Shown: positions 1 through 24,000 of the stretch, piece by piece | How positions within the stretch are numbered: the stretch's first letter is position 1 | Layout of the letters: every line of letters starts with the position of its first letter | From: Eubacteriales bacterium | GTDB lineage: Bacteria > Bacillota > Clostridia > Oscillospirales > CAG-272 | Direction of reading: 5' to 3' | Length of the DNA stretch: 24,000 nucleotides | Assembly (NCBI GenBank): GCA_045538195.1 | Contig: JAZSRA010000065.1 | Span: 1 to 24,000, forward strand | Made by a program: the position numbers and the translations under genes | Notes under the pieces: generated by a model | The model's database searches: none | Told to the model about the DNA's origin: nothing | What the model saw: the letters and a program-made list of their open reading frames with translations, nothing else

Positions 1-399
1 ATCGTAATAAAGCTTAAGCTTACTTGCGGCGTAGTTCCTGAAATCCTCGCAGAAGCTTTCAAGATCTACTCCCTTTTCATAGCTCTGATGTCCGTAGCGC
101 GTGCAGTTCCTGTCTATCTCACTAAGCATGCAAAAACGCTCCACGTTCTCTTGCGCTTTTTCGTCGTCTTTCCCCGAACCGTTAGCCGTAGGGTTAGGGG
201 CTATTCTATATTCCACCTTAGGCTCTTTTGACTCCTGAGACATGATCGTAATGATCAATATGGCAACGATGACCAAAACTACCACAAAATAGACAATTAT
301 AGCAGGCATAGAGGTCAGCCTTCCTATCAAGGTCGTGCGAGCCGCTAATGCCGCTTCGCTAACGGCGGCATTTGTTAAAATTGAAAAAATGTATGACAT
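1..399 (-). CDS. Partial CDS (first 133 aa; continues past the window start): membrane-anchored protein paralogous to the post-TM module of the upstream 1124-aa protein
   Basis: Absent from the ORF track because it runs off the edge. Minus-strand ATG at 399-397 with AAGGAG 8 nt upstream, and open to position 1 (MSYIFSILTNAAVSEAALAARTTLIGRLTSMPAIIVYFVVVLVIVAILIITIMSQESKEPK...). One hydrophobic helix. The segment VDLESFCEDFRNYAASKLKLYYD aligns with VDFASAAAEFEKFAAERGFKVSGD of the preceding protein. Confidence 0.6.
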   Translation of the reverse strand, partial: MSYIFSILTNAAVSEAALAARTTLIGRLTSMPAIIVYFVVVLVIVAILIITIMSQESKEPKVEYRIAPNPTANGSGKDDEKAQENVERFCMLSEIDRNCTRYGHQSYEKGVDLESFCEDFRNYAASKLKLYYD

Positions 400-422
400 T
401 GATCGTACTCCTTAGACTGCTC

Positions 423-3400
423 TTACGCTCTGTTCGATCCGCACGCCTTGATAACTCTCTTGCAAGCCTCTGCGCGGTCTTCACCAAATATAGCCTCAAC
501 GGTCTCATCGAGGCTCTTACCGTCCTCTGCCGTGGCGCCCTTTTGAGCCAACATTACGGGGACCATCAGCTTAGCGGCAACCGCCTCATCAACGGCATTG
601 ATCTGCTCGCCGCCGCATGCAAGATAAACGTATGCAAACTTTTCAAGGCAAAGCCAAAGCTTGTTTCCGATATGGAAGGGGGTTTGATGATTGATCTTTT
701 CCTCAAATCGGTCGATCTTCTTCCAAAGCTCCTCGTCAACAGCAAATCGGGACGCAGTTCTCTCAACGAGCCAATCCAACTGATAATAGCTGAATTTATG
801 AACGGTGGACAACTGCTCACTTGCGGCACATTCCGCAATATCGAACAAATTGACCGTAGCAATCTCTGACACGAAATCGGGAAGCTCTGCCACAGATGCG
901 CCCTCGGCAAGATTTATCACAAACCACACGTTTTTGGGAATATAATAGGAAGTCTCTATATTTCTCTCGTTAAAAACGGTAACGTGATTATTTGCAAGAG
1001 GATTCTTTACATAATTCACATAGGAGGAGAAATAGAGAGGCATATTCGCGCCTACAACCTGAGTTAATGCCGCAAGATGAATACTGTGTCCGTTGTTTCT
1101 GGCAGACTCCAAAGCATAATTTATATTTGTCTTGACCTTGTTGCCTTGACCGTCGGTTTTAAACAGAACGCTCTCACAGCTATTGTAGTTATCGTTTACA
1201 CTGTCGATAAACAAAGGGGACTCAAAATAATTGGAAAGCATGAGTAAGAGGGTCTTGAAATCATTGTCGTTCATGCCTTTAACGATCACAAGTCTGGATG
1301 CGGAAAGCGCGGCAAAGATGTTCTTCACTACGTCGCCGCTTACCTTAAATCCTCTTTCTGCGGCAAATTTTTCAAATTCCGCAGCGGCAGACGCAAAATC
1401 CACCTCCCTGTCAATATAGCGCAGGTACTCCGAATCAACGCCTTCTATACGCTCCTCGGTATCAGCGGCAACAGCTTCATCGGCAACGTCAAACTCATCA
1501 ACAAACATTTTTTCCGCATTATAAGCAGAAATCTTCTCCGAGTCCTCGAACATCTTACTGTTCTTTTCATTCAAAGCCGCTTTTTCCGCTTTTCTGATCT
1601 TACTTCTTCTTATCGCCTCGGTTACAAAGAACACGATCGAGGATATTCCCAACACAATGCAGAAAATATCAAAAAACGCCGAATCAAGACTATTCAAAGC
1701 GCAATATATTTTTAAAATTATTGCAAGCGACATAGCGGCCGCTCCCGCTACAATATTGAATATCGACTTTTTCATAGGTTTAAGTTTAGCCTCCAATTTA
1801 AAGTTATCGGAATTAATATTTGATTCCGAATAAATATAGTCACTGATCTTCTTTCCGTCGTATTCAGGCGGCTCCGAACCTGCTGAAATGATTTTTTTCA
1901 GTCTGATATCTTTCAGCGAAGATCCGATATACACCGTGTATTTGCCGGACTCTGTAACAAATCCGCCTTTTTTCGGTGAATATATTTCCGGTATCCTCAA
2001 TGGGATCTGAACCGTTTTCGTCTCGCCGGGACGAAGCTCGACCCGAGCAAATCCGCAAAGCTCCTTCAGAGGACGTATTGCGCCCAGATCTTCATATCCC
2101 ACGTACATCTGGACTGTCTCGACGCCTTCCATAGCCCCGTCATTTTTCACGGTAAAGCTAACAGCATCCTTAGATACCGTCATAGACGAATACGAAAAGC
2201 GCGTATAACTCAAGCCGTGACCGAAAGGAAATCCGTCAAATTCTTCTTCATAATCGTAATAACGGTACCCGATAAAGGGACCTACGCAAAGCTTATCTCG
2301 CACTCTCCTTGTTTTGTAATCCAAATATCTTTGCTCGGTATCAAAATAAAGAGAATTAGCAAGCTTACCCGAGGGACTCACCTTTCCGCTCAAAATGTTC
2401 TGCAACGCCTTTGCACAAAACTTAGTTTTGATCGGTGCCATAACCATTGCAGAGCAGTTCTCGGGGTATCCTACGTCAAGAGGAGTATCCGATGGCAATA
2501 TTGCAATGATCTTCTTATTTTCGGTCTCAAGTGCCTCCAAAAGCCTTTTTTGATTTGCAGGAATAGACAGCTTTCTCTCTTTATGAAGCTTAGAAGCTCT
2601 TTTATCGGTAAATCCGAGGAACAGAAGAACCGCGTCAGCGCTCTTGGCAAGGGACACCGCTCCCTCCACCAGCTCCTCGCTTCTGTCCACGGAAAGATCG
2701 TATCCTCTTTCCAAGCCGGAAACTTGATATCCGCTCTCCGACAATAAAGTCGAAAGCTCATCGGCAAGACAGCAGCCTTCCCCTCCGGACGGCATGGCGA
2801 CGTCTCCGATCAAAGCGATCTTTTCAGAGCGTTTTAACGGCAGACGTCCATTTTGATTTTTAAGCAATACAACCGAGCTTTCCGTGGCTTTTATTGCCAA
2901 CGACTCGTTAGTATCAACAAGGGACAAATTAGGCTTTCTCTTTACCGCAAAAACAAAATCCAGCAATCTATCAAGAGCGTCGTCGATCATCTCCTCAGAA
3001 ATTGCTCTGCCCTTTAAGACTTCACTCTGAAGCTCCTCAACGGTTGAAGTGCCGTGTTCTATCATTTTGGTGAGCTGCTTGTACCTTGACAACGCCGATT
3101 CAAGAGCAAGCGCCGAGCCTTCAAAGAAAAGTCCGCCTCGGTTGATATAGGACACAGTCTTTTCCGCTGTAACGTGAGCGCACAGCGGCGTAGCGTTTTG
3201 CGCTACCTTTCCCTCGGAAACCATTCTCATAAGAGAAGAATTGAGTGCCTTGTAATTTTCAGCCGAGGTGTCCGGTTCTGTAAATATCGCCGCGCAACCT
3301 GTCTTTGAGGTCGTCTCAATATATGGCTTTACTATGTATTCGTATATAAAGCGTTCGTCAGGCTTCTCGTCAAGCCACTCGGCCTCGTCATTATAAACAC

Positions 3401-3797
3401 CAAAACCGCCAACTCCTGCGGCAATCCCCGCTCTCTCTGCCGCCGCGAGATATTCTTTTGATATCTCCGCGCCTAAAAACGGGTCTTCCGAGATAGAAAT
3501 TCTATACGGATTTATCCTAACTCTGGGTTCGGGGATCTTTACAAATCCCATTTCGCGAGAGCCTGCGAGTCTAAAAATATCGTCTGCAACACTTGACACA
3601 AGAGAAACGTCCCAAGTGTTAGACAGCGCTTTCGGTGAGGGATAAACATCTCCGCAAAGCGTCCACACGTCTCCTATACGCACTTCCGGTATGCCAAGCG
3701 CTCTGAAATTTTTATCGGATAAAGCATTAATATCACATAATATGCGAATTTTATCCACATCCGATAATTTTTTTATGACATCAAAATATTTCAACAT
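423..3797 (-). CDS. Large fusion protein: GH3-like glycoside hydrolase module (N-domain, alpha/beta sandwich domain, Fn3-like domain) + 2 TM helices + degenerate P-loop/AAA(McrB)-like C-terminal module
   Basis: GH3 signatures: ISEDPFLGAEI, VVLLKNQNGRLPL, ADAVLLFLG, VSPSGKLANSLY, GHGLSYTRFSYS and PLKELCGFARVELRPGETKTV. TM hairpin: IFNIVAGAAAMSLAIILKIYCAL and FFDIFCIVLGISSIVFFV. The C-terminal region has AAA-like spacing (LVIVKGMNDNDFKTLLLML ... IHLAALTQV ... YIPKNVWFVINLAEG). The track start at 3815 is TTG; ATG at 3797 (MLKYFD) has GGAG 6 nt upstream. Confidence 0.8.
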   Translation of the reverse strand: MLKYFDVIKKLSDVDKIRILCDINALSDKNFRALGIPEVRIGDVWTLCGDVYPSPKALSNTWDVSLVSSVADDIFRLAGSREMGFVKIPEPRVRINPYRISISEDPFLGAEISKEYLAAAERAGIAAGVGGFGVYNDEAEWLDEKPDERFIYEYIVKPYIETTSKTGCAAIFTEPDTSAENYKALNSSLMRMVSEGKVAQNATPLCAHVTAEKTVSYINRGGLFFEGSALALESALSRYKQLTKMIEHGTSTVEELQSEVLKGRAISEEMIDDALDRLLDFVFAVKRKPNLSLVDTNESLAIKATESSVVLLKNQNGRLPLKRSEKIALIGDVAMPSGGEGCCLADELSTLLSESGYQVSGLERGYDLSVDRSEELVEGAVSLAKSADAVLLFLGFTDKRASKLHKERKLSIPANQKRLLEALETENKKIIAILPSDTPLDVGYPENCSAMVMAPIKTKFCAKALQNILSGKVSPSGKLANSLYFDTEQRYLDYKTRRVRDKLCVGPFIGYRYYDYEEEFDGFPFGHGLSYTRFSYSSMTVSKDAVSFTVKNDGAMEGVETVQMYVGYEDLGAIRPLKELCGFARVELRPGETKTVQIPLRIPEIYSPKKGGFVTESGKYTVYIGSSLKDIRLKKIISAGSEPPEYDGKKISDYIYSESNINSDNFKLEAKLKPMKKSIFNIVAGAAAMSLAIILKIYCALNSLDSAFFDIFCIVLGISSIVFFVTEAIRRSKIRKAEKAALNEKNSKMFEDSEKISAYNAEKMFVDEFDVADEAVAADTEERIEGVDSEYLRYIDREVDFASAAAEFEKFAAERGFKVSGDVVKNIFAALSASRLVIVKGMNDNDFKTLLLMLSNYFESPLFIDSVNDNYNSCESVLFKTDGQGNKVKTNINYALESARNNGHSIHLAALTQVVGANMPLYFSSYVNYVKNPLANNHVTVFNERNIETSYYIPKNVWFVINLAEGASVAELPDFVSEIATVNLFDIAECAASEQLSTVHKFSYYQLDWLVERTASRFAVDEELWKKIDRFEEKINHQTPFHIGNKLWLCLEKFAYVYLACGGEQINAVDEAVAAKLMVPVMLAQKGATAEDGKSLDETVEAIFGEDRAEACKRVIKACGSNRA

Positions 3798-3836
3798 ATT
3801 GAACTCCGAAATCAATCTATATCTGTTTTAATCCGC

Positions 3837-4490
3837 TTAATTTACAGGCGTACCGTATGTCTCTTCGCCTAAGGCTCCGTTTTCGGTATCTTCTGCTCCA
3901 ATTTCGACTGTTGTTTCGTTTTCTTCGCCTTCGTTTTCAAAAAAATTATAGCTGAAAAAGACATCAAAAACACACATTATCACCAGCAAAAACGCAACCA
4001 ACGTAGCTATCAGTGCCGAAAGCCGCGGTTTTCCGAACTCTCTCGGGCGTATCGAAAATTCTGTTATATAGTTTGCTCTTGGAGCATTCTTGATTATCTG
4101 CCCGTCAGCCTTGACGTAATCCACGGTAGATCTGCCGTTTCGGACGGTATATTTATATCGTTCAGACATAATTTTCGTGAACACAATTCTAAAATCCGCA
4201 CAATACTCGTCCACCACTATCATCGCAGGAGCAACGTAAGTCGTTCCGGGCATAAAGTTGATGCCGTTATATTTAATTTTTAAGGTTTCAAGTATTTTTC
4301 CCGAAGCATCCATCTGGACAACGGAAAATTCCATAGCGTTCACAACGTAATCAAGCTCATTTAAAAATCTGAGCGTTAAGCATTTCTTTTCGTTGTGTCT
4401 GACAAAAATATACTCTTTTACCGAAACAAGATCGCTGATCTGGGGATGTTCATAAACTCCCTTGGAAATATATTGTCGTTGCGAAGTCAT
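3837..4490 (-). CDS. Hypothetical single-pass membrane protein (soluble beta-rich N-domain, one TM helix, acidic C-tail)
   Basis: The ORF-track start at 4517 is TTG; ATG at 4490 (MTSQRQ) has GAAAGGA 7 nt upstream. TM helix LSALIATLVAFLLVIMCVFDVFF, then the tail ENEGEENETTVEIGAEDTENG. No family recognised. Confidence 0.65.
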   Translation of the reverse strand: MTSQRQYISKGVYEHPQISDLVSVKEYIFVRHNEKKCLTLRFLNELDYVVNAMEFSVVQMDASGKILETLKIKYNGINFMPGTTYVAPAMIVVDEYCADFRIVFTKIMSERYKYTVRNGRSTVDYVKADGQIIKNAPRANYITEFSIRPREFGKPRLSALIATLVAFLLVIMCVFDVFFSYNFFENEGEENETTVEIGAEDTENGALGEETYGTPVN

Positions 4491-4540
4491 TTCAAAATCC
4501 TTTCTCGGATAAACCAATTTCTGATTTTCTGATCGTTGCT

Positions 4541-5251
4541 TTATTTGAATATCTTTACGTCTTTTTCACGGTGAAAAACAAGTATGATTCCCGCAAGCGC
4601 AGCACCCGCCGCCGCCGAAACCAGTATTTGCATAAGGGGCAACCCTGCCGCGATAAGCTTTATTGAAGGGAGTATTACCTCGATCAATGAAAATACCGAC
4701 GATCTTAAGGTCAAATATTCCACCACGGTAAGCACGGCAGTCACAGCGGCAAAGGTAACGACTCTCCAAATCGAATAATGCATTTTAGGGCTACCCGGAA
4801 CAATAAATCTGTTCACTTCCTTAACAACAACACAAACATAAGCAGTATTTTCGGGAAGAATAGCTGCCGCAGCGTCGCCAGATGAAACCTTTGGCACAGA
4901 TATTTGTATCGTGTCTATCTCATTGTTGCCTGAATCCAATGCAACCACGTCATATTTAATGGAAAGTATTCTCTTGTCAAATTTGCATTTTATGTACTTA
5001 TCACCGTCGTTTACGGAAAGTATATACTGCTTTATGTATTTTCCCGTCTCACCGTAGGGCTTATAGGTAATTGCTCTGCCGCCCTCGAAAACATATTTTT
5101 CGAGTCCTCTGTCTCCCATGTCCTGCACATTATAGTTCGCTTTCAGTAAAAACAAGGGCAATATCTTAGACACAAGGGCAACGTACAGAGACAAACTGAA
5201 AACAAATATTATTATTTGTGTCGGGATCGACATTGTGATCATTGTTGTCAT
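4541..5251 (-). CDS. Hypothetical polytopic membrane protein (N-terminal TM anchor, about 120-aa domain related to the 217-aa neighbour, C-terminal TM bundle)
   Basis: ATG at 5251 with AGGAGA 5 nt upstream. Hydrophobic segments at both ends. Central KYIKCKFDKRILSIKYDVVALDSGNNEIDTIQISVP resembles KKCLTLRFLNELDYVVNAMEFSVVQMDASGKILETLKIKY of the neighbouring protein. Confidence 0.65.
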   Translation of the reverse strand: MTTMITMSIPTQIIIFVFSLSLYVALVSKILPLFLLKANYNVQDMGDRGLEKYVFEGGRAITYKPYGETGKYIKQYILSVNDGDKYIKCKFDKRILSIKYDVVALDSGNNEIDTIQISVPKVSSGDAAAAILPENTAYVCVVVKEVNRFIVPGSPKMHYSIWRVVTFAAVTAVLTVVEYLTLRSSVFSLIEVILPSIKLIAAGLPLMQILVSAAAGAALAGIILVFHREKDVKIFK

Positions 5252-5304
5252 TGTTATCTCCTGAACTTTGTAATATTTAATATAACCGATATAACCGTCA
5301 GAAT

Positions 5305-6795
5305 TTATTTGGCATATTTAGAGAATATCCTTCTCACGTCTTCCTCGGTAACGGTCGAACCACCCAGATGCTTCAGTATTTCCTCGGCAACGGACGTTGC
5401 CATATCGTCCGGCAACGTAATACCGTATTCTTTGATGTATTCCCGGGCATAGGATGCAAGTACCTTTGCCTTTTCTTCTTCACTGGAATATCCTCTGTCG
5501 TTTACCTTGTTGATAGCATCGGCAATATCTTCCATCAACACATTGTATTTTGATGAATCGTAGTCAAATTCTCGGATATATTTCGAAACCGCCGCCATTG
5601 CTATTGAAGAAACGCTGATGCCGCTCATGTTGGGGTTTTCCTTAAGAATAGCATCCAGCCTGCCAACAATATCGCTTTCATTCACATACTCTACAAGAGA
5701 ATTGAAATTGCTCATATTTACGGCAAAAAGATCGCTATCCATCACTGCAGCGTATAGTTTCAACAAAGTGATCATATTAGCCTTTGCGCTGTGATGGTCT
5801 GTGTTTTGACAAACCGAAAGTATTTCATCAAAGGCGGGTTCGATCAGATCGTTGGTAACAGGCTTCGCTATGCCAAAAACCCGATCACCGTTTTTCCATG
5901 CAGTTGCAAAACTTGAAATATATTCACCCAAAGCTCCCGAGAATAGCTCCAGTCTTTCTACGTTATCGCAAAGCCCATATATTCGGCTTATTTGCTCGTC
6001 AGTTGCGTTTTGGGGATCAACGAATGCGCTATACGTGTACTTGAGATCATCAAAAACATCTACCAGTGCGTCTGCTTCGGAAATCAAGTGGACTCTTTCA
6101 CCGTAAACCTCAGCGCTTGCGGCACTATAATACATCAGTTTGCCTCCAAGCTGATAAAAAACATTTCCGCAAAAGTCGTTTGCATAAACAGACAAGTCTA
6201 TTTCGTTTGCACTTTCCGTCACGCTATCCGTCTCGCTTAGTTTAAAATTGCCAACAATACTCAAAGTCTTGTTTGCAACGTCAAGAGTTCCCATTATCGG
6301 ACTCGTTATTACCATAGTTACAACAACCGAAACGATCACACCCGTAATGACCGACAGCACTTTGTCGTTTTGATCAAAATAAGAGTTTTCCTCTTTACAG
6401 TATTCTGGCGTATCAGCGAAACGTCTGATCTTGCTTTTACACACTATACGAACGATAAATTGAGTAATAGCGCGAACCGCAAAAAACACCGCAACGAAAA
6501 GTAGCGACCCGAGGACCATTCCCATGATAGCCTCAACAAATACGTTTACCCAGGAATAGTCTTGAACCAATTCCCGATACACAGAAAGGTTATTGAGAAT
6601 TAAATACGATACAAGGCTTGAAATGACTTCGGAAATGAGATATGTAACCAAAGCGGAAAAAATCACAGAAAACACAACTATAGCAAGTGAGATAAGGGTC
6701 ATTCTGAACCCTTTTTTGATGCTTCGATACACCTCCGTTGCAGTCACCGAGAAAAATATCAACAATATTGCGATCGAAAATAAGCTAAAAGTCAT
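5305..6795 (-). CDS. Membrane protein with a CvpA-like N-terminal TM bundle and a roughly 300-aa helical C-terminal domain
   Basis: ATG at 6795 with AAGAGGA 7 nt upstream. There are 4-5 N-terminal TM helices (FSIAILLIFFSVTA, LISLAIVVFSVIFSALVTYLI, GMVLGSLLFVAVFFAV, VITGVIVSVVVTMVI). The CvpA-family call is by overall resemblance only. Confidence 0.6.
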   Translation of the reverse strand: MTFSLFSIAILLIFFSVTATEVYRSIKKGFRMTLISLAIVVFSVIFSALVTYLISEVISSLVSYLILNNLSVYRELVQDYSWVNVFVEAIMGMVLGSLLFVAVFFAVRAITQFIVRIVCKSKIRRFADTPEYCKEENSYFDQNDKVLSVITGVIVSVVVTMVITSPIMGTLDVANKTLSIVGNFKLSETDSVTESANEIDLSVYANDFCGNVFYQLGGKLMYYSAASAEVYGERVHLISEADALVDVFDDLKYTYSAFVDPQNATDEQISRIYGLCDNVERLELFSGALGEYISSFATAWKNGDRVFGIAKPVTNDLIEPAFDEILSVCQNTDHHSAKANMITLLKLYAAVMDSDLFAVNMSNFNSLVEYVNESDIVGRLDAILKENPNMSGISVSSIAMAAVSKYIREFDYDSSKYNVLMEDIADAINKVNDRGYSSEEEKAKVLASYAREYIKEYGITLPDDMATSVAEEILKHLGGSTVTEEDVRRIFSKYAK

Positions 6796-6915
6796 ATCTT
6801 TGTCCTCTTTTCGGGAGTAATAATTAAAAAGCTTGCATCAGACCTAATCAACAACTAAAAACACTTTTAGCAGTGCCTAATCTGAAGCATATTTCACAGT
6901 CAATAAATATTCATA

Positions 6916-6944
6916 ATTATACCATATACACTCGAATTTGTCAA
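6916..6944 (-). promoter_or_regulatory. Consensus sigma-A type promoter for the 6795->1 operon
   Basis: Minus strand reads TTGACA (6944-6939), a 17-nt spacer, then TATAAT (6921-6916). This lies about 120 nt upstream of the ATG at 6795. Confidence 0.6.
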
Positions 6945-6992
6945 CTGAAATATGTGACACCAGAAAAATTGAACAAGTTCATATCTCAAATT

Positions 6993-7031
6993 AAAACGGC
7001 TGACACCATCGTGTTTGATAGTGTCAGCCGT
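6993..7031 (-). terminator. Rho-independent terminator candidate for the rex-hydS-hydA operon
   Basis: 11-bp perfect inverted repeat ACGGCTGACAC (6996-7006) / GTGTCAGCCGT (7021-7031) with a 14-nt loop. On the minus strand it is followed by TTTAATTT. It lies about 245 nt downstream of the stop at 7277. Confidence 0.5.
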
Positions 7032-7276
7032 ATGAGTCGTAATGCTAAGTAGGTTTTAGATCTATGAGTTCGGCGTAAACCTTGTCTTCTTGAATGATCC
7101 TCTGATCAATATTCAGTCCTCAATTAGACCAAGAACAACCTTCCTAATATCAATATAGGATCGGTAATGCCGCAATCGATGACTTCTTTATAGGCAACAT
7201 CCAATTGATAAACAACTTCATGATGGCTCTTGACAAAGAGCAGATCAAATATTTAAGCAAGCCGTTATCAATTTCT

Positions 7277-8707
7277 TTATTTTAAAATAGATATCGCATC
7301 ACCGATAGTCTTTTCAAGTGACTCACGGCCGTATTTGTCAACCTCGGCTTTATTTTTTTCACCGTGGGTGAGGCATCCTGCGCCGCCGATACAACCGCCG
7401 ACACACGCCATGCCCTCGATAAAGTTGCCGTCAAGCGCACCCTTGCTCAGCTTTAGCAGAGCCACACGGCAGGCTTCAATTCCGTCGCATACCACGGGCT
7501 TTATCTCAAAGTCGATGTTCTGCTCCTTCATCGCCTGTACTGCCGCATCGGTAAGACCTCCGCTGCGGGCAAAGATACGACCGAAGTAGGAAGCGTTATC
7601 GAGGACTCCCTCCTCAAGGGATGCGATATCAAGATCACGGCTGTCAAAGAGTGCCTGAAGCTCCTCAAAGGTCAGCACGGTATCCACGTAAGGCTTGACA
7701 GACTCGAGCTGAGCCTCTGCCTTTTTAGCGGTACAAGGGCCGATAAAGATGACCTTTGCGTTAGGTGTAGTCTCCTTAATGTACTTTGCAAGCACCGCCA
7801 TGGGAGACATATTATGAGAAATATGCTCAACCAGATTCGGGAACGTGGACTTTATGTACTGCACGAATGCGGGACAGCAGGAGCTTGTAAGAAGACCCTT
7901 TTCGGAAAGCTCTCTTGCTTCTGCCATAGCCACCATATCCGCGCCAAGTGCCGCCTCGATAACGTCGTGGAAGCCGAGCTTTTTAAGTCCCGTTACCACC
8001 TGACCCAACTTTGCGTAAGAGAATTGGCTCGAAATAGAGGGAGCAACAACGGCATATACCTTGTAATTGCCGCCTCTTGTGTCGCTCCTGCTCTTTTTGA
8101 GAATATCGATGGCGTTCAGTATAAAGGACTTGTCCATAATTGCGCCGAAGGGACACTGATATACGCAAGCGCCACACTGTATGCACTTGTGGTTGTCGAT
8201 AGCCGCCGCACTTTGCTCGTTCATAGAAATTGCCTTGACCTTGCAAGCATTCTGGCAAGGACGCTTGCGGCTGACGATAGCGGTATAGGGGCAGACCCTG
8301 GCACAGGCACCGCACTCCTTACACTTGGATTTGTCGATGTGTGCAACGTGATTGTGGTCGAAGGTGATAGCACCGAATTTGCACACGTCCTCGCAACGGT
8401 GAGCGAGACAGCCGCGGCAGGCGTTGGTCACCTCATAACCGCCAACGGGACACTCGTCGCAGGCGATATCTATGACCTGTATAATATTAGGATTATCCTT
8501 GTCGCCGCCCATCGCCAGCTTGACTCTCTCGCCAAGAATTGCTCTTTCCTTATATACGCAACAGCGCATAGTAGGCTCGTTACCTGGTACGATGTTTTTG
8601 GGAATATCCATAATATTATCAAGCAGCTTATCCTCCCACGCGAGGCGAGCCACTTCACGCAATACTTTATATTTTAAATGTTGTACTTTTGTATCAAATT
8701 TACGCAT
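7277..8707 (-). CDS. hydA: [FeFe] hydrogenase, monomeric ferredoxin-type (group B-like), with N-terminal Cys-rich and 2x[4Fe-4S] ferredoxin domains
   Basis: H-cluster motifs LTSSCCPAFV, FIGPCTAKKAEA and EGMACVGGCIGGAG. Ferredoxin motifs CKECGACARVCP and CIQCGACVYQCP. N-terminal MRCCVYKERAI and CDECPVGGY. The track start at 8719 is TTG; ATG at 8707 (MRKFD) sits 8 nt after the PP2C stop, with GAGGTG as RBS. Confidence 0.9.
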   Translation of the reverse strand: MRKFDTKVQHLKYKVLREVARLAWEDKLLDNIMDIPKNIVPGNEPTMRCCVYKERAILGERVKLAMGGDKDNPNIIQVIDIACDECPVGGYEVTNACRGCLAHRCEDVCKFGAITFDHNHVAHIDKSKCKECGACARVCPYTAIVSRKRPCQNACKVKAISMNEQSAAAIDNHKCIQCGACVYQCPFGAIMDKSFILNAIDILKKSRSDTRGGNYKVYAVVAPSISSQFSYAKLGQVVTGLKKLGFHDVIEAALGADMVAMAEARELSEKGLLTSSCCPAFVQYIKSTFPNLVEHISHNMSPMAVLAKYIKETTPNAKVIFIGPCTAKKAEAQLESVKPYVDTVLTFEELQALFDSRDLDIASLEEGVLDNASYFGRIFARSGGLTDAAVQAMKEQNIDFEIKPVVCDGIEACRVALLKLSKGALDGNFIEGMACVGGCIGGAGCLTHGEKNKAEVDKYGRESLEKTIGDAISILK

Positions 8708-8715
8708 TTTACACC

Positions 8716-9888
8716 TCAAAAATAACTAACTTTAATGCGTTTGCCCATTTTCTTGAGACAAGCAGATAATTCCTCAACAAGATTCATTTTGATGTTGAAA
8801 TTGATTGGAAGATCAGGGTTTTGATGTGCGGGGTTGACCGCTCTGCCGACGTAGAAGTTGATATCCGTCGCTTCTTCAAACAAAAGTCGGCTGATAAGTG
8901 ACGCGCCATCCTTTTTAAAGCTCCATTCCTCGTAAAGTTCATTCTTGCCAAGGTAATCCTTTGCATACTGAATGACCTTGTTCATGGTAATAACCCCTTC
9001 GGTTACGAGGTCAACGCCCTCGATGCGCGCGATAGGGGGAACGTCGCTTCTTTCAAAGTTAAGGCTTGCCTGAATGGGCTTGCCCAGATATTTTGACGCG
9101 ATTGAAGAAGTAGTGCCGCCGCAGATGATGTGCTTACCCTCTTTGGAGAAGAAAAGCGACATCATTCTATTTGCGTCGTCGCGGTTGGAGGGAGGCCCAA
9201 AAAGAATATTCATAGGCTCTCGCTTTCTGATCTTAATAACGCAAGCGGTAGTATCGTCTCCCGGCTTGTGACCGTAAAGCTTGTCGCATTCGTCAACCAG
9301 CATCGTTGAAAGATTTTTGGCAGTAAAGCCGCCCGCCACCATCGCCTGCATATAGTCGGCGATATCCTGCCTTTTCCAACCGAAATTGTATTTCCCACCC
9401 ATTCCTGCGTGGGGACATCCGTCGCTCATAGCGATAAACGTGTCGTCCTCCTGCAGTTTAATGGTGGATTTGTATATTTTTTTGCCACCGATGTTCATTT
9501 CGGTCATAGGATAATCGTACTGATCGTAATTTCTTATTATGATCACGTGAGGATTATCGTACTGAATGATCTCGGCTATTTCGTTGTTCAGAAGATGAAT
9601 AATAGTAAAGGTGGAATACGCCACGCCGCGTACCGAGCAAACGGGAAGCGTTGCGGCTATGGTAGACACACATTCTTCAATGGGAAGTCCTGCCGCCATC
9701 ATCGTTGAGATGATCTTGGAGGTCAGAGTGGAGAGAATGCTTGCCTTAACACCCGAACCCAGACCGTCTGCAAGTACGATGACCGTGGAATTTTCGTTTT
9801 CCTCCACGATGTCTACGTGGTCGCCGCAAAGCTCCTCGCCGACGTGATTGATGCTCTTATATCCGATATCTGCACACAAATCATTCAT
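8716..9888 (-). CDS. PP2C/SpoIIE-family serine phosphatase with an uncharacterised roughly 170-aa C-terminal domain
   Basis: N-terminal GEELCGDHVDIVEENENSTVIVLADGLGSGVKASILS ... FIAMSDGCPHAG is typical of the SpoIIE/RsbU PP2C fold. The ATG at 9888 overlaps the hydS stop by 8 nt (ATGAATGA). Confidence 0.85.
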   Translation of the reverse strand: MNDLCADIGYKSINHVGEELCGDHVDIVEENENSTVIVLADGLGSGVKASILSTLTSKIISTMMAAGLPIEECVSTIAATLPVCSVRGVAYSTFTIIHLLNNEIAEIIQYDNPHVIIIRNYDQYDYPMTEMNIGGKKIYKSTIKLQEDDTFIAMSDGCPHAGMGGKYNFGWKRQDIADYMQAMVAGGFTAKNLSTMLVDECDKLYGHKPGDDTTACVIKIRKREPMNILFGPPSNRDDANRMMSLFFSKEGKHIICGGTTSSIASKYLGKPIQASLNFERSDVPPIARIEGVDLVTEGVITMNKVIQYAKDYLGKNELYEEWSFKKDGASLISRLLFEEATDINFYVGRAVNPAHQNPDLPINFNIKMNLVEELSACLKKMGKRIKVSYF

Positions 9889-11560
9889 CGTCGATAGACT
9901 CCTTCAGCTTAGTTAGCGCGACCTTGGTCTCCGCGGCGGTCTCGCCCAGCAGAGATGCTATCTCCTGAACGATCCTCATCTGCTTTTCAACAACGGTATC
10001 GGCAACCTCAACGGTCTTCTTGTTGATCATTGCCTTTCTCTCTCTGTCGGCTTCTTCGTCGGTAATGTCTCGCATAATACCGATGAGCATACGGGAATCG
10101 GGATCGTAAACCACGGTTTGTCTGATGTATTTTTTGTACTCGGCAAGGTAAACTCTCTGGTCACGAACGCTTCTGCCGGTCTCCATTACTTTAATGAAAA
10201 CCGCAGGATCGAGAATGCGGACTACCGGCTCACCCAACACGTCGCTTTCGGAGCGAATGTTCATGATCTTACGTGCGGAGGCGTTAATTTGCTGAACCTC
10301 AAGATTCTCGTTCAACGCGATAAGACCGTTGGGTGTATTCTTTACAATAGTGTCCGAAAAGCTCTCCGCCTTGTCCTTAAGGAAGGGCAGACACATAGAG
10401 ATTTCCGCCTTGCCCTGAATGATAGCGATAGCCTTTTCACGGCAGGAATTGTAGCCACAGGAGCCGCAGTTCAATTCATCGGAGGACTTGAACTTGCCCA
10501 TCTGACGCAGAACGGTCATGATCTCATTTTCTGAGGGCTGCGCGAGCTTATGCTCGATCATTGAAAAGTGCTTTTTGAGACTCATCGAATCAGGCTGCGC
10601 TACTTCAAAATCGCGTTCTCCCGCATAATCGGAAACCGTGATATAGTCCTTTATGGGAGAAGACCTATGATACTTTTCCATAACGGGACCACCGATACAG
10701 CTGCCTACGCAAGCAGACATCTCGATGAAGCACTTGTGGATCTTGCCGCTTTCGATGTCCTTGAGGGCAGAGATGCAGTTCTCAACGCCGTCAAGGGCAA
10801 GATAAGTATATCCGGGTGCATTTTGAGCCATTGTTTTCAATACACCGCCTGTGGTGGGAAAGAAGCGTGCGCGGCTTTCGGGCGTGTTGTCCACTTCCTT
10901 TTCAAGCTCGATCTTTTCTGCTTTAAGCCAGTTGGTAAGCTCCTCAAATGTGAGAACTGCGTCAACGATGCCCTCGTAATATTCAGCTTCGTCCTTCTTT
11001 GCCACGCAAGGACCTATAAATACGGTCTTTGCCCCGGGGTATCTTCTTTTTATATCCGCACAATGCGCCTGCATAGGGGACATAACGTCCGCGAGATATT
11101 CAAGGCAGGAGGGAAAGTATTTTTGAATGAGCAGATTGACCGAGTGGCAGCAGGAGGTTATTATAATGTCCCTCTCATCCTCGAAAAGCATGCGCTCATA
11201 TTCGGTCTTAACGATAGTTGCACCGATAGCAGTTTCCTCAACGCCGTAAAAGCCCAGCTTTTTTAAAGCTCGGCGAATAGATTCGATACCAACGCCCTCG
11301 TAGTTTGCGATGAAGGAGGGAGCCAAGCTGACTATAACGGGATCCTTGCTCTGAAGCAGAACTCTCGCTTTTTCGGTGCTGTCAACGATTTCCTTTGCGT
11401 TTTGAGGACAAACTACAAAACAATGACCGCACAAAATGCACTCATTGCCGATGATATGCGCCTGGTTGCCCGAAAAACGTATCGCCTTTACAGGACAGTG
11501 ACGGATACATTTATAGCAATTTTTGCAATTCGATTTTTTTAGTGTCAAGCAATTTGCCAT
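9881..11560 (-). CDS. hydS: Putative sensory [FeFe] hydrogenase (HydS type, group C): 2x[4Fe-4S] + H-domain + extra 4-Cys motif + PAS domain
   Basis: CKNCYKCIRHCP and CILCGHCFVVCP. Variant H-cluster motifs ITSCCHSVN, FIGPCVAKKDEAE and IEMSACVGSCIGGP. C-terminal CGSCGYNSCREKA followed by a PAS-like segment (NTPNGLIALNENLEVQQINASARKIMN...IGIMRDITDEE). The track start at 11569 is TTG; ATG at 11560 (MANCLTLKK) has AAAGGGG upstream. Confidence 0.85.
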   Translation of the reverse strand: MANCLTLKKSNCKNCYKCIRHCPVKAIRFSGNQAHIIGNECILCGHCFVVCPQNAKEIVDSTEKARVLLQSKDPVIVSLAPSFIANYEGVGIESIRRALKKLGFYGVEETAIGATIVKTEYERMLFEDERDIIITSCCHSVNLLIQKYFPSCLEYLADVMSPMQAHCADIKRRYPGAKTVFIGPCVAKKDEAEYYEGIVDAVLTFEELTNWLKAEKIELEKEVDNTPESRARFFPTTGGVLKTMAQNAPGYTYLALDGVENCISALKDIESGKIHKCFIEMSACVGSCIGGPVMEKYHRSSPIKDYITVSDYAGERDFEVAQPDSMSLKKHFSMIEHKLAQPSENEIMTVLRQMGKFKSSDELNCGSCGYNSCREKAIAIIQGKAEISMCLPFLKDKAESFSDTIVKNTPNGLIALNENLEVQQINASARKIMNIRSESDVLGEPVVRILDPAVFIKVMETGRSVRDQRVYLAEYKKYIRQTVVYDPDSRMLIGIMRDITDEEADRERKAMINKKTVEVADTVVEKQMRIVQEIASLLGETAAETKVALTKLKESIDDE

Positions 11561-11565
11561 ATCCG

Positions 11566-11829
11566 TCAACCCCTTTCGCTTTCTATAACATCAAGTATAT
11601 TTTTCTTGAAAAATTCTCTGAAATTATCTCTCGTCACGCCAACGTGAATGTCATCGTTTACCTGAACGGTAACGCCAATGCGGTTGCACTTTCCGATGCA
11701 AAAGCTACCGGAAAGCACTACCTCATCCTCAATATGATATTCTTCCAAGGCTTTTTCAAAAAGCTCGACTATATCCTGTGAGCCTTTGAGGTAGCAAGAC
11801 GAGCCAACACAAACCTGAACAAACAACAT
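11566..11829 (-). CDS. Thioredoxin-like [2Fe-2S] ferredoxin (NuoE/HndA-fold small protein), copy 2
   Basis: MLFVQVCVGSSCYLKGSQ...SGSFCIGKCNRIGVTVQVND has a CxxxxC...CxxxC pattern. It is a paralogue of the upstream ORF. The track's 113-aa version overlaps the upstream gene; the internal ATG at 11829 lies 4 nt after that gene's stop. Confidence 0.75.
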   Translation of the reverse strand: MLFVQVCVGSSCYLKGSQDIVELFEKALEEYHIEDEVVLSGSFCIGKCNRIGVTVQVNDDIHVGVTRDNFREFFKKNILDVIESERG

Positions 11830-11833
11830 GATC

Positions 11834-12076
11834 TTATACCTTTGCCAAAACTTCTCTAGCGAAGAACTCTCCAACGCTTTCGGGAGTAACGGAATGGAAG
11901 GAGTCATTTACAGTTACGCATACGCCCTGCTGGCACTTGCCCATGCAGAAGGTGCCGCCAAGCTCTACCTTGTCTCCGATATTGTTCTCAGCGATCAGAT
12001 TCTGGAGCTGTTCTACTACCTGACGGGAACCCTTAATGTGACAGGAGCTTCCGATACAAACTGTGATCTTTATCAT
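11834..12076 (-). CDS. Thioredoxin-like [2Fe-2S] ferredoxin (NuoE/HndA-fold small protein), copy 1
   Basis: MIKITVCIGSSCHIKGSRQVV...GGTFCMGKCQQGVCVTVND has the same four-Cys pattern. RBS AAGAGGAA lies 7 nt upstream of the ATG at 12076. Confidence 0.8.
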   Translation of the reverse strand: MIKITVCIGSSCHIKGSRQVVEQLQNLIAENNIGDKVELGGTFCMGKCQQGVCVTVNDSFHSVTPESVGEFFAREVLAKV

Positions 12077-12177
12077 AATTCTATTCCTCTTTTATTTTTA
12101 ATTTTTTGGGGTTCCAACCCTTTTTTGTAGGATATGCGTTAAATTGGAGTTTGTAGGGGGATACGAGGGATGCGACC

Positions 12178-12199
12178 TACTTTCTTTGAAAAGAAAGTA
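12178..12199. promoter_or_regulatory. Perfect 22-bp palindrome (10-2-10) in the kinase-ferredoxin intergenic region
   Basis: TACTTTCTTT-GA-AAAGAAAGTA. No U-tract follows on the minus strand, so it is not a canonical terminator. It is a candidate operator or an RNA processing/stability hairpin. Confidence 0.4.
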
Positions 12200-12246
12200 A
12201 GCCGCCGGAGGCACGCTTCCTCACCGATAAATCAAAATTTGAACAA

Positions 12247-12996
12247 TTACTGATGATCTGCAACGCTGCCCCAGTTCATAAGGAATTCGCGCTCTGCCTC
12301 GTTACCGTTGACCGACTGAGATGCCGCTACTATAGGCACCCACTTCTGAATGTACTGCTTTTCGGTGTCGCTCTTCTTACAGAAGAGGTCGAGATAAAGT
12401 TCAGCTCCGCCGATGTCGCCGTTCAGACAGAAGATAATGTAGGTGCGTGCAGCGTCTGCTGATGCGTTACCCTGAGTTGCATGAGACCAATCGAGGATAT
12501 AGGGGGTGCCGTCCTCGGTGATAATGATGTTGGAGGGGTTAAAATCTCCATGGCAGACCTTGTTGTGCTTGGGCATACCCTCAAGACGGGTGTGAAGATC
12601 GTAACGGGTGGTTGCGTCAAGCTCGGTATCGGCGATCTTTTGGTTCATCTTGTCCTTCAGCTTGTTGAGAAGGGGACAGGTCTTTGCGTGAACGTTCATC
12701 TGAAGGTCAACAAGAAGCTCGATATACTCGTTCTTCTTTTCGGGCTGCTCTGTCAGCAGCTGTGCCAGCGTTTTACCCTTGATGAACTCGGAAACGATCG
12801 CCCACTTGCCGTCGATCATAGTGACCTCAATAACCTTGGGGATGTTCAGACCGATCTCCTCGATCCTTGCCTGATTGAGCGCCTCATTCAGCACGTCTGC
12901 CTTGGAATATTCTGCGTTAAAGACCTTGATGCATCTGTCACCGTCACGGTAGATGGTCTTATTATTTCTTACTGCGATTACTCTGTCAAGTTTCAT
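12247..12996 (-). CDS. Protein kinase-like fold enzyme (aminoglycoside phosphotransferase/choline kinase superfamily); probable Ser/Thr kinase partner of the PP2C
   Basis: Catalytic loop CHGDFNPSNIIITEDGTPYILDWSHATQGNASADAARTY (HxDxxxxN ... DW). N-lobe Lys context DRCIKVF. Strong RBS GGGGAGGA upstream of the ATG at 12996. Confidence 0.75.
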   Translation of the reverse strand: MKLDRVIAVRNNKTIYRDGDRCIKVFNAEYSKADVLNEALNQARIEEIGLNIPKVIEVTMIDGKWAIVSEFIKGKTLAQLLTEQPEKKNEYIELLVDLQMNVHAKTCPLLNKLKDKMNQKIADTELDATTRYDLHTRLEGMPKHNKVCHGDFNPSNIIITEDGTPYILDWSHATQGNASADAARTYIIFCLNGDIGGAELYLDLFCKKSDTEKQYIQKWVPIVAASQSVNGNEAEREFLMNWGSVADHQ

Positions 12997-13057
12997 TTAT
13001 CTGTCCTCCCCTATTATCTGCGAGTTTGCAACGCCGCGATAGTAGTCCTGCTGAAAA

Positions 13058-13681
13058 TTATTTGCTGATTTGATTATTGAGATACGCTAAGGAAAGGGCG
13101 AGATTTTCTTGCTTTAAAAGAACGCCCGATGGAAGAGAGAGGGTGCAGGGCGCGAAATTCCAGATCGCTGTAATACCGCTTGCTACCATTATGTCGCAAA
13201 CCTCCTGCGCCGAGCCTTGTCCTACCGTAATTACTCCCAGCTTAACGTCATTCTTCTTGCAAAAAGCTTCAAGATCCTTGATAGGCATGATAGATTTTGA
13301 ACCATTGCCCATCTGAATAACACGGTCGTTGCTATCAAACCCCGCGATGATCTTTACTCCAAACGCCTCAAAGCCGTCGTAGTCGAGAAGTGCCTTGCCA
13401 AGCTTTCCTGCACCGACCAAAACCGCGTTAGTAAGACTCTCTCGTCCGAGATGTCTTTCAATATCTGATATTAGCTTTTCTTTTTCGTAACCGACTTTAG
13501 GTTTTCCCGCACCGCTTACTGCTTGGAGATCCTTGCGGACCTGTACGTCGCCAAGGGACAATCCCTTTGCAATTGCCGTCGCGGATATTGTACTGCCATG
13601 AATCGTCGGAAGATCTTTCAAATATTGAAGATATGTAGGGAGCCTTCCGAGAGTTGCCTTTGGGATAGAATTTCCGTTCAT
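13058..13681 (-). CDS. rex: Redox-sensing transcriptional repressor Rex
   Basis: IPKATLGRLPTYLQYL winged-helix N-terminus, a Rossmann GxGxxG (VLVGAGKLGKALL) and GITAIWNFAP near the C-terminus. RBS GGAGGTGG. Confidence 0.9.
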   Translation of the reverse strand: MNGNSIPKATLGRLPTYLQYLKDLPTIHGSTISATAIAKGLSLGDVQVRKDLQAVSGAGKPKVGYEKEKLISDIERHLGRESLTNAVLVGAGKLGKALLDYDGFEAFGVKIIAGFDSNDRVIQMGNGSKSIMPIKDLEAFCKKNDVKLGVITVGQGSAQEVCDIMVASGITAIWNFAPCTLSLPSGVLLKQENLALSLAYLNNQISK

Positions 13682-13735
13682 TTTCCACCTCCGGTTTTTA
13701 TTGACATTATTTTATCATATATTTAAATTTTTGGG

Positions 13736-13775
13736 AATAATTAAAATGTTATATCGGTATTATAAATATCGATAT
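13736..13775 (-). promoter_or_regulatory. Copy A of a 40-bp conserved promoter/operator block, upstream of rex
   Basis: AATAATTAAAATGTTATATCGGTATTATAAATATCGATAT is 38/40 identical to 18657-18696. On the minus strand it contains TATAAT (13764-13759) and the palindrome ATATCGATAT in the -35/-10 spacer. It lies 55-94 nt upstream of the rex ATG. Confidence 0.55.
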
Positions 13776-13982
13776 GCCTTTAATCGATAAAATATATATC
13801 AAAAAAACGAGCAGTTTTGTGTTATTGACGAAATAGCTCGCCCATATTGTATTTTGCTTGGAAAATGGACGGAGAAAATGACAAAACAGACATAATTCAT
13901 CGCTCCGAAATCGTTTTACACACTTATTTTACCACGGTTTGACTCAAAATGCAATACGTTATAAAAAAAATGTCAATTTTTG

Positions 13983-14013
13983 AAAAAAGGAAGGCCGCGA
14001 TATGCGACCTTCC
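13983..14013 (-). terminator. Rho-independent terminator downstream of nfnB
   Basis: Minus strand reads GGAAGGTCGC-atatc-GCGGCCTTCC (one mismatch) followed by TTTTTTC. It lies about 70 nt after the stop at 14082. Confidence 0.7.
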
Positions 14014-14081
14014 CAGAAGACTCATCCGGGGCTATACGGTGGCTCAAACCGTTTTTACGGATAAGTTCATCTGCAATTAAT

Positions 14082-15497
14082 TTATTTTGAAAGCGCCTCG
14101 TCAATGGCTTTTGCGGCGGTCTTACCTGCTCCCATAGCGGAAATGACCGTAGCCGCTCCGGTTACTGCGTCACCGCCTGCATAAACGGCATTTCTTGATG
14201 TAAGTCCGTCCTCGTTGACCACAATGCCGCCCCAACGATTGACCTCAAGTCCGTCGGTGGTGGACTTGATCAGCGGGTTGGGAGAGGTTCCGATAGACAT
14301 GATAACGGTGTCCACGTCAATAGTAAATTCGCTACCCTCAACAACCACAGGACGCCTTCTTCCGCGCTCGTCGGGTTCGCCTAGCTCCATTCTGACACAA
14401 GTCATACCCGTAACAAAGCCGTTTTTGGGATCTCTTGCATCTTCGGGATTATTATATCCGAGAATTTCGGTGGGATTACAGAGCAGACGGAACTCAATTC
14501 CCTCCTCCTCTGCGTGTTCAACCTCCTCGCGGCGCGCGGGAAGCTCCTCCATAGAACGGCGATAGACGATATAGACCTTTTCAGCTCCAAGGCGAAGCGC
14601 GGTTCTCGCCGCGTCCATAGCAACGTTACCGCCTCCAACTACCGCTACATTACCGCCTTTCATAATAGGTGTTTCAGGATTGTCAAGATAGGATTTCATC
14701 AGGTTGCTTCTGGTCAAAAATTCATTTGCCGAGTAAACACCCTTCAGAGATTCGCCGGGAATACCCATAAAGTTGGGAAGTCCCGCGCCCGAACCGATAA
14801 ATACGGCTTCATAACCCATCTGGAAAAGCTCATCGACGGTCAAGGTCTTTCCTATGACCACGTTGGTCTCGATCTTAACGCCAAGCTTTTTAAGGGTGTC
14901 AACCTCTTTTGCAACGATCTTTTTGGGAAGACGGAACTCAGGAATACCGTAAACAAGCACGCCGCCCGCAGTGTGCAGAGCCTCGAAAACCGTTACGTCG
15001 TAACCTTTTTTCGCAAGATCGCCCGCGCAAGTCAGACCCGAAGGACCCGATCCAACGATGGCAACTCTGTGTCCGTTTCTTTCGGGGCGTACAGGCTCCT
15101 CGGTGCAGAAGGTATTGTGCCAATCCGCAACGAATCTTTCAAGTCTGCCGATACCGACACTCTCGCCCTTGATTCCTCTCACGCACTTGGACTCGCACTG
15201 AGTTTCCTGAGGGCAAACTCGACCGCAGACCGCGGGGAGAGAGGAGGATTTTGTAATGATCTGATACGCTCCCTCAAAGTCGCCTTCTTTGATCTTGGTT
15301 ATAAACTCGGGGATATGTATCTTTACGGGGCAACCGTCCACACAAGGCATATTTTTGCAACTAAGGCAACGCATAGCCTCGTCGATGGCGGTTTCTTCGG
15401 AATAGCCCAACGCCACCTCGTCAAAGTTGCGTGCGCGAACCTTGGCGTCTTGTGTGGGCATCTCATTTCTTGTTAAGGACATATTTGCTTTTGCCAT
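14082..15497 (-). CDS. nfnB: NfnB-type subunit (GltD-like NADPH-dependent FAD/[4Fe-4S] oxidoreductase; NADH-dependent reduced ferredoxin:NADP+ oxidoreductase beta subunit)
   Basis: N-terminal Cys clusters CLSCKNMPCVDGCP and CGRVCPQETQCESKC. Dinucleotide folds VAIVGSGPSGLTCAGDLA and VAVVGGGNVAMDAART. The size (471 aa) and pairing with a PyrK-like subunit fit NfnAB. GltD or SudA function is not excluded. Confidence 0.8.
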   Translation of the reverse strand: MAKANMSLTRNEMPTQDAKVRARNFDEVALGYSEETAIDEAMRCLSCKNMPCVDGCPVKIHIPEFITKIKEGDFEGAYQIITKSSSLPAVCGRVCPQETQCESKCVRGIKGESVGIGRLERFVADWHNTFCTEEPVRPERNGHRVAIVGSGPSGLTCAGDLAKKGYDVTVFEALHTAGGVLVYGIPEFRLPKKIVAKEVDTLKKLGVKIETNVVIGKTLTVDELFQMGYEAVFIGSGAGLPNFMGIPGESLKGVYSANEFLTRSNLMKSYLDNPETPIMKGGNVAVVGGGNVAMDAARTALRLGAEKVYIVYRRSMEELPARREEVEHAEEEGIEFRLLCNPTEILGYNNPEDARDPKNGFVTGMTCVRMELGEPDERGRRRPVVVEGSEFTIDVDTVIMSIGTSPNPLIKSTTDGLEVNRWGGIVVNEDGLTSRNAVYAGGDAVTGAATVISAMGAGKTAAKAIDEALSK

Positions 15498-15498
15498 T

Positions 15499-16353
15499 TT
15501 ACTTCACGTCCTTTCTAAAAAGATTACAGCTATCTTCATAAGCATGGCGCTCAAAATCGGCGTACATTCTGCCTCTTGACATCGCCTCGTCAAAGTCGAT
15601 CTCGTATCCGTTGAAATCAGGACCGTCAACACAAGCGAACTTGGTTACCTTTTTGCCGTCGATGTTGAGAGTGAGACGGCATCCGCCGCACATTCCCGTG
15701 CCGTCTATCATGATGGGATTCATGGAAGCGGTTACGGGTGTGCCGTAAGGCTTTGCGGTCGCCACAACGAACTTCATCATAATAAGAGGACCGATAGTGA
15801 TGATCATATCAAATTTCTCGCCCGCTTCAAGCATTTCTTTGAGGGGAACGGTTACGTTTCCGTGTTCACCGTACGAGCCGTCGTCGGTCATCACGCGCAG
15901 AGTGTTTGAGCAAGCCTTGAATTCGTCCTCAAGGATAAGGAGATCCTTATTTCTGAATCCGATGATGCTTGTAACGTCAGCGCCCATTTCGTGGAGCGCT
16001 TCGGCGATAGGCATAGCGATAGCGCAACCAACGCCGCCGCCAACAATGCAGACCTTCTTAAGTCCGTCGAGGTGTGTCGCCACGCCAAGAGGGCCTACAA
16101 AGTCCTGAATATACTCGCCCGCTTCTTTATAAGAGAGCTTTTTCGTAGTGCCGCCAACCACTTGGAAAATGATCTTGACGGTTCCGTTTTCTTTGTCAAC
16201 TCCTGCAACGGTAAGGGGGATTCTTTCGCCCTCCTCGTCGACGCGCAGGATTATAAACTGTCCGGGTCTCGCCTTGTTTGCCACCAGCGGTGCTTCGATC
16301 CAAAGCTGAATGACCGTGGGATTAAGTACCTTTTTATCTACTATTCTATACAT
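15499..16353 (-). CDS. nfnA: NfnA-type subunit (PyrK-like FAD/NAD-binding protein with a C-terminal [2Fe-2S] site)
   Basis: RPGQFIILRV, IVGGGVGCA and the C-terminal GTGMCGGCRL...FACVDGPDF. The track start at 16365 is TTG; ATG at 16353 (MYRIVD) has GGAG 6 nt upstream. The stop lies 1 nt before the nfnB ATG. Confidence 0.8.
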   Translation of the reverse strand: MYRIVDKKVLNPTVIQLWIEAPLVANKARPGQFIILRVDEEGERIPLTVAGVDKENGTVKIIFQVVGGTTKKLSYKEAGEYIQDFVGPLGVATHLDGLKKVCIVGGGVGCAIAMPIAEALHEMGADVTSIIGFRNKDLLILEDEFKACSNTLRVMTDDGSYGEHGNVTVPLKEMLEAGEKFDMIITIGPLIMMKFVVATAKPYGTPVTASMNPIMIDGTGMCGGCRLTLNIDGKKVTKFACVDGPDFNGYEIDFDEAMSRGRMYADFERHAYEDSCNLFRKDVK

Positions 16354-16383
16354 TTTCTTCTCCAACCTTTAATAATAGGGCGA

Positions 16384-17202
16384 TTATTTCTTTACAAAAT
16401 TTTTGCCTATGACACTACCGCCGTCAACGAGTACGTCTACACCGGCAAGATAACCGTTTCTCTCGTCTGCGACGGTCGCGATTGCAAATCCAAGCTCCTC
16501 CGGCTTGCCCATACGTCTTTCAGCCGTTGTATCCAAAAGGCTTCCGCCTTCCTCCGCCTCAAGGTTGCCCATGTCGGTTGCGATCAGTCCCGGACTGAGA
16601 GAACAGACGCGGATTCCCTTAGGACCAAGCTCGTAAGCGGATTTTGCCGCATACCAGATAACGAACTTTTTGGAAAGACCGTAAGCAAGTCCTGATGCCT
16701 TATAGCCTTTAAGCTTGTTAGGCAGAGCGAGAATCTTTTTGAGAAACTTTGCCTCGTCCTTATCGGCAAGAGCAAAGGTCTTTTTGCTTGCAAGGAAATT
16801 CGGAAGTATATATGCTGAGTTGGAAGAAACGTCAACGATAACGCTTCCCGCACCCATCAATTTTGAAAATTCTTCATTGACATAGACGGTTCCGAGAGCG
16901 TTTACTCTCATAATCTTTTCAGGCTCTGCCATAGCAGGAGAGAGTCCTGCGGAATTGATGACGTTTTTGATCTCACCAAGGCTTACTGCGTATTCGGCAA
17001 GCTCACGGACCTGCTCTCTTACAGAGGTGTCGCAGGTCTTGGCGTATGCCTCATATCCGAGAGATTCCAGCTCCTTCACTGCATTTTCAAGCTTGGAGAG
17101 AGTTCTTCCGGTCACGACGATAATTTTGTCCTTGGGCATGCACTTGGCAGCGGCAAGACCCATTCCGCTTCCACCACCAGTTATCACGCATACAGTTTTC
17201 AT
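16384..17202 (-). CDS. Short-chain dehydrogenase/reductase (SDR) family oxidoreductase
   Basis: VCVITGGGSGMGLAAAK (TGxxxGxG), NSAG and YGLSKK (YxxxK). RBS AAGAGGAAA. Confidence 0.85.
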   Translation of the reverse strand: MKTVCVITGGGSGMGLAAAKCMPKDKIIVVTGRTLSKLENAVKELESLGYEAYAKTCDTSVREQVRELAEYAVSLGEIKNVINSAGLSPAMAEPEKIMRVNALGTVYVNEEFSKLMGAGSVIVDVSSNSAYILPNFLASKKTFALADKDEAKFLKKILALPNKLKGYKASGLAYGLSKKFVIWYAAKSAYELGPKGIRVCSLSPGLIATDMGNLEAEEGGSLLDTTAERRMGKPEELGFAIATVADERNGYLAGVDVLVDGGSVIGKNFVKK

Positions 17203-17251
17203 TCGTTTTCCTCTTTTCTGTCATTGAAAATTTTAATGAAAAGCGCCAGGA

Positions 17252-17291
17252 CATCTCTGAGCGATCATTGCACGATTAGCTGTCAGAGATG
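17252..17291 (-). other. Strong hairpin between adh and the SDR gene (weak terminator or attenuator candidate)
   Basis: CATCTCTGA (17252-17260) / TCAGAGATG (17283-17291) with a 22-nt loop. On the minus strand a T-run begins only about 8 nt after the stem. Confidence 0.35.
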
Positions 17292-17365
17292 CCTTTTCGA
17301 TTATTTCAACAATTCTCGATGTGTCAACAATCTTGAATTAATAAATAATATTTAATACGCCTATA

Positions 17366-18583
17366 TTAGAAATCAACTTCTGTGTCGTAGTAGCAGCACT
17401 TGAGAAGCTTTTCCATTTCCTCGACAGAGATTGCTCTGGGGTTGGAGCCTGTGCAAGCGTCTGCAACTGCGTTCTTTGCGATCTCGGGAAGTCTCTCAAG
17501 GAAGATGTTCTCGGGAACAAATCCGTTCTCGCAGGGGAGGCTGTCAAGACCGTAGTTTTTGATGCACTGAGGAATGTTGAGCGCGTCGTTCATACCACGG
17601 AGGTAAGCGATGAGGTTTGCAACCTTTTCGTCATCGTTAGCGCCGCCAAGACCCATGTAATCAGCAATAACACCGTAACGCTTCTTTGCGGTCTCGTCCT
17701 TTGCATTGAAAGCGATAACCTTAGGAAGGTACATAGCGTTTGCCGCACCGTGGATAATGTGTGCGCCGAGGTCCTCGAAGATAGCACCGGTCTTGTGTGC
17801 CATGGAGTGAACGATACCGAGAAGAGCGTTGGAGAACGCCATACCTGCAAGGCACTGAGCGTTGTGCATGGATGCGCGCTTAGTCATATCGCCGTTGTAG
17901 GATTCAACGAGGTTGTCCTGGATCATCTTGATAGCGAAGATCGCGAGAGGATCGGTGAACTCGCAGTTAGCGGTGGAAACGTATGCCTCGATCGCGTGGG
18001 TCATAGCGTCCATACCGGTGTGAGCGGTGAGCTTCTTAGGCATGGTCTCAGCAAGCTCGGGGTCAACGATCGCAACGTCGGGAGTAATCTCGAAATCAGC
18101 GAGAGGATACTTGATACCCTTGTTATAGTCGGTGATAACAGAGAAGGCGGTAACCTCGGTAGCAGTACCGGAAGTGGAAGGAATTGCAACAAAGCGAGCC
18201 TTCTTACGAAGCTCGGGAATACCGAATACTACGCACATTTCCTCGAAAGTGATCTCGGGATACTCGTACTTGATCCACATAGCCTTTGCAGCGTCGATGG
18301 GCGAACCGCCGCCGATTGCAACGATCCAGTCGGGCTGGAACTTCAGCATAGCCTCAGCACCCTTCATAACGGTGTCAACGGAAGGATCGGGTTCGATACC
18401 TTCAAAGAGTTCAACCTCCATGCCTGCTTCCTTGAGGTAGGAAACGACCTTGTCAAGGAAACCGAAGCGCTTCATAGAACCGCCACCTACGCAAACCATT
18501 GCGCGCTCTCCCTTAAGATTCTTCAGCGCTTCAAGAGCGCCCTTGCCATGATAAAGATCACGGGGTAATGTAAAACGTGCCAT
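17366..18583 (-). CDS. Iron-containing (group III) alcohol dehydrogenase
   Basis: VAIGGGSPIDAAKAMW, FVAIPSTSGTATEVT and His-rich metal-site segments (HTGMDAMTHAIEAY, VHSMAHKTG). RBS AAGGAG. Confidence 0.9.
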   Translation of the reverse strand: MARFTLPRDLYHGKGALEALKNLKGERAMVCVGGGSMKRFGFLDKVVSYLKEAGMEVELFEGIEPDPSVDTVMKGAEAMLKFQPDWIVAIGGGSPIDAAKAMWIKYEYPEITFEEMCVVFGIPELRKKARFVAIPSTSGTATEVTAFSVITDYNKGIKYPLADFEITPDVAIVDPELAETMPKKLTAHTGMDAMTHAIEAYVSTANCEFTDPLAIFAIKMIQDNLVESYNGDMTKRASMHNAQCLAGMAFSNALLGIVHSMAHKTGAIFEDLGAHIIHGAANAMYLPKVIAFNAKDETAKKRYGVIADYMGLGGANDDEKVANLIAYLRGMNDALNIPQCIKNYGLDSLPCENGFVPENIFLERLPEIAKNAVADACTGSNPRAISVEEMEKLLKCCYYDTEVDF

Positions 18584-18656
18584 AACTTTTCTCCTTATAT
18601 GTGATATATTTTTTTAATCTGGTGCTTACATTATAACACAGTTTTTGGCTTGTGTA

Positions 18657-18696
18657 AATAACTAAAATGTTATATCGGTATTATCAATATCGATAT
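18657..18696 (-). promoter_or_regulatory. Copy B of the 40-bp conserved promoter/operator block, upstream of adh
   Basis: AATAACTAAAATGTTATATCGGTATTATCAATATCGATAT. The minus strand gives TTGATA (18708-18703), a 17-nt spacer, then GATAAT (18685-18680). The block is 74-113 nt upstream of the adh ATG. Confidence 0.55.
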
Positions 18697-18748
18697 AATC
18701 TATATCAATAGCAAACAAGTCTGCGTTTCCGCAAAGCCATCACATTTT

Positions 18749-19672
18749 TTATTTAAGATATTTTCTCCTCGAGTCGCAAAGCTCGGCAATGAACTGATTA
18801 TCAAGCTTCGATAGCTTGTATCCTTCGCGAAAGATCAGAACGTCCTTGTATATTTTTTTGTTATCAACGCACTTTTTCTGAACCAGACCGTATCTGTCCA
18901 ATATCTTTTGCGATGCAGGAGATACCCACATAAACGTATTGGGATTTTCGGAGAGCAGATCGAACTGACTTGCTCGTTCAAACACAAAGATTCTTTGATC
19001 CACCTTGTTAGGAAGCTCCTCACGGAACACCTTGGACATAGAAAGCGTAGGAACGTAAGGATCTGCGTGTGCAATCTCGATATAGTCGGAAAGATCTTCG
19101 TAAGTGATAGTTTCCTTCGTAGCGAGAGGGTTGTCCTTACTCATAAGAAGAACATAGGAGAACTCTGCCACAAGCTCATAAGAAAGCCCTTTTTCCTCAA
19201 GCATATCCTTGTAATATTTATCATAGTTATCCGAGTAACGAATGATACCGAGCTTGTATTCGTTTTCGAGAAGCTTTTTTATTGTTTTTTTAGAGTTGGT
19301 TTCCTTGTAGTATATTTCTACGGGAGTATCTCCGATGTTTTTTGAAAATTCCGCCATCGCTGCAGAGATATAGCACGCGCGAGGAACAGAGATTGAAAAC
19401 TTACGCTTTTTATGCGAGCCGTCACGGTAGGACTGCTCGATCTTATCAATACGGTGAAGAATATCACGCGCATAATCCATAAACTCCTCACCATCGGGGG
19501 TCAAAACCATTCCCTTTGCGCTTCGTTGGAATATGGTAATTCCAAGATCCGCTTCAAGCTCCTTGATAGAGCGGCTGATGTTCGGTTGTGCAATCATAAG
19601 CGTTTCCGCTGCCTTGTTCAGAGAACCGAGCCTTGCCACTTCAACAGCGTATTTCACGTGAAGTATATTCAT
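18749..19672 (-). CDS. LysR-family transcriptional regulator
   Basis: N-terminal HTH MNILHVKYAVEVARLGSLNKAAETLMIAQPNISRSIKELEADLGITIFQRSAKGMVLTPDGEEF. The track start at 19678 is TTG; ATG at 19672 has GGAGAGGAG 7 nt upstream. Confidence 0.9.
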   Translation of the reverse strand: MNILHVKYAVEVARLGSLNKAAETLMIAQPNISRSIKELEADLGITIFQRSAKGMVLTPDGEEFMDYARDILHRIDKIEQSYRDGSHKKRKFSISVPRACYISAAMAEFSKNIGDTPVEIYYKETNSKKTIKKLLENEYKLGIIRYSDNYDKYYKDMLEEKGLSYELVAEFSYVLLMSKDNPLATKETITYEDLSDYIEIAHADPYVPTLSMSKVFREELPNKVDQRIFVFERASQFDLLSENPNTFMWVSPASQKILDRYGLVQKKCVDNKKIYKDVLIFREGYKLSKLDNQFIAELCDSRRKYLK

Positions 19673-19801
19673 AAACAAGTTCTCCTCTCCATACTAAACT
19701 TGCATATTTTTTGTCAAATCACAAACGCAACTCGGACTGCCCGCACGCGAGCAGCTGTTGCAATAAATTGAGTTTGAATTTAGTTCAACCACATATTACA
19801 T

Positions 19802-19830
19802 ATTATATCACAAAAAAGCTAATAATTCAA
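19802..19830 (-). promoter_or_regulatory. Promoter candidate for the LysR gene
   Basis: Minus strand reads TTGAAT (19830-19825), a 17-nt spacer ending in TGA (extended -10 TG), then TATAAT (19807-19802). Confidence 0.55.
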
Positions 19831-20122
19831 GGTATTTATTTCATTTAGTTCAATCAATATGATAAAAACAACACCAACAGGTGTGTTCCGGCTGCCCAAT
19901 GGCATGCGGGGGCTTTGGATACGTCTTCATGCCGGATATCAAACAGAAGGACATCAGGCGGCAACAAGGACGAGAACATCAAAAAGATATGCCTAAAATG
20001 AAGATCGACGACGATGAGATCGTTTCATTCAGCGTCAAGGAAACTGACGCTTAAGATCAATACTTCAAGAGCACTAATGCTGAAACAGCTTATCTGCTCG
20101 GTCGGTGTTGCGGCTTACGTAC

Positions 20123-20154
20123 AAAATCTCCCGCACCGAAGTACGGGAGATTTT
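20123..20154. terminator. Bidirectional rho-independent terminator downstream of the surface-protein gene
   Basis: AAAATCTCCCG (20123-20133), loop caccgaagta, CGGGAGATTTT (20144-20154). T-runs follow on both strands. Confidence 0.75.
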
Positions 20155-20215
20155 CTCATTTTAGTTAAATTCAGATTCAGTTAAAATCCAAATCCAAATC
20201 GCTCTGCGAATTAGA

Positions 20216-21850
20216 TTAGTCTTCCTTCTTTTTGAAAGAAACCATGCCTGCAACTGTAGCTACTGCTACGATTGCAATTGCACCGAATCCAACTACGGAA
20301 CCGCATCCGCCTACATCAGCCTTATCGGTCTCGTCAGCATTGGGTTCTGTTGTCTGCTCGGTCTTGTTGGTTTCAACGGTTGTTTCCTCAGCTTCAACAG
20401 TTGTTTCTTCAGTCTCAACAGTCGTCTCTTCAACAGGATCGGTGGTAACGGTCTCGGTCTCCTCTACCCAACCAAGATCCTTTATGGTGTTCTGAACGTA
20501 AACCTCAGCCTCTTCGACAGATCTGAACCAAGCCATATAGAGAACGTCAAACTCGTTCGCGCCGGGAGTAGAAACGTCAATACCGTTAGCGTAATAACGC
20601 GCACCGTTGATACGGCCGGTTGCTTCAAAGGAAGCGTCGGTAGTCATATCAAAATAGAAATAGAGGTATGTATCATCGCCGATCACATAGGCGTTGTCGC
20701 ACATATTAAGCTCGTAAATAGTACATTGCGATCCGGCAACAATTGTGTCACCCGTGAGCATACGAACGTCAACGGACTCGTTAGCATAGCATGTACCATC
20801 CTCGGAACCACAGGTGCAGAAATTTCTCATAAGAATAATGCCAATGGGGAAATCCTCAATTGCATAGGAAATTTCATTTTTAACGTACCATGTACCGGTA
20901 TCAACATTTTCTTGGTGCGCTGCTACGTGAAGAGAGTAGTCCTCGTTAATAGTCAACGAAACGTCGTTAGCAGGCTTAGGATCAGACTTAAGATCGGAAG
21001 CCTCTTTGTTACCGTTCATAAGGATAGCGGGCTGATTTGCGGGAACCGTGCTTGCATCAGCGATGGGTGCATTTTCAGCAGAATTATTCTGAACGTCCTG
21101 TGAATCCTCCCCCATAGGAACGGTGGCATTGTCAGCCGATGTACCGAACTTGGTGACGGTCATTTCAACTGTACCACCAGTCACACTGTTCTGCGCACAG
21201 ATACCAATGTAAGCTTCACTGTCGTTGCCGCCCCACTTTTCGTTCATATAAGTGATAACCGCTTCCGGCGCTACTGCGCCGTTAATGTCAACTGCGTATG
21301 TTGAGCCGTCCCAAGTAACAGTAAGAGTAATAACATTCTTTCCGTCCTCAGTCTTCTGGTTCTTCTCGTCAACCATCATCACACCGGATGTGCCGGTGAA
21401 ATTACGGATGTGATAGTTGTTTACCTTAGTTAAATTACCATCAGTTGCACGAATGAGGGTCTGAACACCTTCACCATAGCCCTCTACGGGGGGCTCGATC
21501 ATTGCGGAATCCCAAATATTGATATTGAACCACTGGTCAGCGGCTTCATAAGAGAAGTTGTCGATTCTGACTTGGAAGTAAACGCCATCCTTGAGGTCAA
21601 CCTTTTCCTTGGTCTGGATGTGAGCCCAAGGAGTCTGACCGGTCCAATCTGCGGGAATCTGGTGGAGACCGTCATCGGTGTATTCATAACCGGCAACGGA
21701 CTTGGGGTCACCGTCGTAACCGTCTGCGTACTGAGATGCAGGTCCGTATACAGTCCACTGACCGTCAACTGCTGCTGCAGGAACGATTAAAACTACTGCC
21801 ATAGAAAGAAGCATCATAATCGCAAGTGATGTTGCTATAAGCTTTTTCAT
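20216..21850 (-). CDS. Secreted surface protein: signal peptide, unassigned roughly 450-aa domain(s), Thr/Glu repeat stalk, C-terminal GGCGS + TM + KKKED anchor
   Basis: ATG at 21850 (MKKLIATSLAIMMLLSMAVVLIVPAAAVDGQ) with AAGGAG RBS; the track's upstream start lacks an RBS. C-terminus: EETTVETEETTVEAEETTVETNKTEQTTEPNADETDKADVGGCGSVVGFGAIAIVAVATVAGMVSFKKKED. No LPXTG motif. Confidence 0.75.
   Translation of the reverse strand: MKKLIATSLAIMMLLSMAVVLIVPAAAVDGQWTVYGPASQYADGYDGDPKSVAGYEYTDDGLHQIPADWTGQTPWAHIQTKEKVDLKDGVYFQVRIDNFSYEAADQWFNINIWDSAMIEPPVEGYGEGVQTLIRATDGNLTKVNNYHIRNFTGTSGVMMVDEKNQKTEDGKNVITLTVTWDGSTYAVDINGAVAPEAVITYMNEKWGGNDSEAYIGICAQNSVTGGTVEMTVTKFGTSADNATVPMGEDSQDVQNNSAENAPIADASTVPANQPAILMNGNKEASDLKSDPKPANDVSLTINEDYSLHVAAHQENVDTGTWYVKNEISYAIEDFPIGIILMRNFCTCGSEDGTCYANESVDVRMLTGDTIVAGSQCTIYELNMCDNAYVIGDDTYLYFYFDMTTDASFEATGRINGARYYANGIDVSTPGANEFDVLYMAWFRSVEEAEVYVQNTIKDLGWVEETETVTTDPVEETTVETEETTVEAEETTVETNKTEQTTEPNADETDKADVGGCGSVVGFGAIAIVAVATVAGMVSFKKKED
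20372..20434 (-). repeat. 3 x 21-bp in-frame tandem repeat encoding the EETTVE(T/A) heptads
   Basis: Plus-strand units are TTCAACGGTTGTTTCCTCAGC, TTCAACAGTTGTTTCTTCAGT and CTCAACAGTCGTCTCTTCAAC. Confidence 0.7.
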
Positions 21851-21923
21851 AAGAAATCTCCTTATAAAATGATTTTTTATGAAAGAATCGGTGCTAAATC
21901 GCACTACACTCTTTCATATGCTC

Positions 21924-21952
21924 ATGATATCACAATTATTCAAAAAAGTCAA
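21924..21952 (-). promoter_or_regulatory. Promoter candidate for the surface-protein gene
   Basis: Minus strand reads TTGACT (21952-21947), a 17-nt spacer, then TATCAT (21929-21924). Confidence 0.55.
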
Positions 21953-21957
21953 GGCAC

Positions 21958-21993
21958 ATTTTGGACAAATCAATTATATATTTTGGACATCAA
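21958..21993 (-). promoter_or_regulatory. Tandem direct repeats abutting the -35 of the surface-protein promoter
   Basis: ATTTTGGACAAATCAA (21958-21973) and ATTTTGGACATCAA (21980-21993) start 22 bp apart. The proximal copy ends 5 bp from the -35. Confidence 0.4.
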
Positions 21994-22049
21994 ATACATA
22001 TTCGTGACAAATCGATAGCGAATTTTTGTCGCTTTAGCCCAAAAAGCTT

Positions 22050-22661
22050 CTCCAACGAGAGTTCTTCCCCGCGCACTCTTCAAAGAATCGAGCAGCTGAA
22101 ATCTAATCCACCTCTCACACCACCGTACGTGCCGTTCGGCATACGGCGGTTCGCTTCTCTATCTCATACTGCTTCAACGCTTCTGCTCTTAGTTCTCTAA
22201 CCTAAGACTTCCCGCATTTTGCCTCATATACGTTTAGGCTACTTTGCGTATCGGTTTTGAGCAGAACATAAAACGATTTTTTCTTTCATCTTTTATTTGT
22301 ATTTGTATCTCAGTATTGGAGTGCAAAAAGTTCCACTTTTAAAACTTCCATTTCACCTTCCATTTTTCCTTTTCAAGCACCCTCAAAATTCCATAAAAGT
22401 TCCATAGTTTTAGTGAAAAGAAAGCCTATTTTGAGCCTTATAAAGCAAAAAAAGAAGAGCAGACCGAAGTCTGCCCCTCATGGCTTTAAGCCTTATGTTT
22501 ATTAGGTTTTCTATATCAGCCGAAGTATCTCGCAAGCAGGCCTTCGAATGCCTTGCCGTGTCTTGCTCATCGCCAAAGCTTCTCGTGGTCTTTGAGGGAG
22601 AAAGCTTTGCAGTGCAAGGTACGCAACGAGCTTAATTTCAGTAAATAAGAATCTAAAACAC
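22050..22661 (-). mobile_element. ORF-less group II intron-like RNA (class C-like); both boundaries approximate
   Basis: Domain V at 22149-22120 (see next feature). Upstream minus-strand stretches resemble domain I elements (GGCGAUGAG, CUGAUAUAG, two AUAAGGCU, and a UUCG-capped hairpin GGGCAGAC-UUCG-GUCUGC). 5' end candidates are GTGTT at 22661, directly after the T-tract of the XRE terminator, or GTTGCG at 22627. There is no ORF of 60 aa or more on the minus strand, so no reverse transcriptase. Confidence 0.6.
22120..22149 (-). ncRNA. Group II intron domain V (catalytic hairpin), short class-C form with a CGC triad
   Basis: Minus strand reads CCGCCGUAU-GCC-GAAC-GGC-AC-GUACGGUGG. This gives a 9-bp lower helix including the G.U of the triad, a 2-nt AC bulge, and a 3-bp upper helix with a 4-nt loop. 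The flanks GAA...UGUGAGAGG are as in class C introns. Confidence 0.8.
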
Positions 22662-22665
22662 AAAC

Positions 22666-22700
22666 AAAAAGAGAGACCTGCCACAAGGTCTCTCTTATTT
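22666..22700. terminator. Bidirectional rho-independent terminator overlapping the XRE stop codon
   Basis: AAGAGAGACC (22669-22678), loop tgccacaa, GGTCTCTCTT (22687-22696). On the minus strand it is followed by TTTTGTTTGTGTTTT. Confidence 0.7.
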
Positions 22701-22937
22701 TATTTCCTGTTCCAACCCATCGAATATCGGCGAGGTAAAAAACTGCGCCATTGTTATCTCAAGTCCGTCACAGATCTTTTTTACAGTCGCAACCGTAGGC
22801 TTGCTTTCCTGTCTGTGCATAATGTTGTTTAAGGTGGACTGCGTCAGACCGCAAATTGTTGAAAGCTTGTTGATCGTAATTTTTCGCTCTCCGCACAATT
22901 CGAGTATTCGCTCTCTTACCGCCTCTCCAATATTCAT
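22695..22937 (-). CDS. XRE-family helix-turn-helix transcriptional regulator (80 aa)
   Basis: MNIGEAVRERILELCGERKITINKLSTICGLTQSTLNNIMHRQESKPTVATVKKICDGLEITMAQFF is the typical HTH_XRE layout. Confidence 0.85.
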   Translation of the reverse strand: MNIGEAVRERILELCGERKITINKLSTICGLTQSTLNNIMHRQESKPTVATVKKICDGLEITMAQFFTSPIFDGLEQEIK

Positions 22938-22995
22938 ATTTAACTAACTCCCCGCAGTGAAAAATTTTTTCTTTCATTATTATATTACCCCATTT

Positions 22996-23014
22996 GAGTT
23001 AAAAAGGTTAACTC
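22996..23014. promoter_or_regulatory. Inverted repeat between the divergent XRE gene and the plus-strand promoter (operator candidate)
   Basis: GAGTTAA-aaagg-TTAACTC, ending 7 bp before the -35 at 23022. Confidence 0.4.
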
Positions 23015-23021
23015 AATAGGG

Positions 23022-23050
23022 TTGACAATTGGAGTTTCTCGTGGTATAAT
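23022..23050 (+). promoter_or_regulatory. Perfect consensus sigma-A promoter with no ORF immediately downstream
   Basis: TTGACA (23022-23027), a 17-nt spacer, then TATAAT (23045-23050). Confidence 0.6.
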
Positions 23051-23428
23051 GTCAACATATTTCAAAATAACCGGTTTTAAAGACGTTTTGACGAAAACCA
23101 ATTGTCAAAACGAAACCGCTACGACTATAATGATTAAAGACCGCAACGAAGAGATCAGGAGCTTCATATCTTATGTGAGTATCCGCTCTTCGTATTCGCG
23201 GTAGCAATGCTCTGTAAGGATGATATTCAACTTAAAAAGTAACAAAATGATTGGAGGCAACAAGAAAAACCAAAAACAGCACCTATTAACACAAACCAAA
23301 AAGAGTCAGAAAAGCAACAACGCGATCTCGTAAAATATTCATCTTGTAATTAATTATGAAAAAAAGCAAGTTAATAATCATCCTTTTCATAAATTTCTCA
23401 CAGTTTTTGTAAAAATCCATTAGATCTA

Positions 23429-23457
23429 TTGACAATTCGCACCATGTGTGATACAAT
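23429..23457 (+). promoter_or_regulatory. Strong promoter with extended -10, upstream of the small ORF and pilin gene
   Basis: TTGACA (23429-23434), a 17-nt spacer ending in TGA, then TACAAT (23452-23457). Confidence 0.6.
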
Positions 23458-23569
23458 AAATTAAGTTTAGCGGTGGGCAATATAGCAGAGTGACGTCTAC
23501 TCGCCAGACTCTACATTTTGAGTCCGCCGGGATATCCGGCGAATAATTCTTTAAGGGAGGATATCTATT

Positions 23570-23707
23570 ATGGAAGAAAAAAAGACCAATAGTACAATCA
23601 AGGAAAAGCTGTTCAAGAAGATCCCCACATTGTATGCTTGGCTGATCGTCGGCGGCGCATCAGCGGCTGTACTGATCCTTCAGCTCATTTTGATCTCCAA
23701 CACTTAA
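23570..23707 (+). CDS. Small (45 aa) single-pass membrane protein
   Basis: Below the ORF-track size cut-off. ATG at 23570 with AGGGAGG 9 nt upstream. MEEKKTNSTIKEKLFKKIPTLYAWLIVGGASAAVLILQLILISNT. Confidence 0.5.
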   Translation: MEEKKTNSTIKEKLFKKIPTLYAWLIVGGASAAVLILQLILISNT

Positions 23708-23734
23708 AAGACAATCAAGAAAGGAAAAACACCT

Positions 23735-24000
23735 ATGAAAAACATGAAGAAAAAGGGCTTTACTCTTGTAGAACTCCTCGTAGTAATTGCAATCATTGCA
23801 ATTCTCGCGGTTGTATCCGTTGTAGGATATACTGTATTTATTGACAGAGCTAACATGTCCGCTGACCAGCAGGCTGTTACTCAGATTAACACCATGCTCG
23901 AAGCTCTTGACGTAAACAACGAGCCCGAGGATATCGTTGCTCTGTGGGCATACTTGAACGAGACCGGCTTGACCGCAGAGGATTACAAGCCTCTTAGCAA
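23735..24000 (+). CDS. Type IV pilin/pseudopilin with prepilin N-terminal cleavage/methylation motif (partial; runs off the window end)
   Basis: MKNMKKKGFTLVELLVVIAIIAILAVVSVVGYTVFIDRANMSADQQAVTQINTMLEAL... The G/FTLVE class III signal is unmistakable. It is absent from the ORF track because it is open-ended. The track ORF 23638-23844 is a different frame. Confidence 0.85.
   Translation, partial: MKNMKKKGFTLVELLVVIAIIAILAVVSVVGYTVFIDRANMSADQQAVTQINTMLEALDVNNEPEDIVALWAYLNETGLTAEDYKPLS

Follow-up and report, generated by a model that had tools for sequence, protein, structure and literature searches.

A nine-gene operon of gut Clostridia encoding predicted McrB-family GTPases and giant surface proteins: a candidate GTP-driven envelope machine

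In McrBC, the DUF2357 domain fills the McrB hexamer like a plug and stimulates its GTP hydrolysis. This E. coli type IV restriction enzyme (PDB 6hz4, 6ut6, 7vsr) combines an AAA+ GTPase, which has an N-terminal DNA-binding domain, with a DUF2357 partner, McrC, which carries a PD-(D/E)xK nuclease. The CoCoNuTs (CnuB/CnuC) are McrBC derivatives with coiled coils, some of them with the McrC nuclease lost or inactivated; they invariably occur together with HEPN or other nucleases and contain RNA-binding domains (PMC11090510). A further group, CoCoPALM, has been named and left for later publication (Bell et al. 2024, eLife 13:RP94800, PMC11090510).

Here, an operon from uncultured gut Clostridia is compared with these systems. 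The initial annotation had presented it as a candidate undescribed envelope system whose products have no recognisable catalytic motif. The operon is indeed undescribed in the literature searched, and no HMM placed it in a sporulation or cell-wall recycling pathway. Its biochemistry, on the other hand, is recognisable: E and E' are predicted McrB-family GTPases, F has the McrC N-terminal domain, and G and H have transglutaminase-like cores. The operon therefore belongs to the McrBC-derived world and is not an unclassifiable envelope machine. CoCoPALM is its sister group and its closest named relative.

Extent, expression signals and gene order

The window (the whole stretch of DNA analysed, 24,000 nt, C12:1-24000) begins at a contig end inside gene 5 (E), and contains the promoter and the first half of an operon whose order, established from its own genome and relatives, is A-B-C-D-E-F-E'-G-H. 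What had been taken for a five-gene operon is thus a nine-gene unit cut by the window inside its fifth gene. In its own genome, the operon was pieced together from contigs C12, C11 and C83; the final 168 nt of C11 match the reverse-complemented start of C12 at 96% identity. Within each genome, E and E' are 99.5–100% identical across about 1.07 kb, and this near-identical repeat accounts for the contig break inside E. The central part of both E and E', from Walker A to N..D, is unassembled in this genome, and its motifs were taken from orthologues.

The operon genes of the window are co-oriented on the minus strand, each led by a ribosome binding site (RBS). The gaps between them (53, 50, 39 and 23 nt) are short, as reported before, although their range is 23–53 nt and not 24–53 nt. 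The perfect consensus promoter reported at 6944-6916 was borne out; this sigma-70 promoter (6916..6944, minus strand; TTGACA, 17 nt, TGgTATAAT) is TG-extended and the only 12/12 match in 7.4 kb, where 17 weaker matches occurred (14.5 would be expected by shuffling). In G007, the nearest relative, homology begins precisely at the -35 hexamer and runs through a 120-nt leader to the ATG. The 5' leader in the window (6796..6915, minus strand, about 115–120 nt, with the RBS AGAGGA at its end) is about 85–90% identical to the G007 leader; it matched no Rfam family, and its folding is not better than that of shuffled sequence (z 0.53). The terminator hairpin of the upstream operon lies at 7031-6996, and no convincing terminator or strong promoter was found inside the operon. 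The upstream recombinase relic, for which a horizontal origin had been called possible, tells little in this respect, being a weak match (Resolvase, E 4.9e-4, under the Pfam cut-off) that is not kept beside the operon in G007.

The gene order A-B-C-D-E-F-E'-G-H is kept in at least nine species at 25–50% protein identity, in line with the earlier proposal of one conserved, predicted co-transcribed, multi-subunit membrane system. The operon families also co-occur as had been anticipated: B, C and D lie side by side in 24 of the 25 loci compared, and the 25th locus ends with D. Both A and E accompany B-C-D wherever the DNA reaches, with the exception of locus L106, which is without A, and B-C-D-E are contiguous at all loci long enough. 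The pair E-F together with transglutaminase-like giants recurs in two other families of the class, and in another family a B-like gene and a short D once more adjoin E, F, G and H. It could be argued that A-D and E-H are separate units that merely happen to be neighbours, so that the five genes first noted would not form one system, given that among the genomes drawn from the order A-D were found only in this genus while E-F-G-like sets are wider, and that, besides the lack of A in L106, another assembly (L017) is without F and E'. However, D has a dead copy of E's own domain and is separated from E by only the 23-nt gap, in an operon free of convincing internal terminators and strong promoters. 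Together with the constant contiguity of B-C-D-E and the recurrence of the gene set in a different family, this makes two separate units highly improbable.

McrBC-related proteins and the question of defence

The window holds only the first 133 aa of E (1-399, minus strand), comprising a single TM helix (244-300, minus strand), a linker and the beginning of the McrB-like GTPase domain. Full-length E orthologues match AAA_5 at 1.4e-7, and an orthologue aligned to the McrB structure 6hz4 at E 1.1e-5, with all three motifs aligned. Walker A (GMSGTGKT) is present in all full-length orthologues, the Walker B sequence VLDEMN aligns to IIDEIN of McrB, and NNDD aligns gap-free to NTAD of McrB or, alternatively, can be read as NxD and then D, the CoCoNuT/CoCoPALM form. 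As read in the orthologues, these sequences identify E and E' as predicted McrB-family GTPases in which Walker A, Walker B and N..D are all intact. The membrane tether is one TM helix in E and two in E'. The earlier statement that no product has a catalytic motif holds for A-D but not for E, whose Walker A lies just past the window edge.

The adjoining gene product, F, carries a predicted McrC N-terminal domain (DUF2357, PF09823), which was matched in 9 of 28 family members (best 1.6e-6) and is also listed in precomputed annotations; an F-like protein 30% identical to F has it at 4e-8. Where McrC carries its nuclease, F has a coiled coil of roughly 200 residues and a basic C-terminal helix. 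In the AlphaFold2 model, helices 305-340 and 346-505 line up as a nearly unbroken rod, and a nuclease fold is absent; F matched no nuclease family and its 39-sequence alignment contains no conserved D..ExK block. Foldseek found no match between the F model and McrC (best E 0.06), so the likeness of F to McrC is one of sequence profiles only. G and H are giant N-anchored predicted surface proteins, each with a transglutaminase-like core (Transglut_core at 1.6e-21 in G) and YDG-like repeats, and about half of the coding capacity of the operon is giant surface protein. By positive-inside analysis, the GTPase and GH3 domains are assigned to the cytoplasm, whereas G, H and the C-terminal domain of A are assigned to the exterior.

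The operon thus shares with McrBC an AAA+ GTPase with three motifs and the adjoining DUF2357 partner gene. It differs in that the PD-(D/E)xK nuclease is replaced by a coiled coil, that E has TM helices and no N-terminal DNA-binding domain, and that E and F are part of a nine-gene operon for membrane and surface proteins. Coiled coils and a missing McrC nuclease recall the CoCoNuTs, but no HEPN or other nuclease and no RNA-binding domain was found in the operon, and its proteins are membrane-bound. The likeness to CoCoPALM extends to the membrane-anchored McrB-like GTPase, the DUF2357 partner (F, the McrC homologue here) with its coiled coil, and the setting among secreted or surface genes. The GTPase domain of E is 48–49% identical to the GTPases of sister-family loci, and the NNDD signature is present in both. 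One such locus, G028, has the CoCoPALM architecture, with an S26 signal peptidase and an F-like protein with DUF2357. Further G028 proteins have N-terminal signal-anchor-like sequences and, by eye, are possibly TasA-like. In contrast to CoCoPALM, the operon is without a signal peptidase: its nine genes gave no S26 match, and B is unrelated to the S26-like protein of G028 (0.1% probability). It also lacks small secreted proteins of the G028 kind, and E has its TM anchor but no FtsB-like coiled coil evident by eye in the 60-aa linker. What the operon adds is a duplicated GTPase with twin anchors, a pseudo-GH3/pseudo-GTPase fusion, a CvpA-like protein, two beta-domain membrane proteins and the giant transglutaminase-like proteins.

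D was found in 24 of the 39 genomes of the genus and in none of 400 genomes sampled elsewhere in the order; hence the operon is accessory. Its flanks are housekeeping genes, different in each species except for loci L105 and L112, which have the same flanks, and they are not defence islands. E and E' match the PADLOC candidate PDC-M26A, E at 1e-46. Accessory presence, fast divergence and such a PADLOC match are all also typical of conflict systems.

The McrBC ancestry of E raises the question of anti-phage or anti-plasmid defence, in which a relative of McrBC tethered to the membrane would detect or block DNA entering the cell, or an envelope change brought about by phage, and would work, nuclease-free, by exclusion or abortive infection. 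The PADLOC match of E, the patchy presence in the genus, the 25–50% identity inside it, the genomic position that varies among species and the recombinase relic adjoining the operon in the window would all fit such a role. However, no nuclease, toxin or other recognisable effector is encoded by the nine genes, and A, B, C, D and G matched nothing in PADLOC, F giving only a weak DruC match (E 0.0076). The name PDC-M26 was not found in the literature searched. Neither the housekeeping flanks nor the share of coding capacity taken by giant transglutaminase-like surface proteins, which fits no described defence architecture, points to defence, and we regard this role as unlikely. We infer a machine of the envelope that is driven by GTP, and not a restriction system.

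Gene D and the membrane proteins A, B and C

Gene D (423-3797, minus strand, 1124 aa; ATG 3797 favoured by its RBS and orthologues) encodes a pseudo-GH3 module, a TM hairpin and a pseudo-McrB domain. Its N-terminal 660 aa keep the three-domain layout of GH3 beta-glucosidases/beta-xylosidases of the BglX type, with a barrel (2916-3797), an alpha/beta sandwich (GH3_C, 2205-2873, Pfam 2.9e-27) and an Fn3-like domain (1917-2120, Pfam 1.9e-16), all on the minus strand. Identity to true GH3 proteins is 25–29% over aa 8-666 (tblastn), and PF00933 is matched by a few relatives. Unlike BglX-type enzymes, D in the window has C-A-H in place of the S/T-D-W nucleophile motif, the Asp being replaced by Ala, and the residue at this position varies across the family (A, R, N, E, K, D, H, S). 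A second difference is that the module is predicted to be cytoplasmic and is fused to the TM hairpin (1623-1763, minus strand) and the dead GTPase domain (426-1469, minus strand), which aligns to E. The paralogy between D and gene 5, first noticed in their linkers, in fact spans the whole C-terminal part of D, as full-length E of relatives aligns with its last 340 aa or so at 18–21% identity (blastp, E 1e-7 to 4e-14). Walker A, Walker B and N..D are all replaced in the D of the window and in 11 of 11 other D proteins aligned, two short-D variants among them. With the motifs lost and the fold relation to E kept, D has the features of a pseudo-enzyme, a predicted catalytically dead E paralogue fused via the TM hairpin to a dead GH3 module, which agrees with the GH3-like/P-loop-like fusion described in the initial annotation.

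A GH3 fold kept over 660 aa without its nucleophile is expected of a binding module. The operon might serve in sensing or quality control, and not in assembly: its dead GH3 domain would recognise a precursor of the cell wall or of a glycan in the cytoplasm, and the membrane transglutaminase-like proteins would have the GTPase ring as their MoxR-like chaperone or switch. The analogue would be the widespread trio of MoxR AAA+, DUF58 and transglutaminase-like membrane protein. An AAA+ protein is paired with a membrane transglutaminase-like protein in operons of the yeaC-yeaD-yebA type, and MoxR-type ATPases share their AAA_5 branch with the McrB family. Yet the GH3 module is dispensable, being absent from the short-D variants of G005, G010 and G653, there is no VWA or DUF58 partner, and the long coiled coil of F, like the twin anchors, looks more like mechanical architecture than like a chaperone in solution. 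Such a sensor is, in our view, quite unlikely.

Gene A (5305-6795, minus strand, 496 aa) combines a CvpA-like 4-TM domain (aa 1-170, nt 6286-6795, minus strand) with a C-terminal 325-aa all-helical domain encoded on the same strand and predicted by the positive-inside rule to lie outside the membrane. As to the designation CvpA-like, the orthologues from G005 (38.6 bits) and G010 (31.9 bits) exceed the cut-off of PF02674 (CvpA / Colicin_V; 29.3 bits), other orthologues match PF02674 weakly, and the A of the window had no Pfam match even at E <= 10. The helical domain noted before is reproduced by the AlphaFold2 model, which has four long TM helices and an all-helical C-terminal domain (pLDDT 84, pTM 0.76) and matched no PDB fold (best E 0.56). 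Natural fusions join the N-terminus of A to B and fit the predicted topology.

Gene B (4541-5251, minus strand, 236 aa) encodes an N-terminal TM helix and a C-terminal TM pair, with a conserved cytoplasmic motif and a beta domain between them (nt about 4802-5134, minus strand). It matched nothing in Pfam, NCBIfam or PADLOC, and a profile search of 1.84 billion representatives gave 433 matches at E <= 1e-3. Gene C (3837-4490, minus strand, 217 aa) starts at the ATG at 4490, which its RBS favours over the TTG at 4517 and which agrees with orthologue starts. An N-terminal cytoplasmic beta domain (nt about 4113-4490, minus strand) is followed by a single TM helix (3966-4022, minus strand) and an acidic tail predicted outside. 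The beta domain that B and C were said to share is probable and not proven: BLASTP found no similarity (E 3.1), but profile-profile comparison (hhalign) gave 85.6% probability (E 5.6e-6) and, with an independent orthologue set, 50.8% (E 1.6e-4) in an unchanged register. The internal paralogy noted earlier is thus present between the C-terminal domain of D and E, and probably between B and C. L106 and G653 have large LRR proteins to which the domain of B or C is fused (in L106, the domain of C heads a 2411-aa LRR protein), and these fusions are counted as links across the membrane.

Proposed function

We give roughly even chances to the operon being a membrane-embedded, nuclease-free McrBC-type GTPase machine coupled to giant surface proteins. 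In such a machine E and E' would form rings at the inner face of the membrane, perhaps joined by D as a subunit without catalysis. F would enter the E/E' ring and turn on GTP hydrolysis, and its coiled coil might bring two rings together in the manner of the McrC dimer. D, through its dead GH3 domain, would most likely bind a cytoplasmic glycan or precursor and gate the motor, while B and C may act as membrane-anchored cytoplasmic adaptors. The TM segments of A, B, C, D, E and E' would transmit the resulting motion to G, H and the part of A that lies outside, and a surface structure would thereby be assembled, anchored or remodelled.

Extent, order and assembly of the operon

The initial annotation took the membrane genes of this window for a five-gene operon; the operon has nine genes instead, A-B-C-D-E-F-E'-G-H, and the window ends inside the fifth. 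On its minus strand lie the open reading frames of A (5305-6795), B (4541-5251), C (3837-4517), D (423-3815) and E (1-399, running off the contig end). Ribosome-binding sites and the starts of orthologues shift the start of C to the ATG at 4490 and that of D to the ATG at 3797, and with these adjusted starts the intergenic gaps from A to E are 53, 50, 39 and 23 nt. The assembly behind the window consists of 148 contigs (2.28 Mb, 88% complete), and three of them carry the operon. Contig C12, which begins with the window, reads A-B-C-D and the N-terminus of E when reversed; C11 (2,560 bp) holds an E tail, F (567 aa) and the N-terminus of E'; C83 holds the E' tail, G (801 aa) and H (1,543 aa), followed by housekeeping genes including rbfA. 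C11 and C83 both open with the same E-type C-terminal tail, and the last 168 nt of C11, the start of a paralogous gene, are 96% identical to the reverse complement of the start of C12. A small class-3 lipase-like gene (Lipase_3, 9e-10) sits between H and rbfA at 7545-8198 of C83.

The complete order is found on single contigs at loci L013, L014, L015, L019, L105, L109 and L111, and at L016 it can be followed on one contig to the start of G. That the genes occur together elsewhere was confirmed by tblastn over 25 loci: B-C-D are contiguous in 24 of them, and the remaining one, L012, stops where D finishes. A lies upstream in every locus with DNA reaching that far, L106 excepted, and E lies downstream in every locus with DNA reaching it. 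The A-D proteins share just 25%-50% identity with those of the window while the order is retained, so the arrangement has been held across deep divergence. The flanks are housekeeping genes that differ in each species, except that L105 and L112 have the same ones, and the flanks of the compared loci show no sign of a defence island or a mobile element.

The perfect promoter claimed at 6944-6916 was verified as TTGACA-17-TGgTATAAT, the sole perfect match within 7.4 kb. Homology between the window and the nearest relative, G007, sets in exactly at the -35 hexamer and continues through the leader into A, and the sequence upstream is wholly different, which makes this promoter part of the operon. 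Just before it, a terminator hairpin (7031-6996) closes the neighbouring hydrogenase operon, whose region at 7277-9888 on the minus strand comprises an [FeFe]-hydrogenase-like gene and a PP2C/SpoIIE-type phosphatase gene, both unrelated to the operon. The leader is conserved over 120 nt; a regulatory RNA within it was rejected, as Rfam gave no match and the leader does not fold stably (z 0.53). On the plus strand, 6861-7262 carries the remnant of a serine recombinase, interrupted by stops and a frameshift, and the hydrogenase-operon terminator (6996-7031) sits inside it; the relic matches the Resolvase N-terminal domain weakly, at E 4.9e-4 and under the Pfam threshold, and is missing from the same place in G007. 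A further hairpin with a 10-bp stem, at 492-515 on the minus strand within the 3' end of D, lacks a proper T tract; it is unlikely to be a terminator.

The two GTPase genes explain why the operon is so rarely assembled in one piece. In the eight species with both genes assembled, the 3' 1,053-1,107 nt of E and E' are 99.5%-100% identical within a genome, and between species the same stretch is 69%-79% identical (90% in one closely related pair). The repeat block was seen at window positions 1-168, at 2393-2560 of C11 and 1-239 of C83 in the same genome, and in L013-L016, L019, L105, L109 and L111. E and E' are thus in concerted evolution: F lies between direct repeats that still undergo strong gene conversion. 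The two genes differ in their anchors only: E has one predicted TM helix, E' a basic N-terminus and a predicted TM hairpin. Gene conversion accounts for the breaks between C12, C11 and C83, for the contigs that end inside E (L004, L010, L018, L107, L108, L110 and L112) and for the length of public F-bearing contigs, mostly only 2.1-2.5 kb. The repeat systematically breaks metagenome assemblies, and nearly every short-read assembly fails at the locus. The two E-type copies of G801, from a distant lineage, are just 54% identical, hence the homogenisation is lineage-specific. Locus L017 (G020:C2, 10415-13958) reads D-E-G-H without F and E', and a search of the whole G020 assembly found no F; either recombination between the direct repeats of E and E' deleted the segment, or the assembly collapsed there.

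The GTPases, their DUF2357 partner and the pseudo-enzyme fusion

McrBC is a DNA-cutting defence enzyme; in its solved architecture (structures 6hz4, 6ut6 and 7vsr) a hexameric ring is plugged by the N-domain of McrC and an McrC dimer bridges two rings. E and E' match AAA_5 (1.4e-7) and the E. coli McrB structures (6hz4, E 1.1e-5), and the motifs GMSGTGKT, VLDEMN and NNDD align to the McrB Walker A, Walker B and NTAD motifs in orthologues, the E/E' cores of the window's own genome being unassembled. Judged by these motifs, E and E' are predicted to be two differently anchored forms of an active McrB-type GTPase tethered to the membrane. Both also match the PADLOC defence candidate PDC-M26A (1e-46); no mention of 'PDC-M26' was found in the literature searched.

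F has about 2,000 homologues, many of them annotated as DUF2357, the McrC N-terminal domain, and nine of the 28 F members scanned gave a DUF2357 match themselves (best 1.6e-6). Its N-terminal 310 residues are highly conserved; beyond them come a coiled coil, the length of which varies, and a C-terminal helix that is basic and conserved. F shows neither a motif nor a fold of a nuclease. Residues 74-126 form the most conserved stretch and are disordered in the monomer model, as may be expected of a segment that folds only within a partner ring. A Foldseek search of the model against the PDB did not recover McrC (best E 0.06). The sequences point to F as an McrC-type activator without a nuclease, its likeness to McrC coming from profiles.

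D combines two enzyme folds in one chain. Residues 8-666 share 25%-29% identity with genuine GH3 enzymes, with Pfam matches to GH3_C and Fn3-like, and the S/T-D-W nucleophile site reads C-A-H in the window, the residue at this position varying across the family. A search of the genome contigs for related loci with the D alignment was rejected as a source of further members, since it picked generic GH3 motifs and all 80 loci proved to be ordinary GH3 genes; their only use was to show what a genuine GH3 has at the nucleophile site. Over its C-terminal 340 residues D is paralogous to the GTPase domain of E (blastp 1e-7 to 4e-14); this part of D has lost all three catalytic motifs in the window and likewise in each of the 11 further D proteins in the alignment, two of them short variants without the GH3 module. 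D therefore appears, on sequence grounds, to be a dead motor paralogue fused to a dead glycosidase. Because its two TM helices have basic flanks on either side, both large domains are predicted to be cytoplasmic. As a single chain with both a dead GH3 and a dead GTPase, D is a clean natural source of two pseudo-enzymes. A placement of the operon in sporulation or cell-wall recycling was discarded, no Pfam or NCBIfam match to such a pathway being found beyond GH3 equivalog models far below their cut-offs.

Membrane and surface proteins

The window's own A has no family match; its orthologues match CvpA/Colicin_V above the Pfam cut-off. In the AlphaFold2 model of A (pLDDT 84, pTM 0.76), four long TM helices accompany an all-helical domain of 325 residues, which the positive-inside rule places, as a prediction, outside the membrane. 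Foldseek found no PDB match for the model (best E 0.56). B and C have no family match. The beta domain they were initially said to share is probable yet unproven: two independent profile-profile comparisons agree in register (85.6%, E 5.6e-6, and 50.8%, E 1.6e-4), and BLASTP gives it no support. The idea that B is a degenerate SipW/S26 signal peptidase was rejected (hhalign probability 0.1%), since B also lacks any conserved Ser or His. Among 1.84 billion representatives a profile search yielded only 433 relatives of B, and among the best 150 of these are four natural fusions of the N-terminal half of A to B (P0277, P0288, P0306 and P0341). In each, about 520 aa long, a complete B is joined to the CvpA-like TM domain of A plus the beginning of the outside domain of A. 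These fusions link A to B functionally and are consistent with the predicted topology.

Two further fusions involve leucine-rich repeats (LRR). At L106 (2708-9943) the cytoplasmic beta domain of C forms the N-terminus of a 2,411-aa LRR protein with a predicted extracellular part that is LRR-like, and in G653 (L135, 7279-8487) an N-terminal B-like domain is joined to an LRR-like tail, predicted to be extracellular. Small proteins of the B/C type can therefore be attached to domains with a predicted position outside the membrane. G and H are predicted to be N-anchored and combine a transglutaminase-like core (Transglut_core, 1.6e-21), in which Cys and His are present and the third position is Glu by eye, with YDG-like repeats.

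Distribution, relatives and proposed role

The C-terminal half of D occurs in 24 of the 39 genomes of the genus, as one copy per genome (nine of 16 among the high-quality genomes), and in none of 400 genomes, covering 30 families, that were drawn evenly from the rest of the order. Full-length D forms at least 120 clusters among metagenome proteins, all from uncultured Clostridia. A class-wide draw found full-length F, at 41%-43% identity, in g315, a genus of another family, in a neighbourhood that reads B-LRR, short D, E, F, G, H; more distant E-F-E' sets in a third family adjoin a giant protein related to G. It follows that the constant core is the GTPase/DUF2357 pair with transglutaminase-like giants. 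Around it the dead GTPase and B form a second layer, to which the CvpA-like A and the GH3 fusion have been added in particular lineages.

A survey of McrBC systems named the CoCoPALM type in one paragraph and deferred its study; it has membrane-anchored, FtsB-like McrB GTPases and coiled-coil McrC partners beside signal peptidases (Bell et al. 2024, PMC11090510). The G028 locus, from a sister family, fits this description, and its GTPase is 48% identical to E. The operon has the motor pair in common with G028, but it contains no peptidase or small secreted-protein genes and adds five gene families of its own. It is a new variant of a barely described, CoCoPALM-like kind, and no paper bringing McrB, McrC, transglutaminase and transmembrane together was found in the literature searched.

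By analogy with the architecture of McrBC, E and E', perhaps with D, would form rings under the membrane, which F would activate and pair through its coiled coil. GTP-driven motion or switching could then be passed via the many TM segments to the outside domain of A and to G and H. Defence, the function of McrBC itself and the one for which PADLOC lists PDC-M26A as a candidate, is an unlikely role for the operon. We favour the reading that the operon builds or operates a surface structure, for which we see even odds, because the operon contains no effector, because half of it is surface protein, and because the coupling of motor and transglutaminase-like giants is conserved across families. 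Within this surface role we propose, tentatively and at somewhat less than even confidence, that an McrB GTPase and an McrC N-domain activator have been co-opted as the cytoplasmic motor of a trans-membrane apparatus which assembles or operates giant transglutaminase-bearing surface fibres or adhesins, the fusion of dead glycosidase and dead motor being its regulatory subunit.

An McrBC-type motor and its activator are here under selection without a nuclease, anchored in the membrane and always beside very large surface proteins, and several families of uncultured gut Clostridia have this motor-activator-giant arrangement. If the co-option proposal is true, the operon would encode a mechanochemical machine of the envelope for which no counterpart has been described in Gram-positive bacteria. 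Should the motor work mechanically or regulatorily at the envelope, it would be a clear reuse of a defence machine for cell-surface biology and would provide the first handle on the unstudied CoCoPALM-like systems.

Follow-up and report, generated by a model that had tools for sequence, protein, structure and literature searches.

The window analysed here, a stretch of 24,000 nucleotides from a Eubacteriales bacterium, carries at its left end the minus-strand genes of a putative operon, the fourth of which (gene D, the target gene) encodes a 1124-amino acid protein made of a GH3-like module, a transmembrane (TM) hairpin and an McrB-type AAA+ module (Table 1). The open frame around this gene extends from 423 to 3815 and contains 1124 uninterrupted codons counted from the ATG at 3797. 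Since this ATG is preceded by a GGAG Shine-Dalgarno sequence, and since the methionine that it encodes is almost invariant among homologs, it was taken to be the real start. The coordinates 423-3797 proposed in the initial annotation, which gave no strand, match this frame and were retained. Proteins of the target family are named beta-glucosidase in the databases.

The genes around the target were identified as open reading frames and by TM scans. Gene A has an ortholog in the related locus L015 (E 6e-49), and its orthologs are weakly CvpA/Colicin_V-like, the one in L013 matching Colicin_V at 1.3e-5, which is below Pfam's cut-off. Gene B gave no family match; it has an ortholog in L015 (E 3.6e-25) and its position is conserved in related loci. 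Gene C had no match in Pfam, NCBIfam or PADLOC; it too has an ortholog in L015 (E 2.5e-20), and its position is conserved in L003-L009 and L013-L015. On the other side of the target, gene E1 begins with an ATG at 399 and an AAGGAG Shine-Dalgarno sequence and is cut by the window edge ahead of its Walker A motif. The fragment is 60% identical to E1 of L015 by tblastn (1.6e-18), and full-length orthologs are present in L010 and L012. In the relatives L001 and L002 (87% identity), nucleotide homology begins exactly at the likely promoter upstream of gene A, and the terminator-like hairpin beyond it closes an upstream hydrogenase gene cluster and marks the 5' boundary of the operon.

Table 1. Features of the operon and of the target protein, with nucleotide positions counted from the first letter of the window.
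Feature	Position	Strand	Description	Basis
Operon gene 5 (E1), first 133 codons	1..399	minus	N-terminal TM anchor and start of intact McrB-like AAA+ NTPase	
Target gene (operon gene 4, D)	423..3797	minus	1124-aa pseudo-GH3, TM hairpin and pseudo-McrB AAA+ protein	
Target aa 801-1124	426..1397	minus	degenerate McrB-type AAA+ module: large alpha/beta subdomain and helical lid	
Target aa 679-728	1614..1763	minus	TM hairpin: two helices, loop of ~5 residues	hydropathy, AF2 helices, K+R counts
Target aa 535-640	1878..2195	minus	Fn3-like domain as in GH3 enzymes	Pfam PF14310 (aa 560-627, 1.9e-16); beta-sandwich in AF2 model
Target aa 300-531	2205..2900	minus	GH3 C-terminal alpha/beta sandwich	Pfam PF01915, GH3_C (aa 309-531, 2.9e-27); alignment to 7ms2
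Target aa 1-290	2928..3797	minus	GH3 domain-1 (TIM-barrel-like) homolog without catalytic residues	family profile vs 7ms2 domain 1
Operon gene 3 (C)	3837..4517	minus	soluble domain of ~150 aa and C-terminal TM helix	ORF
Operon gene 2 (B)	4541..5251	minus	N-terminal TM, ~130-aa domain, 2-3 C-terminal TMs	ORF and TM scan
Operon gene 1 (A)	5305..6795	minus	four N-terminal TMs and C-terminal domain of ~330 aa	ORF and TM scan
Likely operon promoter	6916..6944	minus	TTGACA-17-TATAAT (12/12), extended -10 TG	consensus scan
Intrinsic-terminator-like hairpin	6996..7031	minus	15-bp stem	consensus scan

The three-domain GH3 fold is present in the target according to Pfam, profile alignment and structural superposition. 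Pfam recognized the second and third domains (Table 1) and gave no match in the target to PF00933, the GH3 catalytic domain. A profile built from 77 family sequences aligned amino acids 4-217 with domain 1 of the GH3 enzyme 7ms2 (domain E 3.5e-31) and, taken as a whole, covered both GH3 domains of 7ms2 (E 1e-139). Using Foldseek, the AF2 model of the target was superimposed on BglB-type GH3 enzymes over approximately 700 columns, with TM-scores (normalised to the target) of 0.68-0.78.

Residues of the active site were read in the register of 7ms2 and counted by column in 77 homologs of the target, as were the motif columns of the C-terminal module. The K-H sugar-binding dyad is replaced by G130-G131, and Lys and His occur in these columns in only 4 and 3 of the 77 homologs, respectively. 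The S-D-W nucleophile columns correspond to C206-A207-H208, part of the string TPLCAHV, so that A207 replaces the Asp nucleophile; among the homologs this column holds Asp in 8/77 and Asp or Glu in 19/77, and the Trp of S-D-W is found in none. The acid/base Glu column is K403 in the target, within a variable domain-2 loop (the SEG.DR region) that is gapped in 27 homologs, and Glu is present in five. The -1 subsite Asp (of DGPHG) is kept in the target as D43, yet only 11/77 homologs have Asp here, and the -1 subsite Tyr (of sYN) is Tyr in a single homolog. None of the seven GH3 active-site positions is kept in 48 of the homologs, no homolog keeps more than two, and no conserved alternative acidic pair was found in the GH3 columns of the 77 homologs. 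These results show that amino acids 1-640 are a folded, selectively maintained homolog of GH3 beta-glucosidases from which the nucleophile, the acid/base and the sugar-binding residues have been lost. What the initial annotation had claimed for this region was upheld: its complete three-domain architecture by Pfam, the 7ms2 profile alignment and the AF2 superposition; its catalytic degeneracy by that alignment and the column counts; the degenerate KHF position (read as GGFG) and the nucleophile position in TPLCAHV by the 7ms2 register; and the absence of SDW by a search of amino acids 1-650, in which KH is likewise absent.

The GH3 part is followed by a juxtamembrane motif, SNI....[YF].LEA, which is conserved in the family consensus, and by the hairpin. 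Hydropathy and TM scans placed the two helices at approximately 679-702 and 707-728, and the AF2 model has helices at 680-702 and 707-749. There are five Lys and Arg residues before the hairpin, none in its loop and eight after it, and no N-terminal hydrophobic segment or signal peptide was found in the target sequence. Because of this charge distribution and the lack of an N-terminal hydrophobic segment, both large modules are predicted to be cytoplasmic. The initial annotation had reached the same topology from two adjacent TM helices and a missing signal peptide, and in view of the TM scan, AF2 and the K+R counts it stands as a prediction.

Modelled alone, the C-terminal module had a pLDDT of 91.4, and its best Foldseek match was E. 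coli McrB (6hz4_E, 1.2e-6), with a second McrB structure, 6ut6, also at the top. BLASTP aligned it with the intact McrB-like paralog (8e-12), and hhalign aligned it with the NTPase family of the adjacent gene over 325 columns (99.7%, E 7.7e-26). The module and the intact McrB-like NTPase of the next gene are distant paralogs. Where the Walker A consensus GxxGxGK[ST] is expected, the target reads GMNDNDFKT, aligned to GMSGTGKTS, and the P-loop glycines are absent. The Walker A Lys column is F847 in the target and is hydrophobic in 67/77 homologs (Phe 47, Leu 16, Tyr 4); K848 falls in the Thr column, and both K848 and T849 vary across the family. The Walker B position (consensus hhhhDE) reads LTQ, the family having T/D/S and N/G/D in the D-E columns. 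Sensor-1 NNDD of the paralog aligns with A964-E965-G966-A967, and the Asn column is mostly Ala (25), Lys (16) or Ser (12) in the family; the NxxD signature is required for GTP hydrolysis in the McrB family (PMC11090510). The arginine of the McrB-type module is also lost, as judged from the motif columns, and the PKNVWF strand is kept. In its C-terminal 330 amino acids the target carries a folded AAA+ module of McrB type from which Walker A, Walker B, NxxD/sensor-1 and this arginine have disappeared and in which the core strands and lid motifs common to the intact paralog remain. A degenerate P-loop module of AAA/McrB-like character had been proposed initially, and this was supported by BLASTP, hhalign, Foldseek and the motif columns. 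The accompanying claim that the KT of Walker A is retained failed, as it was one residue out of register; the Lys-Thr pair of GMNDNDFKT is coincidental.

Both inactive domains are maintained. Region by region, the target is 32-42% identical to relatives, all regions being similarly conserved, and these identities, together with pLDDT values of 90 or more, show that both dead domains are under purifying selection. The family of the C-terminal module comprises at least 419 clusters at 50% identity, with the same architecture. The AF2 model of the full-length target had a pLDDT of 89.8; its pTM was only 0.67, and the mutual arrangement of the modules is therefore undefined.

The window holds only 133 codons of the downstream NTPase, and the remainder of the operon was inferred from relatives at 33-92% identity. 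In related contigs the order is three membrane proteins, the target, an McrB-like NTPase, a DUF2357 protein, a second, near-identical NTPase and two transglutaminase-core proteins, an operon conserved across loci at 24-34% protein identity. The target gene is always followed by the TM-anchored McrB-like NTPase with intact motifs, for which the best PDB sequence match is E. coli McrB, ungapped and motif for motif (Walker A, DExN...F..E, the PEN-strand and NxxD). TM scans indicated that these NTPases carry TM anchors where McrB has reader domains. DUF2357, the McrC N-domain, was found in the partner protein of 20 of 32 homologs, encoded two genes downstream of the target in relatives, and an intact McrB-like NTPase and a DUF2357-containing McrC homolog share one operon in L005 and L012-L015. 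HMM searches detected no nuclease domain in the DUF2357 protein, whose C-terminal half gives coiled-coil matches only; on negative HMM evidence alone, neither a PD-(D/E)xK nuclease on the McrC homolog nor a nucleic-acid reader on the NTPase was found. The large transglutaminase-core proteins have an N-terminal anchor and adhesin-type or surface-protein Ig-like domains, with predicted ectodomains, and give weak TgpA_N matches. Over its AAA+ region the intact NTPase matches the PADLOC candidate-defence model PDC-M26A (1.6e-44); the target, the DUF2357 protein, the transglutaminase protein and genes A-C match no PADLOC defence model. Short forms of the target without a GH3 part, encoded in otherwise complete operons, keep the hairpin and the pseudo-AAA+ module, which makes these two the core and GH3 accessory. 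Judged from sequence, this conserved nine-gene operon, which is found in gut Clostridia, resembles the restriction motor McrBC converted into a membrane machine with no detectable nuclease.

The target shares its three-domain architecture with BglB-type GH3 enzymes (Clostridium thermocellum BglB, 7ms2; PSTG1, 8j9f; Bifidobacterium adolescentis GH3, 5wab), as well as the non-catalytic signatures SEDP, LLKN, GYRYYD and PFGHGLSY, the lack of a signal peptide and the predicted cytoplasmic location. It differs from them in that the catalytic and -1 subsite residues are unconserved family-wide, PF00933 is undetected, and the GH3 part is joined in one protein to a TM hairpin and an AAA+ module, in a non-carbohydrate operon. 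Similarly, its C-terminal module has the AAA+ fold of the McrB/MoxR/MCM group, with E. coli McrB (6hz4, 6ut6), the AAA+ GTPase of McrBC type IV restriction, as the best structural match, and in relatives the operon also encodes a DUF2357 partner, as in McrBC; in McrC, DUF2357 is the domain by which McrB hexamers are bound and activated (PMC11090510; PMC6624300). Unlike E. coli McrB, the target lacks the Walker A Lys and glycines, the Walker B acidic pair, NxxD/sensor-1 and the arginine, is membrane-tethered, and has a pseudo-glycosidase as its N-terminal module with no DNA-reader domain.

Among the closest parallels for the system are the CoCoPALM/CoCoNuT-like McrBC derivatives (Bell et al., eLife 2024, PMC11090510), which share with it an McrB-like NTPase with an N-terminal transmembrane segment, a coiled-coil McrC homolog whose nuclease is lost or inactivated in some types, and large multigene operons. 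These clades have an NxD signature, whereas the live paralog aligns ungapped to the NxxD of E. coli (NNDD), although an NxD+D reading is not strictly excluded. CoCoPALMs are tied to signal-peptidase and pilus genes, and no such genes are present in L013-L015; judged by signature and gene content, the system is not of the type in which an NxD-type GTPase fused to an FtsB-like TM/coiled-coil domain is encoded with signal-peptidase or pilus-assembly genes. Operons of the MoxR-DUF58/VWA-TgpA type pair an AAA_5 ATPase with a membrane transglutaminase, and the present operon likewise encodes an AAA_5-class ATPase with large membrane-anchored Transglut_core proteins, but here the ATPase is of McrB type and its partner is a DUF2357 protein instead of a VWA/DUF58 one, VWA proteins were not detected, and the other gene content differs. 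4F2hc/rBAT (GH13-like) and alpha-Klotho (GH1-like) are pseudoenzymes that derive from glycosidases, are tethered to a membrane and work as scaffold or co-receptor subunits. By analogy, the target, also a membrane-anchored GH fold without catalysis, may be a non-enzymatic complex subunit, although those proteins are eukaryotic, extracellular and from other GH families, while the target is a bacterial, GH3-derived protein, predicted to be cytoplasmic, with a second pseudoenzyme in the same chain. No GH3-like protein, pseudo-McrB subunit or transglutaminase is mentioned in PMC11090510, and no description of the architecture or the system was found in the literature searched. The statement in the initial annotation that the architecture belongs to no described system held to that extent; the protein can now be placed in a conserved McrB-like/DUF2357 operon. 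The pseudo-ATPase is encoded by the fourth gene of an operon built on intact McrB-like NTPases and a DUF2357 partner, and so its live paralog is the product of the neighbouring gene.

On balance, we favour the interpretation, inferred from sequence, predicted structure and operon context, that the target is a double pseudoenzyme belonging to a membrane-embedded NTPase complex derived from McrBC, as a subunit with a structural or regulatory role and no catalytic one. Inactive subunits dock into rings in other AAA+ assemblies. Here, the dead AAA+ module would dock onto, or form part of, a ring of the live paralogs, and this docking would tie the NTPase ring to its membrane partners. The pseudo-GH3 body would provide a large platform in the cytoplasm for organising or gating the complex, and it may form dimers as its BglB-type relatives do. 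The DUF2357 protein would activate the live NTPases as McrC does McrB, and the energy may be spent on a membrane or cell-surface process with the transglutaminase proteins, not on DNA cleavage. A physical interaction between target and NTPase is inferred from gene adjacency and paralogy alone, without direct evidence. Of the two roles first suggested, ligand sensor or scaffold, the scaffold fits the data better because the old sugar-binding residues are unconserved in the family and some systems use a GH3-less form. The sequence does not rule out that the pseudo-GH3 module still binds a ligand, residually or in a non-canonical way.

Two other functions were weighed against this reading, and both appear unlikely. 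Under a sensor model, the pseudo-GH3 module would still have a ligand in the cytoplasm, a glycoside or glycoconjugate that could for example be a precursor or recycling product of the cell wall or come from a phage with glycosylated components, and would turn the neighbouring McrB-like motor on or off via the pseudo-AAA+ module, much as McrB homologs have variable N-terminal target readers. In its favour, the intact GH3 fold is subject to purifying selection, specificity in McrB homologs is carried by their N-terminal domains (PMC11090510), and glycosidase-derived pseudoenzymes such as chitinase-like lectins and Klotho can be binding proteins. However, with all seven -1 subsite and catalytic positions unconserved and the acid/base loop often deleted, the family does not maintain a shared ligand pocket where the active site used to be, and genuine short forms without any GH3 part occur in otherwise complete operons. 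The other model treats the nine genes as a divergent anti-phage system of McrBC type in which the target is an infection sensor or decoy and the membrane serves entry detection or abortive infection. Its support lies in the McrB-like and DUF2357 (McrC-like) core, the PDC-M26A match (1.6e-44), the character of the operon as a discrete module whose flanks vary among loci, even between relatives at 87% nucleotide identity, and the existence of McrBC relatives with coiled coils and lost nucleases (PMC11090510). Against it, no nuclease, DNA- or RNA-binding reader domain or recognised toxic effector was found in the operon, no component apart from the NTPase matches a PADLOC defence model, no typical defence-island neighbours are present except one NERD gene in L007, and a search of the plasmid and phage collections found no member of the target family. 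Enzyme-like output is limited to the two transglutaminase-core proteins, which are predicted to be extracellular and have adhesin-type Ig domains. Some defence role for the system is still possible, given that the live NTPase matches PDC-M26A.

It is very unlikely that the target is a working beta-glucosidase and/or NTPase with non-canonical catalytic residues. The database name, the intact GH3 fold and the Asp or Glu found in the nucleophile column of 19/77 homologs speak for such an enzyme, but the target has Ala as nucleophile, G-G in place of the K-H dyad and Lys in the acid/base position, no homolog has more than two of the seven canonical residues, no alternative acidic pair is conserved, the Walker A Lys column is hydrophobic and the P-loop glycines are gone. 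A functionless fusion decaying into a pseudogene would explain why neither module has any catalytic motif left; this explanation is all but excluded, having been effectively ruled out by the conservation data. The 1124-codon frame is intact, the same architecture recurs in at least 419 clusters, conservation is similar in all regions, the structure models are very confident and the operon position has been kept over deep divergence.

The preferred reading, that of a non-catalytic subunit, can be extended to a bolder one, which we judge less likely than not: that the target is the signature subunit of an undescribed McrBC-derived class in which a membrane-anchored, nuclease-less motor drives extracellular transglutaminase-core proteins. 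If so, a restriction-type AAA+ GTPase ring with its DUF2357 activator would have taken on an inactive paralog joined to an inactive glycosidase, and cytoplasmic NTP hydrolysis would be coupled to extracellular cross-linking or remodelling of the cell surface of gut Clostridia. PcdA (PMC10602043) is a precedent for an McrB-family protein that has taken up a function outside restriction, and, as with PcdA in S. aureus, this would be an immune motor domesticated for envelope biology, at the scale of a nine-gene trans-membrane complex.

The ORF scan listed an intact minus-strand reading frame at 423..3815, beginning with a TTG. Translation starts instead from the ATG at 3797, since a GGAG Shine-Dalgarno sequence is found 6 nt upstream of it and Met1 is nearly invariant among homologs, giving a protein of 1124 aa (gene D). 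The base composition of this gene is unremarkable relative to the window, and an exact look-up found no identical entry in the protein collection searched.

The N-terminal 640 aa of the gene D protein are a GH3 homolog without its active site. Two GH3 domains were recognised by Pfam, the C-terminal alpha/beta domain at aa 309-531 (2.9e-27) and the Fn3-like one at aa 560-627 (1.9e-16), and PF00933, the N-terminal catalytic domain, gave no hit; NCBIfam beta-glucosidase and xylosidase models matched only from approximately aa 267 onward, far under their cut-offs. A single-sequence phmmer search against the PDB aligned aa 49-155 to GH3 domain 1, weakly but collinearly. This alignment became significant when a profile of 77 full-length homologs was used: within C. 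thermocellum BglB (7ms2), residues 5-241 pair with profile positions 4-217 at a domain E-value of 3.5e-31, and the whole protein matched at 1e-139. The AlphaFold2 model built on the same alignment was confident (mean pLDDT 89.8) and superposed on BglB-type GH3 structures over approximately 700 columns, with a target-normalised TM-score of 0.68-0.78.

Catalytic positions were read in the register of the 77-homolog profile, and the canonical residue was counted at each (Table). At most two of the seven are kept in any sequence, and 48 of the 77 have none. The protein is homologous to GH3 enzymes yet fails their defining catalytic features. Those GH3 signatures that play no part in catalysis are conserved. 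Homologs averaged 30-42% identity to the query in the folded domains and in the hairpin, and 25% in the cytoplasmic linker; domain 1, at 32%, is about as conserved as the other regions. A decaying gene was considered and rejected, as the catalytic residues have been lost but domain 1 is conserved like the rest of the protein, indicating a maintained pseudoenzyme. The literature searched yielded no account of a pseudoenzyme derived from GH3 in bacteria.

Hydropathy and the AlphaFold2 model place two TM helices at approximately aa 679-702 and 707-728, connected by about five residues, and a juxtamembrane motif conserved in the family, SNI....[YF].LEA, lies just before them. Both large modules are predicted to be cytoplasmic because the helices form a hairpin, the K+R counts are 5 before it, 8 after it and 0 in its loop, and there is no signal-like segment at the N-terminus; this topology is inferred from sequence alone and from the model.

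The last 330 aa form an AAA+ module of the McrB type, judged dead from its motifs without activity data, whose live paralog is encoded next door. Single-sequence searches with the C-terminal 395 aa returned nothing in Pfam, NCBIfam or the PDB, and the module was identified only through the downstream paralog, profile comparison and a fold search, so that the assignment rests on three independent results: paralogy, the McrB affinity of the paralog, and fold. The gene that follows gene D in related loci specifies a protein of 431-442 aa in which an AAA_5 domain is preceded by a TM helix at the N-terminus, and BLASTP aligned this protein with the module over approximately 340 residues (8e-12); profile-profile comparison with its family gave 99.7% probability (E 7.7e-26, 325 columns). 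The best PDB sequence hit of the paralog family was E. coli McrB, ungapped and motif for motif (Table), and a weak NCBIfam McrB match was also obtained. A separate AlphaFold2 model of the module (pLDDT 91.4, pTM 0.91) gave the McrB AAA+ domains 6hz4 and 6ut6 as top Foldseek hits (E ~1e-6), followed by NorQ, MCM, CbbQ, RavA, ComM and dynein.

Across the 77 homologs the Walker A Lys column of the module holds mostly F (47), L (16) or Y (4) and the P-loop glycines are lost, the Walker B D-E columns hold T/D/S and N/G/D, the NxxD/sensor-1 Asn column holds A/K/S, and the column of the paralog's YDR arginine holds I/V/T/L. The module is thus homologous to McrB, yet fails its defining catalytic features. 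The core strands survive, N956 of P-x-N-x-W-F is invariant, and the lid motifs IGNK.W, ACGG....A.D and FGE are kept in common with the live paralog. This is what might be expected if the fold and assembly surfaces were needed and the chemistry was not, a possibility that remains an inference.

The initial annotation is therefore confirmed in its observations with one small correction, and its interpretation is supported and extended. It had placed a gene at 423-3797, where the intact minus-strand ORF was found, and had described a catalytically degenerate GH3-like module with GGFG at the KHF position, TPLCAHV at the nucleophile motif and no SDW; all of this held in the alignment to BglB and the 77 homologs. 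Its McrB-like C-terminal module with ruined motifs was upheld by the fold search, the paralog and the homologs, and its placement of both modules on the cytoplasmic side of a TM hairpin stands as a prediction. The claim that KT is retained at Walker A failed: the pair lies one residue away from the true register, and it varies among the homologs.

Four genes, A to D, lie close together on the minus strand, with gene D last. All encode membrane proteins, and A, B and C matched no family. Genes A-D were found in the same order at every family member examined, with 24-34% identity, and the flanking genes differ. That genes B and C are mutual paralogs was rejected, as they share no BLAST similarity. 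A fifth gene starts at 399 behind an AAGGAG Shine-Dalgarno sequence and runs off the window; it encodes a TM-anchored McrB-like NTPase. The half of the operon beyond the window was inferred from relatives, the whole unit being seen on four long contigs (L005 and L013-L015, of which L005 ends after a single transglutaminase gene). Full operons were obtained from contigs encoding DUF2357 homologs; a tighter alignment gave only 3 metagenome loci, and a genome scan only 2.

Features of the operon, of its relatives and of the window; GH3 rows give the residue in the gene D protein
Feature	Location	Strand	Description
Gene A	window 5305-6795	minus	~500 aa, four TMs, weakly CvpA-like
Gene B	window 4541-5251	minus	~235 aa
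Gene C	window 3837-4517	minus	~190 aa
Gene D	window 423-3797	minus	pseudo-GH3, hairpin, pseudo-AAA+
Gene E1			McrB-like NTPase, one TM
Gene F			~550 aa, soluble; DUF2357 N-domain, long coiled coil; nuclease domain not found
Gene E2			McrB-like NTPase, two TMs
Genes G1, G2			700-1650 aa; N-terminal anchor, transglutaminase core, Ig-like surface-protein domains
Likely operon promoter	window 6944-6916	minus	perfect, extended -10; consensus scan
Terminator	window 7031-6996	minus	15-bp stem, immediately before promoter; consensus scan
Hydrogenase-type cluster	window 7277-11569	minus	HydA-like, 480 aa; SpoIIE/PP2C phosphatase, 390 aa; hydrogenase-like, 562 aa, with PAS domain and extra Fe-S motif
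ORF	window 20216-21904	minus	562 aa, no Pfam match
AT-richer, ORF-poor region	window 21900-24000		~2 kb; sole gene a small Cro/C1-type HTH, 22695-22937; no Rfam families or significant repeats found
NTPase pair flanking DUF2357 gene	L013 8680-9975, 11631-12968		two copies
NTPase pair	L014 8645-9967, 11664-13016		two copies
NTPase pair	L015 8546-9874, 11681-13036		two copies
NTPase pair	L005 5711-7036, 8762-10123		two copies
Terminal transglutaminase-core genes	L005 10150-13854; L015 13080-21198; L014 13078-20364		
GH3 K of K-H dyad	G130		canonical in 4/77
GH3 H of K-H dyad	G131		canonical in 3/77
GH3 Tyr of sYN	T177		canonical in 1/77
GH3 Asp nucleophile	A207		canonical in 8/77
GH3 Trp of SDW	H208		canonical in 0/77
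GH3 acid/base Glu	K403		canonical in 5/77; loop gapped in 27
GH3 Asp of DGPHG	D43		canonical in 11/77
Walker A			paralog GMSGTGKTS; E. coli McrB GPPGVGKTF
Walker B region			paralog LDEMNIARVEYYFAEFLSLLE; E. coli McrB IDEINRANLSKVFGEVMMLME
PEN strand and NxxD			paralog LPENMWFIGTANNDDS; E. coli McrB VPENVYIIGLMNTADRS

DUF2357 is the domain through which McrC binds the McrB hexamer and activates it (PMC11090510; PMC6624300). Pfam detected it in 20/32 members of the gene F family, the L015 copy being just over the gathering cut-off. A PDB profile search with this family returned coiled-coil noise only and did not find McrC, so the assignment rests on Pfam; the absence of a nuclease domain is likewise supported by negative HMM searches only.

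Within one genome E1 and E2 are 92-99.7% identical across the AAA+ domain, differing only in their membrane anchors, whereas orthologs between genomes share only 79-83%, which indicates concerted evolution by gene conversion. Most family contigs (L001-L004, L006-L009, L011 and L012) end between a few hundred bases and ~1.3 kb past gene D, inside the first NTPase gene as at window position 1, or in L012 inside the second copy. It is likely that the duplicated ~1.1 kb NTPase repeat breaks short-read assemblies at this point, in which case metagenome bins would systematically lack the operon's downstream half. G1 and G2 have a common C-terminal region (29-34% identical). These two giant terminal proteins combine N-terminal anchors with Ig-like adhesin-type domains (AgI/II_C2, YDG, MBG), and the L005 terminal protein carries a Ser/Asp-rich repeat region matching staphylococcal SD-repeat adhesin models.

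Nucleotide homology to the related loci L001 and L002 (87% identical) starts exactly at the operon promoter (window 6944/6945). Upstream of the promoter, L002 is unrelated and the next sequence in L001 corresponds to the gene at window 14082-14840, so the ~7-kb window block of hydrogenase, SpoIIE, Rex and kinase genes (7000-14082) is an indel relative to L001. Three genes of this block are grouped as is typical for signalling by sensory [FeFe]-hydrogenases (Table). Rfam and repeat scans of the window gave nothing relevant.

When the C-terminal module was searched exhaustively against sequences clustered at 50% identity, 629 representatives matched with E-values of 1e-3 or lower, 419 of them at 1e-10 or lower. 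The architecture is conserved, since most members are 1050-1300 aa in length with the module at approximately 730-1120. The family had appeared rare in a word-indexed search, which gave only 6 fragments, an impression that the exhaustive search overturned. The nearest genomes, at 91-92% protein identity, are 'Eubacteriales bacterium' MAGs from the gut. No family match was found in the plasmid and phage collections searched, and a mobile-element origin was rejected. At L013 (7273-8664) the place of gene D is taken by a 463-aa protein consisting only of the juxtamembrane motif, hairpin and pseudo-AAA+ module, in an operon that is otherwise complete. Further GH3-less forms of ~450-515 aa are P0027, P0069, P0074, P0080, P0085, P0105 and P0132; short forms were counted as genuine only with the hairpin near the N-terminus, as several others are gene-call fragments starting inside the Fn3 domain. 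The hairpin and dead AAA+ module are therefore the core, and the pseudo-GH3 module is an accessory that is dispensable in some lineages.

Members such as P0008, P0014 and P0036 are named 'beta-glucosidase' or 'GH3 C-terminal domain-containing protein' in their sources. Because catalytic residues have been lost throughout the family, these names are probably functional misannotations, and on sequence evidence its members are almost certainly not glycosidases. Surveys of carbohydrate utilisation in gut metagenomes would count the misnamed family among the glycosidases and so overestimate them.

The gene D protein is membrane-tethered, with two folded and catalytically dead modules that are cytoplasmic by predicted topology; activity data are lacking. 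It is always found beside live McrB-like NTPases and, in complete loci, an McrC-type activator without a detectable nuclease. On balance we favour a scaffold or regulatory subunit, without interaction or activity data to support it directly. The dead AAA+ module would co-assemble with, or dock onto, the E1/E2 ring and tie it to membrane partners, the pseudo-GH3 module may be a bulky cytoplasmic platform, and F would stimulate the live subunits. The output would be a membrane or cell-surface process with G1 and G2, not nucleic-acid cleavage. The initial annotation had inferred a ligand-sensing or scaffold protein; of these, sugar sensing by the pseudo-GH3 module is weakened by its unconserved pocket residues and by the existence of GH3-less forms.

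For the system as a whole, a role in phage defence is suggested by its McrBC ancestry, by the match of the NTPase to PADLOC PDC-M26A, and by a modular operon in variable genomic contexts. However, no nuclease, reader domain or recognised effector was found, no other component has a defence match, typical defence neighbours were not seen, the family is absent from the plasmid and phage collections, and the outputs are predicted to be extracellular. Defence is thus unlikely, and an envelope or surface role is preferred to it, itself only tentatively. CoCoPALM and CoCoNuT-like derivatives resemble the system in their TM and coiled-coil additions, but the NTPase here aligns as NxxD and pilus or peptidase genes are absent. 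PcdA of S. aureus provides a precedent for an McrB-family protein shifted to a non-restriction role (PMC10602043).

The architecture had been described initially as not assignable to any known system. It is assigned here to an operon derived from McrBC, without detected nuclease and reader domains and with a double-pseudoenzyme subunit, which was not described in the literature searched. The McrBC census (PMC11090510) is silent on GH3-like proteins, on dead McrB paralogs and on transglutaminases, and no paper was found on this operon, on PDC-M26, on DUF2357 with transglutaminase, or on McrB with transglutaminase, membrane and AAA+. Two different dead enzymes in one polypeptide, with a live paralog of one adjacent, provide a clean model for the recruitment of inactive subunits into AAA+ assemblies. 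The operon also widens the range of McrBC derivatives, being wholly membrane-anchored, with no nuclease detected and with transglutaminase-core proteins predicted to face outward. It bears on the question of how often immune motors are domesticated for cell-biological roles, and its genes are a defined set with which gut Clostridia, abundant but poorly studied, could be approached experimentally.

Follow-up and report, generated by a model that had tools for sequence, protein, structure and literature searches.

We consider it likely, as one joint explanation, that positions 13800-6996 (minus strand) of the window, the whole 24,000-nt stretch analysed here, hold an orthologue of the H2-responsive gene cluster of Ruminococcus albus 7 devoid of adhE: a conserved core under a head promoter, working in an H2-sensing scheme and accompanied by an adhE-linked kinase. 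The cluster itself is already described, in R. albus 7, as a putative H2-sensing hydrogenase with a phosphatase and an H2-producing hydrogenase, and the copy in the window is not new. What the comparison adds is that the “kinase” travels with the adhE gene, not with the phosphatase; further new details are a C-terminal α/β domain in the phosphatase and a promoter module of ~80 nt, which carries TATCGATA boxes and is found in two copies in the window. The host is best explained as an uncultured gut member of Oscillospirales whose cluster has lost adhE.

Seven co-oriented genes occupy the minus strand from 13681 to 7277, as the first-pass annotation had it, and domain or family profiles bear out the identities it gave to all seven. 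The first, rex (13058-13681, 207 aa), encodes a redox-sensing (NADH/NAD+) transcriptional repressor (NF003994, 236 bits against a cut-off of 130; Put_DNA-bind_N and CoA_binding domains), 50% identical to R. albus 7 Rex. The kinase gene (12247-12996, 249 aa) specifies an APH/choline-kinase-like phosphotransferase by profiles and solved structures, 73% identical to the R. albus 7 ‘phosphotransferase’. Two thioredoxin-like [2Fe-2S] ferredoxins of family PF01257 follow: fdx1 (11834-12076, 80 aa, CX4C...CX3C, 35.8 bits), with 77% identity to its R. albus 7 counterpart, and fdx2 (11566-11829, 87 aa), which starts at an ATG 4 nt past the fdx1 stop. Next comes hydS (9881-11560, 559 aa; Fe_hyd_lg_C, PF04060 FeS and PAS domains; 70% identity to R. 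albus 7 HydS), a putative sensory group C (M2f-type) [FeFe]-hydrogenase. The row ends with a SpoIIE/RsbU-type PP2C Ser/Thr phosphatase (8716-9888, 390 aa) and hydA (7277-8707, 476 aa), a HydA2/HfsD-type monomeric group B [FeFe]-hydrogenase (TIGR04105 FeFe_hydrog_B1, 585 bits against a cut-off of 450) that is 77% identical to R. albus 7 HydA2.

The likeness to R. albus 7 put forward earlier is real. Its pRUMAL01 (RUMAL_RS17350-17385) carries, downstream of a LysR gene, rex-adhE-phosphotransferase-fdx-fdx-hydS-PP2C-hydA2; order and orientation are those of the window, the encoded proteins are 50-79% identical, and the promoter module with its TATCGATA boxes is homologous. Three differences stand out: adhE lies between rex and the kinase gene in R. 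albus 7 and is missing from the window, which has in turn a 170-nt insertion before fdx1 and a second promoter copy before a separate Fe-ADH-SDR-nfnAB unit. The R. albus 7 cluster, treated by Zheng et al. 2014 (as cited in PMC5707799), is co-regulated, drops 111-fold in expression in low-H2 co-culture and has been proposed to sense H2 (PMC6776011, Greening et al. 2019; PMC5707799).

Comparison of related loci shows fdx-fdx-hydS-PP2C-hydA to be the conserved functional core. A hydS gene is present in all 76 loci and at least one of the ferredoxins in 75 (fdx1 in 74/76, fdx2 in 70/76), while hydA occurs in 63 out of 67; Monoglobus has the core too. To it, genes of other electron sinks (ldh, adhE and nfnAB) are recurrently attached. 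The full seven-gene row, rex-kinase-fdx-fdx-hydS-PP2C-hydA, is a rare variant, seen in one of 49 comparable loci plus locus L067.

In HydS, a pair of [4Fe-4S] motifs lies N-terminally and a Cx2Cx4Cx16C cluster C-terminally; the protein also has an H-domain and a PAS domain. The variant motifs that had been picked out before are all there (TSCCHS, GPCVAKK, EMSACVGSC and CGSCGYNSC-x16-C, the last being the Cx2Cx4Cx16C cluster), as are the four H-cluster cysteines and K358; M353 is replaced by Gly and M497 by Ser. Classification by profile separates the two hydrogenases of the operon: HydS scores well short of the cut-offs of the two catalytic NCBIfam models (196 bits vs 450 for B1; 89 vs 406 for group A), whereas HydA passes B1. 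HydA, with motifs TSSCCP, GPCTAKK and EGMACVGGC, belongs to group B and is presumed to be a ferredoxin-dependent H2 producer. The GPC motif, read earlier as a sensory mark, does not discriminate sensor from enzyme here, because the catalytic HydA shares it (IGPCTAKK).

TmHydS of Thermotoga maritima (group C/M2f) and TamHydS of Thermoanaerobacter mathranii (group D/M2e) resemble the HydS of the window in having 2x[4Fe-4S], the H-domain and Cx2Cx4Cx16C (PMC10055695, PMC8163306). TmHydS additionally shares the PAS domain, Gly at M353 and Ser at M497. It has Ala at the C299 position (CpI numbering), where HydS and all 77 of its relatives keep a cysteine, in (T/S)SCCH. HydS thus agrees with TmHydS at no more than two of the three variant positions that have been published. 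As this proton-relay cysteine is kept throughout the clade, HydS may still be capable of real catalytic turnover. The HydDB scheme does include a group C3, ‘phosphatase-linked (putative)’ (PMC5037454), as stated earlier; C3 is defined by sequence-similarity clustering, and the likeness lies in gene adjacency, a sensory-type hydrogenase gene being immediately followed by that of a Ser/Thr phosphatase. Altogether, the evidence supports placing HydS in a putative PAS-containing, phosphatase-linked sensory class.

The cluster is shown to lie under a single regulated promoter, predicted at its head. An ~80-nt module occurs there (13702-13800, minus strand; nhmmer profile E 6e-14), with three TATCGATA-like boxes spaced by 15 bp (13752-13800), a -35 element TTCCCA and an extended -10 element TGaTAAAAT (13737-13709). 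In R. albus 7 and 21 related loci its profile matches as well, in each case at the start of the cluster. We found no recognisable Rex box in either promoter of the window, the best match to TTGTTAAnnnnTTAACAA having 5 mismatches; the Rex-box-like sequence across the -10 of the rex promoter is degenerate. Terminator-like hairpins on the coding strand flank the unit at 14014-13988 and at 7031-6996; the latter, 245 nt past the hydA stop, is a 15-bp stem followed by TTTAATTT and probably terminates the operon. The gene beyond it has its own perfect sigma-70-type promoter (6944-6916). Between the two hairpins the scan, whose total match count is at chance level, returned a single weak stem of 5 bp, located within the kinase gene (12413-12401), in agreement with the earlier view that no convincing internal terminator exists.

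From fdx1 to hydA the junctions are tiny or overlapping, as claimed for the whole row: 4 nt (fdx1-fdx2), 5 nt (fdx2-hydS), an 8-nt overlap of the hydS stop with the PP2C start (ATGAATGA) and 8 nt (PP2C-hydA). Of 79 loci, 78 retain the overlap, and in R. albus 7 it is the same 8 nt. The claim fails for rex-kinase (61 nt) and kinase-fdx1 (170 nt; 12077-12246). The latter spacer contains a perfect 15-bp stem (arms 12172-12187 and 12190-12205), a hairpin strong enough that it could split transcription, so that rex-kinase and fdx1-hydA would be two units and the hairpin would end or process the transcript. We think this doubtful, even if the insertion is without counterpart in relatives. The terminator scan did not call the hairpin, which has no T-tract, its fold z-score is only -1.9, and no sigma-70-like promoter above chance was detected in the spacer, the sole match overlapping the fdx1 start codon. 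Most relatives have just 9-21 nt at this junction, a gap so short that kinase and fdx1 are expected to be co-transcribed there, and R. albus 7 has 17 nt. The palindrome is present in none of 80 related loci; the spacer is a lineage-specific insertion.

The kinase and the PP2C had been taken for a cognate pair, whose antagonism would set the phosphorylation of one protein (Rex, HydS or HydA), with HydS tilting the balance on H2. We find this unlikely. The APH profile matches the kinase with 52.7 bits (cut-off 23.2), while Pkinase, at 22.4, stays below its cut-off of 31.7; the best solved relatives are choline kinase and APH enzymes, which are small-molecule kinases, together with Bud32. A protein substrate would agree with the RIO1 match (41.6 bits) and the weak one to Bud32, both atypical protein kinases, with the invariant catalytic residues K24, D151, N156 and D169, and with a Ser/Thr kinase step proposed by Zheng et al. 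(as cited in PMC5707799). The gene adjoins the HydS-PP2C core in 48 of 70 close loci, mostly at the short distance from fdx1 given above, but it is missing from the other 22, from Monoglobus and from the four hfsABCD products as described. Its distribution follows adhE: it is found in 23/25 loci with adhE vs 11/24 without, in related genomes that are phylogenetically non-independent. In Collinsella and Enorma (Coriobacteriia) the orthologue directly follows adhE, with no hydS, PP2C or hydA within ~5 kb. The kinase is best explained as an APH-like phosphotransferase that is associated with adhE and was retained from an ancestral adhE-containing operon; it is not demonstrably the partner of PP2C.

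The phosphatase keeps motifs CGD, DGxGSG, SDG and DD invariant among its relatives, and its PP2C domain (residues 1-225) has a SpoIIE/RsbU-like fold (SpoIIE 5mqh, E 1e-14). Phosphatases of this type normally counter HATPase-type kinases that act on STAS proteins. The domain is structurally nearest to SpoIIE, RsbU-type and RsbX phosphatases, known from the partner-switching modules SpoIIE-SpoIIAA-SpoIIAB and RsbU-RsbV-RsbW. Unlike these modules, the window contains neither a STAS substrate nor a HATPase-type anti-sigma kinase, as noted before, and the PP2C carries an unrelated C-terminal domain. This conserved α/β domain (residues 226-390; predicted structure, pLDDT 90.6) gave no Pfam match and no significant PDB match.

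From literature and protein anatomy we propose the following scheme. HydS would bind H2 at an H-cluster detuned by the M353 and M497 replacements, and electrons would pass into its FeS relay, including the extra cluster beside PAS; the two small ferredoxins are its likely redox partners. PP2C, being translationally coupled, could then have its activity altered by the PAS domain and the C-terminal helix, probably in a complex, and would dephosphorylate some phosphoprotein. H2 build-up would thus switch on alternative electron sinks, namely HydA2 itself as well as Fe-ADH and NfnAB by way of the duplicated promoter, with Rex contributing an NADH/NAD+ input. H2 sensing and signal transfer are so far putative functions for every HydS, and a 2024 review calls the mechanism of transduction unknown. 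TmHydS and TamHydS have very low activity.

Another close system is hfsABCD of Thermoanaerobacterium saccharolyticum and T. thermosaccharolyticum, where HfsB is a PAS-containing [FeFe]-hydrogenase, HfsC a serine phosphatase and HfsD a hydrogenase linked to ferredoxin, all encoded in the same order as here (PMC5707799, PMC11837493). By its description, not by sequence, it is set apart: no Rex or kinase is among the four products, and HfsA differs from the two ferredoxins. That operon was first described, in T. saccharolyticum, as the main H2-producing hydrogenase, and ADH activity shifts in hfs mutants are only partly accounted for by transcript levels (PMC5707799). By analogy, HydS, the ferredoxins and HydA could form a multi-subunit catalytic hydrogenase, in which HydS, with every H-cluster ligand and the C299-equivalent cysteine kept, is an electron-transfer or catalytic subunit, the tight spacing from fdx1 to hydA reflects stoichiometry, and PAS and PP2C provide only post-translational fine-tuning; we judge this quite improbable, given the low activity of characterised HydS proteins, the poor scores of HydS with catalytic models, and hfs genetics. 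There, deletion of hfsB raised hydrogenase activity and hfsD expression alone mimicked the ΔhfsB phenotype, so that catalysis does not require HfsB, which acts as a modulator, in line with the regulatory role that genetics indicates for it (PMC5707799, PMC11837493).

Returning to the H2-sensing scheme, the second copy of the promoter module (18619-18710, minus strand; nhmmer E 9e-17) has boxes at 18673-18710 and a -35 element TTTACA, 17 nt from TG-TATAAT (18658-18630). It heads a minus-strand unit (18583-14082) of Fe-ADH (18583-17366), SDR (17202-16384), NfnA-like (16365-15499) and NfnB/GltD-like (15497-14082) genes, ending at the hairpin 14014-13988 and presumably co-regulated with the cluster. 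Further upstream, on the same strand, lies a LysR-family regulator gene (18749-19678), 61% identical to the one upstream of rex in R. albus 7; such a gene is a frequent upstream neighbour of the cluster, seen in many related loci.

Every long open reading frame between 7277 and 13681 lies on the minus strand. With gene starts placed at the most plausible ATGs that have ribosome-binding-site support, the frames encode, in order, Rex (13681-13058, 207 aa), a kinase-fold protein (12996-12247, 249 aa), the ferredoxins fdx1 (12076-11834, 80 aa) and fdx2 (11829-11566, 87 aa), the hydrogenase HydS (11560-9881, 559 aa), a PP2C phosphatase (9888-8716, 390 aa) and the hydrogenase HydA (8707-7277, 476 aa). 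Domain scans bear out all seven identities one by one, and both ferredoxins match PF01257 (thioredoxin-like [2Fe-2S]). The successive junctions, from rex to hydA, measure 61, 170, 4, 5, -8 and 8 nt. The first-pass annotation had described all of them as tiny or overlapping; this holds from fdx1 through hydA, but not for rex-kinase and kinase-fdx1, the two longest. Since the measured series reproduces them, the quoted hydS/PP2C overlap ATGAATGA and the short PP2C-hydA and fdx2-hydS gaps are correct.

A tblastn search of plasmid records retrieves the HydS of Ruminococcus albus 7, on pRUMAL01, at 70% identity. The annotated order there is LysR / Rex - AdhE - phosphotransferase - two (2Fe-2S) ferredoxins - [Fe-Fe] hydrogenase - SpoIIE phosphatase - HydA2, the last annotated as a 4Fe-4S dicluster protein. 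The resemblance named in the first-pass annotation thus proves accurate: seven of the eight R. albus 7 cluster genes occur in the window in the same order, at 50% (Rex), 73% (kinase), 77% (fdx1), 51% (fdx2), 79% (PP2C) and 77% (HydA) identity, and the LysR-family protein at 61%. The hydS/PP2C overlap is likewise 8 nt in both. In contrast, adhE is additional in R. albus 7, where all gaps from rex onward are at most 17 nt, whereas it is missing from the wider rex-kinase gap of the window. The 'eight-gene cluster' of R. albus 7 is down 111-fold in co-culture with an H2 consumer, and direct H2 sensing has been proposed as its control (PMC6776011). The same core also makes up hfsABCD of Thermoanaerobacterium, in which both ethanol yield and hydrogenase activity go up when hfsB is deleted (PMC5707799, PMC11837493). 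By gene order and identity, the locus is therefore a correctly identified known system, the orthologue of an H2-responsive cluster, and is not itself novel. What comparison adds is the linkage of the kinase to adhE, an uncharacterised PP2C domain, a duplicated promoter module and a recurrent bundling with electron sinks.

The PP2C family comprises 529 clusters at 50% identity (E < 1e-30), nearly all of about 390 aa and spanning both domains of the protein; it is present in at least 590 species-level genomes, and the 90% cluster of the window PP2C alone has 2753 members. We examined the closest 80 loci, from gut and rumen Oscillospirales/Acutalibacteraceae MAGs with 77-93% PP2C identity, counting for each feature only loci with sufficient flanking sequence. 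HydS is encoded in 76/76 loci and at least one ferredoxin in 75/76; hydA is present in 63/67 and directly adjacent in 57. Kinase (48/70), adhE-like (25/49) and rex (15/49) genes are found less widely. A survey of the full rex-kinase-fdx-fdx-hydS-PP2C-hydA synteny had been suggested: the window pattern, with rex and kinase and without adhE, turns out to be rare, occurring in one of 49 loci plus the related locus L067. The hydS/PP2C overlap reads ATGAATGA or ATGAATAA in 76/79 loci and keeps its 8-nt length in 78/79. Even Monoglobus pectinilyticus, from a different order, has the order fdx-hydS-PP2C-hydA and shares the overlap; kinase and rex are missing there. On these counts the conserved unit is fdx-fdx-hydS-PP2C-hydA.

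The domain scan of HydS finds Fe_hyd_lg_C (PF02906, E 8e-50), PF04060 (E 8e-11) and a PAS domain (E 6e-7). Aligned to solved HydA1 chains, its TSCC corresponds to TSCCP, IGPCvaKKdE to MPCxxKKxE and EMSACvgSC to EvMACpgGC; by this alignment all four H-cluster cysteine ligands are kept. The substitutions are M353 to Gly and M497 to Ser (CpI numbering), and P301 to His; TmHydS has identical Gly and Ser at the first two positions (PMC10055695). Ahead of the PAS domain, CGSCGYNSC-x16-C forms a Cx2Cx4Cx16C motif, found in 77/77 relatives and described for M2e/M2f enzymes (PMC8163306). As defined in the same work, having a PAS domain makes HydS an M2f/group C type. Its scores against the catalytic NCBIfam models fall well short of the cut-offs, at 196 of 450 bits for TIGR04105 (B1) and 89 of 406 for TIGR02512 (group A), so the profile classification that had been called for places it outside catalytic groups A and B by these cut-offs. 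Loss of the proton-relay cysteine C299, a criterion of the sensory class, is not seen in HydS: the window protein and R. albus HydS both keep the equivalent cysteine, in (T/S)SCCH, as do all 77 full-length relatives. TmHydS differs, with Ala at this position, which is variable in sensory enzymes and not strictly absent (PMC10055695). Altogether, motifs and domains identify the 559-aa protein as a putative sensory group C (M2f) [FeFe]-hydrogenase, for which H2 sensing itself is predicted. The phosphatase-linked HydDB group named in the first-pass annotation does exist, as C3, listed as 'phosphatase-linked (putative)' (PMC5037454), and the 8-nt overlap of hydS with a SpoIIE-type PP2C gene is of this kind. 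A 2024 review gives the signal-transduction mechanism of sensory HydS enzymes as unknown. In Acetoanaerobium noterae, a HydS-like gene (568 aa, 38% identity; locus L083, 6992-9494) is followed by a 236-aa frame in place of the 390-aa PP2C, and its product may belong to a different sensory subgroup.

HydA, classified in the same way, is of group B: residues 4-448 match TIGR04105 ('monomeric [FeFe] hydrogenase, B1') at 585 bits, above the cut-off of 450, with canonical TSCCP and ExMxCxxGC motifs. It also reads IGPCTAKK, that is, the same M353-to-Gly change as HydS within the same operon, and GPC has been reported for the group B enzyme CpIII (PMC10055695). All the motifs claimed for HydS (TSCC, GPC, EMSAC and CGSCGYNSC) are present, but GPC loses its standing as a sensor hallmark: because a group B HydA carries it too, it is not diagnostic on its own. 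NCBIfam puts the window HydA, and by 77% identity R. albus HydA2, in B1; this differs from Greening 2019, where the R. albus ferredoxin-only hydrogenase is in group A1 (PMC6776011).

PP2C matches PF07228 (SpoIIE) at 49.7 bits, and its metal-binding motifs CGD, DGxGSG, SDG and DD are invariant or nearly so. We modelled it with AlphaFold2 from a 51-sequence alignment (pLDDT 90.5, pTM 0.90). In Foldseek, the N-terminal domain matches SpoIIE 5mqh at E 1e-14; the other nearest folds, down to E 6e-12, are an uncharacterised Sphaerobacter PP2C, the RsbU domain of Rv1364c and RsbX. This SpoIIE/RsbU/RsbX branch of phosphatases is used in partner switching. Neither a STAS substrate nor a HATPase-type kinase of partner switching occurs among the scanned window frames, in agreement with the earlier remark that the window contains no STAS partner.

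Residues 226-390 (8716-9213) form a separate, conserved Rossmann-like alpha/beta domain, with pLDDT 90.6 when modelled alone. Pfam offers no match to it even at E = 10, and Foldseek no significant one in the PDB, the best being UbiX/flavodoxin-like at E 0.036 and TM about 0.3. Its invariant residues include G257 and G258, in a GG[TS][TS] strand-to-helix loop, E297, G298 and T301. We rejected the domain as a STAS-like phospho-acceptor, given that structural comparison lends it no support and that the GG[TS][TS] hydroxyls are not strictly invariant. It could be an undescribed receiver or ligand-binding module.

For the kinase, the matches above cut-off are PF01636 (APH; 52.7 bits, cut-off 23.2) and RIO1 (41.6, cut-off 22), and it contains HGDFNPSN and ILDWSHA, corresponding to the APH motifs HxDxxxxN and DW/DF. 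The Hanks-type family profile PF00069 (Pkinase) stays at 22.4 bits, below its cut-off of 31.7, and aligns to the catalytic loop alone. Against NCBIfam there are sub-threshold matches only, to TIGR02172, Bud32, APH(3') and thiamine kinase. Searched against the PDB, a profile of 18 orthologues finds the choline kinase LicA (4r77) best, at E 9e-8; an APH-family protein, Bud32 and hygromycin kinases also outrank any Ser/Thr kinase. K24, D151, N156 and D169, its catalytic residues, do not vary among orthologues, so the protein is probably an active phosphotransferase. Database names for it differ: 'phosphotransferase', 'RIO-like serine/threonine protein kinase' and 'TIGR02172 family'. It may all the same be a protein kinase.

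Its gene is found in 23 of the 25 loci with adhE vs 11 of the 24 without (Fisher p = 6e-4, phylogeny ignored). In the Coriobacteriia Collinsella aerofaciens, Enorma massiliensis and E. phocaeensis, an orthologue with 48% identity comes immediately 3' of adhE (locus L084, 5228-8729; loci L086-L089, 2225-5768), and no hydS, PP2C or hydA gene is found within about 5 kb of the pair in these three; the flanking genes are not all alike. By this distribution, adhE-kinase is a gene pair conserved across two phyla, in Oscillospirales and Coriobacteriia. The first-pass annotation had treated kinase and PP2C as a pair. The comparison does not support this: the family is APH-like, and the supposed partner appears, by gene neighbourhood, bound up with adhE more closely than with the HydS sensor. 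From the same neighbourhoods we conclude that the window kinase is an adhE-associated gene left behind after loss of adhE from the operon. Its target may be AdhE or an AdhE-linked metabolite, rather than the kinase opposing PP2C. Homologues at about 30% identity turn up further afield, in aerobes and on Clostridium estertheticum plasmids, where the gene surroundings are unrelated.

A scan around the operon finds strong terminator-like hairpins on the coding strand only at 14014-13988, 3' of the upstream nfnB-like gene, and at 7031-6996, 245 nt beyond hydA. The latter, with a 15-bp stem, is probably the operon terminator. Between the two, the only hit is a weak stem of 5 bp within the kinase gene; the overall count of the scan is at chance level. 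The next gene downstream has its own perfect TTGACA-17-TATAAT promoter. On the plus strand, a short frame at 6873-7052 that resembles a serine recombinase N-terminus (..FDSVSRMSRNA..; no Pfam match) overlaps the strong hairpin. Four flanking minus-strand frames, 20216-21904, 5305-6795, 4541-5251 and 3837-4517 (562, 496, 236 and 226 aa), have no Pfam or NCBIfam match.

The kinase-fdx1 spacer (12077-12246) contains a hairpin with a 15-bp stem (arms 12172-12187 and 12190-12205) and no T-tract, and an Rfam scan of the whole window returns no RNA family. In most relatives this junction is 9-21 nt, merely a ribosome-binding site; a minority have unrelated insertions of 67-325 nt. The spacer palindrome, sought in 80 related loci, is found in none. 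By this comparison the spacer is a lineage-specific insertion. A conserved regulatory element can be set aside, with the stretch absent or replaced in relatives and a fold z-score of -1.9. One related locus, L005, has at this junction an insertion that contains a duplicated stretch.

Exact copies of a 23-bp palindrome, TATCGRTATT-N3-AATAYCGATA, stand at 13752-13774, 5' of rex, and at 18673-18695, 5' of the Fe-ADH gene; chance alone would give none. Both copies lie inside a module of about 80 nt, with TATCGATA-like boxes at 15-bp spacing, a -35 element ATAACATTTTAATTATTCCCA and, after 17 nt, a TG-extended -10. The copies span 13702-13800, before rex, and 18619-18710, before the Fe-ADH-SDR-nfnA-nfnB unit (18583-14082). 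With nhmmer, the module profile finds these two copies, R. albus 7 and 21 related loci, always at the cluster head. By these matches the promoter module is duplicated in the window, from which we infer that Fe-ADH-SDR-nfnA-nfnB is co-regulated with the rex-hydA operon.

Rex scores 236 bits against NF003994, above the cut-off of 130, and has the winged-helix and Rossmann NADH domains of its family. A search with two consensus sequences of the Rex box and at most three mismatches gives no site in the operon; for the operator consensus we take TTGTTAAnnnnTTAACAA. Rex-box-like sequence at the two window promoters departs from it by 5 mismatches at best, and at that of R. albus 7 by at least 5, whereas 13 of the 24 homologous promoters stay within three; in these 13 modules a near-canonical clostridial box (TTGTTAAnnnnTTAACAA) overlaps the -10. 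Rex boxes occur in 4/15 clusters carrying rex vs 9/9 without it, phylogeny ignored, and the split could simply reflect phylogeny. In the profile alignment of the TATCGATA boxes, rex-less loci have a homologous site without the CGAT cores, and we therefore assign the boxes neither to Rex nor to LysR. They sit upstream of the weak -35, a usual place for activators. Upstream of the cluster there is often a LysR-family gene, whose product is a candidate regulator; transcriptional output may run through this gene and the TATCGATA-box promoter.

We now consider how the parts might work together. HydS would oxidise H2 and thereby reduce its own FeS relay, partnered by the two [2Fe-2S] ferredoxins; its PAS domain and C-terminal helix would then change the activity of PP2C, which would dephosphorylate some regulator or enzyme. 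At high H2, HydA2 and other sinks would be induced or activated, and Rex would supply the NADH/NAD+ input. Of all this, the comparison itself shows the orthology to the H2-responsive cluster and the conserved, translationally coupled HydS-PP2C unit; in HydS itself, the H-cluster site is detuned but complete, and the extra FeS cluster adjoins the PAS domain. PMC5707799 credits Zheng et al. with a proposal for the R. albus cluster in which the signal runs from HydS through PAS to the kinase. Tentatively, and with rather low confidence, we suggest that two layers have been misread as one: an adhE-paired kinase on the one hand, and on the other a two-domain PP2C as the sole dedicated output of HydS, together with transcription through LysR and the TATCGATA boxes.

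Putative H2-sensing hydrogenases are thought to set H2 release against ethanol or lactate formation in gut and rumen fermenters, a choice that feeds methanogens and shapes gut gas metabolism. The comparative results sharpen an open mechanistic question and add no new kind of system: they narrow where the signal may exit by way of the core unit, the second PP2C domain, the kinase-adhE tie and the promoter shared with ADH/NfnAB, all four directly testable in R. albus 7 or Thermoanaerobacterium.

The sinks themselves recur around the sensor. A gene for a lactate/malate-dehydrogenase-like protein (ldh, 315 aa) separates the PP2C gene from hydA in six related loci (L003, L004, where it spans about 10190-11140, L006, L007, L009 and L021); in four others (L035, L060, L067 and L073) it lies just 3' of hydA, or divergently upstream of fdx1. 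Such recurrent attachment indicates that the sensor core is repeatedly bundled with HydA2, AdhE, Ldh and NfnAB.

Follow-up and report, generated by a model that had tools for sequence, protein, structure and literature searches.

We observed that a segment on the minus strand, from 22157 (at most 22166) to 22087 of the window, is very probably a non-functional piece left over from the 3′ end of a group II intron of class C (IIC); by the window we mean the whole 24-kb stretch of DNA that was analysed. The remnant retains domain V and the linker together with a domain VI that is damaged, and ends at the normal 3′ splice site of its family, while the parts on which ribozyme activity and mobility depend, namely domains I–IV with the exon-binding sites and the reverse transcriptase (RT), are missing from the window. 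It belongs to a known and common category, the truncated or inactivated bacterial group II introns. The majority of the group II intron copies in bacteria have been truncated or inactivated (PMC4424553), their 5′ or 3′ fragmentation has been ascribed to incomplete reverse transcription or rearrangement (PMC2504315), and 111 orphan group II intron fragments have been described in Enterobacteriales (PMC3522654).

The identity of the segment as group II intron sequence is given by domain V. The read-out of the sequence placed CCGCCGTATGCCGAACGGCACGTACGGTGG on the minus strand at exactly 22149–22120, a 30-nt hairpin having the CGC triad, a 2-nt (AC) bulge, a short distal helix of 3 bp and a GAAC loop, as in domain V of class C introns. 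We found no mutation in it relative to the family, which is a point against a remnant but, since domain V is invariant throughout the family, says little about age. All 13 domain V pairs of the alifold consensus from a 19-sequence alignment were retained, including the G-U pair of the CGC triad. An Rfam scan of the window at the gathering threshold reported nothing. When it was rerun with an E-value threshold, RF00029 (domains V–VI) was the only credible match, at 22151–22082 of the minus strand with 38.9 bits (E = 7.5e-6 in a 1.2-kb search and 1.5e-4 in the whole window); in this alignment, the distal helix of domain V is 4 nt shorter. As the gathering score of the model is 40, the copy lies 1.1 bits below it, and therefore a default Rfam scan or a default annotation misses the fragment. 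The other weak Rfam matches (HrrF, mir-703, the L20 leader and others) had E-values of 0.15–10 and lay 50–80 bits under their cut-offs, and we rejected them as chance matches. A profile of related intron tails matched with an E-value of 1e-22 in nhmmer, and a 39-nt string that includes domain V occurs identically in at least 119 contigs. Thus, the hairpin is a class C-type domain V far beyond chance, exactly where the preliminary description of this DNA had placed one. The domain V strings of Oceanobacillus iheyensis and of the window gave no match in a text search of the literature.

The region that follows, 22119 to 22087 on the minus strand, consists of the J5/6 linker, a degenerate domain VI and the intron 3′ end, which reads ...CUCGAU with 22087 as the last base. 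In the family, the 3′ end has the form GAGAGG-(variable hairpin)-CCTACTCGAT followed by variable sequence, as seen in all 18 aligned and all 26 listed relatives, and the corresponding part of the window is GAGAGG-TGGATTAGATTTCA-GCTGCTCGAT, with a distal hairpin in domain VI (UGGAUUAG...). The family-invariant CCUACUCGAU has become GCUGCUCGAU in the window, that is, GCU-G-CUCGAU instead of CCU-A-CUCGAU. This difference includes the branch point (position 22093), which is an A in the family and a G in the window, and a domain VI pair (22111–22096), which is G-C in the family and G-G in the window; among the 19 aligned sequences, both of these defects are confined to the window. In the family, the bulged branch-point A lies seven nucleotides from the intron end, and the window's domain VI has no bulged adenosine 7–8 nt from its 3′ end. 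In the same alignment, four pairs of the distal domain VI helix of the relatives show compensatory changes, which indicates that this helix is under selection in working copies. The score of the window against RF00029 is below the 42–50 bits of the relatives because its domain VI is damaged. The preliminary description had closed the element by a GAGAG...CUCUC pairing near 22057. The CTCTC is indeed present at 22061–22057, but it lies outside the intron, as comparison with the family puts the closure of domain VI at 22089 and the last base of the intron at 22087.

On the 5′ side, the homology to introns stops shortly beyond domain V. The 5′ breakpoint of the fragment falls within 22166–22150 of the minus strand, where blastn and nhmmer place the last 8–17 nt of the intron 5′ of domain V (the edge of D4 and J4-5). 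Blastn alignments to relatives begin at 22157, at most at 22166, and against all 130 loci the matches stayed within 22166–22077, with the exception of a few chance-level AT-rich ones. When nhmmer was run without filters, using a profile of the tails of 11 related introns (from 450 nt upstream as far as the 3′ end), it aligned 22156–22082, with an envelope to 22176, and the RT C-terminal region covered by this profile gave no alignment to the window. With a profile of eight ORF-less relatives, the sole match in the whole window was 22158–22110. As a positive control, the latter profile gave 169–321 bits on domains I–III of held-out full-length relatives. The covariance models for D1–D4, including RF02001 and RF01998, gave no match at E ≤ 10, so that RF00029 was the only group II model matched, an outcome that the preliminary description itself had equated with an intron 3′ fragment. 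Altogether, neither the Rfam D1–D4 models nor the nhmmer family profile found domains I–IV, exon-binding sites or the D1 core in the window, and no intron 5′ half was found anywhere in its 24 kb. Homology is confined to the 3′ part, the last 70–80 nt, and ends at the family 3′ splice site CTCGAT at 22087.

Searches for the RT by tblastn with 11 family RTs and by an RT profile gave only chance-level matches in 23649–21550, and no match at E ≤ 1e-2 in the whole window, in agreement with the earlier observation that there is no RT ORF. We also considered whether GCGTTGAAG, which immediately precedes domain V in the window and resembles GCCTTGAAG of the relatives, might be left over from the C-terminus of the RT; nhmmer, tblastn and the RT profile did not support this. 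A kinship of the upstream 25 nt of the window with those of L083 (an ORF-less intron) and L030 was likewise dropped, as the nhmmer profile of ORF-less relatives stops at 22158. The 'domain I-like strings' that had been described upstream correspond to no D1–D4 match, and 22452–22040 (413 nt, domains V–VI included) folds no better than its shuffles (z = −1.19).

The 39-nt string (22149–22111) runs from domain V across the linker into domain VI, of which it covers the first strand. The genome contigs with an exact copy, at least 119, come from several phyla; the hosts among the matches listed include Clostridia, Bacteroidales, Kiritimatiellia, Lentisphaeria, Planctomycetota and Streptococcus. 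Most of the contigs among these matches end within ~20–90 nt of the string, as is usual for repeats at which assemblies break. Short-read contigs from gut and rumen metagenome bins (position 1 of L133 and most of L012–L130) very often start or stop in or beside this invariant string. Among the matches listed that had enough upstream DNA, an RT was present in 29 loci, and in ~13 of these it was intact, ending 1–15 nt before the 39-nt string. The family RTs are typically ~430–490 aa long, and one tested example had RVT_1 and GIIM domains and no endonuclease domain. The ribozyme bodies of the relatives scored 76–153 bits with RF02001 and 44–62 bits with RF01998. The 5′ ends of the relatives, both full-length and ORF-less, lie directly after a hairpin and a T-run, and the junction reads hairpin-TTTTTG followed by (G/T)(T/A)(G/T)CGCCC/GCTCGGCATG... 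In this terminator-adjacent insertion and the endonuclease-less RT, the parent family behaves as class C, and it is by such behaviour that class C introns are defined (PMC1702495, PMC4424553).

Five of the relatives are ORF-less class C introns: L125 ~4790–5533 (+), L058 ~1115–455 (−), L040 ~7866–7189 (−), L039 1–609 (+; its 5′ end is cut by the contig) and L083 ~6560–5950 (−; with a truncated domain VI). They carry RF02001, RF01998 and domains V–VI within ~0.6–0.75 kb, leaving no room for an RT, share the same 39-nt string and follow directly after a hairpin and T-run where this is visible. These compact introns look like the HYER-type ORF-less IIC ribozymes. Two other copies differ from these. 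The one in L030 (5710–6933, −) has RF01998 and domains V–VI without RF02001 and closely follows the 5S rRNA gene with which an rRNA operon ends; either it has been truncated at its 5′ side or it was inserted behind the rRNA terminator. In L050 (4596–4809, −), the RF02001 region (domain I) nearly abuts domain V and the last 22 codons of the RT are left; this copy is an internal deletion and not a 5′ truncation.

We also compared the window with other copies that are reduced to domains V–VI. Among ~44 loci with at least 300 nt of upstream DNA, six others lacked both the RT and D1–D4. These six keep 32, 35, 48, 54, 56 and 357 nt upstream of domain V, compared with at most 17 nt in the window, so that the breakpoints lie 17–56 nt from domain V in six of the seven copies without D1–D4, the window included. 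Four of the six, L065 (5077–5008, −), L089 (2366–2437, +), L115 (~4503–4600, +) and L110 (~6500–6082, −; the copy that kept 357 nt), start directly after a strong terminator-like hairpin. The clustering of breakpoints beside domain V suggests that such copies may arise from abortive reverse transcription at the normal target sites of class C introns. The fragment in the window does not abut a terminator hairpin on its 5′ side, as would be expected from 5′-truncated retrohoming: within 110 nt upstream there is only a weak 5-bp stem without a T-run, and the nearest terminator (22479–22454) is ~290 nt away. Hence, a plain truncated class C insertion would need a further event to account for this 5′ flank.

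Two routes could have led to this remnant. Reverse transcription starting from the intron 3′ end may have aborted just past domain V, leaving a 5′-truncated copy; or a full-length copy may have lost its body through the rearrangements that reshuffled the intergenic region. We consider 5′ truncation and later rearrangement about equally likely. A wider proposal is that domain V–VI mini-fragments are a recurrent and discrete product of class C mobility, made when the RT aborts past domain V in the manner of LINE 5′ truncation, and that some copies, possibly that of the window, were kept for a useful domain V, either supplied in trans to domain V-defective or ORF-less ribozymes of the same cell or serving next to terminators as a structural element of the RNA or DNA. 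The data that bear on it are those on breakpoints and terminator adjacency, and we regard it as very unlikely as a whole.

The gene downstream encodes a 544-aa protein (21850–20216, −), with its ATG at 21850 preceded by AAGGAG. A promoter scan placed a promoter-like site for this gene (TTGACT-17-TATCAT with TG) at 21952–21924 on the minus strand. As this site lies 3′ of the fragment, the latter is outside the predicted transcript of the gene; the ATG, which is the next one beyond the intron 3′ end, is 237 nt away from it and behind the gene's own predicted promoter. Being also behind two terminators on its upstream side, the fragment would at most be rarely transcribed. The N-terminus of the 544-aa protein resembles a signal peptide, its C-terminus forms a hydrophobic anchor, and it includes an acidic region of EETTVE repeats. 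Pfam gave no match for it, although Clostridia MAGs contain over 100 homologues, with several frequently found on one contig; it belongs to an uncharacterised surface-protein family. Exact-protein look-ups with this protein, a LysR protein and two small ORFs returned no record.

The organism is present in the samples ERR15157030/31. A search for homologues with the downstream gene gave one near-identical contig, the first base of which falls within domain V, and two orthologues that lack the fragment. The former (L133), from a second sample of the same organism, is 99.5% identical and starts at window position 22134, with no difference within the fragment and 11 in 2.4 kb overall. The other two (L134 and L135), in which the gene is 70% and 66% identical, have no domain V–VI upstream, and their upstream DNA shares no sequence with the window beyond ~27 nt before the ATG. 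The fragment is therefore seen at this position only in the 99.5% identical strain and not in diverged relatives, and nothing in these comparisons indicates that it is under selection.

These data bear on the possibility that the domain V–VI piece has been co-opted, either as a cis element for the neighbouring genes (a transcription roadblock or an RNA stability hairpin) or as a trans-acting domain V for a ribozyme elsewhere that lacks its own. It would fit with such a role that decay has affected domain VI but spared domain V and that the fragment is identical in the second sample, and a function as cis elements has been proposed for intron remnants in Sinorhizobium (PMC5894124). However, an identity within a pair of sequences that are 99.5% identical overall is uninformative. 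Moreover, the fragment is absent upstream of both diverged orthologues, it has the predicted promoter of the downstream gene on its 3′ side and the two terminators of the upstream gene on its 5′ side, and no T-run follows it. We consequently give co-option little credence, and the remnant is expected to be without function.

The preliminary description had proposed a larger element, a complete and compact ORF-less class C intron of ~0.6 kb, extending from 22661, next to the terminator of the XRE gene, to ~22050, which would be spliced with the help of an RT encoded elsewhere or would be slowly decaying. The DNA between the XRE gene and the fragment bears on this proposal. The stop codon of the XRE gene is at 22697–22695 and is followed by a bidirectional terminator hairpin (22696–22669, both strands; terminator scan) that also occurs with its flank in L010 and L007. 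The homology to L010 runs in the DNA from the XRE gene through this hairpin to window position 22623, and there the hairpin is followed by a convergent gene, which ends ...CNELNFSK*. The plus-strand frame of the window ends ...RNELNFSK*, and this tail (22623–22648, ...NELNFSK then stop) is all that remains here of the gene. The GTGTT at 22661–22657 is present as reported, but in L010 these bases likewise come after this terminator, where they are the 3′ flank of a gene; it is accordingly ordinary 3′ flank of the convergent gene and not the start of an intron.

A second terminator-like hairpin with a T-run was found by the terminator scan at 22479–22454 (−), in the middle of the proposed element, and 22474–22452 matches (23 nt, 95.7%) DNA that lies directly after the XRE genes of L001–L006, L008 and L009. 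The sequences downstream of the two terminators of the window are TTTGTGTTTTAGATT, which is common to L010 and part of the gene flank, and CTTTATAAGGCTC; neither resembles an intron start. An intron start after the second terminator (22454) was rejected, as it is unlike the family 5′ ends and without a profile match. The remainder up to the fragment (22453–22167, −) is an AT-rich spacer that does not derive from an intron; it has a GC content of 30–43% (30–38% in 22450–22200), and no homologue of 22452–22167 was found by Rfam, the nhmmer intron profiles, the RT profile, tblastn or blastn against 130 loci. Two strings taken from 22160–22620 had no match in viral contigs, the 711-nt region had none in phages, and in plasmids only the domain V of ordinary RT-encoding introns matched. 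The junction 20-mer GATAGAGAAGCGAACCGCCG gave two chance matches in metagenomes, both in unrelated GC-rich coding DNA without an Rfam match. The spacer contains three copies of a 10-nt repeat (22326–22335, 22341–22350 and 22395–22404; AAAAGTTCCA on the plus and TGGAACTTTT on the minus strand), 400–550 nt upstream of the 544-aa gene, which could be protein-binding sites or chance AT-rich matches.

The contigs with an identical XRE protein are of two types. In the L001-type, homology is lost at 22688, and the 23-nt hairpin match after the stop codon is followed by an ADP-ribosylglycohydrolase gene; in the L010-type, the order is XRE, the 22696–22669 hairpin and the convergent gene. In the window, the two hairpins follow one another and the convergent gene is reduced to its final codons; the sequence of elements is XRE gene, bidirectional terminator, 25-nt gene tail, 140 nt of no known origin, second terminator, 290-nt AT-rich spacer, domain V–VI fragment, promoter-like site and 544-aa gene. 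From these comparisons, the region 3′ of the XRE gene (22688–22452) is a mosaic and a recombination-prone junction, the pieces of which occur separately in other contigs.

It is extremely unlikely that this stretch is a complete ORF-less intron. Its perfect domain V, the 0.6–0.75-kb ORF-less relatives that share it, an orientation agreeing with that of the upstream gene and the terminators upstream made the reading a reasonable one, but the locus of the window is not one of these introns. D1–D4 models give no match, and the family profile finds nothing upstream, yet yields hundreds of bits on the relatives; the proposed body begins with the flank and tail of another gene (22661–22623), has a terminator in its middle, is poor in GC without a significant fold, and overruns the true 3′ end at 22087. 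The preliminary description had left a choice between a trans-dependent ORF-less intron and a decaying copy: the latter stands, and the former fails for want of domains I–III. A last alternative, that the fragment is the 3′ half of a split trans-splicing intron whose 5′ half lies elsewhere in the genome, might be suggested by its precise end at the family 3′ splice site and by the fragmentation that engineered bacterial introns are reported to tolerate (PMC1874635, PMC3410883), but it has next to no chance of being correct, as the branch-point A is lost and domain VI weakened, no coding exon follows the 3′ end, the break at the D4/D5 edge has no flanking pairing segment, and the window holds no 5′ half.

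The 3′ remnant is a trace of a widespread class C intron that once visited this site, and it points to an intergenic patch that is prone to rearrangement; it carries little biological weight by itself. It illustrates that a perfect domain V alone does not make an intron and that a check for D1–D4 is required, and also that short-read assemblies break at the 39-nt string with domain V because it is invariant.

We compared the fragment with known systems. With the class C introns O.i.I1 of Oceanobacillus iheyensis and B.h.I1 of Bacillus halodurans, it shares a domain V that is of the same type, 30 nt long with a CGC triad and a short upper helix, as well as the J5/6 linker and the outline of domain VI, and the relatives of the window share with class C introns the insertion after terminator hairpins and an RT without endonuclease (PMC1702495, PMC4424553). 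It differs from O.i.I1 and B.h.I1 in having only the last 70–80 nt, without domains I–IV, RT or 5′ splice site, and in its mutated branch A. The HYER ribozymes are ORF-less group IIC introns (Liu et al. 2024, cited in PMC12990946); HYER1 is 637 nt long, and besides domains I–III and V, HYERs have kept a site for target recognition. The domain V of the window is common to it and the 0.6–0.75-kb ORF-less relatives, and the size first proposed for its element was similar to that of HYERs. Unlike these, it has no domains I–III, and domains I–III with V within ~0.6 kb were not found by tests that do detect the ORF-less relatives.

FRE652, an RmInt1-like remnant of Sinorhizobium (PMC4181065, PMC5894124), resembles the fragment as a long-lived intron remnant in a recombination-prone region beside the gene of an HTH regulator. 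However, FRE652 is a 652-nt 5′ fragment (domains I–III and part of IV) that is conserved across species, whereas the window has a 70–80-nt 3′ fragment without conservation beyond one strain-level lineage. The closest likeness is to the truncated bacterial group II copies, known from the compilation of Dai and Zimmerly as summed up in PMC2504315 and PMC4424553 and from PMC3522654: like these, the fragment is partial, keeps one end, lacks an RT and lies in non-coding DNA of a rearranged region, and it matches the pattern of 5′ truncation that has been ascribed to incomplete reverse transcription. Having at most 17 nt 5′ of domain V and no adjacent terminator, it stands at the short extreme of such copies, and otherwise does not differ from them in substance.
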